Positions 1 to 64,000 of a stretch of DNA of 64,000 nucleotides are shown here, piece after piece; the first letter of the stretch is position 1; every line of letters starts with the position of its first letter. The position numbers and the translations under genes were made by a program. A model generated the notes under the pieces. It ran no database searches. It was not told the DNA's origin and was given only the letters and a program-made list of their open reading frames with translations. Source of the stretch: Antedon mediterranea. Its lineage: Eukaryota > Animalia > Echinodermata. Location: the NCBI RefSeq assembly GCF_964355755.1, contig NC_092672.1, forward strand, positions 1,984,001-2,048,000. Reading direction: 5' to 3'.

Positions 1-2044
1 TATATTTTAAATATTATAAACAAGGAGACTGCAGACAGTTGGTGTACCACTTAATGTCCTTTCCAAAGGACTCAATTAAACTTAAATATAGTACAGCATA
101 GATATATAACCAAATGTAAAAATATAAAGTAACACCGTTGACGCCACTCATCAATATATCGAACATCTATCAAAACAGAGATCTTAAATTTGATAAATAG
201 AGCACGCTGGAATTATATTACCGACGTAAAATAATAAGGACACAAAAAATAAAACGTTCAATAATAATAACGCAATAAAAACGATCAATAAAGATCACAC
301 GACATAATATCGTTGCTCTAATTACTATGAAATACGTAAAGATCAAGTTTCCCCCCATAATTTACGATGCAACATTCAAAACCTATATCACATTTTCAGT
401 TTCATGTAATCCTCTATAGGCTAATACAGGTTGAACAGTGGTGCCTCATGTGAATGCATAGGCCTACAGCACATTGAATCATGTAAACAAAGCTAAGAAA
501 ACATTCTAAACTCGTAGGAATTTCATGTAATTTCAACTAAACAAAAGAAGGGTAACAGGATGAGATTTTGAGTTAAGGAACATCTCATGTGCATAATAAT
601 ATGATCAAAGGTTAATTGCTTATCTGGTCTATTTAGGGACCATGACAAAATTATCTACTGCAGTTACTGCAGTAACTATGATCTTATCTTTAACTATCTT
701 AATTTGTTTACTATCTTAGGAAAGTTGTGAGATACACCATCATATGTTACAACTGCATCATATCGATTGCTTTTTATCAAGTCTATTTAGAGACAAAATG
801 ATTCTACTGCAGTTACTGCAGTAACTATCTTATCCTTACTATCTTAATTTGTTTACTATCTTGCATCATATTAATTATTTCTAACTAATGACAAAATAAA
901 CAGAAGAATAACATGTTTGAAAGTTTGCACTGGGTCGAGTCGGGACTCATTTTCAACAGGAAAAAGTAAACTTATTTATTATTCATCTTTTAACACCTTC
1001 TTCAAAGTACCTTTCCATTAAATGTTGTAAATATATAATGTTTACCTTGCACTACCTTGTTGAACAGAATGTTTTATTTAAAATTTCTTTCAATGAGTAA
1101 TGTAAACATAAGGACTACAATCAAGCGTACCACTTGGTATTCAGAAAGACCCTATGGAACTTGAACAAGTTAAGAATGTATGACCAGTTCTGGCTTACAC
1201 TAACAGATTACAAAAGGGAGTCTTGAGGTGGGTGACAAGAAAAAACATGTTGGCCTAAAGGCAGCAAAATCTTATGAGGTTAAAAAGGAAAAAACACAAT
1301 TGAGGTGAATAAGTGTTAACAGGAATAAATAAAGTTTTTATTATTATTATTATTATAGGTTTTTGGAATGGGTGCAAGGTGAAAAATGAGTCAGAAGATG
1401 GGAAGATATTTACTGGAAGATTATCAAGGGGGGGGGGGGGATGTTCTATAGGGTCAGAGGTTAAGAGGTATAAGGGTTAGGGTTAATAAATAGTTTTAAG
1501 TCATTTCACCCAGTACTATCTTATGCATGGATGATATGAAGTGTTATAAGCACATCGGTTGTCAAAAGCGGTGATGTATATATCGTAACTGTCAGACCTT
1601 GATCATATCTCCTGACTATGTAGTGTGCATAATCAATTATTTTAGTTGATTTATTTAAAATGACACGTTCTTGATTGTCATTCAAAAAAGATTCTGCTTG
1701 AAATTCTTTCATGGATACGACAAAGAAAAAAAAATAGATGAAAAATGGGATACTTGCTAATTAAAATTGACTGTTATAAGAAAAACACTAATTGGAGTTA
1801 GCGGTTGGAGGAAGGACACCAGATGAAACAGCCAAGAAGAGTTTCCAATTACTTAATAATCAGAGATGAAAGAAAAGACCAATTAAAAAGAAGATTGAAA
1901 TAACAATGATAATAATAAAATGGATTTATATAGTGCACATTCCACAACCGTGCTCAAAGCACTTTTTAAAAAATAAAAAAAAATTTCAAAAAAATAATAA
2001 AAAATACATTAAAAAAAAAATGATGCAAAATGTTGTGGGCTTAC

Positions 2045-5000
2045 CTTCGGATGGGCACGTTTTGGAAATGCAACTTTTGGATCAACCTGAAAAAAGCAAA
2101 ACATGTATTGTAAATAAAATATTTAGGACCACAACAAAATTGTTTATGTTCTGAGCAAATAACCGATTTTAAACTGTGTGAATAAAAATTCACATTTTCT
2201 TAGCAGTAGAAATGGGAAATTAATGTTTAAATAACTAGTTACATTCAGTGTCATTACATTACATTTTAATGTTAACTTAATAACACCCAATTTACTGGTA
2301 TTTTTTATTTAGTGTACAACAATTTAAGCAATTATCATGCAACAGGCCAAAAACTACAATTCCTATGATTAAAAAAGGTATACCTCATCATAGTTTATTT
2401 TAAGCAACCATTATGAGAATTTACTAATAGCCTTTGCATGATTAATTGCTTCTTTTGTTTATTCAATCTCTTTCTACAGCAGATGCAATAAATAAACATG
2501 GCATGTAGGACAAAGGAACACATAGTAATCAACTGGACACATAGCCCTCTTATTATTCTCCCTTAGTTTACATTCAATATAAACAGTGGGACAACACTAC
2601 AGATGCAAAAAGAGACAACAATTTTTTTTCTTTTTCTTTCACAATCACTAAATCCTTCTATAATTATTATGGTGATACAGTTGACTCTCCCAATAAAAGA
2701 CTCTCTGAAAACCAGAAACTCTCCAAACACCAGACTTTTCTTGAGGTCCGACCGAAAGGTCCTAAATTTCTTTTCTACCATTAAAACCAAATACCAGACT
2801 TTCTAAAAAACCAGCCATATTTGGCCAGCCCAACAGTGTCCGGTATTTGGAGAGTTGATTGCATTATAATATAAAAGAAAGTGTTCATTATACAAACTTT
2901 AAATTATAAACCTGATACACAAGCGAGAGAAAAGTGGATAAAATATAATTAAAGCATCTTAGTAATTATTAATATAATCCATATCAAAACACTTTTTAAG
3001 CATGTTTCTTAAACACAGATAAAACAAGCGCCTACTTAATATTTTGAATAAATAAAATACCTAAATAAGTTAATATTTTATCAATATTTTATTAAGAACG
3101 TTTCAAAAATCATAAAAATTTAATGTTTATTTGATGAATCATCGGACTTAAGAGATTTAACTTTAACAAAAATTAATTGTAGACATTGGATTTTATAAGT
3201 TCTTTTTTTGTGTTATAGGATGTAGAGTTAATTGTAATGAAGCAAATTGCATTGGGTGTGGTCAACCAAGTGGTATTGGGTGTGGTCAACAAAGTGGCAT
3301 TGGGTGTGGTCAACCAAGTGGTATTGGGTGTGGTCAACTACCATTCTTTTACTGCCAACCATTGTTAAGATTGAAAAAATATTTATTATTAAGATTAAAT
3401 TATCAGTTATAGCATGGAGGAATTTCTTCCATGGTTAAAGATTGAAACTATCAGTCTTTATTAAGATTGAAAACTAATCCTTAAAGCAAGGTTACTAATA
3501 ATAAAGCTTTTAATTAAACTTTGTGAAGAAATGACCAAATAAACATAATTACCTTCAATTAAAATATGTATTATTACTGGATTTTTTTTAATTATGTGCT
3601 TGACATTAAAACTGCCCTTAAGATGTAACCTATAATTCATTACACTTATATTAATTATTATTATAACAATAACAATAATCATAATAACAATAATTACAAT
3701 AATTAATAAATACAACAGTAGTAATGACTATAATTTGTATGTGTTTAAATTTTAAATGTAAATATGTATATGTTTGTATGATGTAGTATTTTTAAGCAGA
3801 TATTAGCCCTTGGTGGAATTTGCAGCAATCAAGAAATTGAATTGAATGTCTGAAACTGTATATTATAATTTGGCTTACAAAATATTTGTACATATGTACA
3901 GGTATGTATGGTTGTTTCAACAACCAAATATAGCCTATTCATTTTGTTTGTTCTTGTATACAAAATTTGTAATTTACTATCAGCGCCTCCTTTCTTATAA
4001 ATGTATTCTTACTTTTCAAAAATATACAATCTACTAGTGTAAAATATTGGACTGTAAATAACCTTATCTTAAGAAAACATCTAAAACATGAAATCAGGTG
4101 TAACCGACCATGTTCAGTATAATTTACGACACTTTCGTATTCTGTGGACAGTAAGTTATACTGTACTACTACCTACCAGCACTACATACATTAATATGAT
4201 GATGAAATGACTGACTTAATATTACATGAGAATAAAAATGGACAAATTTCAAAACGGGACCATTTGAATGATTTTGTCTACACTATTAAACGATTGATTG
4301 ACAAAAAAAGTGTGAAGTAACCAAACATGGTAGTTATATGCCCATATATAAATGGTAGTAATATGCCCATATATGGTAGTGATATGAATTCATCATGTCA
4401 ATATATGGGCACATCCCATTCATTTGTCACATAAAGTTTGATAGTGTAGACAGAGCTTTAGGATTCCATTGTACAATTACCATTCATCACTGTACATATT
4501 TTAGCTGCTAGAATGACACTGTTATGTAATGTTAAGTGTGAAAGGAGTCTAATTTGGAAATACATAAAAGTAGCAGTGGTCTATTTGACAAGTCACCTGC
4601 ATTGAGCACAGAAGACCCTTTTTCAAATCTTAGGTTAAGGTCAATTCGTAATTGTTACTGAATTTCCTAATGCTGTTTTCATCAATTGGGCTCATCAAAA
4701 AAAGTGTGCTAACCCTGTTTTCATACAGTAAAAGAAGTTTTACTTTAATCTCATGATTATTCCAACATTAATCTGATACTTTTTCACACACAACAGATGC
4801 ACTTCAGTTTAATCCAAAGGGCTGGTTTACATTGATTAAAGTTACCAATGATTTGAATTGCAGATGAACAACCTCGGGCTAAGAAAAAAAAGGTTGAAGT
4901 TTGCAATGTGACAAAAATGTAATCTCATTGCATAGGTAGGCTTACTTATCGTCTACGTATGTGTTCTCTTGTTTTGGTTAGTCTTTCTTCTCAGTTTTTT

Positions 5001-8000
5001 TCCTTCACCTACTTATGTCTATGAGCTAATGTTCCTTGTGGCAAATTTAACTGGCAACATGACGACATGAATATGTAACACACATTACAGTAGACGATCA
5101 AAGCTTGGACAGTATATTCGATGTCTATAATTCTAAATTAACTTAAATTTAGTGTACTACGTTAAGCTTCAATAAATGTTATAGGTGTGATATTACAGTT
5201 TTCGACTTGTATCTCTATATAGGAACAGTGTCATTCTATTCCTGTTCATTCAGGAATTTCAACAATTATGGTTTCCAAATTATCAACGGACTGTCTAATC
5301 TGTAAACATCATTACATTAGCTTATTGATAAAAATACTATTAGTTTGTTTTAGAGATAACGCCAAATCTATCACTAGGTTATTGTGTACACTCAATTGAA
5401 CAAAGACAAGTTCAGAACATCATAAAATGTTTGAAACAAAGAAATACAACAACTCTTATCATAAACATTACTTTTCTCTTCTTTTTCACCACACCAATAG
5501 AGAATGTAGGTTTAAAGGTCATAAGAACACTTAACCGACCACCCATTTCTCCTCACATTTTTTTTAGAAAAGAGAACCGAGAGAATTTATTAACACTGAA
5601 TAAATCTATTATTAGTCAAAACTCCCACAGTGCCCAGTGTGTGACAGACAGTGGCTATGTGTACTAGTACACCGGGGTAACCCCCCTCCCCCCACTCGTC
5701 TTGAAGGATGTACTAGGTTCTTTAAAGTGCACATGAGCTAGATGTGTACACTGGACCTCTGATTTATAGTCCTTATCGGAGAAGACTCGTTCTACCACCA
5801 CAACCATGGAGCGACTGAGCCTCGAACCGTTGCCTATGTTATGTGGCTATGTAATTGCGATTCCACTGTATTAATGGCATGGCCACGCACTCACCAAACC
5901 TTCACTCGTAGTATGTCTAGTTCCACTACCACGCCAACCACCCTCACACACTGTTACATTTACCCCTTAATTCTCTTACCTTTTTACTATCTACTTCATG
6001 TTTGACCTCTGCTAAAACATTATTGACGGAGTTGGGGTCAGAAAATGTTACAAAACCGAATCCCCTGAAAATACATAAAGAAAAATACGACTTTAAATAC
6101 TTAAAACAAATAAATAGATTAATGACCAACAAATGTATTAATGTTTATTGGACACAACTCATATATTCAGATTTTTATATCATACATACAAGAACTACAA
6201 AAAAAATTAAGAAAATACATTATTTTTGCATTAAAAAAGTATTAAAATCACATAAATTGTACAACATTCAAATATTGCAGAAAATAAAATGCCAAATTGT
6301 AATAAAAAAAAATTAGTCTATGTGTCAATATTTAACTATAAAGTTAGTTTATTGTATGGCATGGAAACAGTGTGGCCTTTTGACTGTCATTGGTCTATCT
6401 TTTTGGAATGAGGATTGGAATGATATGAGATGGAGAAAGTAAAAAAAATACATATTCAACAACATTTATTGTAAATTTCTTTAAAAGTAGAAAAACATGA
6501 ATACAATTATACAGTAGTAAGTAATATCAAGAAAGTGGCCGAGCGGTTAAGACAGTGGAACCGTAATTACGTAGCCATAACATCGGCAGGGGTTCGAGGC
6601 TCACTCACTCCATGGTTCTGGTGGTAGAACGAGTCTTCTCGGATAAGGACTATAAACCGTAGGTCCAGTGTACACATCTAGCTCGTGTGCACTTTAAAGA
6701 ACCTAGTACATCTTTCGAGACGAGTAGGGGGTTACCCCGGTGTATTAGTACATCACAGCCACTGATCACCAACTGGGCCCTCTGGGAGACCAGTCTTTGA
6801 CTGAAGAGGTTACCCAGTATAAATATATATTTCAATCAATTCAATAAAAAAAAAAAGATTCACCAAAATACACCTCCTTTGACCTATCCCCTAGGCTATT
6901 TGATCCATCCTTATTCAATTAACCAATCAACTTGTTTGTACCATAACAAACACAATACCTGTCAACATTTTTAGAACAATAGGCACAAACACAGCTAGTG
7001 ACATACTATGAAGTGGCTATTTCAATGGGACATTGATCTCCCTTTATAACTAAGTAAAAATCTAAACACTTTGAGAATGGTTACTAATAGACTACAACTA
7101 AATGGTCAAAACGAAGATAAAAAGTTAGAAAATACATCTACTTGTTTTTATTGATTAGTAACACCTGCTGAGAATATAACTGTAAAGTTTTACTACTGCT
7201 GTGTTGAAATAGAATAGTGTATTATGTTTAAGATGTTCTAGGGCTGTCTACTGAGTACAGTTTATTGATCCACTCTCTCTAATGTGTGAAAAGAATACAA
7301 AGGTAATCGATGAAGCCGGTAGGATTTTAAAGTTCTTAGTTCTATGGGAAATCATTTCTACAAACAGTACTAAAGAGATGATTCACGTAGCTTTAGAGCT
7401 AGCTTGATTTAGTACTAGTGGTAGGGTAGGGTAGTTATCAACCACTTCAGCAGGGCTAACCAATGTTTTTGGTGGTATGGCCAGGGTATCGACATAAATT
7501 ACTAGCCTAATGATATCATTAAAGCATTTTAGTTTTGTTCAGTTTGGGCAAGGAAAATGCCACGCGAGCAAATAACAGCTTTAAACTAATGTACCATGGG
7601 TAAGAACAAAATCGTACAATGTCTTGCTAGATTAATATCAAGAAAAGACAAACGAAATCACTAGCCTAGCTGGCAACGTTTATTACAGTAGGTGCTGTAA
7701 CAAGTATAGCAAACAAACAGTTATTAAACAACACTGCAGGGAATTTGACGATTGAAGAAATATATTCGTCAAAAAAAACAATTGATTCACTTAAGTGGTA
7801 ACTTATTCATTAGAGCTTTTAGCCTAGCTAGTAAAATGAATCAATCTTATTATTCCTTGACTACTGCTGTCGAGGCCAGCAAGTTACTTGCGAAATTCCA
7901 ATAATGTTTATGAACAGAATCAAGTACAAATACTGTCTTGAGGCCCTTAATAAGTTGTGAGCTTTTTAATTTAAAACGCATCATTTGTGTTGTATTAAGC

Positions 8001-11000
8001 AAACTGTTTGCCATTTCTCATTTGGAAAACAAAATGATTTGAATCGTATAGTTGAAAGTATAATCATCAAAGAATTCTTCTTTGTTTTTTCTCTGATGTT
8101 TTATCATTTGACTGTTTTTATGTATGATTTGTATGATGCATGCATGCATAAAACATTATTTTTTATGAGTTTTTAAAAATTGTGTTTTTATTTAAATTAA
8201 AGCATAATACAGAATAAATACTGTAAACGAAACATGTATTAAAAAATTGAAGGTTGAGAATTCAAATTCAGACATAATTTGTATTGATAAATTGAACATT
8301 TTTGAAAAACCAAAAATTAGCTGAAACCTAACCTTGGCAGTTTTGCTATTGTAGCTAAAAACCAGATGAATATTTTTAATAATATAATTTGTATTGTTTT
8401 ATTGGAAACCATAATTCTCTCTCTATTAATGTTACTATAACTTTAACAGGAACAATCAATTTTGTCAGGTGAATACACTTTTATCCAATTTTTATGACAA
8501 TGTTTTCTAAATTTATATTTTTTTTTTACTGCCATCTTTTAACCTTTTTATGTAATTTTTGTATTTTACCCCTTGGTGTCGTACTATTTGTATATTAACC
8601 ATTTCTGCTAATGTTTTATATGCGTAACAAGCAAAACAGTTTTCGAGCCAGAGTGCTTGACAAAATAAAAAAATTGAATTGAACAAATAGAGTATCGTAC
8701 GCACCACACTTTTTCCTTAACATAATTAGTATTGTTTTATTGGAAACCATAATTCTTACTTCATTAATGTTATTATAACTTTATTACAAGATCAGACAGG
8801 AACAGTCAGTAAATAAATAGGAATAACAACGACGGAATAAAATAATTGAATTGAATTATAATAGAGTATCGTACACAACACACCTTCAGCATGGATAACA
8901 AAGCAGCATCCATGGCATAATTATAGTAGGAAAGCCACAATCCTGGTTCCTGAGCTCAAGGCTACTGGGTAATTTCTTAGTTGTGTTTGTGATTTCCTAT
9001 TGCAAGGGAGCAATCATTCATAACTATTCTTTTCTTGTTTCCTTGGCTGTCATTGCACTTTTATAAAAGACTGGATTTGTTAAAGTTCATTGAACATGCA
9101 GAATTAGCTGCATTAGTACTATTCCAGTAAACAATTCACCAAGGAAAACGTTTTAAAGACAATGTATAGACTTTTTCTATATCACACTCACAGACCAAAG
9201 GCCTATTGGAAATTCAAGCAATGTTCCCACCACAAAGCTCTGTCTACACTATCAACCTTTATGTGCCATGCTCAATAATATGGATAATGTCATATCACTA
9301 CCAAATTTAGGCACATCAAACATTTTTTGTCAAACTAATTTGATAGTGTAGACAGAGCTTAAGAAAAGGCAACTTTAGATATCTTAACAACAAAACGTAA
9401 TATTTTTTTTCTTCAAAATGTTAATTTTATAATTGAAATGTAAATCACTAGATTTAGCAAAATAATATACTTTAAAAAAATGTAAAAAACCATTTCATAT
9501 ATAACATTTCTTAATAAACAAATAAATTATTCATTTTTTTTCATTTTCAATTCAATTTTCCGGTGTAAACTTACTTAAAGACATGACTCAGTTATTTTGA
9601 TTTCTCTATGCATTGAAGATGCTGAATTATTAAAGCAGAGACGATAGTATTGACATTTACACGAGAGGTTTGTGAAATTCGCAGTGTACTGTTCTCTTGT
9701 ATAGGTCATGATGTAGTTTCACATGTAGTACAGCCAGTCAATCTTAATCATGGTTACAACATCCCTAACATAAATATTTGGCAATATTTGATTAACTTCA
9801 ATTTTGTATGATTATGTGATAATATTTACTGTAGGTTTTCATTTATTAAGTTAAGGTTAAAAGATGTACAATTTATTTTGTCAGAGGATTGCTCAATGTT
9901 AAAGAAAGGTTCATTTTTTTTGTAACTTATAAAAAGTTAAATTAGATGAAAAACCACCGTTAACTGTAAATTCATACGGCATAAAATTTACATAATAAAG
10001 AATAAATTTATAATTCATATTTTTCTACATTTTCAAATTAAATTTTCTTCTTTTTGACATGAACCATATAAAAACAAAAATCATAGCTATATAAAGATGA
10101 TTAAAGCTAAGGCCGTGACTCTCTCGGTCACAAAACAGATCAAATTTTACACACCGGCGTACTCTCGCGAAGACTTATATCCCTTCGTCACATTATCCCG
10201 GAGTCTAATACGGCGTTTTAAAGCTATTCATTTTCTTGATGAACTTCATTAATGATCCCCAGTAATCTAAGAATTACTAGCTCTAGGGATCTTCTTGAAA
10301 GTTATCAAACGTGGTGGACTTCACCAGCCAGCCTGTGATGCTCCACTATTGAGAACATTGTACGATGATAAATTACTATAATAATGCATGGAATTTCATG
10401 TTCGTAAAGTAGTGCACAGCCATGCAATCATTATAATGTGAAGATGAACATTACTAAAGAAATCATCTTTTTCGAAATTGCTGCTAAACTGTGGTGGATT
10501 ATACAATACTTTAAAAAAAAATATAATATCGTCGTAGGTGTGAGGTTATTATCAGGACACAGGAGTGGGCAGTTGGTTGAAACTTCACAACCCAACATCG
10601 GATATAAATATATAAAGCTCTGTCTATACTATCAAACTAGTTTGACAAAAAAAAGGTGATATCCCAAAATGTGTATGGGCAAATCACATTTTGTTGTCAC
10701 ATAAAGTTTTATAGTGTAGACAGAGCTCAAGACCAGTATATTAATTGTTGTCTGTATAAGTATATTGTTTATGAACTTGTCGACAAAACAAATTACAATG
10801 TTCAGGAAATTGAATTTTATTTGCAGATATTCTTCCAGTTACTTTCAGATCATGTTTCAACATCCGTTTCTATTATGGTTTCACTTGATTTAATGACTTT
10901 CTTAACATCTAACATTTTTTAGTTTCATGATTATTGAAAATTGAAATGTATTGTATTGTACAGAGTACTATAGCTATCAGAACAAGGGGACCAGTGGCGT

Positions 11001-14000
11001 GACAGCTATTAGCACTTACTTGCTAAACCCAGAGAGCTTAAGAGTATGACCAGCCCCCTAGGAGTTGCTAAACCCAGAGGCCCCAGAGCTTAAAGGGCCC
11101 CTGAGCATGAACAGCTCACTGCAATTACCCAGCGTTATAGGCCCATACAGTAGGACCTGTACCTCCTGTGTCAAAGAAAGTCATGTCTCGGGTCCATTCT
11201 ATTGTCGCCATAGATTGACTTATACATTTGTACTTCTATGAATGGATGATTAGTTGGGAACATGAATGCTAGTTGATCATACCCAGTACCGTTTGATCGT
11301 ACGATCATTCGGGAAAAAACCTCGCCACTAAAGGGGACATGTTGCACTTTTACCTCTGTGAATCAGGCAATGAATCACCATAGATTAATTGTTGTTAAAA
11401 TGTTTCTTTGTGTTAATTTTGCAAGGTGTTTCAATAGAGTTCCTCCATACTTAATCCCTTTGTAGAGATACTCAAAACAAATAAATCATTATCATTAGGC
11501 AACACAACACAATTCAATTAATTGTATGCGTTGTATTTGTATATTTATACGGTACCGTTCTTATTTTTGTTTGAATTATTATTATTATTTTAGGGGTCAA
11601 TGTGAGACAAGTTCTACTTCTAATTTTGATCCCTAAGATGGTCTTATATTAATTGTTTATGATTGTTTATTGTAATATTGTTTGTTATATATTGTGACCA
11701 TCTTAAATAAATGTATTATTGAATTGAATTGAACACATCTGCAGGTTTCTTAATTGTGACTATTGTAATGTTGCTATTAAGTATTATTATAAACAAACCA
11801 TTGAATGTATTTAATCTAATTGAGATGTATGTCTAATTGAATGCGACAAATATATTGTCTTTATTATAAATTGTTTTCATTCATAGATCTCCACAAACCT
11901 TTCACTTAACAAAGACATTTAATAATTCATAAATAATATTTAATTGAAGAAACGTATTGATTCTGTTAAGGACAGCTCAAGTCTTGAATAAAACATGGCA
12001 CATCGATAGATTTAAAAAACGATGACTTAATTAAAATGTTATAATATCGACCGAACAATTACTTGATTATTTTCAACATTTAAATAAATAGAATTGAATT
12101 CCTATATCAACGCAATGAAAAATTAGTTTTTAACTATCAAACAAAAATGTTAATTCATAAAATAAAATTAATTTGTCATTTAATACTGAATTAATTATAT
12201 TTTATTTATTTTTGATATTGCTGAATATATTTTAATTGAAGGTTTTAGGATGTATTGAGGTCAATGGTATGAATATTTTCTCATATCCACTTTATAGTCG
12301 TCGACCAGTTTAAATGCCAATTTACACAGAAAATATATTGAAACTATTATTTCTTATGACCAGTTTCACAAATTGTGGAGAAGACGGGCAGTTGAGTGGA
12401 AACCTGCTCAGTACATATTATATTCTACGTGGGGCAAGGTACATGCTTTCGGGTATTGCTAAACCCCGCAAACCTCCAAGAAATACATAGCAAACCCCAC
12501 CGAACCAACATAAAAGTGATTGAATCATGTAGTGTACAACCCACTGGGTATATCCATATAAAAAAATATTAAATTTCTACTGTTAACTACTTATTTTTGG
12601 GGTAAAACATAATTTTTTGGTCAAAAATGATTGCTAAACCCTGCAAACCTCCAATCTTACAGTAGAGTACTATTTTATCTTTTCCTACCATTCCCTCCCG
12701 CCCCCCCCCCCACCCCTTCCTCTAAACTTTTCTGGCTAACATCACTGTGCCAGTATATATATAACTAATTAAATTATGTAGCCTACTGAATTTCTAAATC
12801 GCAATAAATGAATTAAGTCTTAAGTAAGCTGCTTAAATGTCAATATTAATTAAAACATTTTTTATTCATGATGCAGAACATGTCATTCATTAAACAAAGA
12901 CAACAAAGGCTTAATACGCATCCATGGAGCCAGATGTGGGCATGAGTCTTATCACAAAATGTGCTATTTATTCAGATGTGTCACCAATTTAACATATTAT
13001 AACCTTTGATTTTTATCATCTGTATCATTTAAAAACTACTACTAGTTTACATGACAAACAAAATATGACGACAGATTGTTTTTATTTATATATTTTTGTT
13101 TTCTTTCATTATTTTGCTCATTTGTTTTAGTTTGGTTGCACCACTAACGACAGTGTGTGCCATTGATAAAAAAGTTATGACCAATAAATAAATAATAAAT
13201 AATACAACATGCATTGATTAAAACAGTTCATAATAGAAATGACCCAAAACAACCTTTTTCGCAACATGATTATATTTTACCGCACCATTTGAATTTAGTT
13301 TTTGGGAGTATGTGAAACAAACAAATAATAAATTTCCAATGGCCGAAAGATTTCATTTTTGGTAGCTAACAAAGCTGCATTAACATATTAACTATAAAAC
13401 AATTGTAACCAGGAAGGACATTCTAAAATCTGTTAACAAAAAGAAAGTTTTGAGGTTATGAATGAGCCAGACACAAATTAAAGGTGTTTCAATGAAAACA
13501 CAAGGTCAAAATACTACAAATAACTAATTCCTGGAAGACTACATTCAACCATGATTTAACAGACAATATGGTATACTGTACTGTAAACTGCAGACTTACT
13601 ATTATTATAGGCAAAACCATGAGAATATATATTTATTGTAGTTAACTTTTTAAGTAAAATAAGATTTCCGACATTCTCAGGGCGTGGTCGTACTGGTCCA
13701 TCATGTTACAGGGGTATTATATACTGTATATAATTAAATTGTAAAGGTTAAAAAAATTGAAAATCATAAATACAAATCTATCTTTATGACAGAGTTTAAT
13801 CCCGATATTGAAATATTATATCAAAGATATTTTTGCAAGATCAAAACAAATATTAAAGAATACCCCAAACAATACAATAAATCTAATACTATAATTATAA
13901 TATATTATATTTCCATTCAATATTTTTATAGAAATTTGCATAAAATTTGCATATAAGATGAGATATAGATGCATATTTGATCACTTACCTTGAGCGTTTG

Positions 14001-16793
14001 GTTATTGGGTCCCGCATTATAACACACTCACTGATATCTCCATATTTTGCAAAGTAGTCCCTAAGCTTATCTGAAAAACATAAAAAAACAATACCATTAT
14101 ATATTTATCAACTGATTTTGGTACACTAGGTGCTGTATGATATTGCCCCTAAAGGAGGAAAAGGCCAATGTTGGTTTATCTAAGTAAGCAAGGCACGAAA
14201 TAGATACGGCATGGGACGATACAGCTATCGAGTTGAAAAGTCATTCTGCGCATACTTAGTGAACAAAATGACTATTAGACTCAACAGCTACATGGTTATG
14301 CAAGGTGTCCTCAAAAACTAAAGTTCACTAAGTTAAGGGGTTAGGATGCTAAAAGCTATGGATACAATACAGTAGGTGAAATGTTGAAGTGGTGGGGTTG
14401 TCAAAAGGTGGGGTTGTAAAAGTGGGGGGTGGGGGGGGGGGGGTGGTTATCAAAGGGTAGTATAGGTGCTAAAAAGTAAAATACTTTAAGCGGGTCATTA
14501 CTAACTTCTATCTATATTCATAGACTGGTTCGAAGAACTATATGGTTTGGGTAACTTTACCATCACTGACCAAAGGTACAGTCTATGGTATCCCTGGTGC
14601 AATACCATACAAACTAGGTAAGAGGTCACAATTTAAACAACCGATTTGTATCATGCTGCTCACATTCTAATTATACTACAGTAGACTGTGTACTGCACAT
14701 TAGCATTATCATCCGACAACCTCATAGTTATTAATAGAACAAAATTAATTCTAAGAATCGGATATAAATACATCTGTTGCCAATGTGCGGTACCATTCAT
14801 GCATCTTTTGTTACGTTCAATAAATATGTTGATAAATATTGTTTTGCATAATTCTAATATTCTGTTCTGCAGGTAATTTTGTATTGAAGATTTTACATTA
14901 CATTTTCGCCACTTTAGCATAGCAAAATGCTAGACAACTCAATACCACCTTGCTACAGTACAAATAGAGGCCTAGCATTTTACCGGTTGCTTACTATAAT
15001 AATATTAACAAAGTCCCTGTCTGGAATGTTGAATATCCAACAATGTATTTTTTTGATACCTTCTCCATTATTAAAAATGCATAACCTCATTTTATATAAA
15101 GCAAGGGATTTATAAAGCACAGACAATGTATAAATTGTCTATTTTCTTCAAGCTATACTCAATATACAATGTGTTTATTTTAACATCAAAGCCTTATCTA
15201 ACTAAACCGGATATCTCAGATATCTTGTTTGCCCGAAACATTCAAACTATAACTTGCCAAGGTAGTAGATTTTTGTATACATACGATAGTATGTATTACA
15301 ATACAAGAATGTTATAAAATCTTTTTTTGAAATTTATTATTATCAATGTGGTTTACTGTGTGTAGGGCTTTACATGAATAGATATGATAATCCAGTATTT
15401 TCTTAATGGAATAGCCCGAACATATAATAGTAAAAAATAGATATCAAATTAAGGTTCAAAATTTAATTTTAGCTGGGGGAACGCGTGCCTCAAGCTATCC
15501 TGGGATCCATCCAGGGCTGCCTAATTAAAATTAATAAATGAAAATGAAATTCTGCGTGAGAAGTAATACGAGAAATTTGAAATGGATTTGAATTCATATC
15601 GTCAAAATTACAAACAAGCAATTATGACAATAAAGATGTGAAGATTGAATGTGTCATATTGATTTAGTTATCGTATGTTTATGATGACAATGTAACAAGA
15701 AAAATATCTTAATGTCATAAATAGTAATAATATATTTACATATCAAGTCATAAGAGAAATAGAATATTTTAATAGATCTGACAAGAGCATGTCAGTTGTT
15801 GCTAAATAGAGAATGATTGAAATATATTAATTTGTTTTACAATTACACTGGTACTGGATAGTAATGGTATACAATGTCATAGACAATTAAGTCTGTTTAT
15901 ACCAACTCAACCATTATACTGTAGATTAAGTTTTAATCTATTGACGTTTATCTGGTTTTGATCTAGGCCTAGGGTGTGCTGGTGGTAGGTCTTTGATTTA
16001 GGCCTAGAGTGTGCTGGTGGTAGGTCTTAAGTAACAATAAGCTAACTCACCTGTAGTGGTGGTCCAACTAAGTCCGCCTATAAACATCTTGCTGAAAAGT
16101 GAAGAATTTAAATAATTAGTATAAAATGTCATATTTACCAAAGTCATTTTAATTTTTATATTTTATTTCATCACCACTCAATTTAGTGACACAGTCACCA
16201 TTGGCATTACCAAAGTTGAACAATACATAGTAGGCATAATAAATATTTGAGGAACAATTTATTTTCAGTAATACATTGGTAAATTATAATGTAGGCCTAC
16301 AAATTCTACTCAGAACTCATCATTCATTCTACTAAGTACTAGTAGTACTAACTACTCATCTGTATTACTATTACCTTAGCCTAGGCCTACCGCCAGTAAG
16401 ATCTAAGGTAAGTGGTATAAAACAGATTGTTAGGGTAAATCCCCATTAAGATCAACGATTCAAAGATGAATTATTTATTTATTATGATGAGGGATCATGA
16501 TGGTAGAAGCCAGCCGCTACTGGTGGTTTACCACTTGTCTAGCGACAGCTGATACCGTACCTGTACCAGCAGTACCAGTAGTAGCCCAGTAGTGGTGGTG
16601 GTGGTGGTGGTTACACTGGAACTATAAGGATGGGTTATTCCTGTACCAGGTACTTCGTTCATTATTACTCAATGACATTTTGCCTGAACATAAAAGTTAA
16701 TTCCAATTCACAATCTACACTGACATAAATAAAAACAACTTACCCGGGATCGTGTGAATCTGAGCCCCCTAAATTTTGTTGGCCGTCTGCCAT
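2045..16793 (-). CDS. MSI: RNA-binding protein Musashi homolog, exons 1-5 (gene continues past the left edge)
   Basis: GT-AG exons 16793-16744, 16091-16051, 14070-13989, 6064-5980 and 2086-2045 join in frame to [100 protein letters not shown]. This is RRM1 (RNP2 MFIGGL, RNP1 RGFGFVTF) with the Musashi-typical HDP-KMF and DPKVAFPxRAxPK motifs. Confidence 0.95.
2677..2862. mobile_element. Degenerate short MITE of the same pogo/Tigger-like family
   Basis: Ends read cagttgactctcccaata and gtccggtatttggagagttgattg. Confidence 0.6.
3251..3338. repeat. 24-bp tandem repeat, ~3.7 copies
   Basis: Unit ATTGGGTGTGGTCAACCAAGTGG(T/C). Confidence 0.9.
5625..5895 (-). mobile_element. Deu/Nin-domain SINE copy (inverted)
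   Basis: Reverse complement of the 6533-6832 element (gtacaccggggtaacccc...ctaggttctttaaagtgcac...tttatagtccttatc.gagaagactcgttctaccacc). Confidence 0.8.
6533..6832 (+). mobile_element. tRNA-derived SINE with Deu/Nin-type central domain (full length)
   Basis: A box TGGCCGAGCGG and B box GGTTCGAGGC. The body TCGGATAAGGACTATAAACCGTAGGTCC...TAAAGAACC...GAGTAGGGG..CCCCGGTGT resembles the DeuSINE core. Four copies occur in the window. Confidence 0.8.
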
Positions 16794-16989
16794 TCTTACT
16801 ACGCTACTAATATTCCTGAAACTAAATAAAGAGAACCTGGCTAAGCAGCGACTATCCTCGTCTGCACGTGTTTAGTGATCTGTGGTTAAACTACGGCTTG
16901 TAAATTCTAAACCCTGTGCTAGCCGACGTGGGTGGTTCCACTGGCGAACTCACCGGTCCAGAAAGACGCGAAACATATTTGATTGATGG

Positions 16990-17120
16990 ATGAATACGTC
17001 TTCTGATTGGTCGACGGATTGGTAACCTGGAACGCTCGATGAAGTAGTGATGACGTCAGCATAACGAAATCTTCCGGTATCCAAACGTGGAATCGGCCAT
17101 CGGCTTCGCGCCAACTTCGA
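16990..17120 (-). promoter_or_regulatory. Putative Musashi proximal promoter
   Basis: GC/CpG-richer patch about 200-330 bp upstream of the ATG with two CCAAT boxes (ATTGG on +, ~17005 and ~17018), a perfect CRE TGACGTCA at 17051-17058 and an ETS site CTTCCGG at 17071. Confidence 0.5.
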
Positions 17121-18269
17121 TATTTACTTTTCTTTTGCAAATAAATGTTGAACTTTGTTCCGAGTATGTTCTTAATTTTATAATAAAAACAATAAGCCTA
17201 CTAAAATAGCTTTTATTGGTATTATAAGGGTTCATTGTTGATAAATATATATTTGTTTTAGGTGTTTAATCAATAATTCGTTTACATTTATTTGATTCTC
17301 AATTGCTTCCCTGATTACATCGACCTTAATCCCTTTAATTAATATCCAATATAATATATAACTTTCTCTCATCCTAATAATTAAATATGTGATTATAAAT
17401 AACCATGATAGGATTAACGCGCAGGCTTTAAATTACCGAATCAACATCATGTGCGGTAGGCCTATGATAAGACGACCAGAAAGTAACATAAGTATTTTAG
17501 TAGGCCTACTGTATTAACATTATAAATCCAAGATTTGTTAAGTATATTGTTATAAATTATATGAGTTAGTTAGTTAAAAGTTAGGTCAAGATAGCGTAAA
17601 CGAAGTACGGTATAAATAGCTATTGTTTTGGAAAATGTTAGACTTGCCCCAAGTCTGTATTATCTTTTTTTTTTATTTATTTGTCTGAAAATCCAAAATC
17701 AAGTAGTATACGTATGAAACGCCATATGTGCCAAAATATTTATCTTTTTACTAATATTAAGACAAAACTCCGTCTGGAACAACCCAGACTAGGAAAATGT
17801 ATTCATTTATTTAAAAAGGCTAAAATTAATACGCCGTCGGGTCATGAATGTTTTAGGCCTCATACCCGAAATCCAAAATAACAAACATAAGTAACAACAC
17901 AATGATTTGTTTAAATAACATTCGTTTGTTTGGGAAGATAATGACAGTTTATTTTACTAAATGACAACAAAATACTATAATTTAGCGAACATGTTATACA
18001 TTATACTTTCCAATGACTTTGGTACAACTTTTGAGGCAAGAGGGCGCCCTGTTAAAAACTTATATAAACGAAGTTTGCCTGACTATTTTTTTTATTTTTA
18101 GGCGACGTTTAAAACCGTATCAAACTAAATATGGTAGTGATATGCTTAAGTCTCATTTGATTGTTTTTATAATTGTGTAAGTATAGTGTAATCCAGACTT
18201 TTGCGGCGATTATATTGAATAATGGTAGCAATATGTAGGCCTACTAATATATTGTGTCTGGAGATGCCT

Positions 18270-18522
18270 GTTTTTTTTTTTTTTTTTTTAACCATATTTA
18301 ATGAGGGTGATCCATCCAGCTAATGCTGATCATTAGGGACCCTCAGAGGTTCACAAAACAAACATATACACAAGATGCTCTACATAAACAAAGTCTTCTT
18401 ACAAGTCTTTGGGAGTGGAATTGTAATTTGGTCCTTAGAAAAAATCCTGACATGTGACGGGACTTGAACCCAGGACCCTTGGAGTGGTAGCCAAGCATCA
18501 TAACCACCAAGCCACAACTCAC
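18270..18522 (-). mobile_element. Second tRNA-derived SINE family with poly(A) tail
   Basis: On the - strand: A box TGGCTTGGTGG, B box GGTTCAAGTCC, a ~170 bp body, then an A20 tail. Confidence 0.7.
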
Positions 18523-18744
18523 ACTGAATACTCAACGGTTTGCGGCGTTCATTTGATCTTTAAAATAACGTTACAGTCTAGGCATTATTAATAATATATA
18601 TATATAATATATATATTATAGATTATTGAATGCCATTACGGTACTAACACATTGCAATATAATGTCACGCGGCTGTTGAGCATAAATTAAAATGGTGAAA
18701 AATAAGTGACTTTACTAAATTGGTAACAATAACAACATTTGACG

Positions 18745-20027
18745 GTCGAGTCTATACTATCAAACTTGATGTGATGTGTCCATATATGGACATGATGATG
18801 TCATATCACTACCATATTTGGTCACATCACACATTTTTTTGTCAAACTTGTTTGATAGTTACTGTAAGACAAAGCTTTACGCTCATGAACCAAGTACGTT
18901 ACCCAGTAATTGGGCTGGATTTTATCAATTTTTTTTTGCTTTTTAAGTCAAGATAGTTAAGTTAAGAAGTGCTACTGAAAAACAGCCACTTTATTTACTA
19001 TTAAACCAATGTCTATCTAAAGCTTTGTCCACACTATCAAACTTTTTGTGACAAAAAAATATTATGTGCTAATATATGGACACGATGACGTCATATCACT
19101 ACCATATTTCGACACATCACTCTTTTTTTGTCAAACTAGTTTGTTTGTAGAGACAGAGCTTTAGAATGGAGAGTGACATGAACTGTCTGTTGCTAACTGC
19201 TAAAGCTCTGTCTACACTATCAACTAGTTTGACAACAAAATTGTGATGTGCCCAAATTCATGTCCATGTGTATGTGTCACATTTTTTGTCACATAAAGTT
19301 TTATTTAGACACGATGGTCAATCTGTTTAACTTAACAGATGCACCGAATTTCTTTGAAGACCTCATAAAAAAGTAGTACCATTAATTTAATTTGGTGGCG
19401 CTATAAAGTTTATCAAAAGAGCTAAATCGGTTCAATCATTTTATCTGATCTGCCTTCTTTATTAATAAGTCGAATCGTGACAAAATAAATGTGATGTGCC
19501 CATATATTGACACGATGATGTCATATAACTACCATATTTAAGCATATCACTACCATATTTGGGCACATCACACTTTTTTGGTCAAACTAATTTGATAGTG
19601 ACAGAGCTTTAAACTACCGATCTGCTGTATTCATATTTATATTAAAATATTTTTTATTATTAATTTGCGTAATTTATAGAACAGTCTGTTGATTCGTTAT
19701 TATTTAATTTATTACATGCTTTTTACGACTGCGTTCAGCTTCTATAAAAATTTGAATCACTTAGTGAAAATATGTCTCTGACCTGCTTAATACAATCACG
19801 TGAAAACGTATTGAGACTTATTTCTCGAATTTGAGTGAATATAAAAACAACATAGGTCTGAAGTACGTCAAAAAGTCTACACTATCAAATTAGTTTGACA
19901 AAAAAAATGTGATGTGCTCAAATACGGTAGTAATATGCTTAAATATTGTAGTGATATGACATCATCATGTCCATATATGGGCACATCACTTTTTTTTCAC
20001 ATAAAGTTTGATAGTGTGGACAGAGCT
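18745..20027. mobile_element. Cluster of five MITE family A copies
   Basis: Repeated tctacactatcaaact / agtttgatagtgtagacagagct termini. Confidence 0.8.
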
Positions 20028-20364
20028 TAAGAAGCGTGTTTCCCACTTAGAGACGCGGCGTTCATAAAGCGCGCGTCTAAATACGTCACTACTTCAAGCA
20101 TGATTGGCGGAGACACAAACAATCAGGAAACATTTTAAACACAGTTGTATCCCTATACAATATTTTTATTGCTGTAAAACAAATAATTATTCTTGTGCTT
20201 TTCTGGACGAGTATTTTACAAGGTAACATTGTTAGGAAGACAAAATACAGTGAAAGGTGTACAATGAATCGGCATACACACAGACAATAATAGATAATAA
20301 ACATAGAATAGGTTTTTTTTTCTAGTAAAACGTCAACTCTCTTGTCATTATAGCTGCTGGTATA

Positions 20365-20716
20365 GCTTGGTTCCCACTAGAACGCAACGCAAGGAACGTA
20401 TGCCGCAACGCAATTGACCTATCAAAGCGAAAGATTATTCGAACCGTTCCTTGTGATTGGTCAATTCGCTTCAGTTGCGGCTAACGGCTTACGTCCTGCG
20501 TTGCGTTCTAGTGGGAACAACCCAGCTTAAGCACTAAAGCTTGGTTCCCACTAGAACGTAACGCAAGGACGTTAACGCAACGCAAGCGTTTTAACCAATG
20601 GCAAGCGAAGTTATAGACAGTTAGCAATCACAAGCGAATAAGCCATCGCTTGTGATTGGTCAATTCACTTGCGTTGCGTTACGTCCTTGTGTTGCGTCGC
20701 TAGTGGGAATTACGCT
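20365..20716. mobile_element. Two adjacent MITE family B copies
   Basis: agcttggttcccactagaacg...ctagtgggaa occurs twice. Confidence 0.8.
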
Positions 20717-20996
20717 TTTTTGGTGTAAAACCATGCGTTAAAGGGTGGCTCCGGGTTTTATTTATATTGTTTATTATAAACCGTTGCAGCATTACCGCCA
20801 GTGACGACATAAGTTTATATGTTGTATATAGGAAATGTGTTTTTTTTAATTTTATATCTATTATGTTGTATTGTTTTATGTTTTTTATATAAAATGGTCC
20901 TGTGAAAACAGAAGTGTACACTTCTTTATGCAGGATCCTTGCCATCATTTATGCTATGAAACTATATTTATAAAGGATGAATTGAAGAATTAAAGA

Positions 20997-21053
<57 letters not shown>
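20997..21053. repeat. (ATTG)n microsatellite, probably a LINE tail
   Basis: About 14 ATTG units. Confidence 0.9.
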
Positions 21054-21054
<1 letters not shown>

Positions 21055-21509
21055 GCGCGGTTATCTATGTTGTTGCCAATCTTTCTATATTTTAATGAAC
21101 AAGGGCATTTTTATTCTAGGAACTAACCTTTAAATTTAAACTCTAAACCATTTTTTCACTATTTATGCAGAGATTAACTATAACTTTTTAAATTCCTTTT
21201 TTGACGATAGAGTTTAACTTTGACTTAAAGTTTAACTTATATACGGTATACATTCCAATAACTACACAACATTGCACGCAGTCGTGCCTACAATTACTGA
21301 ATCGCTCCACATAAAGTTTGGTTCCAATTAAAAACGTAAGCACAATGCAATTTCCACAAGAGACGTAAAGCAATGACGTAGGCGCAACGCAAGCGAGTTG
21401 ACCAATCACAGGCGACAGTTTGTATAATCCATCGCTCATGATTGGTCAAATTGCTAACGAGACGCTTACGTTCTTGCTTTGCATCGTCCAAGTGGGAACG
21501 AAGCTTTAA

Positions 21510-22521
21510 AGGAAAGGAACACCCTGGGCTAAATGTGCCACTGTGCTTATAGATAAATGTAATAAAAACATGATTACAATGGTTCAAGGTACAATAGTAA
21601 GCAATTTAGTTAAAAAATAGACTTTTAAACGACAAAATATCGGAAATTGAACAGCGCCATTTTGACAGGTTAAGAGCAATTATGTGACGTCAGATTAGGT
21701 GGACGCATTCAAGCAAATCCAAGCGCCCATCGTGTTAGTACAGTATTTCAATATGGAAGTGCGGGATATAACCATAAATAAAATCAATTAAATAGCCTAA
21801 CATACCTAATATTTTCGGAATATGGCTTGGAGTTTTTATAATTCAAAAAATTTGGAACCAGAATATACAGAAAGAGAGTTAGTTTTGCGTCGTGCTGATG
21901 AGGAAAAAAGAAGAAAAGAAGAACATTCTCGAGCATAACAAGCCGTCAAAGAATGGTGTACTTTCGGCCAGTGTATCTGTACTGTATGCCTTACTAGGCC
22001 TAGAACTCGTGTTGAACGAAAATAAAGTAGACACTGCATCGTCAACCAACAGCCTCCGTTTCGAAGGTTTGCCAGTTAATTCCCCTACCAAATCCCGTTT
22101 GAAACAGCTAGGCAATAAAAGTAACAATAGATTAACAATAGCTGAAAGATTTACGAATTGGCTTGCAGAAGAAAAGATCGATCGAAGGTTTGTTTACCAA
22201 GCCAGCGCATGCTCATACCGTGTCATCGCCGTCCTGCATGACCGCATGTCGCGTTATTAGCCAATCATATTAGCGGATTCGCTTAGCCAATAGAAGCGCT
22301 GAATGCAACCGCGAATCTTAAAATTTTCGTCGGCCGTATCTGACGTCACAAACAGGCTGCCATGAGCACAAGATGGCGATTTTCAAATGTCTTGAAAACA
22401 GCTTTAAAATCCTGTTTACTAGAAAACTACAAATCCGATTTAAACATAAATTGTGCTGAATATTAAGTTGGTAGGGTTACTTTTATAATAGTTAGGTAAG
22501 ATATTAGGGTGTTCCTTTCCT
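21510..22521. mobile_element. Non-autonomous DNA transposon with TTAA TSD (Kolobok-like)
   Basis: Perfect 16-bp TIR AGGAAAGGAACACCCT / AGGGTGTTCCTTTCCT with TTAA on both sides; RR termini; no convincing ORF. Confidence 0.8.
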
Positions 22522-23047
22522 TTAATGTGGACATATACATAGGCATATTAGCTCAGGAAGCGCGAGTTGACAAATCACAGGCGACAGTTTGTATAATTCG
22601 TCGCTCATGATTGATCAAATTGCTACTAACGGGACGCTTGGCGTCGTCCATGGGAACCAAGCTTTAATGTGGACATATATATAGGCCTTTAATAACTCAG
22701 TAACATTCCAATAATACATCTTAAACATTAATCATTCCCATAACACATTTACAAATAACTTAAAATAATTATTGAAAAATTAGAACTCATTTCTTATAAA
22801 TACATCATTTTTTTGAATAGCAAAAGGGCACATACGGTGGGATAACAAGTATTGATTATTATAATATACACTAATTAAACTTAAAATATTAGTAAATAAA
22901 TAACTTAATAACACTGTTTATATAACCTTTAAATAGACCTATACAAAGTGATAAATATGATATATAAAGGTGGTCTATGTAAATGCATGAAAGACCTTAA
23001 CAAGAACACAAACTGTTTTGGAGATTTGGAGGCAAGAGGATACTTAA

Positions 23048-23390
23048 GGTCCATTTACACAAGGACGATAACGATCGACTTTAAAAAAGCATTTTCAAGC
23101 ATAAAACAAATGAAACTACCACTATAGTATAGTCATCTATGCTGGCCTTGGTAAAAGTGATTTTTTTTTGCAATGACTTTTCCACGTCATGATTGAGCCA
23201 TAACATCGTGACATTACAACGATTTTATTGTTTTTATTAATCATGACGTCAGTTGATTAAATTTTAAAATGATAATGATTATTCTATAGTTTTAGAAAGA
23301 AAACCTGTCTAATTTCTTATGTTTTAAGTAAGAAAAATGCATTCTTGTCTATTTATCGTTGATCATTATCGTCCTAGTGTAAATGGGCCT
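23048..23390. mobile_element. MITE (Harbinger-like)
   Basis: TIR aggtccatttacacaaggacgataa / ttatcgtcctagtgtaaatgggcct; a related terminus lies at ~26952. Confidence 0.65.
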
Positions 23391-24616
23391 TTTGGGTAGA
23401 TAGATGAATACATTGGGAATGGAGGATTATAATTCGGAAGAAGAGGTTTTGAAGTTAAAGGTTGTTAATTTGCTTCGTTCTCAACAATGTTTACAAACGG
23501 TTCTTACTATTAATTATTTAATATGAAATAGTACTTTACAATCACTTAATATTCTATACGTCTAATACCCGTTCACACATACAAAAAGTTTACACATTGC
23601 TAAATAAATGTTACAGTGTGTTGTGTAGTGTGTGTGTGAATAGCAAAACATATTAATAAAGCTTGGTTCCCACTAGGACGCAACACAAGGACATAGAGTT
23701 GACCAATGACTAGCGCCAGTTTTAGAATACAGAATAATTAATCGCGACGTGATTGGTCAATTTACTTGCGTTGGGCTTACGTCCTTGCGTTTCATCCAAG
23801 TGGCAACCAAGCATAGACATTGGCCTATAACAACACTACACACATATCAAGACAAATATAATATCACTGTCCAAACCATATCATACACAACAAAACATTT
23901 TTTCTATTTGAATGACTTTCTGTTGAGCACAAATTTACAATTCGAATACAAAAAGTACTCAACGAATCTTTACGTTGACAACGAAAGTTCCCAATCGAAT
24001 ACCACAATTGTTACAATATAACTTTTATATAATTTTTTATATATTTTATCATTTAATAGTACAAAATCACAACAATAAAATGTAATGATGCTAACACAAT
24101 GTTGTTATGAATGTTCTTGTCATCACTGAATAATGTAACTGAAATCACATACTATGCTCAGCTGCATAATGTTGAATACCAATTAATAATTTATTTTCCT
24201 TGTTGTTAGATATATAAATTATAATTTCTTTGTATGTACAGTTATAATGGTTTTGTTTATACTTCAGAAATCATATACAAAATGTTTTTCAGAACAAAAA
24301 CTGAAACTAACTGATAAAAATATTTATAACTGAACATCAAAAAACCTATAAAATAAGAGAAAGTAAACATTTCCAAATTATCATCCAATTCCCAGTGCTG
24401 TATCTCCACATATGGAATAATATTTCTCCAGTATCCAGGCAAATTCCATAAAACAGCATCCCATGTGTTTCACATGCATCATGAAATGGTTAGGGTCTGA
24501 TACAGGTTTTATATGTGTTTTACATTCACTGTATCATGGAATTTGTCTATGATACTCTGCAAATAAAGGTACAGTACCAGGAATCGGCTAAAGTAATTTA
24601 TATTGGCAAATATTTC

Positions 24617-27600
24617 TCAATAGTAATCGTAATTTAGATGGTCAGCTTGGTAGAGCCGCCACAAATAGGTAAGTGAAAAGACACCTAGCTGCAACAGCCT
24701 ACAAAAACCAACTTCCTCAAATACATCTTTGGTGAATACATCAATGTAGCGGCGACTGTAGCCAATGAACCCGGTTGACCTTTTCACATTGTAAACGACG
24801 AGTTGAGTGTATACGAAAATAAAAGCGAGCTTAAGTGCAGTTTGAGCGTTCCATTTGAAAAATCTCGACGAATCCTCATTGAAATAAACATCCTGTAAGT
24901 AATAAATAAAGTAAAATTCAAGTTAAAAGAGTGATGTGCCCAAATATGGTAGTGATATGCACACATATGGTAGTAATGTGCCCAAATATGGTAGTAAAAT
25001 GCACAAATATGGTAGTAATATGACATCATCATCATGCCAATTTATTGGCACATCACATTTTTTTTATTAGATAGAGTATACAGACATTAAGCTCTGTCGA
25101 CAGGCTATCAAACCAGTTTGAAAAAAAATGTGATGTGACAAAATATAATAGTGATATGACATCATCATGCCCATATAGTTTGATAGTGTAGACAGAGCTT
25201 AACTATTGCTTACTTTAAGTTCAATTCAGTGTTTTTTTTCAATCTGATATCAGATGTTATTTTTTAATTCATTTCTCTTTAAATTTAAGCCAATTATTTT
25301 TTGGGGTTTTTCCAATTTCTACAGGCTAAATTGATTCACCAGCAGCTACTGATAAAAGCTTTGCTTTGTCAAAGATACAGAGCACACACACACATATCCA
25401 TTAAACTGTACCTTCACCTTTAACCTAGATAATCATAATGATTTCTTTCATTATCGATCCGTTAAAATACAAATTATATAACAAATCCTTTCTTTAAAGC
25501 ACTTGTAGTCATTAATATGCTTTGAAACAGTTGGCGCTACTACTAGACGTTGTTGTAGTGAATGGATGATTAGCTCGTTAAATGCTTCTAAAGAGTACGT
25601 GTGATTGAAGAACGTCAATAATTCTCAATCGTAGAAACGCACACATGTTTTTGATTCATAATATTACGATGTTTTGATTTATGAAATGACACACTTTAAC
25701 CTAATTCCTACACAATATTTTGTGAATTAATAATTTGAACCAAAAATTTGTTTTTATCTGTGAATAGTACAAAAGTAAAAACAAAATTGAATAAAATATG
25801 TGAATATAAAGGCCAAGTTTTACAAGTGTTGTTTCTGCGACGAGTGCGAGGAGGAAGCAATTCCTAATATTCAAGATGTGGAGTTTAAAGTTTCTAAAGC
25901 TCTGTCTACACTATTAAACTAGTGTGCCCATATATGCACACTACCATATTTGAGCACATCACACTTTTGTGTCACAAAAGTTTGATAGTGTAGACAGAGC
26001 TTAAGTAATCCAGTAATTATTAATTAATGGGTCATGGTGCATCTGCCAACAAGTGAAGCTCTGTTTAAACTATCAAACTAGTTTGACAAAAAAAGTGTGA
26101 TGTGCCCAAATATGGCAGTGATATGCTTAAATATGGTAGTGATATGACATCATCATGTCCATATATGGGTGATGTAGGAAACAGTCAGATTCCTTCAAAT
26201 CACGTTGAAGAGTACAGATCAAAACAATTAAGCCAATCTACTTGTAATATTAGCAAACACCAGGTTTTACTAACTAGTTATTTAACAGTCAAATTGTTCA
26301 CACTTCAAAACCATTTCTGTAAATTTTACCAAGAGCTAACCAGAGTTTATCTACACAATAATAAAAGATCGTCGCCAATACGCTTCATTCAGCGTTCAAT
26401 GCGCGTTTATCAGGCAATTACAAAGCGACCACTCTAATATTAATCAATTTTTGACTATGACAGGCCGAGTGTGATTGATGTAAAGTGATTTTATTGGTGT
26501 GCAACAATTACAACAAACACCCTTGGAGATGCATTTATAAATGGACCAATCAGAAACAAGTATTCCAATTATTCTTAATGATTATATCATTTAAAAGATA
26601 CAATGAACTCAAAACCCAGAAAAGCAGAATTCATCCTAGAATACTATTTATAAATTAAGACTTTCCGAAGCCTGTGTTTTATTTTGTTTTTTAAATTTCA
26701 ATAACTAACAACATGAATAGAAAAAAATTAACAACAATAATAATGAAAATAGTATAACTTTTGATGCTTTCCTGGCAGCTAGTGACTATGATTTTTCTAG
26801 TTTCTCCTTGCTTTGTGTTTGTTTAGATTGTTGATTTGTATCATATTTTGTAAAATTATCTTTTGCCTGAATAAATAATAATATACATGCAAAATACTGT
26901 ATCTCTGCCTCAGATATATAGATCCTTTGGTACAATCCACTATAAAAGTTAAAGCCCATTTACACTAGGACAATAACGATTGATGATAAATAAACATTTT
27001 TCTTAGATAAAACAAAGAAAATTAGAAAGGTTTTCGTTCGTTTAAACTACCAATTCAGCAATATATCAAGCAATATACTTATTTTTGTTTCATCTAAATA
27101 ACTTAACATCAGTTAATATTCAAGGTTGCTTTGTCGTCGTCGTTGTTCACATTCCAGTAAATCGCAGCAATGAATCAAACCGGATTTTGTTACTATTTCT
27201 GGTTTAGTAAAAGAATCTGTCATAATATCTAGCAAATCGTACAATGTATTATTAATTATTTAATAGATTTGCACATTATTAATTATGCAGATTTATATTA
27301 CCACCTGTTTTCTTTAATTTCACCTGCGACCTTCATTCAAAAATCTATACTTATGTAATGATAAATAAGATTGTAAAATCAAAAGTTGTCAATAACATTA
27401 AATAAGACTAAAATCACTTTTTTCCCCAATGTTGATATAAATAGTGCAACTCTTTCCCTCTCTTTTAACCTAAAGATGTATTGTCCCTCAAAAACATGAA
27501 AAATGAAGATTAATTAAATCAGACATTGAACAGGTTATTTTGTAGTTTTAATAAAGTTAATCACTTTCGTAGAAAGAAAAATAACAAAATAAACCCATTG

Positions 27601-30600
27601 GCTGGCAGCCAATTGACTATTTTAGCCAATTGACTATTTTTATAGTCACTGCTGAGATGTTTGAGAGTGACCAGTCTTATTATATGCCTATTGTAAGAAC
27701 TAAACGGTCAACTAGGGTACATCAACGTGAGTAAATCACTGCTGAGATGTTTGAGAGTGACCAGTCTTATTATATGCCTATTGTAAGAACTAAACGGTCA
27801 ACTAGGGTACATCAACGTGAGAGTAAATCACTGCTGAGATGTTTGAGAGTGACCAGTCTTATTATATGCCTATTGTAAGAACTAAACGGTCAACTAGGGT
27901 ACATCAACGTGAGAGTAAATCACTACTGAGATGTTTGAGAGTGACCAGTCTTATTATATACCTAATTGTAAGAACTAAACGGTCAACTAGGGTACATCAA
28001 CGTGAGAATAAATCACTGCTGAGATGTTTGAGAGTGACCAGTCTTATTATATGCCTATTGTAAGAACTAAATGGTCAACTAGGGTACATCAACGTGAGAG
28101 TAAATCACTGCTGAGATGTTTGAGAGTGACCAGCCTTATTATATGCCTATTGTAAGAACTAAACGGTCAACTAGGGTACATCAACGTGAGAGTAAATCAC
28201 TGCTGAGATGTTTGAGAGTGACCAGTCTTATTATATGCCTATTGTAAGAACTAAACGGTCAACTATAGGGTACATCAATGTGAGTAAATCACTGCTGAGA
28301 TGTTTGAGAGTGACCAGTCTTATTATATGCCTATTGTAAGAACTAAACGGTCAACTAGGGTACATCAACGTGAGTAAATCACTGCTGAGATGTTTGAGAG
28401 TGACCAGCCTTATTATATGCCTATTGTAAGAACTAAACGGTCAACTAGGGTACATCAACGTGAGAGTAAATCACTGCTGAGATGTTTGAGAGTGACCAGT
28501 CTTATTATATGCCTATTGAAAGAACTAAACGGTCAACTAAGGTACATCAACGTGAGAGTAAATCACTGCTGAGATGTTTGAGGGTGACCAGTCTTATTAT
28601 ATGCCTATTGTAAGAACTAAACGGTCAACTAGGGTACATCAACGTGAGAGTAAATCACTGCTGAGATGTTTGAGAGTGACCAGTCTTATTATATGCCTAT
28701 TGTAAGAACTAAACGGTCAACTAGGGTACATCAACGTGAGAGTAAATCACTGCTGAGATGTTTGAGAGTGACCAGTCTTATTATATACCTATTGTAAGAA
28801 CTAAACGGTCAACTAGGGTACATCAACGTGAGAGTAAATCACTGCTGAGATGTTTGAGGGTGACCAGTCTTATTATATACCTATTGTAAGAACTAAACGG
28901 TCAACTAGGGTACATCAACGTGAGAGTAAATCACTGCCGAGATGTTTGAGAGTGACCAGTCTTATTATATGCCTATTGTAAGAACTAAACGGTCAACTAG
29001 GGTACATCAACGTGAGAGTAAATCACTGCTGAGATGTTTGAGAGTGACCAGTCTTATTATATGCCTATTGTAAGAACTAAACGGTCAACTAGGGTACATC
29101 AACGTGAGAGTAAATCACTGCTGAGATGTTTGAGAGTGACCAGTCTTACTATATGCCTATTGTAAGAACTAAACGGTCAACTAGGGTACATCAACGTGAG
29201 AGTAAATCACTGCTGAGATGTTTGAGAGTGACCAGTCTTATTATATGCCTATTGTAAAGACTTTTCTTTTTTTCTTTTTTTTTGGTTATCTTAGGTTATT
29301 TTATGGTTCATTTTGTTTTTGTGTAAAGCGCTTAGAAACATTCATTATGTGCGATATAAGACTACAGTCAACTCTCCCAATACCGGACTCTCCCAAAACC
29401 GGAATTCACGAAAAACCGGACTTTTTTGGAGGGCCCAATTTGTCCCTATTCTAAATGTACTGTAATTTATCATGAAAACCGGAATACCCAATTCCGGATT
29501 CCGGACAAATTATGAAGTACAAAACACGAAAATTAGCGTCTGAAAACCGGACTGACAGTTAAAAAACTCCAAATATTTACGAAAACAACGTAACATCGTC
29601 GTCGCTGACTCGGATTCAATACATTCACAATGTACAAAAGCTTTTAACCATACCCTCACCATGCATGAAGTGCGCGACGTTTCGCGGTACGATCAAATAA
29701 TGTTGCCATGGAGCACTACACTGTGATTGACAGGTCAGTTCATTGTTAACCCACGAGGCGGCAATTGCTTTGTTGCGTATCGAACTGCGGTGGGCTTTTT
29801 CACATCGAAGCGCTATGTCTTAATGTCTATTGTTTTTAGCAGGGAGTTGTTAACAACTCCCTGTTTTTTAGCATATGAATTGTTTTTTAATAAAGTTCAA
29901 TTTACATTCCACTTTGTGTCTTTGTTTTGTTTAAATTATTGTTAAATTCACAATTGCAATAGGACTTTAAAAAGGAATGTTTCACTAAAAATGTGCATCA
30001 TTATAAATTTGGAAATCATTATGGCAAAACGTAAACGGAATGAACTTAACTTAACTAGTGTTAATAAACTTTGAAATGTTACCAATTAATTATTGTGTCA
30101 TTATTGCTTGGCTCGTTTACCTAATCAATTTTCATCATTGCTATCAAATTACGTCAAAATAAAGGAGCTTAAAAAACATGTGGTCTAGGTGTGGGCGTTT
30201 TTATTTGATTATGACACCTCTGCACATGCGCATCAATCAAAGCCCTTCACCCATGCTGCTGCTGCTAGCTAGCTCACGAAAAACAATAAACAGACCGAAA
30301 TTATGTTCACCGTACGTACGTACGTAGGCCTTTTTGCCGTTAAAAACACATTGAGAAACAATAATTTACTATTGTAATGTTTTATTGGTACAGTAAATAA
30401 TGTAACTTTTAAAAAAGGTAAATTGAATTACTGTAGCTTAATATTAATAAAGTAGGCCTAGCCTAGGCCTATCAGTATTTATTTAATTAAAACTAGATTG
30501 ACACAATCATAGCCTAGCCTAGGCCTTCCCTACGCTAGGAGACCGTACTGGGCAGCATTCGGACCGGTGATTCAAAGCATTTTCAGTGACAACGTGATGA

Positions 30601-33600
30601 CTTAAAAAATATGTTTTCAGGAAACCGGACTTTCGAAAAACCGGAAAATATATGCCCGCCCAAGGGTGTCCGGTATTGGGAGAGTTGACTGTACCATTAT
30701 TATTATCAAACGGTCAACTTTTTTATAATTATTATTTTTAATCAAATGGTCAACTTGGCAATAGACAAGTGATGCAAACAGGGTAGATTATTCCTCATCC
30801 TTTGGGTTTTTCCAAAAGTGTGGCGCAAAAATGTAATATAAAACTGACTTACTTGTGCGTTTCGTTTTGACATGTACCAGACGGTGTTTAGTACGCTGCT
30901 TACCCGTAGAACGATCAAAATCAGAAATGAAGCGCTGAACATGTTACGTAGGAACTGAACAGCTTGTGTCGCTTTGTCTAGAAAAGAAAACAAACAATAT
31001 TTATGATTTATATCTATAGCCACTGTAAATATTAATAACTAAACATTCATTCAACAAAAATTCAAGCCAGAAGCAGTTAAGACAGTAGAACGGTATTATG
31101 TAACATAACATAGGCAACGGTTCAAGGCTTACTCGCTCCATGGTTCTGGTGGTAGAACAAGTTTACTCGGATAAGGAATATAAACCGTAGGTCCAGTGTA
31201 ACATAAAATAATAAATAGCTCATCTTTCAAGACGAGTAGAGGGTCACTGCAGTGCCACTGTCACACACAACCATCCATCATGGGAGACCCGACTTTGACT
31301 GAAGAGGTCACCCAGTATAAAGAAATAATAATAGAAAAATAAAAAAGCTGTGTGAAATATCGTCCCCTAAAGCGTGGTTCCCACTAGCGACGCAACGCAA
31401 GAACGTAACGCAACGCAAGTGAATTGACCAATCACAAGCGATGGCTTATTCGCTTTTGATTGCTAACTGTCTATAACTTCGCTTGTCATTGGTTAAAACG
31501 CTTGTGTTGCGTTTACGTCCTTGCGTTACGTTCTAGTGGGAACCAAGCTTAAACATATGGATGAAATAAATCGACATACTCACAAATCTGTTTTGTTAAA
31601 ATAGTGTAAAAGACTTGAATGAAAGAATCTTCTTCTGTTGCTGTCCTGAACAAAAGAAAAATTAGAACTGAAATCAGGAAAAAAGAAAGCACCTTCACTC
31701 GCCTTAAGTTTACATGTAGCATTGATTTGGTGCTATATCTCCTGTCCCTCATAACCTCCTTTATTATAATCTTTAGCTGCAAATACTAGGCCCTGTATCG
31801 AGTTGTTTAAACATACCTCGCCCCTCATAACCCCTAGCTGAAGATACTATTAGGCCCTAAGCTTGCAACAACATTAGTTTGGTCAGAATATTTACCCATA
31901 CATCACTTGACCCATATCCAACCAGTGTACTATTAATAATAGACTTATATAGTGCATATAATTCAAATTTATTAACATTCACCTTAACATCAAGGTATGG
32001 TTAACAACAACATTTACAAAAATAAACTAAGCAAGCCCTTAATGCGCTGCACATTATTACACCAGTCATTTTTTTGGATCAAACAGGTATGGAAACATAC
32101 TCCTATAATAATGCAGCTGGTGGTAATCAGCGCAAAGTTGTGACTTGATCTAACCCGTGTAGATGGCTAGGCCCTCTAGCTTACCTGTACCATTGGTTTG
32201 GTTCTATAACTGGATGTTTTACTACCTGCATCTCTTGTCTCATAACCCACATAGCAAGGCACATAGCTAATGTAATAACTGCAGCATCAGATATCACTCC
32301 TGGAAATACAAAAAAAGATCAACCAATTTTGTCAATTTAATGTCTGGTGGTAGCAACAGTGTCGATTATAAAAAGGACCTTTTCTTAGACAACAATTTAT
32401 AACATACAGGAAAGATATAACGTTGACCCCATTGTTGAGGACATTAAGTAGACTCCATCAACAGCAAAGTGAGAGAGCATCAGCATTTAAGAGTCGGTCC
32501 TCTCTGGCTACAGGTATATCTTTAATCACCTTCAGTTATAATAAGCCCATAACCACATTTGGACAAATCTTTCTTGAAAAATCATCCATGTGGGGTAATT
32601 TGTCAAACCTAAATTTCATGTTTAAAGCTCTTGTCTACACTATCAAACTTTAAATGACAAAATGTGATGTGCCCATAGATGGACAAGATGATGTCATATC
32701 ACTACCATATTTGATCATATCACTACCATATTTGATCATCACTACCATATTTCGGCACATCACACTTTGTTTGTTGAACTAGTTTGATAGTGTAGACAGA
32801 GCTTGAGGGCAGTATTCAAATCATTAAGATACAGGTGACCTACATTAATAATAGACATTCTAGCACATCATTTTATGGACATTGGAAATAGTTCAGTAGA
32901 TTGAACTCATAGATATTGTGTGTTATGAGGTGTAATTACTGCATTGGCTTAATTCAGTCTATTAACAGATAAAGTAATCCATTAGATGATGAGTGGGAGG
33001 TATTTATGTAGGCCCTATACTTTATTTACTGCACAATTCATTAAGAGGCTCTGTGAACAACTCTAAACACCACCGATTCTCACGTTTTATTTTCACGTAT
33101 GAGAGTATCATAGGCAAATTCCATAACACAGCATCCCATGTATCAATGTGGTGTCTGTATCATGAAAGGTTAGGTTAGGCTCTACACAATGAGATGCTGT
33201 ATTACAGATTTTTCTATAATACTGGACAAATTTAGATACAGTATCAAGAATAGGATCACCATCTTAACTCTGTCTATACTATCAAAATGTAAAGTTACAA
33301 AAAGGTGATGTTCCCATATATGGACACAATGATGTCATCACTACCATATTTGGGCACATCACTACCATATTTTAGCACATCACATTTTGTTTTTAAACTA
33401 GTTTGATAATGTAGACAGAGCTTTATAAGATCTCTAACCTAAAAACAAGCACAATAAAAACAATGTTTTTTTGTAACTACAACCACATAATTTGAAATAT
33501 TATATTTTTGCATTGATTTTTGTACAGAAAATAAAACATGGCAGTCGTCTTTACCTTCTTCAGTCAACAACGTAGCAACCAGAATAATAATAGCCAGTAA

Positions 33601-35051
33601 AATCAATACACAAAGAAGCCTATAAAAATAATACAATAAATTAATTAAATATAAAATATGCATTGGCTTATTTCATAATTATAATGCAGAATTCATTAGC
33701 TATGATGAGTGGGAGGTATTGTAATGTCTATGTAGGTAATACTTCATTGTTGGATCATCCAATATTGCAGTGGAGAGGGTTGACCTGGAACAAACCACAA
33801 TACACTGTAAACCAGTAACAACTTAAGATTGAATGTCTACACTATAAAACTTTATGTGAAAACAATACATGCCCATATAATGGACATGATGATGTCATAT
33901 CACTACCATATTTTTTTGGGGGTCAAACTGGTTTGGTAGTGTAGACAGAGCTTAATAATAATTACTAATATATTTATTTCCTCCAAAATATATACTGTAA
34001 TTACAAAAACAACACAGAGGATCGGAGGGGTGTATAGTGCCAAGATCTCACATGCCAGTCTAATTCATTATATAATAATATATGAAACCTCTAAAGGCTG
34101 TACATATTATTACTCGGTCATTTTTTGATCAAACACATGGAAACATACTTCCATAACGCAGCTACTATCAGCGCAAAGTTGTGTCTTGACCTTACCAGGT
34201 GCCTATTTGTACACCTGGTTGAGAGAGGGTACATAGTAACTTTCTATTGCAGGTGCAAATTGCTTAATATTGATTGAAATGCTCTTTAAACATTTTTTTT
34301 TGAACATTTTATTACGATATTATCCTCACCCTTTTTCTGTTGCTGATCCAGTTGAAAAAAGAAAACTGATTATGTGCAGAGAGAGCAGGTAACACAATCC
34401 GCTGCCACCAAGTATAGCTGACTAAAATGACAATGATGATGAGAATAAGAATATCAATAGATTGGAACAAACTGTCTTTCTACTCATAATAATGTGCCAA
34501 TCAACATGGGTCATGGATCAAATCCTAGTGAAGTTTGTAATGCTATAAACACAGAGGTAATGTAGTCTGCTGGCAGTTATGTAATAAAAACCTCTTTTGA
34601 TGCTGCACATCATTTCTTGTGTGCGAATAACATAAGCCCCTGGGGCTAATGAGGAGTACTCTAGCTTAAAGGGTTAAAGCAAGATCAACCAATGAAAAGA
34701 AAGGAAGTTAGAGTTGTGTAAAATAGAAGAGCAACTTTTTTTAAAAAGATGACATGGCAAGTTGTAAGGAAGGAAATCCTATGAATTAGATTGGAAAATT
34801 ATGTGCTAGATTGGATAATAGATAATAAACTTCTCCTTCATGTTCTTATATGGAAACTTCAGACATACGGCCATCGTGCATTTTCCTGTGCAGCACCCAT
34901 TTTGTGGAAAATGCCAATCGACATAAAGACATCTGAAAACATAAACACTTTCAAAACATGACTAAAAACCCATTTTTACACAGAGGCATTTCCTGCTTAA
35001 CTTTGTCAAGCGCCTTTGAACATTATTATGGATACTGGCGCTATATAAATC

Positions 35052-35086
<35 letters not shown>

Positions 35087-35927
35087 GGCGGAATAGCACA
35101 TGCGTGACAGTAAATTATAATGATTAAACTTTTGTTTTATACATTTGATACCTTTGTAAAGATAGGCTGATATTCTATATACTCAACAAGTCTTTGACTA
35201 AGACTAGTCGTGACTCGCACAATCTGCACGGCCTCTAGGGTCAGCAGCGCTGGTTCGGACAGCCATATTAGCTTGTCGTAAAGCCACACGACAACAAACG
35301 GCACCAGGTTGATTGGAAGTGAAATCAGCAAGAAAAAAAAGGCCGACTTGAGAAATGGCATAAATGGCACCTGAAAGTAAACAATTTATTATACAGGTAG
35401 TACAAAAATAATTCAATGAAATAAGTTTAAATAGATAATTGTTTGATAAGCAAGCCTTTAATTTAAATTTAATATACTTTCTATTTAGTAGATCTGGACC
35501 AACTTAAGCTAGCTAGGGCACTATTACAGAAAACCCCTAGTTGTGAGAGATTGTTGGGCAACTAGCCTAGGCCACTCTCTAGTCTCTATAGCTCTACGTA
35601 CTAGCTAGGCCTAGGCCTATATAGATAGATAGGCCTAGCTTTTTTAAACAAAACAATGTTTTTCAGTACTTTCTTTCTGTTTAGGTTATGCCATTTTTTT
35701 TTATCCCAATCAATATATATTTATGGTTGAAATATGAACGCACAGAACTGTCTATTTACCAATATCTCGGGAAGAATTGCCCCGCAAATGACATTATTAA
35801 TGATGAGCAGTAGCGAGAAACGAAGAACAGCTTCAGGGCCACGAAACGACCCAAATACTGGAAGAGAGATTATCCAAAAAAACGGGGATAGCGCCACACA
35901 ATCTGTCCCCGACAGCGGTAAACACAT
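24617..35927 (-). CDS. Multi-pass membrane protein, ICE2-like (Ice2/SERINC superfamily), 373 aa, 8 exons
   Basis: Exons 35927-35760, 35370-35152, 34421-34330, 33619-33555, 32299-32185, 31645-31584, 30977-30853 and 24892-24617 are all GT-AG and phase-consistent (1122 nt), with many hydrophobic helices. Motifs are collinear with yeast Ice2 as recalled: IISLPVFGSFRGPEAVLRFSL, LIWLSEPALLTLEA, EEGVISDAAV, SASFLILIVLRV, IFVYTQLV. Confidence 0.8.
25898..26001. mobile_element. MITE family A (Harbinger/Tourist-like), representative copy
   Basis: TIR AGCTCTGTCTACACTATCAAACT with TAA TSD and internal ~20-bp repeats. About 18 full or partial copies: ~4276, 9236, 10616, 18745, 19021, 19204, 19476, 19875, 24931, 25090, 26057, 32627, 33267, 33835, 36942, 56324 and 59663. 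Confidence 0.85.
27646..29257. repeat. 92-bp minisatellite, ~17.5 copies, in ICE2-like intron 7
   Basis: Unit TCACTGCTGAGATGTTTGAGAGTGACCAGTCTTATTATATGCCTATTGTAAGAACTAAACGGTCAACTAGGGTACATCAACGTGAGAGTAAA; copies nearly identical. Confidence 0.97.
29365..30691 (+). mobile_element. pogo/Tigger-like (Tc1/mariner) internal deletion derivative
   Basis: 24-bp TIR CAGTCAACTCTCCCAATACCGGAC / GTCCGGTATTGGGAGAGTTGACTG, TA TSD, subterminal AAACCGGA repeats, and a remnant ATG GCA AAA CGT AAA CGG AAT GAA CTT (MAKRKRNELNL) at 30021. Confidence 0.85.
31070..31320 (+). mobile_element. Deu/Nin-domain SINE copy (degenerate)
   Basis: Shares ccatggttctggtggtagaac, cggataagga.tataaaccgtaggtccagtgta and the ctttgactgaagagg tail. 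Confidence 0.75.
31371..31549. mobile_element. MITE family B (Harbinger-like), representative copy
   Basis: TIR AGC(G/T)TGGTTCCCACTAG..CG.AACGCAAG with TAA TSD; largely palindromic. Other copies at ~20365-20528, 20538-20716, 21314-21505, 22555-22662, 23660-23812 and 62244-62422. Confidence 0.85.
32627..32803. mobile_element. MITE family A copy with three internal repeats
   Basis: Both TIRs plus three catcactaccatattt units. Confidence 0.8.
34830..35086 (+). mobile_element. L2-clade LINE 3' fragment with (GATT)n tail
   Basis: Translates approximately as TYGHRAFSCAAPILW...INTFKTxLKTHFYTEAF, a typical L2 ORF2 C-terminus. It is followed by aagcgcctttga...gcgctatataaat and the microsatellite tail. 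Confidence 0.75.
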
Positions 35928-36293
35928 TGCTTGTTGTTCGCATCACAAATTGATTAACGTATATATCATGTCGTGTCAAACGCAATAAAGGTCTTAATGT
36001 GATAATAAAAGTACTGAAATACCCACTTTCCTTCAAATTTCCCGGAATGAGTTAATTGATGTAGGACCAGAATTCCCTTTTCTCGCGCGGTGTACATTCC
36101 TTCCCATCATACATTTCTTTGTTGACAAAATGTTCAACTTCTTCCGGGGTTAAGTTATTAAAAACACATCGAGTCATAACAATCAGAAGAAAGAACTGCA
36201 TGTGCTAGAGAGAGATGCTCTATTATACCTCTCTGTTTGATTTATTTTGGTTAAATCATTACCTAAATTGAAATTGTTGCCACTTCGAAGGAA
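35928..36293. promoter_or_regulatory. Putative bidirectional promoter (ICE2-like / TRMT44)
   Basis: Divergent start codons are only ~366 bp apart. The gap has ETS-like CCGGAA/CTTCCGG sites (~36042, ~36141) and an E2F-like TTTCTCGCGC (~36079). Confidence 0.55.
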
Positions 36294-39200
36294 ATGTTAA
36301 AGATGAATTTAAATTTGTTTGATTTCAAATGGAATTTAATCGAAACAAATAATAGTTGTTCTTGTAGTTTTAATGACTTTTGTAAAGCTGTGGATGTGTG
36401 GCTCATGAAACCTCATGTTTTGAATAGACGAATCTGTACATCTCAAATGTTATGGAGAAAAGAGATTCCAAACACGAAATTATTAACATTTCTAGAAGGC
36501 TGTATAAATTCTGATGCAGAATGTACAGCGGTACAAGACAATTCTAGCAATGACAGTAAATGTGTTGAATGTTGTCTCCGCAAACTTTTACCACGTAACA
36601 GAAGAAATGAAACTGTCAATGAAATTATTGTTATTGGTATGAACAAATTGCTAAATGTTGTCATGGTGATCAAAATGAAATTACTTTATTTAAAGTTATT
36701 TTCACACAAGAATAAGATACTACTTTTTACAATTATTCCAATAACTTTCAATTTTTTTTCAGATAATTCATCAGCAACTGTTATATTTATTCCTCTGGAA
36801 AACCCGAGTGCGTCAATACCATCTTTGGGTTGCGAGAATCTAATAAACAATACAGGTTACAAGATAGAGTTTAACGAAAGTGATCATAGGTATTAAAAAG
36901 ACCTTATACAATAACATACAATTTTAAAAATATATTTACCGGCTTATCTACACTATCAAACTTTGTGACAAAAAAATGCCCATAATGGACATGATGATGT
37001 CATATCAATACCATATTTGGGCACATCACACTTTTTTTTGTCAAACTAGTTTGATAGTGTAGACAGAGCTTTATGCTATACCCAATTTTTTTTAAACCCA
37101 TTTTTGGTTGGTTTTTTTCATAACAAAATCAAAGGTACTTAAATTATGATGATGATGACAGTGTGATCAGAATTTTTGAAAAAATAATAACTAAATTATG
37201 ATAAAATAAAACATTTTATTTTTAGCCTGAAATTGTTCGTTGGACAAGACTATAGCATCTCCGCCACAAGTAGTTTTGCACGACCTTCTATACCGTGGTT
37301 GAAAAATCAACTGTTGCCAAAATTGATAAAGTGGGCCACCGAAAACAATGAAGATTCTGGCAACCAATTTACATCCTTAGTTGCTATGGACAAATACAGC
37401 AAGTTGTACGCCGAACTGAAGCAAAAATATGGTGCCAAGTTTGTAAAGGTAAATTTATTTCTACGATGGATGAACTATTTGTTGTGCGAGTTAAATTAAT
37501 TAAAATCTTTTACAACTTGGAGAGTTAATAAACTTATAAAAGTGTGGCACTCTTTTCCTTTCAAGTATGTTTTCGTAAAAGTTCATAAATTTCTACTTCT
37601 ATTCTTAATATTTAATTTTCGTTTGGTCTTTAAGCTGTGGACAGAGGTGACTGATCCCCAAAAATTTGTTTATGAAGATGTTGCCATAGCAGCATACATC
37701 CTCACGTTGTGGCGGCAGGAAACGGACGAGCTAGGGTTAACGACCCCACAGTCTTTCATTGATCTTGGATGCGGTAATGGATTATTAGTTCATATTCTGA
37801 CTTGCGAAGGAGTAAGTGTACAGAGGTACATAGTAATATATCTGATAAATAAAAGACAACAGCATCCAACTAAAAATGTTAGTTATAGAAGCTGAGCCTA
37901 AACAGCGTATGCTGACAATCTTGATAAGTTATGATAAGTGTTTGTGTGTATACTAGTACACCGGGGTAACCCCTACTCATCTCGAAAGATGTACTAGGTG
38001 TTCATGAGCCAGATGTGTACACTGGACCTATGGTTTATAGTCTTTTTCCGAGAAGACTCGTTCTACCACAAGAACCATGGAGCGAGTAAGGCTCGAATCC
38101 TTACAAAGGTATTACGGTTCTTCTGTCTTAACCGCTTGGCCACTCACTCGCTAAAACAGTACATAACCTACACCCCTGGAATCTCAATGTGACCAACCAC
38201 CAAGCTAACATTTACTCATACTAGTAGTAAATTCATACATCTACAGTAATGACTTTGATTTGTAAAAGATTTCTTAATTTTTAAATTCTGTTTTTTTTAG
38301 CATCGTGGAAAAGGAGTTGATTTACGCAAAAGGAAAATATGGGATCTGTATGGAGAAGAAACTTGTTTAGAAGAATCTGCTATCACTCCATCAGACAGTA
38401 ATCTATTCCCAGAATATGATTGGCTAATTGGTAACCATTCAGATGAGCTGACTCCATGGATACCAGTTATTGCTTCCAGGTCAGGTCAAGAGAAATTCTA
38501 AAGCTCTTTATTCATTCCTCACTGTGAGTGTGAGAAAAATATCTCAAAATGTAACATTCAGCAATAAATCAAAATAACTGCTGTATTTTGTCATTTATTT
38601 TGTAGGTCATCTTTCAACACTAGATACTTTGTTCTACCGTGCTGTTTTCACGATTTTAATCGCAAGTTTGCACGCGTTAACTCAAACCAAGGGCAGTACA
38701 GAGCGTATCTAGATTTTGTGTTTGAGATCGGCCAAATATGCGGTTTTACAGTTCTTGAAGACAGGCTGCGAATCCCATCAACTAAAAGGGTTTGTTTAAA
38801 AATGTTGAAAAAATTAAAATAGCTAAACTATGAATGATTATGATTGTAGAAAAAGACAGTCAGATTGTCATTAGCAAAATAAAAACAAATCATCTCAAAC
38901 AACAAGATCAACAAATTAAATACCAATAAATCATCAAGAAACACTTTTTTAAAGGAATCAATTTTTGGAGGTGGAGTTTTCAGAAAAATGATCATCATAA
39001 CACAGCACAATAGTGTCTGCTTTTAGGATAGTTGTTTACTATTCTACTTCATACTATATAGATTCATTCTTTCTTAGATATGCCATGTTGGAAAAACCCG
39101 TACATACAAACAAGAAGAACAAAAGAAAATTGATTCAAAGATAAAAGAACTTATTGAAAAAAGGTCATCCACAAAGAAAACTGATTATTCAAATAATATG

Positions 39201-40376
39201 CAAGTTATTTGTGAATCAGAGTCGAGTGATTCATATAGGATAAAGAGAGAACTGGACGAGACGCAAAACGTTAGTTGCCAAAAGATACAACGTATCGATC
39301 AACATGATAAAACAACTTGTGGTGACGATTCAAAGAATTGGGTTCAGGGTTTCACAGCACGGGAAAAGGTAGAACGTGTTAGAAACTGTGCTACAGTCTG
39401 TCGAGATCTCAGACAAGAAATAGTCAATAAAGTTGCCTTAAAGTTACTTGAAGAGGGTGGAGTGCAGCTAAGAAGTGATACTCTAGTGAAAGATACCAGT
39501 CTTACTGACAATGATAGTCTTGATGACACTCCAGCAAGTGCCACTCCTGCGACTGACACTCACAGTTTTGAAGATGACACTCAAACTGTTGTAAAAGAAT
39601 GGAGGAGAGGAGGTACAAATAATCATAATTTGGAATAAATACACTACCATAATTTACTTGCAATTACTAGAGAATATTGCGAACTCTCTCCCAAAACCAG
39701 CATTTTTGTAACGGTCCAAATGTCCAAATTCTTTCCTACTATTCAAAATAAAATCAGACTCTGGGAAACCAGGAAATTGTCAAAAGATGATCAATGCAAT
39801 TGAGGCTTAGAATAAATTAACAAATTCTAATAAAATGTTTCTTCAAATACGATCATGGATATTGTTCATGAAGTTCAGACTCTCTTTAAAATGCCTTGAC
39901 ATTTGAAGGTATTTTTTGTTCTTCCTTAGGTGAACTCTATCTATCGGCAGTCGCGAGTTTTCTTGGCTCTGATACTTTGAAGAAACTAAAGCAAGAATGT
40001 GGGGGTTTGAAAACTCTCTTGAAAAATGCTAACCAAGTTTTTGAAGGTCAGTTTGAATTATTTTCCATAATGTAAATAATTAAAACAAGTATTATTTAAG
40101 AAAGTGGCCATGCTGTTACTTTCTACATTTAAACTGTTTTTGCATTACTTTTCAGTTTCTGGCAATACTGTTAAAATCCGTGATTGGGCAAACCGTGAAA
40201 ATGAACCTGGCAAAGCACATGCATCTCTCAAGAATATACAAGATAAGGAATTATTATTTAAAACGAAACATTGCTGGTTTCATAGCAACCATCCAGATGG
40301 ATGCCCGCGTAAAGATCACACCTGCCCATTTGCTCATGGTGATAATGATTTAAGGGAAAGGGCTACTTTTAAGTAA
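36294..40376 (+). CDS. TRMT44: tRNA (uracil-O(2)-)-methyltransferase Trm44, 9 exons
   Basis: Exons 36294-36636, 36763-36889, 37226-37448, 37635-37811, 38301-38479, 38606-38789, 39078-39612, 39930-40046 and 40156-40376. Motifs: TDPQKFVYEDVAIAAY, SAM-binding FIDLGCGNGLL, IGNHSDELTPWIP, FVLPCCFHDF, LRIPSTKR, and a C-terminal CCCH finger CWFHSNHPDGCPRKDHTCPFAHG. Confidence 0.95.
37945..38150 (-). mobile_element. Deu/Nin-domain SINE copy in TRMT44 intron 4
   Basis: Reverse complement match to the same family. Confidence 0.75.
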
Positions 40377-40624
40377 TTTAAAAGAAACAATCCAATTGTG
40401 TTCATGTTAATGAATGTTAATTTATATACCGAATTCCACAAACAATGTCGTCTCAATATGCTGAATTTTGTGGAAAATGTTCATTTCTTAATTGGTTTTT
40501 AAATAAAGAAAAAAAACAGAAAAACGGTTGTCTTTGAATCAGCATTTAATTTTTGGATATATGATTGATATACAATTATTTATGTGAATTTCTAGTAAAA
40601 TGATTTAAATATTAATGTGCTCTT

Positions 40625-43600
40625 TTACATACTTTCGATGATAGATCTGCTTCGTACAACTGATTGGTTCTGTAAGAAAAAAACAAACAACTTATAACTT
40701 TTCTAAATTGTCTAAAGTTGTTAATGTTTCGCACGTTACCTAAAGTTTTCTAAAGTCCGCAAGTTTTCTAAAGTTTCCCAAGTTTTCGGAAGTTTTCCAA
40801 GTTTTCTAATGTCTCCCAAGTTTTCTAAAGTCTCATGTTTTCTGAAGTCTCCCAAGTTTTCTAAAGTCTCCCAATTCTTTTTTAAAGTTGGAAAAGTTTT
40901 ATAAAATAATCCTATTGTTTTCCATAAAGTTTCAGAAGTTTTCTAAAATAATGAATCTCGTACACAAATTCTGAAAATATCCCAAGATCCACGAGATTCG
41001 CACACAATCTGGAAGTCCCAAAAGGCCCGTTATAAATTAAACAACAAGCTTCTTTAGTGATATTCCAACATTTTTATGAATTAAATCGAGATACTGTATA
41101 TGATTTGTATGATAAATTTTTCTATTACATACCTGCATTTGGTTGGCTGATATAATGCTCTTGTTATTCATACGATCTACGGAACTATCGTTAGTTTTCC
41201 ACGGCATATAGACGGTATACGATTGCGGATACTTTGCTATGTTTGCCATGTACTTTTTGTTTAACTGTAAATCAACAGAGATGCATTAACCACTATGATT
41301 TACTATAATGACATTAAACAGTTTTCGAAATAGTACGCACTGACAATTATCATAAGTTTCTAAAAAATGAAAATTGTATAAGAACTATAAGTTGCATACT
41401 CGCGCGCGCACAATACATTATTTAAAGTTTGGTTTGTGTCTGAGATCACAATAGCAAGGGATTCGAAACTAGTATGATTTTCTTTTGTGTTGCACTTGCC
41501 GACAGTCTCGACGCCGTGGGCATCATTATGTCAACTTGCTGGGCTTAATCTCATTGGTTATCAGTGACTCCGTGACTTTGCGCCCGCGCAGTTTTATTAG
41601 TAGAAAATCAGTGATCCACAAAGAAAGTTTGCGAGAGAATCTCGCGGCGAATACGCCGATTAATGCACATGAATCCCTGTTAATAATACTTGTCTCAGTT
41701 AGTGTTGAGGACCCCAAGAGCACACGGGCGCTGGAAATATGATGGAATATATTAAAATAAAATAAATTGTAGAATGCAATAAATGACGCACACGCGTGCG
41801 ACTCAAGAGTGGTAATGACAAATTAAAAGCGATAATTCCAATGATCCATCGCTTGCGGCCGGCAGTCCATACGTTGCGACCCAATGAATAGTGACACAAA
41901 CCCTCTCAAAACGTACAGTGTTACTACACACACAACTTTTATAATAATGGTTGATAAAACAATAAAGTTTTTTTTTTTTTTTTTTTATTCAGTTGTCAAC
42001 CAACAGCGATGAAACCGCCACTAACAGGTTGAATAATAAATTGTAAACAATTAGAAACAATTAAGTTCATTGTGTATTGTTACGTCATCGTTGCTGCAAA
42101 CAATCAACCATCAAACATTCCATTTGTTTCAAACATTATGTACAATTTTGTCTGTGCGTGTTTTGTCAACATTAACAAAAAGATACCAATGCTTACCTCC
42201 CATTCGTGTTCCCATTTTAGATGGCTATAGTGTGCCTCTTTAGAGAAGATCCGCTTCAGTATAGCTTGATTTTCGTGAGTGACCCGCAGTAATTCTCGCT
42301 GACGCTTCGTTTTATTCAAACTTTAAAAAGAGATACTGGACATGAAATAATGACACGCAACTTCGACGAAATAATAAGAATGAATAAAAGCGTGTTATTG
42401 TTACGGATCGCATTCTACTCGTGAAAGCTATCTCACGACTGCACCTGGTTATTTACATACTTAGTGACGTCATTTCATAATAAATGATAAATCACGTATT
42501 GGATGAGGTTGTGGCAATTAAAATAAGGATATTATTATTATTAAAATATGATTCAAATTGTTAAAAAATAAGCTTTAAAGATGAATCATGAATAAATGTG
42601 TGAACACAAAAAAAAATATGAAAAAAAAAAACTATTTAACATAGCGAAATTGATCGTTAAAAAAAAGAATTGTGTTTGGCCATATCGTTCGGGCTACCAA
42701 TCGCATTCTATTCATGACCGCTTTCCCGTTACTACTCCACGTGGGAACTTTTGCGTTTTTCGAGTTACTCTCAGGAACTATAATATGTATTGGCATATTG
42801 ATGAAGTTTTTTTTATTAAGATTTTGTTTTGAAAATGCTACTTTAAAATGTAAAAAGAATGAAATAAAAGACAACAATAGTTCTTTTGAAAATTGAGGCA
42901 TTTGCCTATTTGAAGTAAAAAAAAATAAAAAAATAAAAGAATTGTGTTTGACCATATCGTTCGGGCTACCGATCGCATTCTACTCATGACCGCTTTCCCG
43001 TTAATACTCCACGTGGGAACTTTTGCTTGCTGTGTTGCCACCCTGGGCCAGTACGTTCCTCCTTAGTCAACCTGGTTGTCCATGCCTCCACTTGGCCAAC
43101 CATATCGACGCCGAGTTTAACGTGGACGTTCAATCGACATAGAACAACGACCGACACGATTCCCGAACTCATGCCATCCAACAATCCCGGCTTCCCGAGT
43201 CACTGGATTACAGACGCACGCCACAACGCCCAGCCGACAGAAACCAATTAATTAAGCACCTCGTTATTTACATACTGAATTTACATACTGAGTGACGTCA
43301 TACACGTCATCGAATTATCGAAAGGTCACTGGGTCGATTCGTTTGATTTTACGCTCAGCGCTGATGTATATTGAGATAGCTTTGTATAAAGAATTTTCTG
43401 CAAACATGGCTGCAATAAAAATAATGAAATAACATATGTATTTAGGCCTACTAGTAAAGTTAAAATAAAAAAAAACGGCACTAGATCGAGTTGTTACTTT
43501 TACGCTCAGGGACTATAATATGTATTGGTATATTGATAACGTTTTTCTATTAAGAATTTTTTTTGAAAATTCTACTTTAAAATGTAAAAATAATGAAATA

Positions 43601-46600
43601 AAAGACAATAATACTTAATAGTTCTTTTAAGATTGAGGGACGGGGCCTATTTCAAGTTCGTCCAAAAAAAAAAAAAAAAGAAAAAAAGAATTGTGTTTGG
43701 CCATATCGTTCGGGCTACCGATCGAATTCTACTCATGACCGCTTTCCCGTTACTACTCCGCGTGGGAACTTTTGCTTGCTGTGTTGCCACCCTGGGCCAG
43801 TACGTTCCTCCTTAGTCAACCTGGTTGTCCATGCCTCCACTTAGCCAACCATATCGACGCCAAGTTGTTTAACGTGGACGTTCAATCGACATAGAACAAC
43901 GACCGACACGATTCCCGAACTCATGCCATCCAACAATCCCGGCTTCCAGAGTCACTGGATTACAGACGCACGCCACAACGCCCAGCCGACAGAAACCAAT
44001 TAATTAAGCGCCTCGTTATTTACATACTGAATTTACATACTGAGTGACGTCATTATTCACGTCATCGAAATATTTAAACGTCACTAGATCGAATCATTTA
44101 CTTTGACGCTCAACGCCGACGTATATTAAGGAGGGTTTTCTATAAAAAAATTTCTAAAAATGGTTGCATTAAAAATAACGAAATAACATATGTATTTGCT
44201 ACTAAAGTTAAAATAAAAAACGTCACTATATCGAGTTGCTGCTTTTACGCTCAGGGACTATAATATGTATTGGCATATTGATGAAGTTTTTTTATTAAGA
44301 TTTTGTTTTGAAAATGCTACTTTAAAATGTAAAAAGAATGAAATAAAAGACAAGAATAGTTCTTTTGAAAATTGAGGCATTTGCCTATTTGAAGTAAAAA
44401 AAAAAGAAAAAATAAAAGAATTGTGTTTGGCCATATCGTTCGGGCTACCGATCGTATTCTACGAATGACCGCTTTCCCGTTACTACTCCACGTGGGAACT
44501 TTTGCTTGCTGTGTTGCCACCCTGGGCCAGTACGTTCCTCCTTAGTCAACCTGGTTGTCCATGCCTCCACTTGGCCAACCATATCGACGCCGAGTTTAAC
44601 GTGGACGTTCAATCGACATAGAACAACGACCGACACGATTCCCGAACTCATGCCATCCAACAATCCCGGCTTCCAGAGTCACTGGATTACAGACGCACGC
44701 CACAACGCCCAGCCGACAGAAACCAATTAATTAAGCACCTCGTTATTTACATACTGAGTAACGTCATACACGTCATCGAATTATCGAAATGTCACTGGGT
44801 CGATTCGTTTGATTTTACGCTCAGCGCCGATGTATATTGAGATAGCTTTGTATAAAGAATTTTCTGCAAACATGGCTGCAATAAAAATAATGAAATAACA
44901 TATGTATTTAGGCCTACTAGTAAAGTTAAAATTTAAAAAAATGTCACTAGATCGAGTTGTTACTTTTACGCTCAGGGACTATAATATGTATTGGTATATT
45001 GATAACGTTTTTCTATTAAGAATTTTTTTGGAAAATTCTACTTTAAAATGTAAAAATAATGAAATAAAAGACAATAATACTTAATAGTTCTTTTAAGATT
45101 GAGGGACGGGCCTATTTCAAGTTCGTCCAAAAAAAAAAAAAAGAAGAAAAAAAGAATTGTGTTTGGCCATATCGTTCGGGCTACCGATCGCATTCTACTC
45201 ATGACCGCTTTCCCGTTACTACTCCACGTGGGAACTTTTGCTTGCTGTGTTGCCACCCTGGGCCAGTACGTTCCTCCTTAGTCAACCTGGTTGTCCATGC
45301 CTCCACTTGGCCAACCATATCGACGCCGAGTTGTTTAACGTGGACGTTCAATCGACATAGAACAACGACCGACACGATTCCCGAACTCATGTCATCCAAC
45401 AATCCCGGCTTCCGGAGTCACTGGATTACAGACGCACGCCACAACGCCCAGCCGACAGAAACCAATTAATTAAGCACCTCGTTATTTACATAGTGAATTT
45501 ACATACTGAGTGACGTCATTATTCACGTCATCGAAATATTTAAACGTCACTAGATCGAATCATTTACTTTGACGCTCAACGCCGAGGTATATTAAGGAGG
45601 TTTTTCTATAAAGAATTTTCTACAAATGGATGCAATAAAAATAATGAAATAACATATGTATTTGCTACTAAAGTTAAAATAAAAAAAGTCACTATATCGA
45701 GTTGTTGCTTTTACGCTCAGGGACATATGTATTAGCATATTGATGAAGTTTTTTTTTATTAAGATTTTGTTTTGAAAATGCTACTTTAAAATGTAAAAAG
45801 AATGAAATAAAAGACAATATTAGTTCTTTTGAAAATTGAGGCATTTGCCTATTTGAAGTAAAAAAAAAATAATAAAAAAAAAATTGTGTTTGACCATATC
45901 GTTCGGGATACCGTTCGCATTCTACTCATGACCGCTTTCCCGTTACTACTCCACGTGGGAACTTTTGCTTGCTGTGTTGCCACCCTGGGCCAGTACGTTC
46001 CTCCTTAGTCAACCTGGTTGTCCATGCCTCCACTTGGCCAACCATATCGACGCCGAGTTTAACGTGGACGTTCAATCGATATACAACAACGACCGACACG
46101 ATTCCCGAACTCATGCCATCCGACAATCCCGGCTTCCAGAGTCACTGGATTACAGACGCACGCCACAACGCCCAGCCGACAGAAACCAATTAATTTAGCG
46201 CCTCGTTATTTACATACTGAATTCACATACTGAATGACGTCATTATTCACGTCATCGAAATATTTAAACGTCACTATAAGATCGAGTCATTTACTTTGAC
46301 GCTCAACGCCGAGGTATATTAAGGAGGTTTTTCTATAAAGAATTTTCTACAAATGGATGCAATAAAAATAATGAAATAACATATGTATTTGCTTCTAAAG
46401 TTAAAATAAAAAACGTCACTATATCGAGTTGTTGCTTTCACGCTCAGGGACTATAATATGTATTGGCATATTGATGAAGTTTTTTTTATTAAGATTTTGT
46501 TTTGAAAATGCTACTTTAAAATGTAAAAAGAATGAAATAAAAGACAAGAATAGTTCTTTTGAAAATTGAGGCATTTGCCTATTTGAAGTAAAAAAAAAAA

Positions 46601-49600
46601 AAATAAATAAAGAATTGTGTTTGACCATATCATTCGGGCTACTCCACGTGGGAAGTTTTGCTTGCTGTGTTGCCACCCTGGGCCAGTACGTTCCTCCTTA
46701 GTCAACCTGGTTGTCCATGCCTCCACTTGGCCAACCATATCGACGCCGAGTTTAACGTGGACGTTCAATCGATATACAACAACGACCGACACGATACCCA
46801 AACTCATGCCATCCAACAATCCCGGCTTCCAGAGTCACTGGATTACAGACGCACGCCACAACGCCCAGCCGACAGAAACCAATTAATTAAGCGCCTCGTT
46901 ATTTACATACTGAATTTACATACTGAGTGACGTCATTATTCACGTCATCGAAATATTTAAACGTCACTAGATCGAGTCATTTACTTTGACTCTCAACGCC
47001 GAAGTATATAAGGAGGTTTTTCTATAATGAATTTTCTAAAAATGGCTGCATTAAAAATAATGAAATAACATATGTATTTGCTTCTAAAGTTAAAATAAAA
47101 AACGTCACTATATCGAGTTGTTGCTTTTACGCTCAGGGACTATAATATGTATTGGCATATTGATGAAGTTTTTTTTTTATTAAGATTTTGTTTTGAAAAT
47201 GCTACTTTAAAATGTAAAAATAATGAAATAAAAGACAACAATAGTTCTTTTGAAAATTGAGGCATTTGCCTATTTGAAGTAAAAAAAAAATAAGAAAAAA
47301 AAAGAATTGTGTTTGGCCATATCGTTCGGGATACCGATCGCATTCTACTCATGACCGCTTTCCCGTTACTACTCCACGTGGGAACTTTTGCTTGCTGTGT
47401 TGCCTCCCTGGGCCAGTACGTTCCTCCTTAGTCAACCTGGTTGTCCATGCCTCCACTTGGCCAACCATATCGACGCCGAGTTTAACGTGGACGTTCAATC
47501 GACATAGAACAACGACCGACACGATTCCCGAACTCATGCCATCCAACAATCCCGGCTTCCAGAGTCACTGGATTACAGACGCACGCCACAACGCCCAGCC
47601 GACAGAAACCAATTAATTAAGCGCCTCGTTATTTACATACTGAATTTACATACTGAGTGACGTCATACACGTCATCGAATTATCGAAATGTCACTGGGTC
47701 GATTCGTTTGATTTTACGCTCAGCGCCGATGTATATTGAGATAGCTTTGTATAAAGAATTTTCTGCAAACATGGCTGCAATAAAAATAATGAAATAACAT
47801 ATGTATTTAGGCCTACTAGTAAAGTTAAAATAAAAAAAACGTCACTAGATCGACTTGTTACTTTTATGCTCAGGGACTATAATATGTAGTGGTATATTGA
47901 TAACGTTTTTCTATTAAGAATTTTTTTGGAAAATTCTACTTTAAAATGTAAAAATAATGAAATAAAAGACAATAATACTTAATAGTTCTTTTAAGATTGA
48001 GAGACGGGGCCTATTTCAAGTTCGTCCAAAAAAAAAAAGAAGAAAAAAAGAATTGTGTTTGGCCATATCGTTCGGGCTACCGATCGCATTCTACTCATGA
48101 CCGCTTTCCCGTTACTACTCCACGTGGGAACTTTTGCTTGCTGTGTTGCCACCCTGGGCAAGTACGTTCCTCCTTAGTCAACCTGGTTGTCCATGCCTCC
48201 ACTTAGCCAACCATATCGACGCCGAGTTGTTTAACGTGGACGTTCAATCGACATAGAACATCGACCGACACGATTCCCGAACTCATGTCATCCAACAATC
48301 CCGGCTTCCAGAGTCACTGGATTACAGACGCACGCCACAACGCCCAGCCGACAGAAACCAATTAATTAAGCGCCTCGTTATTTACATACTGAATTTACAT
48401 ACTGAGTGACGTCATTATTCACGTCATCGAAATATTTAAACGTCACTATAAGATCGAGTCATTTACTTTGACGCTCAACGCCGAGGTATATTAAGGAGGT
48501 TTTTCTATAAAGAATTTTCTACAAATGGATGCAATAAAAATAATGAAATAACATATGTATTTGCTACTAAAGTTAAAATAAAAAACGTCACTATATCGAG
48601 TTGTTGCTTTTACGCCCAGGGACTATAATATGTATTAGCATATTGATGAAGTTTTTTTTTATTAAGATTTTGTTTTGAAAATTCTACTTTAAAATGTAAA
48701 AAGAATGAAATAAAAGACAATATTAGTTCTTTTGAAAATTGAGGCATTTGCCTATTTGAAGTAAAAAAAAAATAATAAAAAAAAGAATTGTGTTTGGCCA
48801 TATCGTTCGGGATACCGTTCGCATTCTACTCATGACCGCTTTCCCGTTACTACTCCACGTGGGAACTTTTGCTTGCTGTGTTGCCACCCTGGGCCAGTAC
48901 GTTCCTCCTTAGTCAACCTGGTTGTCCATGCCTCCACTTGGCCAACCATATCGACGCCGAGTTTAACGTGGACGTTCAATCGATATACAACAACGACCGA
49001 CACGATACCCAAACTCATGCCATCCGACAATCCCGGCTTCCAGAGTCACTGGATTACAGACGCACGCCACAACGCCCAGCCGACAGAAACCAATTAATTT
49101 AGCGCCTCGTTATTTACATACTGAATTCACATACTGAATGACGTCATTATTCACGTCATCGAAATATTTAAACGTCACTATAAGATCGAGTCATTTACTT
49201 TGACGCTCAACGCCGAGGTATATTAAGGAGGTTTTTCTATAAAGAATTTTCTACAAATGGATGCAATAAAAATAATGAAATAACATATGTATTTGCTTCT
49301 AAAGTTAAAATAAAAAAACGTCACTATATCGAGTTGTTGCTTTCACGCTCAGGGACTATAATTTATGTATTGGCATATTGATGAAGTTTTTTTTATTAAG
49401 ATTTTGTTTTGAAAATTCTACTTTAAAATGTAAAAATAATGAAATAAAAGACAATAATACTTAATAGTTCTTTTAAGATTGAGGGACGGGCCTATTTCAA
49501 GTTCGTCCAAAAAAAAAAAGAAGAAAAAAAGAATTGTGTTTGGCCATATCGTTCGGGCTACCGATCGCATTCTACTCATGACCGCTTTCCCGTTACTACT

Positions 49601-52600
49601 CCGCGTGGGAACTTTTGCTTGCTGTGTTGCCACCCTGGGCCAGTACGTTCCTCCTTAGTCAACCTGGTTGTCCATGCCTCCACTTGGCCAACCATATCGA
49701 CGCCGAGTTGTTTAACGTGGACGTTCAATCGACATAGAACAACGACCGACACGATTCCCGAACTCATGCCATCCAACAATCCCGGCTTCCAGAGTCACTG
49801 GATTACAGACGCACGCCACAACGCCCAGCCGACAGAAACCAATTAATTAAGCGCCTCGTTATTTACATACTGAATTTACATACTGAGTGACGTCATTATT
49901 CACGTCATCGAAATATTTAAACGTCACTAGATCGAGTCATTTACTTTGACTCTCAACGCCGAGGTATATAAGGAGGTTTTTCTATAAAGAATTTTCTAAA
50001 AATGGTTGCATTAAAAATAATGAAATAACATATGTATTTGCTACTAAAGTTAAAATAAAAAACGTCACTATATCGAGTTGTTGCTTATTACGCTCAGGGA
50101 CTATAATATGTATTAGCATATTGATGAAGTTTTTTTTATTAAGATTTTGTTTTGAAAATGCTACTTTAAAATGTAAAAAGAATGAAATAAAAGACAACAA
50201 TAGTTCTTTTGAAAATTGAGGCATTTGCCTATTTGAAGTAAAAAAAAATAAGAAAAAAAAAGAATTGTGTTTGGCCATATCGTTCGGGATACCGATCGCA
50301 TTCTACTCATGACCGCTTTCCCGTTACTACTCCACGTGGGAACTTTTGCTTGCTGTGTTGCCACCCTGGGCCAGTACGTTCCTCCTTAGTCAACCTGGTT
50401 GTCCATGCCTCCACTTGGCCAACCATATCGACGCCGAGTTTAACGTGGACGTTCAATCGACATAGAACAACGACCGACACGATTCTCGAACTCATGCCAT
50501 CCAACAATCCCGGCTTCCAGAGTCACTGGATTACAGACGAACGCCACAACGCCCAGCCGACAGAAACCAATTAATTAAGCACCTCGTTATTTACATAGTG
50601 AATTTACATACTGAGTGATGTCATACACGTCATCGAATTATCGAAACGTCACTGGGTCGATTCGTTTGATTTTACGCTCAGCGCCGATGTATATTGAGAT
50701 AGCTTTGTATAAAGAATTTTCTGCAAACATGGCTGCAATAAAAATAATGAAATAACATATGTATTTAGGCCTACTACTAAAGTTAAAATAAAAAAAAAAC
50801 GTCACTAGATCGAGTTGTTACTTTTACGCTCAGGGACTATAATATGTATTGGTATATTGATAACGTTTTTCTATTAAGAATTTTTTTTGAAAATTCTACT
50901 TTAAAATGTAAAAATAATGAAATAAAAGACAATAATACTTAATAGTTCTTTTAAGATTGAGGGACGGGGCCTATTTCAAGTTCGTCCAAAAAAAAAGAAG
51001 AATTGTGTTTGGCCATATCGTTCGGGCTACCGATCGCATTCTACTTATGACCGCTTTCCCGTTACTACTCCGCGTAGGAACTTTTGCTTGCTGTGTTGCC
51101 ACCCTGGGCCAGTACGTTCCTCCTTAGTCAACCTGGTTGTCCATGCCTCCACTTGGCCAACCATATCGACGCCGAGTTGTTTAACGTGGACGTTCAATCG
51201 ACATAGAACAACGACCGACACGATTCCCGAACTCATGCCATCCAACAATCCCGGCTTCCAGAGTCACTGGATTACAGACGCACGCCACAACGCCCAGCCG
51301 ACAGAAACCAATTAATTAAGCGCCTCGTTATTTACATACTGAATTTACATACTGAGTGACGTCATTATTCACGTCATCGAAATATTTAAACGTCACTAGA
51401 TCGAGTCATTTACTTTGACTCTCAACGCCGAGGTATATAAGGAGGTTTTTCTATAAAGAATTTTCTAAAAATGGCTGCATTAAAAATAATGAAAAAACAT
51501 ATGTATTTGCTACTAATGTTAAAATAAAAAACGTCACTATATCCAGTTGTTGCTTTTACGCTCAGGGACTATAATATGTATTAGCATATTGATGAAGTTT
51601 TTTTTATTAAGATTTTGTTTTGAAAATGCTACTTTAAAATGTAAAAAGAATGAAATAAAAGACAACAATAGTTCTTTTGAAAATTGAGGCATTTGCCTAT
51701 TTGAAGTAAAAAAAAAATAAAAAATAAAAGAATTGTGTTTGACCATATCGTTCGGGCTACCGATCGCATTCTACTCATGACCGCTTTCCCGTTAATACTC
51801 CACGTGGGAACTTTTGCTTGCTGTGTTGCCACCCTGGGCCAGTACGTTCCTCCTTAGTCAACCTGGTTGTCCATGCCTCCACTTGGCCAACCATATCGAC
51901 GCCGAGTTTAACGTGGACGTTCAATCGACATAGAACAACGACCGACACGATTCCCGAACTCATGCCATCCAACAATCCCGGCTTCCAGAGTCACTGGATT
52001 ACAGACGCACGCCACAACGCCCAGCCGACAGAAACCAATTAATTAAGCGCCTCGTTATTTACATACTGAATTTACATACTGAGTGACGTCATACACGTCA
52101 TCGAATTAACGAAATGTCACTGGGTCGATTCGTTTGATTTTACGCTCAGCGCCGATGTATATTGAGATAGCTTTGTATAAAGAATTTTCTGCAAACATGG
52201 CTGCAATACAAATAATGAAATAACATATGAATTTAGGCCTACTAGTAAAGTTAAAATAAAAAAAACGTCACTACATCGACTTGTTACTTTTACGCTCAGG
52301 GACTATAATATGTATTGGTATATTGATAACGTTTTTCTATTAAGAATTTTTTTGGAAAATTCTACTTTAAAATGTAAAAATAATGAAATAAAAGACAATA
52401 ATACTTAATAGTTCTTTTAAGATTAAGGGACGGGGCCTATTTCAAGTTCGTCCAAAAAAAAAAGAAGAAAAAAAGAATTGTGTTTGGCCATATCGTTCGG
52501 GCTACCGATCGCATTCTACTCATGACCGCTTTCCCGTTACTACTCCACGTGGGAACTTTTGCTTGCTGTGTTGCCACCCTGGGCCAGTACGTTCCTCCTT

Positions 52601-55600
52601 AGTCAACCTGGTTGTCCATGCCTCCACTTGGCCAACCATATCGACGCCGAGTTGTTTAACGTGGACGTTCAATCGACATAGAACAACGACCGACACGATT
52701 CCCGAACTCATGCCATCCAACAATCCCGGCTTCCAGAGTCACTGGATTACAGACGCACGCCACAACGCCCAGCCGACAGAAACCAATTAATTAAGCGCCT
52801 CGTTATTTACATACTGAATTTACATACTGAGTGACGTCATTATTCACGTCATCGAAATATTTAAACGTCACTAGATCGAGTCATTTACTTTGACTCTCAA
52901 CGCCGAAGTATATAAGGAGGTTTTTCTATAATGAATTTTCTAAAAATGGCTGCATTAAAAATAATGAAATAACATATGTATTTGCTACTAAAGTTAAAAT
53001 AAAAAACGTCACTATATCGAGTTGTTGCTTTTACGCTCAGGGACTATAATATGTATTGGCATATTGATGAAGTTTTTTTTTTATTAAGATTTTGTTTTGA
53101 AAATGCTACTTTAAAATGTAAAAATAATGAAATAAAAGACAACAATAGTTCTTTTGAAAATTGAGGCATTTGCCTATTTGAAGTAAAAAAAAAAAATAAG
53201 AAAAAAAAAGAATTGTGTTTGGCCATATCGTTCGGGATACCGATCGCATTCTACTCATGACCGCTTTCCCGTTACTACTCCACGTGGGAACTTTTGCTTG
53301 CTGTGTTGCCACCCTCGGCCAGTACGTTCCTCCTTAGTCAACCTGGTTGTCCATGCCTCCACTTGGCCAACCATATCGACGCCGAGTTGTTTAACGTGGA
53401 CGTTCAATCGACATAGAACAACGACCGACACGATTCCCGAACTCATGCCATCCAACAATCCCGGCTTCCAGAGTCACTGGATTACAGACGCACGCCACAA
53501 CGCCCAGCCGACAGAAACCAATTAATTAAGCGCCTCGTTATTTACATACTGAATTTACATACTGAGTGACGTCATTATTCACGTCATCGAAATATTTAAA
53601 CGTCACTAGATCGAGTCATTTACTTTGACTCTCAACGCCGAAGTATATAAGGAGGTTTTTCTATAATGAATTTTCTAAAAATGGCTGCATTAAAAATAAT
53701 GAAATAACATATGTATTTGCTACTAAAGTTAAAATAAAAAACGTCACTATATCGAGTTGTTGCTTTTACGCTCAGGGACTATAATATGTATTGGCATATT
53801 GATGAAGTTTTTTTTTTATTAAGATTTTGTTTTGAAAATGCTACTTTAAAATGTAAAAATAATGAAATAAAAGACAACAATAGTTCTTTTGAAAATTGAG
53901 GCATTTGCCTATTTGAAGTAAAAAAAAAAAATAAGAAAAAAAAAGAATTGTGTTTGGCCATATCGTTCGGGATACCGATCGCATTCTACTCATGACCGCT
54001 TTCCCGTTACTACTCCACGTGGGAACTTTTGCTTGCTGTGTTGCCACCCTCGGCCAGTACGTTCCTCCTTAGTCAACCTGGTTGTCCATGCCTCCACTTG
54101 GCCAACCATATCGACGCCGAGTTTAACGTGGACGTTCAATCGACATAGAACAACGACCGACACGATTCCCGAACTCATGCCATCCAACAATCCCGGCTTC
54201 CAGAGTCACTGGATTACAGACGCACGCCACAACGCCCAGCCGACAGAAACCAATTAATTAAGCACCTCGTTATTTACATACTGAATTTACATACTGAGTG
54301 ATGTCATACACGTCATCGAATTATCGAAACGTCACTTGGTCGATTCGTTTGATTTTACGCTCAGCGCCGATGTATATTGAGATAGCTTTGTAATAAAGAA
54401 TTTTCTGCAAACATGGCTGCAATAAAAATAATGAAATAACATATGTATTTAGGCCTACTACTAAAGTTAAAATAAAAAAAAACGTCACTAGATCGAGTTG
54501 TTACTTTTACGCTCAGGGACTATAATATGTATTGGTATATTGATAACGTTTTTCTATTAAGAATTTTTTTTGAAAATTCTACTTTAAAATGTAAAAATAA
54601 TGAAATAAAAGACAATAATACTTAATAGTTCCTTTAAGATTGAGGGACGGGGCCTATTTCAAGTTCGTCCAAAAAAAAAGAAGAATTGTGTTTGGCCATA
54701 TCGTTCGGGCTACCGATCGCATTCTACTCATGACCGCTTTCCCGTTACTACTCCACGTGGGAACTTTTGCTTGCTGTGTTGCCACCCTGGGCCAGTACGT
54801 TCCTCCTCAGTCAACCTGGTTGTCCATGCCTCCACTTGGCCAACCATATTGACGCCGAGTTTAACGTGGACGTTCAATCGATATACAACAACGACCGACA
54901 CGATTCCCGAACTCATGTCATCCAACAATCCCGGCTTCCAGAGTCACTGGATTACAGACGCACGCCACAACGCCCAGCCGACAGAAACCAATTAATTAAG
55001 CACCTCGTTATTTACATACTGAATTTACATACTGAGTGACGTCATTATTCACGTCATCGAAATATTTAAACGTCACTAGATCGAGTCATTTACTTTGACT
55101 CTCAACGCCGAGGTATATAAGGAGGTTTTTCTATAAAGAATTTTCTAAAAATGGTTGCATTAAAAATAATGAAATAACATATGTATTTGCTACTAAAGTT
55201 AAAATAAAAAACGTCACTATATCGAGTTGTTGCTTATTACGCTCAGGGACTATAATATGTATTAGCATATTGATGAAGTTTTTTTTATTAAGATTTTGTT
55301 TTGAAAATGCTACTTTAAAATGTAAAAAGAATGAAATAAAAGACAACAATAGTTCTTTTGAAAATTGAGGCATTTGCCTATTTGAAGTAAAAAAAAAAGA
55401 AAAAATAAAAGAATTGTGTTTGACCATATCATTCGGGCTACCGATCGCATTCTACTCATGACCGCTTTCCCGTTACTACTCCGCGTGGGAACTTTTGCTT
55501 GCTGTGTTGCCACCCTGGGCCAGTACGTTCCTCCTTAGTCAACCTGGTTGTCCATGCCTCCACTTGGCCAACCATATCGACGCCGAGTTTAACGTGGACG

Positions 55601-56596
55601 TTCAATCGACATAGAACAACGACCGACACGATTCCCGAACTCATGCCATCCAACAATCCCGGCTTCCAGAGTCACTGGATTACAGACGCACGCCACAACG
55701 CCCAGCCGACAGAAACCAATTAATTAAGCACCTCGTTATTTACATACTATGACGTCATCATCATACGATAGGTTTTTCTATAACAAATTAAATAAGGAAC
55801 TACAATACAATATAGGCCTAGTATAATTTAGTAAAATTTAAGGCTACATAAACACTAAGGCCCGTATTAGTACATAGCCTGGTGAGTGAAAGAAAGCTCC
55901 TTCACCATCGTAATTCTTAAAGGAACTTTTTTATTTTTTATTTTAATCAATTTCTGATTTCATCCCCCAGTTACAACAATAATACCACACCCTCAATCAA
56001 GACACACCTTTTCTGTTCGTAGTCATTGTAATTGTCAACACGCCCTCTTGTTCGCATAATGTAACACATCTTTTCCAGGAGAATCCGATTATCTCGTTCA
56101 ATAATTGCTGTTCGTTCCTCTTCCATTTGCAGCTTTTTTAGTTTCAAATGTAGATGCATGTATATGTGTGGGGGTCGATTGTCAATTACTGCTTGCGCTA
56201 TCAAAACAATGTTATTGTTATTCTTTTTACAAATTGATTAAAGATCGATACAATTTAGAAAGTCAGTGGCTAAGAATATCTAGCCCTACCAGTAGTACTA
56301 GGTGGCCTACAACAGGTTACTTAAGCTCTGTTATGTCAAACAAGTTTGACGAAAAAACTGTGTTGTGCCCAAATATGGTAGTGATATGATGCCATAGTGT
56401 CCATATATGGGGCGCATCACATTTTTTTTTCAACATAAAGTTTGAGACAGAGTATGTAGACAGAGCTTTAAACATAAACAATACATTAATTACCATTCTG
56501 AACTTTTTGCCGATGCCTGTCGAACCGACTTTGGTCCCATCTTTGCTTGAGTAATTTGTTATTTGCCGGTGTGATGGGCTGATACGCTCGATGCAT
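40625..56596 (-). CDS. CFAP97D2: CFAP97 domain-containing (Hemingway/KIAA1430 family, CFAP97D1/D2-like) sperm axonemal protein, 5 exons
   Basis: Exons 56596-56494, 56197-56008, 42320-42197, 41264-41133 and 40669-40625 (last exon less certain) join in frame to MHRAYQPITPANNKLLKQRWDQ...AQAVIDNRPPHIYMHLHLKLKKLQMEEERTAIIERDNRILLEKM...SLNKTKRQRELLRVTHENQAILKRI. The D1 versus D2 assignment is uncertain. Confidence 0.88.
40695..40950. repeat. Degenerate short-period tandem repeat (AAGTTTTCTAAAGTCTCCC)
   Basis: Repeated aagttttctaaagt motif in CFAP97D intron 4. Confidence 0.75.
42667..42754 (-). pseudogene. 3' fragment of 7SL RNA (array edge)
   Basis: Only the last ~88 nt of the RNA, fused directly to mid-spacer sequence; no Alu 5' part or promoter. 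Confidence 0.85.
42917..42938 (-). terminator. Pol III oligo-T terminator of 7SL copy 1 (an equivalent follows every copy)
   Basis: A-runs on + (T4 to T10+ on -) directly follow the RNA 3' end ACAATTC. Confidence 0.85.
42939..43234 (-). ncRNA. RN7SL: SRP RNA (7SL) copy 1, 296 nt
   Basis: The reverse complement reads GCTGGGCGTTGTGGCGTGCGTCTGTAATCCAG...GATATGGTTGGCCAAGTGGAGGCATGGACAACCAGGTTGACTAAGGAGGAACGTACTGGCCCAGGGTGGCAACACAGCAAGCAAAA...ACAATTC then T-run. It is collinear with metazoan 7SL: Alu 5' domain with UGU, helix 6 GGAG loop, helix 8 GNRA loop, and CAGG/AGCA SRP54 loop. Confidence 0.95.
43688..43986 (-). ncRNA. RN7SL: SRP RNA (7SL) copy 2, 299 nt (+AAC variant)
   Basis: Same motifs as copy 1, with a 3-nt insertion. 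Confidence 0.93.
44418..44713 (-). ncRNA. RN7SL: SRP RNA (7SL) copy 3, 296 nt
   Basis: Same motifs as copy 1; upstream CRE altered to TAACGTCA. Confidence 0.93.
45154..45452 (-). ncRNA. RN7SL: SRP RNA (7SL) copy 4, 299 nt (+AAC)
   Basis: Same motifs as copy 1. Confidence 0.93.
45881..46176 (-). ncRNA. RN7SL: SRP RNA (7SL) copy 5, 296 nt
   Basis: Same motifs as copy 1; several helix-5 substitutions shared with copy 9. Confidence 0.9.
46612..46869 (-). pseudogene. SRP RNA (7SL) copy 6 with 38-bp internal deletion
   Basis: Reads cgggctac|tccacgtg. 38 bp were lost between CTAC microhomologies, removing much of the 3' strand of helix 5. Confidence 0.85.
47304..47599 (-). ncRNA. RN7SL: SRP RNA (7SL) copy 7, 296 nt (helix 8 stem mismatch)
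   Basis: GUG changed to GAG next to the GCAA loop (tgcctccctg at 47401). Confidence 0.88.
48050..48348 (-). ncRNA. RN7SL: SRP RNA (7SL) copy 8, 299 nt (+AAC)
   Basis: Same motifs as copy 1, with a few substitutions. Confidence 0.9.
48785..49080 (-). ncRNA. RN7SL: SRP RNA (7SL) copy 9, 296 nt
   Basis: Same motifs as copy 1; carries variants of both copy 5 and copy 6. Confidence 0.88.
49531..49829 (-). ncRNA. RN7SL: SRP RNA (7SL) copy 10, 299 nt (+AAC)
   Basis: Same motifs as copy 1. Confidence 0.93.
50262..50557 (-). ncRNA. RN7SL: SRP RNA (7SL) copy 11, 296 nt
   Basis: Same motifs as copy 1; CRE altered to TGATGTCA. Confidence 0.9.
51000..51298 (-). ncRNA. RN7SL: SRP RNA (7SL) copy 12, 299 nt (+AAC)
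   Basis: Same motifs as copy 1. Confidence 0.92.
51730..52025 (-). ncRNA. RN7SL: SRP RNA (7SL) copy 13, 296 nt
   Basis: Same motifs as copy 1. Confidence 0.93.
52475..52773 (-). ncRNA. RN7SL: SRP RNA (7SL) copy 14, 299 nt (+AAC)
   Basis: Same motifs as copy 1. Confidence 0.93.
53210..53508 (-). ncRNA. RN7SL: SRP RNA (7SL) copy 15, 299 nt (+AAC; helix 8 CCAGG to CGAGG)
   Basis: Same motifs as copy 1, with a substitution in the SRP54-binding symmetric loop. Confidence 0.88.
53945..54240 (-). ncRNA. RN7SL: SRP RNA (7SL) copy 16, 296 nt (helix 8 CCAGG to CGAGG)
   Basis: Same motifs as copy 1; shares the helix 8 change with copy 15; CRE altered to TGATGTCA. Confidence 0.88.
54683..54978 (-). 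ncRNA. RN7SL: SRP RNA (7SL) copy 17, 296 nt
   Basis: Same motifs as copy 1, with several private substitutions. Confidence 0.88.
55411..55706 (-). ncRNA. RN7SL: SRP RNA (7SL) copy 18, 296 nt (first in transcription order, unique upstream flank)
   Basis: Same motifs as copy 1; CRE TGACGTCA at -44 to -51. Confidence 0.94.
55707..55757 (-). promoter_or_regulatory. 7SL upstream promoter (AT-rich/TATA-like segment plus ATF/CRE)
   Basis: TATGTAAATAA near -30 to -40 and TGACGTCA at 55750-55757. The same elements recur in the internal units, e.g. CRE at 43293-43300. Confidence 0.7.
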
Positions 56597-56900
56597 TGTT
56601 ATACTATTATTGAACTGATTGTTTAATAAAAATAAGAAAATAAATAGGCCTAGGTAGACAATTGATAAACAAAATAAGTAGCAAAAGCAAGTATTCATGA
56701 ATATATTGAATACACGTTGTTATTTATGTATTCGAATTTACGCGCCTTTCCAAATAAGAAGCAACGCGATTTGCACAGAATAAGAAGGCGCGACGCGCTA
56801 GAAGTATGGTACTAACGCGCGTATTTTCATTTCGAAAAATATATCTTAATCCTCCTAGAAAATAAGGATACACAGTACTATTTAAATTATAGTTTTAAAT
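56597..56900. promoter_or_regulatory. Putative bidirectional promoter (CFAP97D / CatSper4)
   Basis: Divergent ATGs are 304 bp apart, with a CGCG-rich patch at 56740-56822. Confidence 0.55.
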
Positions 56901-59900
56901 ATGGAAGAAATATCTAAAGAGTGTGATGGCAATAATATTCCGACAGATGAGTCGAAGAATATTCCAGTTGCAGAAACACAGAAAGCGGGGTCTGGGTTCA
57001 AACGTGCAACACTCGGTTTGACTGCTTTTAAAAAGGTAGGTTTAGCCTAACTAGGCCTAGGCCTAGGCCTAGGCCTAGACCTACCTAGGCCTAGGTCTAG
57101 GCTGTCTAGCTAGCCTTGTTGTAGTAGGCCTACTGGGCTAGGTTAAGCTCCTTTCTTTGTTATTGTGTAGGCCTCTAGGCCAAGCTGCTTATGTATAACG
57201 AACGGATCCATTATGTGTAGCCTATGTTCATGCATTGAGGCTCTAAAATATTAAAAACATTTATTTTTCAGATTGGAGAAAAGGTAAAAGTTGGAAATCG
57301 ATTGATGGGTAAGAAAGATAAATTGCCTGAAAATGATAGGTAAGACAAACGAGATAGGCCTACTAGCTCCTGAGCTTAAAAGCTAAGGCTAACCATCGGA
57401 CGGTAATTTCAAGGTGTAGGTTCAGTCAAATGAAAATAGGAACAAATTTGTAGTTCAGTAAATTCTAGAATTATGTATCAGCGGACTGTACAGCTCATTG
57501 CAAGAGAACATATATAATATTTCAATTTCATAAATAAGTGATATGATTACGTCACTAATGCGAATAATCCATTCTTATTTCTACCTAGTGATGAAATACA
57601 ACGCGTGTTTACGTTTGATGAATCGGCGGTAAGTGCAATCTAATGTAGTTTGTTGAAAGATATTTCGAACATTGTCCAAAATATTAAAATATTATATTGC
57701 GCATTGCACGCTATGTTTAATGAAATTGTCAGATTTAGGACGGCACTTGGACTTTGTGAAGAAAGGAAATGCATTTTGGTTGGTTGATATCACCCCTTTA
57801 AAGGCCAATTTACACAGACGATCGAGCGGTAACGGTAATAAAAAATATGTTATTTTTTATGAACATTTACACACAACTTAACACGGAGCGAACGGAAGGC
57901 TTCAACTCAGAAAAGACACAGATTCTACGTGGGACAAGCTACGTGATTTTTCGCTTAACGTTACCGCTCGTCTGTCTGTGTAAATTGACCTTTATACTCA
58001 ACACAAGGTGTTTCAATCCCATTTAATACTTAGCAGAAACTTGTATTTTCTTAATAAATCAACATTACACCTATATTGAAGCTACCAGTTGTGCGCACTA
58101 TAGAGGAAAAAGATGATGATACGGTGATGAAGAAGATTATGATAATGATGTCGGTAAAAATTACGCAATATGTTATCATCAAACTGAACGATTTACTTGA
58201 TTTTTATTATTAGGTGAAAGAGGGCGCATCGATATCCGAACTCTTTGCAAGTGACGAAGTTGAAGAAGATTTCAACGCCATCGTAGACCAGGATGATGAC
58301 CGTGTGGAAGCGTTCGTGTCGCAAGAGCTGGTGGGCCAGATGGTCGACAGCTACTTCTTCCGATCTTTTATATTCGCTGTTATTGTTGCCAATGCTGTTC
58401 TGATTGGCTTGCAGACCAATGAGGAACTCGTAAGTAGGCCTAAACATCATTTTACATTTTGAAACGTAACAAACCATTCATACTACCAATTTAGTGGAAA
58501 GTTAGCATTTATCTTCGAAATACAAAATAGCATTTTAGTGATCAGACAAAAGAAAGAGTTTGGCTAAGATAATATGAAACAGATTTAAATTCAAACTCAA
58601 TTCACAAATTAGTCTCAGTCTTAATGCTTGATTCACACCAAATCAAACCAAAGCGCACACAACTGACGGTTCAGATCCTAGAATTATACCATGTGTAAAT
58701 TAAATGACATTATATTACGGTAACATTTATATATCTTTTTACAACAGTCTAGAGACTATGCCAATCTGTTTTCTGTGTTCGATAACATTGTACTCACCAT
58801 ATTTGTGTGTGAATTAGCTTTAAAATGGTACAACGGATTCTTTATTTACTGGCGAGTCGGTTGGAATGTTCTAGACTTCTTCATTATACTGACACTTCTT
58901 CTTGGTCCAAGTAAGTGTAGACAAAGTCCCACCCTTCTCTGTCGTCATTATTGTCACACGCGCGCGTATATCGTTCCGCTTCAGTGTTTCATTCATGTTG
59001 ATCTTATTTCACTTTTTAGTAAATCTCTCAATTTTGTTTCTAATTGTTGTTGGATATTTCCACAGCATTGACGTTTCTTGGTAGCAGCAGAATCTTAAGA
59101 ATCTTACGAGTGCTAAGAGCTTTTCGAAGTCTTAGAAGGTAGGTGATACTCAGTGTTAGTGGAAAATAAATAATTACACCAAAATTGATTTAGACTTGTA
59201 GGCCTAAATGTCTACCAAACTTAAATTTGTTTCGCTTCTCCAATTCTGAGTAAGTTTTATTTTGTTGGTATTCTTTACAGTATTAGTGCATTAACGGGTC
59301 TTTCTGTAGTTGTTCAGACGATCTTTCAATCCGTTCCAGGTAGGTAAACAACTAAACGACGCGCAACGCAAGTAACGACGCGCAACGCACATAATATCAC
59401 TATCACAAAAATAGCAAACTGTCGATTGGTCGCCCTTACGTCATAAGACTTTAACTATTATTTTTCCAGATATGACCAACATTGCTCTTCTTTTGATTAT
59501 CATAATGTTAGTGTTGGGTGTTGCCGGTGTCTCACTATTCGGCAAAGATGTACCGAAACACTTCGGTGACATGACTGCAGGTAAAATTAAAACATTAACA
59601 CTGTATTAAACCGACAAATATGTCATTAATAATATACAACTAAAAAAGTAACTATAAATAAAACTATGTCTACACTATCAAACTAGTTTGACAAAAAAGT
59701 TTCATGTGCCCAAATGTGGTAGTGATATTCTTAAATATGATAGTGATATGACATCATCATGTCTATAGTTGGGCACATCGCATTTTTTTTGGCACATAAA
59801 GTTTGATAGTGTAGACAGAGATTAAGTTAAGAAATGACAACAACTTTAGGCCATGAGTGAGTTACAGAAGATATATTGATGTGCTTTAACGTGTACATTA

Positions 59901-62739
59901 TTTATTCACTTCATTATTATGTATTATTAGCAATGTTCTCATTATTTATCTGCGTTACCCAAGATGGATGGAGAGGCGTTTTTAAAGATTTTGAGGTATG
60001 TAATCAATTCCACCATTGAGACCAGGACGTTGACACGCGCGCGCCGTACCATATCAAAGGTTCGACGCGCGCGCTTCCAAATGTGGGGTCTTATTTGGAA
60101 ACGATTGGAGATCATCATATTTAAAGTATCTGTATAAAAACAGTTAATTGATGGCATTATAACTACTTACATTACAAGTTAACGTTAACAATAAACAAGA
60201 TATTTTCCTTCCATACAGTGAGAAGATTATGTAACTTTGGTAAACTTTAATTTATTATTACAGGAGAAGGGATTGTTTGTGACCGGCGCCCTTTACTTTA
60301 TCGTGTGTATCGTCGTTGGCGCATTCGTCTTTGCAAACTTAGTAGTGGCTGTGGTCGTTACAAACTTGGTATGTATTTATGTGGATTGTTAAATAGAAGT
60401 TCCCATGTGAAGTAGTCTGATAACGTTCATAATAAGAAACTAGACTCGACAAGTCTGTAGTTATTTTGAGGCTCAAGTAGTATACGTATGAAACACCATA
60501 TGTGCCAAAATATTTATCTTTATATTAAGTCAAAACTCCGTCTGGAACCCAGACTAAAGTAGAAAATACAATAACACAGAATATTCTTTTGGAATTGGTA
60601 ACTTTTAGGATAAAGCTATGAGAGAGGTTAAAGAGGAGAATAAGAAACGAGAAGACACGCTATCAACAAAACCAACTAGCAATGAAGACGGTAGGTTAAC
60701 ATTTTTGGCGGGAAACGACATTTCAGAGCATTCATTTTACAGTTTTTAGGCCTTATTTTAAAATCCAATTTAAGATCCGCCGCTGTACGATAGGCTACAT
60801 GTAAAACTACTTTGCCCGTCTACAATGAGCGTAATTACTCCATTTTGCCAAGCTTAGTTTCTTCTTATTAAGCTCTATCAATCATAGTCGTGCAATACTT
60901 TGAGATTATTAAACCCTCTATAGGTTGAATAACCTGCGTTTTCTTTTAGAATTTTTCTCTAGTGGATAATATTTTTTTTTGTAATTCAGATCATTTACAA
61001 ACTCCACAAAATGTGTCTATCAAAAGCGTCGATACTGTTTGTGAAGAGGCTAGCCTACATCTTCAAAAACCTCTTTATCTTGGCGTAAGTTTCCTTGAGT
61101 TAAAAGATGCTACCAATTAATTGCAATTTATCAATGGCATTAATTAAGGTATTTAAAATATTTATTTGCGTAAAAATAATCTTCTTTGACTTACCGAAAG
61201 AATACTAAACATCGAAGATAGGCTACATACAATAAAAACAATCGACGTCTTGGTAACTATTGCATGCCACGAATATAAAGCATGTTTTGTACTAGGCGAA
61301 TTAATTCACACTAATAGAAAGCGTTGGCTCTTAATACGCATGCGTATTCATACGTTACGAACCAATGCGTACGGTAACCAATCAGAGCTTAGGAATGCCT
61401 CTATTTGCGCGAATCATAAATGCCTATTACAGATTTCAATCTTGGTTATAATATTTTAATCTTGACTCATTCAAATTTTTGTTAAAGGATTTAAATAATC
61501 TTACACTGAAGCACCTGCAAAACTACTTCCTAATTATTGCGGCAATAGAGGATAATCTAGTCGAATACAAGAAAATCAGGAAAGAGGTTGACGACGTGAG
61601 TAAAGGGTCTTTCACACCTGTTCCGACATGGTTCCGGACCGCCGGCGCCGGCAAATCAAATCAAACGTTCAAGTTTTGTTTTCACGCGGCTACGCGCATA
61701 TCGACTGGAGCGTCGAACAATGACGTTCGATTCGTCGACGGGACCGTGCGGGAACAGATGTGAAAGACCCTGAAACAATGTGACTGGCCAGTTATTTATA
61801 CCTTATAACCCCACTTCGTTGAAATGTTATTGAATCGCGTTGTTTCTCGTCGTTTCGATTGTTACGCAGATCTTCTCGTTGGTGTGGAATGTAAACCTGG
61901 AAGCACGGCAAAACGCGGACGAACCTGGCAACGACGGTCAACCTCCACCACCAGCGACACACGCTGACCTGAATTTTGAAGACATTGGTGTAGGCTAAGT
62001 GCTTTCTTTTATGCTTTCCCGAGATTCCCCCTTTCCATTCTTTTTTTGTCTTTGTACTATGATTATTTAGGTATGATGAATGGAAATAAAGAAAAAAGAT
62101 AAATGTAATGTAGTAGGCCACCTGTAAATAATGAGGCACAACAGTTATCATTGTCTGGTGGGAGAAATTACGCCTACAACAATTGAAATATTAATGCTCA
62201 GCCAAGACCATGATGACGTGAATTGGCAATTTCTCAAAACTAAAGCTTGGTTCCCACTAGAACGTAACGCAAGGACGTAAACGCAACGCAAGCGTTTTAA
62301 CCAATGACAAGAGATGTTATAGACAGTTAGCAATCACAAGCGAATAAGCCATCGCTTGTGATTGGTCAATTCACTTGCGTTGCGTTACGTCCTTGTGTTG
62401 CGTCGCTAGTGGGAACCACGCTTTAATGCGCGCTACGCGCATGGAGGAACCTGAGGAAGTTTGTGACTATTTGTGTTTTGCTTAATATAATATTAAAAGT
62501 TAACATTGTTTTTGCAGCGTAAAGGTGACATCTTATCGAACCTGATGGAGCTTGAGAGGAGACAAGTGATCACGTCGAAGCGAGGCAGTTTCAGCGATAT
62601 GGTGAAACACGCAGCATTCGCCATGGATGTTAACAAAACGTACACAGCAGGAATACGAAGATTGTCGTTAGGTGCTAGTAGAGGACATTATAAAAGCGGC
62701 GAGAGGAAACCATCGTTATCTAAACTTCATAAACAATAG
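56901..62739 (+). CDS. CATSPER4: Cation channel sperm-associated protein 4-like, ~16 exons
   Basis: Exons 56901-57035, 57272-57339, 57589-57628, 58082-58153, 58214-58429, 58748-58910, 59066-59138, 59281-59339, 59470-59580, 59931-59995, 60264-60368, 60609-60690, 60990-61084, 61488-61596, 61870-61989 and 62518-62739 (N-terminal exons less certain). Single 6-TM domain with S4 RILRILRVLRAFRSLR, pore ICVTQDGW (CatSper4-type TQDGW), S6 FVFANLVVAVVVTNL and a C-terminal coiled coil. Confidence 0.92.
57801..57991. mobile_element. MITE (Harbinger-like)
   Basis: TIR aggccaatttacacagac / gtctgtgtaaattgacct with an inner cgagcggtaacg / cgttaccgctcg inverted repeat. Confidence 0.7.
59663..59822. mobile_element. 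MITE family A copy in a CatSper4 intron
   Basis: Both TIRs are present. Confidence 0.8.
61604..61771. mobile_element. MITE (Harbinger-like)
   Basis: TIR agggtctttcacacctgttcc / ggaacagatgtgaaagaccct, a few bases after a splice donor. Confidence 0.7.
62244..62422. mobile_element. MITE family B copy in the last CatSper4 intron
   Basis: Near-identical to the copy at 20538 and to the reverse complement of the copy at 31371. Confidence 0.85.
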
Positions 62740-63332
62740 GCCTATTACTAACTAAACCTGCGTTTACACTGAGCACGGATTTGGTCCGGTGGCATAGTCG
62801 GGACTATGTTATAGTTTTCGATGACACACGTATGTTTTGTACGGAATCCGGAATGAGTTCGTGTGGACTTAAACACTATAATACTACTTCACGGATTTCT
62901 CCAGTCTCTAGCTCCAGATCGGATTTCGAACCTAAATGGGCTTCAGACGTGGAGTATGAACACATTCAACGAGTATCTCGCCGACAACTGATACAGTATA
63001 ACGATAGGCCTAATTGATATTTTATTAATTTCAACCAAAGTGTTAAAAGAAAGGAAGGTTATATTCATTATATTTTCACTTAATCTAATTATTTAATGCT
63101 ATTAATATTTGTTTAAAATGTGTTTCTGTAGAATGATTGGATCGGTATTTAGATGGTGAACTAAATTGTCGTCTCATCGCAGAATGTGTTATCGGGGGTG
63201 TTCAAAAGTGAGGAGTAACGCTGAATGTAGCATAACTAGCGACCGTGGTAGTATAAAGCAATGTGTATTTTGTTTGTTTGATACCAGTTTAATATATATA
63301 CGGTATTGTAAATTGTAAAAATGATCTGCTTA

Positions 63333-63534
63333 AGGCCAATTCAGACAGCGTTGTGCGACGTGTCGTCTCATCGGGAGAAGATTAAACATGTTTAAAGTTC
63401 TCTCGACGACGAGCTAAAAACTCCGCCCGATGCTATCCCACGACGACTCGTCTCGTCGGGATTCAACTCAGACAGCACCGACGAGTCGAGACATTTCGTC
63501 GGGCCTCGTCGTACGACGCTGTCTGAGTTAGCCT
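63333..63534. mobile_element. MITE (Harbinger-like)
   Basis: TIR aggccaattcagacagcgttgtgcgacg / cgtcgtacgacgctgtctgagttagcct. Confidence 0.7.
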
Positions 63535-63881
63535 TTACACTACATTTTACAGCTTAGACGGTAATTGACAAATCAGGCGAGTAATAGTTACAAATAATGA
63601 ATGAAAAAACCAAAAATGATAACTCGCCTAAGGTTTTTATTAAGTTATTAGAGGGCCTACACTCCACGTTATTCCCAACGTATGAACGAACACCTTGGGC
63701 CGGCTCCGATGTTCTGATAATGTTGCATTTTGAGTAGGCCTATTTATACCGAATAAATAAATAAATAAATAAAGAAATAAAATAAATAAATGTACGACGT
63801 CGTTAGCTACGACAGCTAATGATTTACATCTAAACGCCCTTAAGATTACTAAATATTGCTTAATATTGGTAGGTCTACAAA

Positions 63882-64000
63882 TTATGTATACTCGATTAAG
63901 TATCTAAAGGCAGCCATTACACCGGCGTACGTCTCTTCACCTGTTGGAATAATCTCTTCTTCGGGTAGTACGAACCCGTATTTGCCTTTATCTGGTAACT
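63882..64000 (-). CDS. Last exon (partial) of an M14A carboxypeptidase A/B-like gene
   Basis: Reads (E)[38 protein letters not shown], matching the CPA/CPB C-terminal pattern ELRDxGxYGFLLPxxxIxPTxEET. The gene extends past the right edge. Confidence 0.85.

Follow-up and report, generated by a model that had tools for sequence, protein, structure and literature searches.

The 7SL RNA of the signal recognition particle (SRP) steers secreted proteins to the endoplasmic reticulum (ER). Tandem 5S genes and the early genes of sea urchins form arrays under concerted evolution, and the histone and snRNA genes of sea urchins come as early tandem and late solitary types. In humans, RNU2 is present as 10-20 copies of a 6-kb unit in tandem, according to passages of PMC7073466. 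For 7SL itself, passages of Breit et al. (bioRxiv 10.1101/869651) report that zebrafish has 67 clustered copies on chromosome 11, expressed in the egg and early embryo, and a single copy on chromosome 3 that is expressed in adults. Twelve 7SL copies are present in S. mansoni. Here we describe 18 tandem 7SL genes lying within intron 2 of a CFAP97D1-like gene of Antedon mediterranea, in a 64-kb window (i.e., the whole stretch of DNA that was analysed).

An Rfam covariance search of the whole window returned 18 matches to Metazoa_SRP (RF00017), all on the minus strand between 42936 and 55706 (Table 1). Seventeen of these scored 200.1-222.3 bits and copy 6 scored 113.2 bits, placing all 18 above the RF00017 gathering threshold of 70 bits, while the remainder of the 64-kb window held no SRP match. 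This bears out the preliminary description, which had read 18 SRP genes from the minus strand and proposed a covariance-model check, of which this is the local part. The units are arranged head-to-tail in one orientation with a start-to-start spacing of 693-752 bp (mean 734 bp), in agreement with the unit of about 735 bp given earlier. Together with a 3' fragment they occupy 95.7% of the 13,687-nt intron (about 95% had been claimed), and every copy lies on the sense strand of the host gene, as had also been stated. The 3' fragment and an older remnant are both found beyond copy 1; in an Rfam search of 41200-42930 with E up to 1, neither gave an SRP match and there were three chance-level matches only. 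ARAGORN detected no tRNA genes.

Table 1. Features of the 7SL array, its host gene and the neighbouring gene (positions within the window)
Feature	Position	Strand	Score or evidence
CFAP97D1-like last coding exon, approximate	40628..40675	-	tblastn of P0001
CFAP97D1-like exon 4, low end approximate	41133..41264	-	tblastn of P0001
CFAP97D1-like exon 3	42197..42320	-	Pfam PF13879 E 2e-5
Host intron 2, 13,687 nt, GT-AG	42321..56007	-	
Older, internally deleted remnant: CRE and ATGTAAAT fused to 76%-identical 7SL 3'-half piece	42402..42473	-	blastn E 7e-7 and 1e-3
Complete 7SL array with its 18 genes, their spacers and the 3' fragment	42660..55760	-	
7SL 3' fragment: terminal ~95 nt with T-run; identity to copy 14 is 98%	42660..42754	-	blastn
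Copy 1	42936..43234	-	214.9 bits
Copy 2, +3 nt	43685..43986	-	206.6 bits
Copy 3, without 13-bp promoter duplication	44415..44713	-	217.6 bits
Copy 4, +3 nt	45151..45452	-	205.7 bits
Copy 5	45878..46176	-	203.7 bits
Copy 6, 38-nt internal deletion, likely pseudogene	46597..46869	-	113.2 bits
Copy 7, helix-8 stem mismatch U195A	47301..47599	-	218.4 bits
Copy 8, +3 nt	48047..48348	-	200.1 bits
Copy 9; A/B recombinant spacer upstream (49081-49527)	48782..49080	-	203.7 bits; mosaic painting
Copy 10, +3 nt	49528..49829	-	212.3 bits
Copy 11	50259..50557	-	216.0 bits
Copy 12, +3 nt	50997..51298	-	209.1 bits
Copy 13	51727..52025	-	214.8 bits
Copy 14, +3 nt	52472..52773	-	210.5 bits
Copy 15, +3 nt, C190G	53207..53508	-	211.9 bits
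Copy 16, C190G in helix-8 loop	53942..54240	-	222.3 bits
Copy 17	54680..54978	-	201.3 bits
Copy 18, the first unit in the direction of transcription; TGACGTCA at -51 in a unique upstream flank	55408..55706	-	218.5 bits
Promoter-like region of copy 18: CRE -51, ATGTAAAT -39, AT-rich box -21; likeness to other units stops here	55707..55760	-	
CFAP97D1-like exon 2	56008..56197	-	Pfam PF13879 E 2e-15; 100% to P0001
CFAP97D1-like exon 1, from ATG conserved in relatives (RefSeq: to 56698)	56494..56596	-	
CatSper4-like gene in head-to-head orientation to the host; 305 bp between the two ATGs	56901..62736	+	

The exons that flank the intron match the Pfam profile Hmw_CFAP97 over its positions 10-62 and 77-99, and exons 1-4 encode 183 consecutive residues, spanning intron 2, that are identical to a RefSeq Antedon mediterranea protein (P0001). 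The intron boundaries proposed earlier proved exact, with GT...AG ends and exons on either side that are continuous in P0001. Introns 1 and 3 measure 296 and 932 nt. The putative 'sperm-flagellar' role of the host rests on its RefSeq name and its CatSper4-like neighbour; in mouse, Cfap97d1 is testis-only and Cfap97d2 is broadly expressed. Ten other ORFs in the window had no Pfam match.

At the RNA level, the UGUNR motif of the Alu domain, the GGAG loop of helix 6 (GNAR type) and the GNRA loop of helix 8 are kept in all 18 copies. The full helix-8 motif quoted in the preliminary description, including its CAGG/AGCA internal loop, is intact in 15 copies and changed in copies 7, 15 and 16, and the 32-nt start quoted there is intact in 17 copies and altered in one. 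The 38-nt deletion in copy 6 falls within the 3' strand of helix 5. For comparison we used two 7SL genes of another animal (L001 and L002; near-identical and probably tandem), the two loci returned by a metagenome scan with a 20-nt S-domain motif and not an orthologous locus, which are 68-70% identical to the array copies; a scan with a 22-nt Alu-domain motif gave no matches, and the ORF upstream in L002 had no Pfam match. Among 7 of the 18 array copies aligned with both genes, 23 of the 101 pairs predicted across the full RNA were changed on both sides yet paired, most of them in helix 5, where such compensation fails in copy 6 with its deletion. L001 and L002 scored 236-242 bits against RF00017, compared with 200-222 bits for the full-length array copies. 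The Alu comparison, which covers the loop-loop rows and helix 3, showed that, in the register of the human structure, the helix-3 and helix-4 loops can form five of five pairs with each other in L001 and L002 and four of five, one of them G-U, in the seven aligned copies. Specifically, a deviant helix-4 loop turns one loop-loop pair into G-G and another into G-U in 7/7 aligned copies vs 0/2 outgroup genes, and the sequence of this loop is invariant in all 18 copies.

In mammalian 7SL genes a CRE/ATF site lies at -51/-44, according to passages of PMC7279448. In the array, the CRE TGACGTCA is found upstream of 15 of the 18 copies, at -51 in copy 18 and in perfect form at -66 in 14 others; copies 3, 11 and 16 have it with one mismatch. 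In 16 of the 17 copies that are fed by a spacer, a 13-bp duplication places the CRE-type site at -66 instead of about -53, and the ATGTAAAT box is duplicated in most copies, with the CRE at -66 behind it. Upstream of +1, 5 of 44 positions vary across copies. Beyond the array region of the intron, the window comprises 50.5 kb, in which CRE and ATGTAAAT do not occur in combination. Searching for tRNA-type A and B boxes at up to 2 (A) or 1 (B) mismatches to the consensus gave no match; 7SL A boxes are described as atypical in passages of PMC7279448. At the other end of the gene, a T-run of at least four lies within 11 nt of the 3' end in 18/18 copies, and none has an A-tail. The copies were also considered as retroposed SINEs or pseudogenes, a reading we reject in view of the T-runs in place of an A-tail, the conserved upstream elements and the tandem order. 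Sense AATAAA was not depleted (14 in the intron vs 9.7 expected in the array); polypyrimidine-AG and AATAAA motifs are present in many units.

We consider it highly probable that the locus is a functional Pol III array whose copies evolve in concert. Beyond this core we lean, on the sequence evidence, towards a reading in which each of the 18 copies is likely Pol III-transcribed on its own, the copies together are likely the main source of SRP RNA, and the intron is likely an incidental host. Points that weigh against this reading are the incomplete loop-loop pairing of the Alu domain, the lack of a match to tRNA-type A or B boxes, the undepleted sense AATAAA and the similar within-class variability of gene and spacer. 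The same core is common to a second reading, which we regard as possible: the array may be an egg- or germline-type 7SL locus, with adult tissues served by another 7SL gene outside it that is solitary and more canonical, just as the clustered zebrafish copies are expressed in the egg and early embryo and the solitary copy in adults (passages of bioRxiv 10.1101/869651). The deviant Alu helix-4 loop, the lower covariance scores relative to L001 and L002 and the displaced CRE-type site would all fit such a specialised locus. So would the precedent of the sea-urchin histone and snRNA genes, with their tandem early and solitary late types. Against it, no second 7SL type was seen within the 64-kb window, the deviations could be crinoid-wide, and 7SL is multi-copy without a demonstrated stage split in S. 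mansoni (12 copies) and in L001/L002 (two). Extending this second reading, one might speculate that the array is an egg-type locus, variant in its Alu domain and rewired in its promoter, and paired with a solitary somatic 7SL gene, that the zebrafish dual system thus extends to echinoderms and is old or repeatedly evolved in deuterostomes, and that silence of the sperm-gene intron in oocytes would let host and array alternate by sex; this fuller version we find rather doubtful.

The preliminary description had spoken of one unit of about 735 bp; the 18 tandem units stand, but they fall into two interleaved spacer classes that are 16% apart. Gene divergence is 2.0%, compared with a mean of 8.3% and a maximum of 16.9% for spacers. 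Class-diagnostic substitutions were found at 0/296 positions of the gene, 1/70 of the proximal 70 nt and 43/335 of the spacer (i.e., one site in 366 nt of gene and proximal promoter vs 43 in 335 nt of spacer). Since the spacers themselves served to define the classes, the corresponding Fisher P of 5e-13 is inflated; the best-supported split obtained without preset classes involves 33 spacer sites and 2 gene sites. Class differences within the gene could be erased by crossover inside the gene alone. Recombination left its mark in the gene, where 16 of 66 site pairs failed the four-gamete test, and in one A/B recombinant spacer; the divergence of B-class units did not correlate with their separation (rho 0.06, P 0.69). 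The earlier claim of an amplified, concertedly evolving 7SL locus is thus upheld by the contrast between genes and spacers, the four-gamete failures and the promoter-like elements and T-runs that are kept; the high secretory or germline demand proposed there would be a possible reason for the amplification. The spacer classes and near-identical genes suggest that an ancient dimer was multiplied through unequal crossover, probably with long-term constraint on RNA and promoter.

Within classes, the gene is as variable (1.8-2.1%) as the spacer (2.1-2.5%), and recent selection on single copies is therefore weak. Among the 31 gene variants, 10 break pairs vs 14.0 expected (P 0.066) and the mean ddG is 0.44 vs 1.16 kcal/mol for random variants (P 0.026), although the two tests disagree on subsets (P 0.054 and 0.25, respectively, for shared variants; 0.35 and 0.025 for singletons). 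The CpG observed/expected ratio is 1.14 in the gene, 1.64 in the spacer and 0.78 outside; CpG decay was not seen, CpG transitions making up 4 of the 31 variants. These patterns bear on the idea that one or a few copies are active (e.g., copy 18, with its mammal-like CRE position) and that the rest are satellite-like amplification by drift. Such drift would agree with the equal within-class diversity of gene and spacer, the deletion in copy 6, the two fragments, and the loss of a perfect CRE in 3/18 copies and helix-8 changes in 3/18. We nevertheless think it unlikely, given the single diagnostic site in gene and promoter, the few variable upstream positions, the slightly milder-than-random variants and the undepleted CpG.

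False expansion of the array by the assembly is very unlikely because all copies differ: all 18 genes and 16 of the 17 spacers are distinct in sequence, and two classes 16% apart with a recombinant spacer are unlike false duplication. Around copies 14-16, 807 bp recur exactly at an offset of 735 bp, and one unit may have been falsely doubled there. No other exact repeat exceeds 398 bp, and only one further pair of stretches longer than 700 bp is at least 97% alike. Least credible of all is that the 7SL RNAs are excised from the spliced host intron like intronic snoRNAs, with the host driving expression. The position of all copies on its sense strand would allow this, but every copy retains upstream elements and a T-run of its own, and all cells require SRP RNA, whereas expression of the host is likely restricted.

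Under the preferred reading of individually transcribed copies in an incidental intron, a 7SL gene equipped with CRE, ATGTAAAT box, AT-rich box and T-run would have arrived in the intron, where duplication at the DNA level would have produced a two-gene unit whose spacers then diverged by 16%. Unequal crossover and conversion, mostly in the high-identity gene and proximal promoter, may then have multiplied the units and held the RNAs 98% alike, leaving the observed mosaics. Selection would act on the total output of the array and let single copies drift and decay (copy 6 and the fragments). The host transcript presumably continues across the array, which splicing then removes with the intron; this would cost little if the host is expressed mainly in sperm-forming or ciliated cells.

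The locus provides an invertebrate deuterostome example of amplified 7SL genes whose copies are distinguishable by sequence, and therefore one RNA-seq set per tissue can test for egg- and body-type SRP RNAs outside vertebrates. It would also be a compact natural model of Pol II read-through of 18 same-strand Pol III units. Should the array be no more than a housekeeping locus, it would be a tidy, modest case of concerted evolution.

The array resembles the zebrafish maternal-type SRP RNA clusters in having many near-identical, clustered full-length 7SL genes. By contrast, passages of that source (bioRxiv 10.1101/869651) describe 67 copies in three clusters, for which expression in the egg was demonstrated and a solitary somatic counterpart is known, whereas the 18 Antedon copies form one array inside an intron of an echinoderm; the passages do not state whether the zebrafish clusters are intronic. 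With mammalian RN7SL1-3, as described in passages of PMC7073466 and PMC7279448, the array shares the RNA family, TGACGTCA at -51 (copy 18), an AT-rich element near -21 and the T-run terminator. However, human 7SL has three loci vs 18 copies in tandem, in most Antedon copies the CRE lies at -66 and the ATGTAAAT box in front of it is duplicated, and the Alu helix-4 loop of the array is not that of the Rfam consensus. Arrays of tandem snRNA and 5S genes likewise have head-to-tail units, a conserved gene, a faster spacer and decayed edge copies; the Antedon array differs from them in its RNA, its very short unit, its two interleaved spacer classes and its protein-coding intron. Alu and B1, as 7SL-derived SINEs or retro-pseudogenes, also place many copies of 7SL sequence in introns, but the Antedon copies have a full S domain, a promoter copied with each unit, a T-run rather than an A-tail, and a tandem rather than dispersed arrangement. 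The arrangement is less exceptional than the preliminary description implied; clustered 7SL genes had already been described in zebrafish and 12 copies in S. mansoni, so that amplified 7SL clusters are not new, and what is new in the literature searched is the echinoderm lineage, the intronic site, the apparently weakened Alu loop-loop pairing and the shifted CRE.

Searching the 64-kb window with Rfam models, we found 18 Metazoa_SRP genes arranged in tandem, 17 of them scoring 200.1-222.3 bits and one, copy 6, which lacks 38 nt, scoring 113.2 bits. This confirms the SRP RNA gene array proposed in the preliminary description: the array is a real feature and belongs with metazoan SRP RNA. Copies are numbered 1-18 from low to high coordinate, meaning that copy 18 comes first in transcription order. 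Start-to-start distances range from 693 to 752 bp, and a 3-nt insertion around position 117 occurs in seven copies; besides this insertion, positions 61, 93/97, 190, 224, 269 and 284 are diagnostic for copies. No two of the 18 genes have the same sequence, and 16 of the 17 spacers are distinct as well; an 807-bp exact repeat near copies 14-16 (the next longest spans 398 bp) may have arisen by recent duplication or represent a single unit falsely doubled in the assembly. The CpG observed/expected ratio is 1.64 in the spacers and 0.78 outside the array.

Features of the array, its host gene and their surroundings (window coordinates)
Feature	Position	Strand	Remarks
18 SRP (7SL) RNA genes	42936-55706	-	
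Array intron (host intron 2)	42321-56007	-	GT-AG
Spacers	43235-55407		each with a decayed internal duplication, offset ~140-170 bp
3' fragment of 7SL gene	42660-42754		95 nt; beyond copy 1
Older remnant	42402-42473		beyond copy 1; promoter motifs fused to part of the 7SL 3' half at 76% identity
Interval between the starts of the host and the CatSper4-like gene, head to head	56596-56901		ATGs 305 bp apart
Exons matching AdoMet methyltransferase and CCCH-finger Pfam	36267-40373	+	tail to tail with host
Exon-like open frames	35140-35385, 16922-17197, 24620-24922	-	upstream of methyltransferase gene
92-bp tandem repeat	27646-29257		17.6 copies, 97% matches; no Rfam match
17-19-bp degenerate minisatellite	40699-40947		last intron of host
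Dispersed 21-bp repeat family	4327-37100, 56370-56420		many sites, including host intron 1

The UGUNR motif, the helix-6 GGAG loop and the helix-8 GCAA loop are kept in every copy, and the whole helix-8 motif in 15 of the 18. In an alignment of seven copies with two 7SL genes of another animal, obtained from a metagenome scan (L001 and L002; 68-70% identity to copy 18), 23 of 101 predicted pairs had changed on both sides with pairing held. The Alu helix-4 loop, identical in all 18 copies, differs from both the Rfam consensus and these two genes; four of its five loop-loop pairs are left, one as G-U, when the pairing register of the human structure is applied. This deviant loop may be a trait of crinoids in general or the sign of a variant type.

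Four or more consecutive Ts lie within 11 nt of the 3' end of each copy, and A-tails and internal TTTT are absent from all 18. Upstream, an AT-rich box at -21 and ATGTAAAT at -39 (presumably octamer-like, or forkhead-like if the next base is counted) are likewise present throughout, and only 5 of the 44 nt before +1 vary. tRNA-type search patterns recognised no internal A and B boxes in the copies. Copy 18 carries TGACGTCA at -51, the same position as the CRE reported for mammalian 7SL genes (-51/-44; PMC7279448). By contrast, a 13-bp duplication shifts the CRE to -66 in 16 of the 17 other copies (perfect in 14), while copy 3 has it at -53 with one mismatch. The flank of copy 18 resembles the other units only up to just upstream of the CRE. 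Retroposition can be ruled out for the array units, in which upstream elements were copied and T-runs stand in place of an A-tail; the units are DNA-level duplications of the whole gene.

Spacers separate with full tree support into class A (6) and class B (10), with one recombinant. The classes diverge by 16.4% in spacers and 2.2% in genes, and class-diagnostic substitutions occupy 43 of 335 spacer sites, against 1 of 70 proximal-promoter sites and 0 of 296 gene sites (Fisher P 5e-13, an overstatement because the classes were set from the spacers themselves); without preset classes, the best split comprised 33 spacer sites and 2 gene sites. All seven insertion-bearing genes have a B spacer upstream and in six of them the spacer that follows is of class A or begins as A, a pattern suggesting descent from a two-gene unit of ~1.47 kb. 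Clear mosaics account for only 1 of 17 spacers; in the genes, 16 of the 66 pairs formed by shared sites are incompatible under the four-gamete test, which argues that exchange inside genes is common. Within classes, genes (1.8-2.1%) and spacers (2.1-2.5%) are equally variable, which disfavours strong present selection on single copies. Two tests on 31 gene variants went weakly in the expected direction (P 0.066 and P 0.026), disagreeing on subsets. We consider it highly probable that the array is functional, transcribed by Pol III and evolving in concert.

On either side of the array, exons hit successive stretches of the Pfam Hmw_CFAP97 profile (positions 10-62 and 77-99). Exon 2 shows 100% identity to an Antedon mediterranea protein that RefSeq names CFAP97D1-like, and 92% to Anneissia japonica. 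Exons 1-4 yield 183 consecutive residues identical to the RefSeq protein, a gene-model product that does not itself prove splicing. Because this match continues across the array, we could delimit a GT-AG intron there, in agreement with the earlier placement of the array in intron 2, of which it was said to make up ~95% (here 95.7%); introns 1 and 3 measure 296 and 932 nt. In mouse, Cfap97d1 is described as testis-only and Cfap97d2 as broadly expressed (PMC7444823). The CFAP97D1-like host and its CatSper4-like neighbour are likely two flagellar or sperm genes with a shared promoter. At the other end, the methyltransferase/CCCH-finger exons, which are likely TRMT44, end ~250 bp from the last coding exon of the host. 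Ten exon-like frames of the window were tested against Pfam, and none matched.

On the host strand of the 17 units scanned, a polypyrimidine run with AG behind it occurs in nine and AATAAA in 11 (~90 nt apart in units having both, with AATAAA coming second in B-type units); none has a GTRAG-type donor. With these motifs present and AATAAA not depleted (14 in the intron against 9.7 expected in the array), nothing suggests that the array has been adapted to protect its host, which would tolerate it most easily if expressed in few cell types.

In L001 (1-1272) and L002 (1852-2704), gene plus 3' flank are 95% alike over 628 nt, and a stretch at the far end of L001 is similar to the flank upstream of the L002 gene (75% over 119 nt). 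These sequences suggest that their animal also has a tandem 7SL unit, of 1.3 kb, and L001 resembles one such unit. In L002, a 266-codon open frame, on the strand of the 7SL gene and ending at a donor-like GT, precedes that gene by 1.3 kb, so this gene, too, may sit in an intron; the 280 nt upstream of it contain no TGACG motif.

In zebrafish, 67 complete SRP RNA genes are reported, most of them within three chromosome 11 clusters expressed in egg and early embryo, with a single chromosome-3 gene taking over in adults (bioRxiv 10.1101/869651). On balance we lean slightly towards the Antedon array being the animal's general SRP RNA supply; an egg-type locus, with a separate solitary somatic gene elsewhere, seems rather unlikely. 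Three 7SL loci are reported in human (PMC7073466) and 12 copies in S. mansoni (PMC2770079). A literature search that did not combine CFAP97 with 7SL and covered subscription journals sparsely returned no 7SL array in an echinoderm or an intron. Amplified 7SL clusters are already known; what sets the Antedon array apart is that it belongs to an echinoderm, lies in an intron, is built of two classes and has a shifted CRE.

Follow-up and report, generated by a model that had tools for sequence, protein, structure and literature searches.

The window analysed here, a stretch of 64,000 nucleotides of DNA of the feather star Antedon mediterranea, holds a tandem head-to-tail array of 18 genes for 7SL, the SRP RNA, which guides secreted proteins to the ER. 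The array is built largely from a two-gene repeat consisting of an X spacer, a +AAC gene, a Y spacer and a -AAC gene, the +AAC genes being those with three extra bases in the 5f loop. It is likely that the insert was carried along by duplication of the repeat and does not represent a separately controlled second form of the RNA.

Organization of the 7SL array

All 18 genes lie on the minus strand between positions 42936 and 55706, with a unit of about 0.73-0.75 kb, and match the Metazoa_SRP family (Rfam RF00017) with scores of 113-222 bits against a gathering threshold of 70. The Alu domain, helix 5, and helices 6 and 8 with their tetraloops were recovered in alignments of copies 16, 18 and 4 and in folds of copies 14 and 7. 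The terminal gene, copy 18 (55408..55757, minus strand), has a unique upstream flank with a single 13-bp unit and a CRE at -51 (55750-55757), and is the sole -AAC copy without a change at any position conserved at 90% or above. Copy 6 (46597..46869, minus strand; 113 bits) is likely a pseudogene, with a 38-nt deletion in the 3' strand of helix 5e/5f. A truncated 19th copy, comprising the 3' 91 nt of the gene fused to the right-hand portion of a Y spacer, occupies 42664..42935 (minus strand), and a promoter relic with a single 13-bp unit and a CRE is found at the array edge (42441..42474, minus strand). A TRMT44 gene adjoins the array and is 100% identical to that of Antedon mediterranea; comparison of a TRMT44 exon with the PDB found no match.

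Parsing reproduced the order of spacers after copies 1-17 given in the initial annotation (X,Y,X,Y,Y,Y,X,Y,Y/X,Y,X,Y,X,Y,Y,X,Y). The X-type spacers lie at 43235..43684, 44714-45150, 47600-48046, 50558-50996, 52026-52471 and 54241-54679, as identified by parsing and the spacer tree. The Y-type spacer is present in 10 full copies (e.g., 43987..44414) and contains an old internal duplication of ~140 bp, which scores 70, shuffled sequence reaching at most 46. Spacer s9 (49081..49527) is recombinant, its left part being Y and its right part X. X and Y differ by 13.6% substitutions, compared with 2.2-2.4% within one spacer type, and the latter is close to the diversity among the gene copies (1.9%). 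The initial annotation had proposed separate spacer and gene trees; the former resolved X and Y as two 100/100 clades, while the latter, built with copy 6 omitted, was mostly unresolved and had no starred fork.

The proposal that an ancestral heterodimer of ~1.47 kb was amplified is supported by the intervals between X right ends, four of six of which measure 1465-1481 bp; one such higher-order unit (+AAC gene, Y spacer, -AAC gene, X spacer) spans 43685..45150 on the minus strand (1466 bp). The alternation is looser than had been described: the X/Y order stands, but by chance six or seven X ends among 17 would all be non-adjacent with a probability of 0.075 or 0.017, respectively, and the adjacency pattern of +AAC genes has a chance probability of 0.20. 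As had been claimed, each of the six X upstream regions is followed by a -AAC gene and each of the seven +AAC genes has a Y upstream region (Fisher p=0.035), and an X 3' flank accompanies 6/7 +AAC genes vs 1/10 of the others (p=0.004), both p values overstating the evidence because the copies share descent. Four of the 11 genes with a Y upstream region (copies 5, 6, 9 and 17) are free of AAC.

The AAC duplication and its place in the RNA

Sequence parsing found the extra AAC in just the copies named by the initial annotation (2, 4, 8, 10, 12, 14 and 15), i.e., in 7 of 18. The insert is an exact tandem duplication, located at 43864..43869 in copy 2 (by sequence parsing and Rfam alignment) and at 45330-45335, 48226-48231, 49707-49712, 51176-51181, 52651-52656 and 53386-53391 in the other copies, all on the minus strand. 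Its assignment to the 5f loop agrees with the Rfam alignment, which places it between model positions 117 and 118, corresponding to human A118 and A119. The loop is predicted to grow from 1x2 to 4x2, with the insert at the equivalent of A119, the partner of G232 (PMC5224484). Helix 5 is retained on either side of the enlarged loop in the predicted fold, the folding energy is unaltered (-107.4 vs -107.6 kcal/mol; folds of copies 14 and 7), and A231/G232 are retained in the +AAC copies. The canonical 5f loop, with one A opposite A231/G232, is absent from the seven +AAC copies and from copies 1, 13 and 6, and present in the other eight. Predicted lengths do not fall strictly into the two classes of 296 and 299 nt, as they also vary through terminator changes (302 nt in copy 12, 299 in -AAC copy 17, 293 in copy 5).

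No insertion at the 5f site was found in 21 other animal-type 7SL genes, namely 23 metagenome loci minus two (L007, L015) that do not reach the 5' strand of 5f; some of these loci are near-duplicates (L013/L020). An exact-motif scan of the metagenomes gave 0 loci. Conservation was counted over 19 of the loci (excluding L007, L014, L015 and L019), in which the search-motif positions are conserved by construction. Neither a natural 5f-loop insertion nor a crinoid 7SL array was found reported in the literature searched, the coverage of which leaves out most subscription papers.

Variation and recombination among the gene copies

AAC (alignment columns 118-120) is the only fixed difference between +AAC and -AAC genes, and no compensating or co-varying gene change accompanies it among the array copies. 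Other changes at conserved sites occur: the G232 equivalent, which is G in 19/19 outgroup genes, is U in -AAC copy 1 (43004, minus strand) and in copy 13 (51795), and a G invariant in 18/18 outgroup genes is changed in 6/18 array copies. SNP sites are not depleted at conserved positions (13/29 vs 109/299 overall, p=0.32, with search-motif positions inflating both sides), and there is thus no sign of purifying selection on single copies.

Recombination has also reached into the genes. Copy 15 (53207..53508, minus strand) joins a 5' half of +AAC origin to a 3' half resembling copy 16, with the crossover between nt 120 and 193; the two copies share SNPs 193 and 272, and spacers s14 and s15 are identical. 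Judged by this pattern, copy 15 is the product of a within-gene crossover. Copies 5, 6, 9 and 17 lack AAC and share two SNPs 5' of the site while lying on different Y subtypes, which suggests conversion.

The +AAC genes might constitute a dead class, in which the RNA is transcribed, the enlarged 5f loop blocks SRP68/72 remodelling, and the product is degraded or forms no working SRP, the -AAC copies and above all copy 18 supplying the function. The 5f loop is a binding site of the SRP68 ARM helix and of SRP72 (PMC5224484, PMC4615810), none of the outgroup genes has an insertion there (0/21), clearly broken copies exist in the array (copy 6 and the relics), and +AAC copies score 200-212 Rfam bits vs 201-222 for full-length -AAC copies. 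However, A231/G232, the flanking helices and the overall fold are predicted to be kept in the +AAC copies, which are no more decayed than the rest: their diversity is 1.4%, that of -AAC copies 1.5-2.3%, and 3/7 of them vs 1/11 -AAC copies are without change at positions conserved at 90% or above. This explanation is considered unlikely.

Comparison with other samples and related organisms

Contigs of eight of ten runs (X1, X2, X3, X6, X7, X8, X9 and X10) were compared with the array. X1, at first presumed to be RNA, was treated as DNA-like, its contigs covering both spacers along their length, and the X10 contigs do not span the AAC site with 31 letters on both sides. No +AAC contig occurs among the contigs of the eight runs; assembly into contigs drops such variants, and even X2 and X3, whose contigs carry the window's left flank as loose ends, give the -AAC path only, so that the eight runs say nothing about +AAC genes in other haplotypes. 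The X1 contigs hold 314 nt of the X spacer with 0 differences, and those of X2 and X3 hold both X and Y. The spacers thereby recur in the contigs of two samples, each from a different study, and no more than one of these samples may be the source of the window.

Gene contigs from two related organisms, B and C, span the site without AAC, and the +AAC form is therefore likely derived. Organism B also has two spacer types. Read by hand, X and Y share four spacer states missing from both B types, and the B types side with X or Y inconsistently (two sites each way), so no trans-species X/Y pair is seen; one B contig is X-like at nine and Y-like at seven diagnostic sites. These sequences put the X/Y split at roughly the depth of the divergence from organism B.

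Upstream regions of X and Y

The initial annotation linked two promoter types to the two gene forms. This link is not borne out, as there is no fixed X/Y difference within the first 65 bp upstream; the first such difference occurs at approximately -66, which is farther upstream than both the AT-rich TATA-like region and the CRE. The proximal region common to X and Y (-1 to -66; 43235..43300, minus strand) comprises the AT-rich TATA-like stretch, a 13-bp direct duplication (43266-43291, minus strand) and a CRE/ATF octamer (43293-43300, minus strand). A CRE, at -51/-44, and a TATA-like box act in mammalian 7SL (PMC7279448), and by analogy their counterparts presumably serve the array promoters. 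The CRE is perfect in 7/7 +AAC promoters and imperfect in 3/6 X promoters, and X and Y have different distances to a second CRE half-site, which lies just past -66. Near-identical Y spacers precede AAC-carrying and AAC-free genes, s10 and s17 differing at 1 of 410 columns and s14 and s6 at 1 of 411. The 13-bp duplication was also considered as a species-specific feature; this was rejected, since the single as well as the double form occurs in organism B (X7 records 19 and 20).

It is doubtful, and we rate it below the loss of function considered above, that the array maintains two selected SRP RNA isoforms, with the +AAC loop altering when GTP is hydrolysed or how the ribosome is contacted, and with the dimer balancing the two forms or distal X/Y elements regulating them separately. 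Such an array would, improbably, make two SRPs, a standard one and one with a 5f loop three bases larger opposite G232, which would time cargo handover differently; on this reading, the +AAC genes, each with an intact CRE in its promoter, might even provide much of the RNA. The AAC does lie exactly opposite G232, the nucleotide that enters the SRP54-SR GTPase site and contributes to the delay of hydrolysis (PMC8330425, PMC13588191); a Y upstream region with intact CRE precedes all seven +AAC genes, organism B has two spacer types as well, and zebrafish is described as having stage-specific SRP RNA variants (bioRxiv 10.1101/869651). However, the zebrafish types lie on different chromosomes and are ~7% apart according to the same source, whereas the two array forms are interleaved, recombine inside the gene and show no compensating change. 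Moreover, X and Y lack a fixed difference from -1 to -65, one Y region precedes both forms, and the B spacer types fail to map onto X and Y.

Near-identical tandem repeats are prone to misassembly, and the +AAC class, known from the assembly alone within a 12.8-kb stretch of near-identical units, or the alternation could be an artefact of a collapsed repeat, which is very improbable given the same 3-nt event in seven copies with differing SNP backgrounds and consistent flank context, and the recurrence of both spacers in two samples.

A probable passenger of repeat turnover

On balance, the AAC is probably a slippage duplication that hitch-hikes on the dimer and that copy redundancy makes tolerable, not a selected second isoform. 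The 3-nt duplication in the 5f loop likely originated once, by slippage, and unequal crossing-over likely raised it to 7/18 copies. The same proximal elements would drive Pol III transcription of +AAC and -AAC genes together. The +AAC RNA would fold normally outside the loop, keep A231/G232 and bind SRP9/14, 19 and 54, its 4x2 loop contacting SRP68/72, the ribosome and the GTPase near-normally or with somewhat reduced strength, and copy redundancy would tolerate it like the other damaged copies of the array. The recombinant units (spacer s9, copy 15) and the commonness of other conserved-site changes support this passenger origin.

Several observations run counter to it. A share of 39% +AAC copies is unexpected if the insert is harmful, at a site that is strictly length-conserved (0/21) and functionally central (PMC5224484, PMC8330425, PMC13588191). 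The +AAC copies are otherwise in good shape (3/7 vs 1/11 clean; CRE perfect in 7/7). Their occurrence on several Y subtypes makes AAC about as old as the present amplification. The spacing of X and Y to the second CRE half-site differs past -66, and the X/Y split is about as deep as that from organism B, which itself has two spacer types.

Comparison with known systems

The 5f loop is the meeting point of the RNA with SRP68/72, the ribosome and the SRP54-SR GTPase pair, and an insertion in 7/18 copies is a natural test of the change that it tolerates. A functional +AAC RNA would mean that the loop has more plasticity than expected from its conservation; exclusion of this RNA would reveal quality control during SRP assembly.

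Like metazoan 7SL (RF00017), the array genes have full Alu and S domains and a T-rich Pol III terminator; unlike it, the 5' strand of the 5f loop is 3 nt longer in 7/18 copies. An upstream CRE is shared with mammalian 7SL, at -51 in copy 18 compared with -51/-44 as given for mammals (PMC7279448), but the 13-bp duplication shifts it to -66 in 16/18 array copies. In Schistosoma mansoni, more than one candidate SRP RNA is described, point mutations in some of them perhaps affecting function, and the available part of that description mentions neither a tandem dimer nor a 5f insertion (PMC2770079). Clustered multi-copy SRP RNA genes with sequence variants are likewise described in zebrafish (bioRxiv 10.1101/869651). 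There, the types lie on different chromosomes, differ by ~7% across the Alu and S domains and show stage-specific expression, whereas the two feather-star forms alternate within this one array, differ by one indel and share the proximal promoter.

The array also resembles 5S rDNA arrays, tandem Pol III genes in which a conserved gene is combined with diverged spacer classes and mixed variant blocks, and for which mixed concerted and birth-and-death evolution is described (PMC5437419). The 7SL array shows the same features, including a 13.6% X/Y divergence against ~2% among genes, a period of ~1.47 kb, recombinant units (s9, copy 15) and decaying elements (copy 6, the edge relics). It departs from the 5S arrays as described there in that it consists of 7SL genes, has a small size of 18 copies and links one gene variant to a position in the dimer. 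In terms of genome biology, it is an ordinary small Pol III array undergoing turnover.

Results

An Rfam search identified 18 Metazoa_SRP (7SL) genes on the minus strand (42936–55706); the left edge of the array also holds a promoter relic and a 19th copy that is truncated. The window also carries plus-strand exons of TRMT44 (PF07757; 36267–39635), identical to the Antedon mediterranea TRMT44 protein P0001 (179/179 residues in one exon), a 92-bp tandem repeat (27646–29257; 17.6 copies, 97% matches), and a plus-strand Ion_trans exon (PF00520; 58724–59068) that presumably resembles a CatSper-type channel.

Parsing the array returned the AAC insertion in copies 2, 4, 8, 10, 12, 14, and 15 and the order of the two spacer types, X and Y, both as in the initial annotation, with the spacer after copy 9 being a Y/X recombinant. 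Between X and Y spacers, substitutions amount to 13.6%, compared with 2.2–2.4% within one type, and each type forms a fully supported clade in the spacer tree. Of the six distances from one X right end to the next, four measure 1465–1481 bp, and the proposed ~1.47-kb two-gene higher-order unit is therefore real, but loosely kept. Every spacer contains two diverged ~140-bp sub-repeats, each beginning with a CRE half-site-like motif (e.g., 45453–45877).

In the excerpted text of PMC7279448, the upstream elements known for mammalian 7SL genes are a TATA-like box at around −30 and, further out, a CRE at around −50. Fixed X/Y differences begin only at about −66, and over the first 60 alignment columns the X–Y distance (2.3–2.5%) equals the within-type distance. 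A perfect CRE at −66 occurs in 11/11 Y-type vs 3/6 X-type upstream regions; it is mutated in the remaining X regions (44760; the spacers after copies 11, 50558–50996, and 16, 54241–54679) and intact in all Y regions. The two types are also unlike in the spacing to a second CRE half-site beyond −66. The terminal copy 18 (55408–55757) has a unique flank and a CRE at the mammalian position (−51), and is the only gene lacking AAC that is free of changes at conserved positions; it is possibly the array's founder or its principal copy.

The insertion falls between covariance-model positions 117 and 118. Since model bulge 112 equals human G113, the site would correspond to human A118/A119 in the numbering of the excerpted PMC5224484, and the earlier placement in the 5f loop of helix 5 was correct. 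According to the same excerpts, A119 pairs with G232 in this loop, A231 bulges toward 28S rRNA, and SRP68 and SRP72 bind there; G232 sits in the SRP54–SR GTPase interface, helping delay hydrolysis (PMC8330425, PMC13588191, in excerpt). The insertion is predicted to change a 1x2 internal loop to 4x2 with both flanking helices kept and the folding energy unaltered (−107.4 vs −107.6 kcal/mol). The variant is unusual: none of the 21 animal-type 7SL loci covering the strand, among 23 from metagenomes, has an insertion at this site. Neither a natural insertion in 5f nor a 7SL array from a crinoid turned up in the literature searches, and a sequence look-up gave no look-alike. In copies 1 and 13 the G232 equivalent is a U (43004, 51795), predicted to close the 5f loop, a second natural 5f variant within the same array.

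Discussion

AAC is the sole fixed difference between the gene classes, and gene-copy diversity (1.9%) is close to that within a spacer type. Copy 15 carries AAC, yet shares two 3' SNPs with copy 16, which lacks it, and the spacers after copies 14 and 15 are identical, which indicates an unequal crossover somewhere between nt 120 and 193. Two SNPs just 5' of the insertion site, common to copies 5, 6, 9, and 17 on different Y subtypes, suggest gene conversion.

The AAC-bearing copies are probably passengers: a slippage duplication would have arisen in a gene lying between an X and a Y spacer, been amplified along with the dimer, and be co-transcribed from a shared proximal promoter, its RNA being tolerated with distal-site function normal or somewhat weaker. 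AAC is linked to the X 3' flank (6/7) as tightly as to the Y upstream region, as expected of a position inside a duplicated block. Nor is AAC special as a conserved-site change reaching a third of copies, given that two copies (1 and 13) have the U at the G232 equivalent, that a different G, invariant in 18/18 outgroup genes, is altered in 6/18 copies, and that copy 6 has lost 38 nt. Copy SNP sites were not depleted at conserved positions (13/29 vs 109/299, p=0.32). Against the passenger reading, the AAC-bearing copies are otherwise well kept, with 3/7 free of conserved-site changes vs 1/11 of the others.

That the AAC-bearing genes are a dead class whose RNA would be excluded from SRP is unlikely. 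Two selected SRP RNA isoforms are a still more doubtful explanation. The initial annotation had tied two promoter types to two isoforms, a link that is not supported, given the onset of fixed X/Y differences at about −66, the 4/11 Y-upstream genes without AAC, and the near-identical Y spacers preceding both forms (one difference in 410 columns between those before copies 10, with AAC, and 17, without; one in 411 between those before copies 14, with, and 6, without). An artefact is very improbable, as both X and Y are present in contigs from two samples of the same organism, so the dimorphism is not artefactual. Contigs as such cannot display an AAC bubble.

In the related organism B, two alternative contigs of similar depth represent the spacer. 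The genes shown by organisms B and C lack AAC and, within the listed region, differ from the common form by two substitutions. By hand count among the rows listed, one B spacer type is X-like at nine and Y-like at seven diagnostic sites, four states are common to X and Y but absent from both B types, and the B types agree with X at two sites and with Y at two others. The X/Y split thus appears to match in age, approximately, the divergence from organism B, and the spacer pairs of the two seem to lack clear orthology. Among the metagenomes, L017, an animal-type 7SL locus with copies at 590–904 and 1467–1672 (~880 bp apart, 97% identical), is apparently a further tandem array.

Both forms of the gene belong to Metazoa_SRP, the AAC-bearing copies lacking the canonical 5f loop. 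Zebrafish maternal and somatic SRP RNAs, as far as the excerpted source describes them, occupy separate loci and diverge by ~7%, and the Antedon locus shares neither feature. Its behaviour is that of a small array of the 5S-rDNA type in which the spacers fall into classes, of the kind described in the excerpted PMC5437419.
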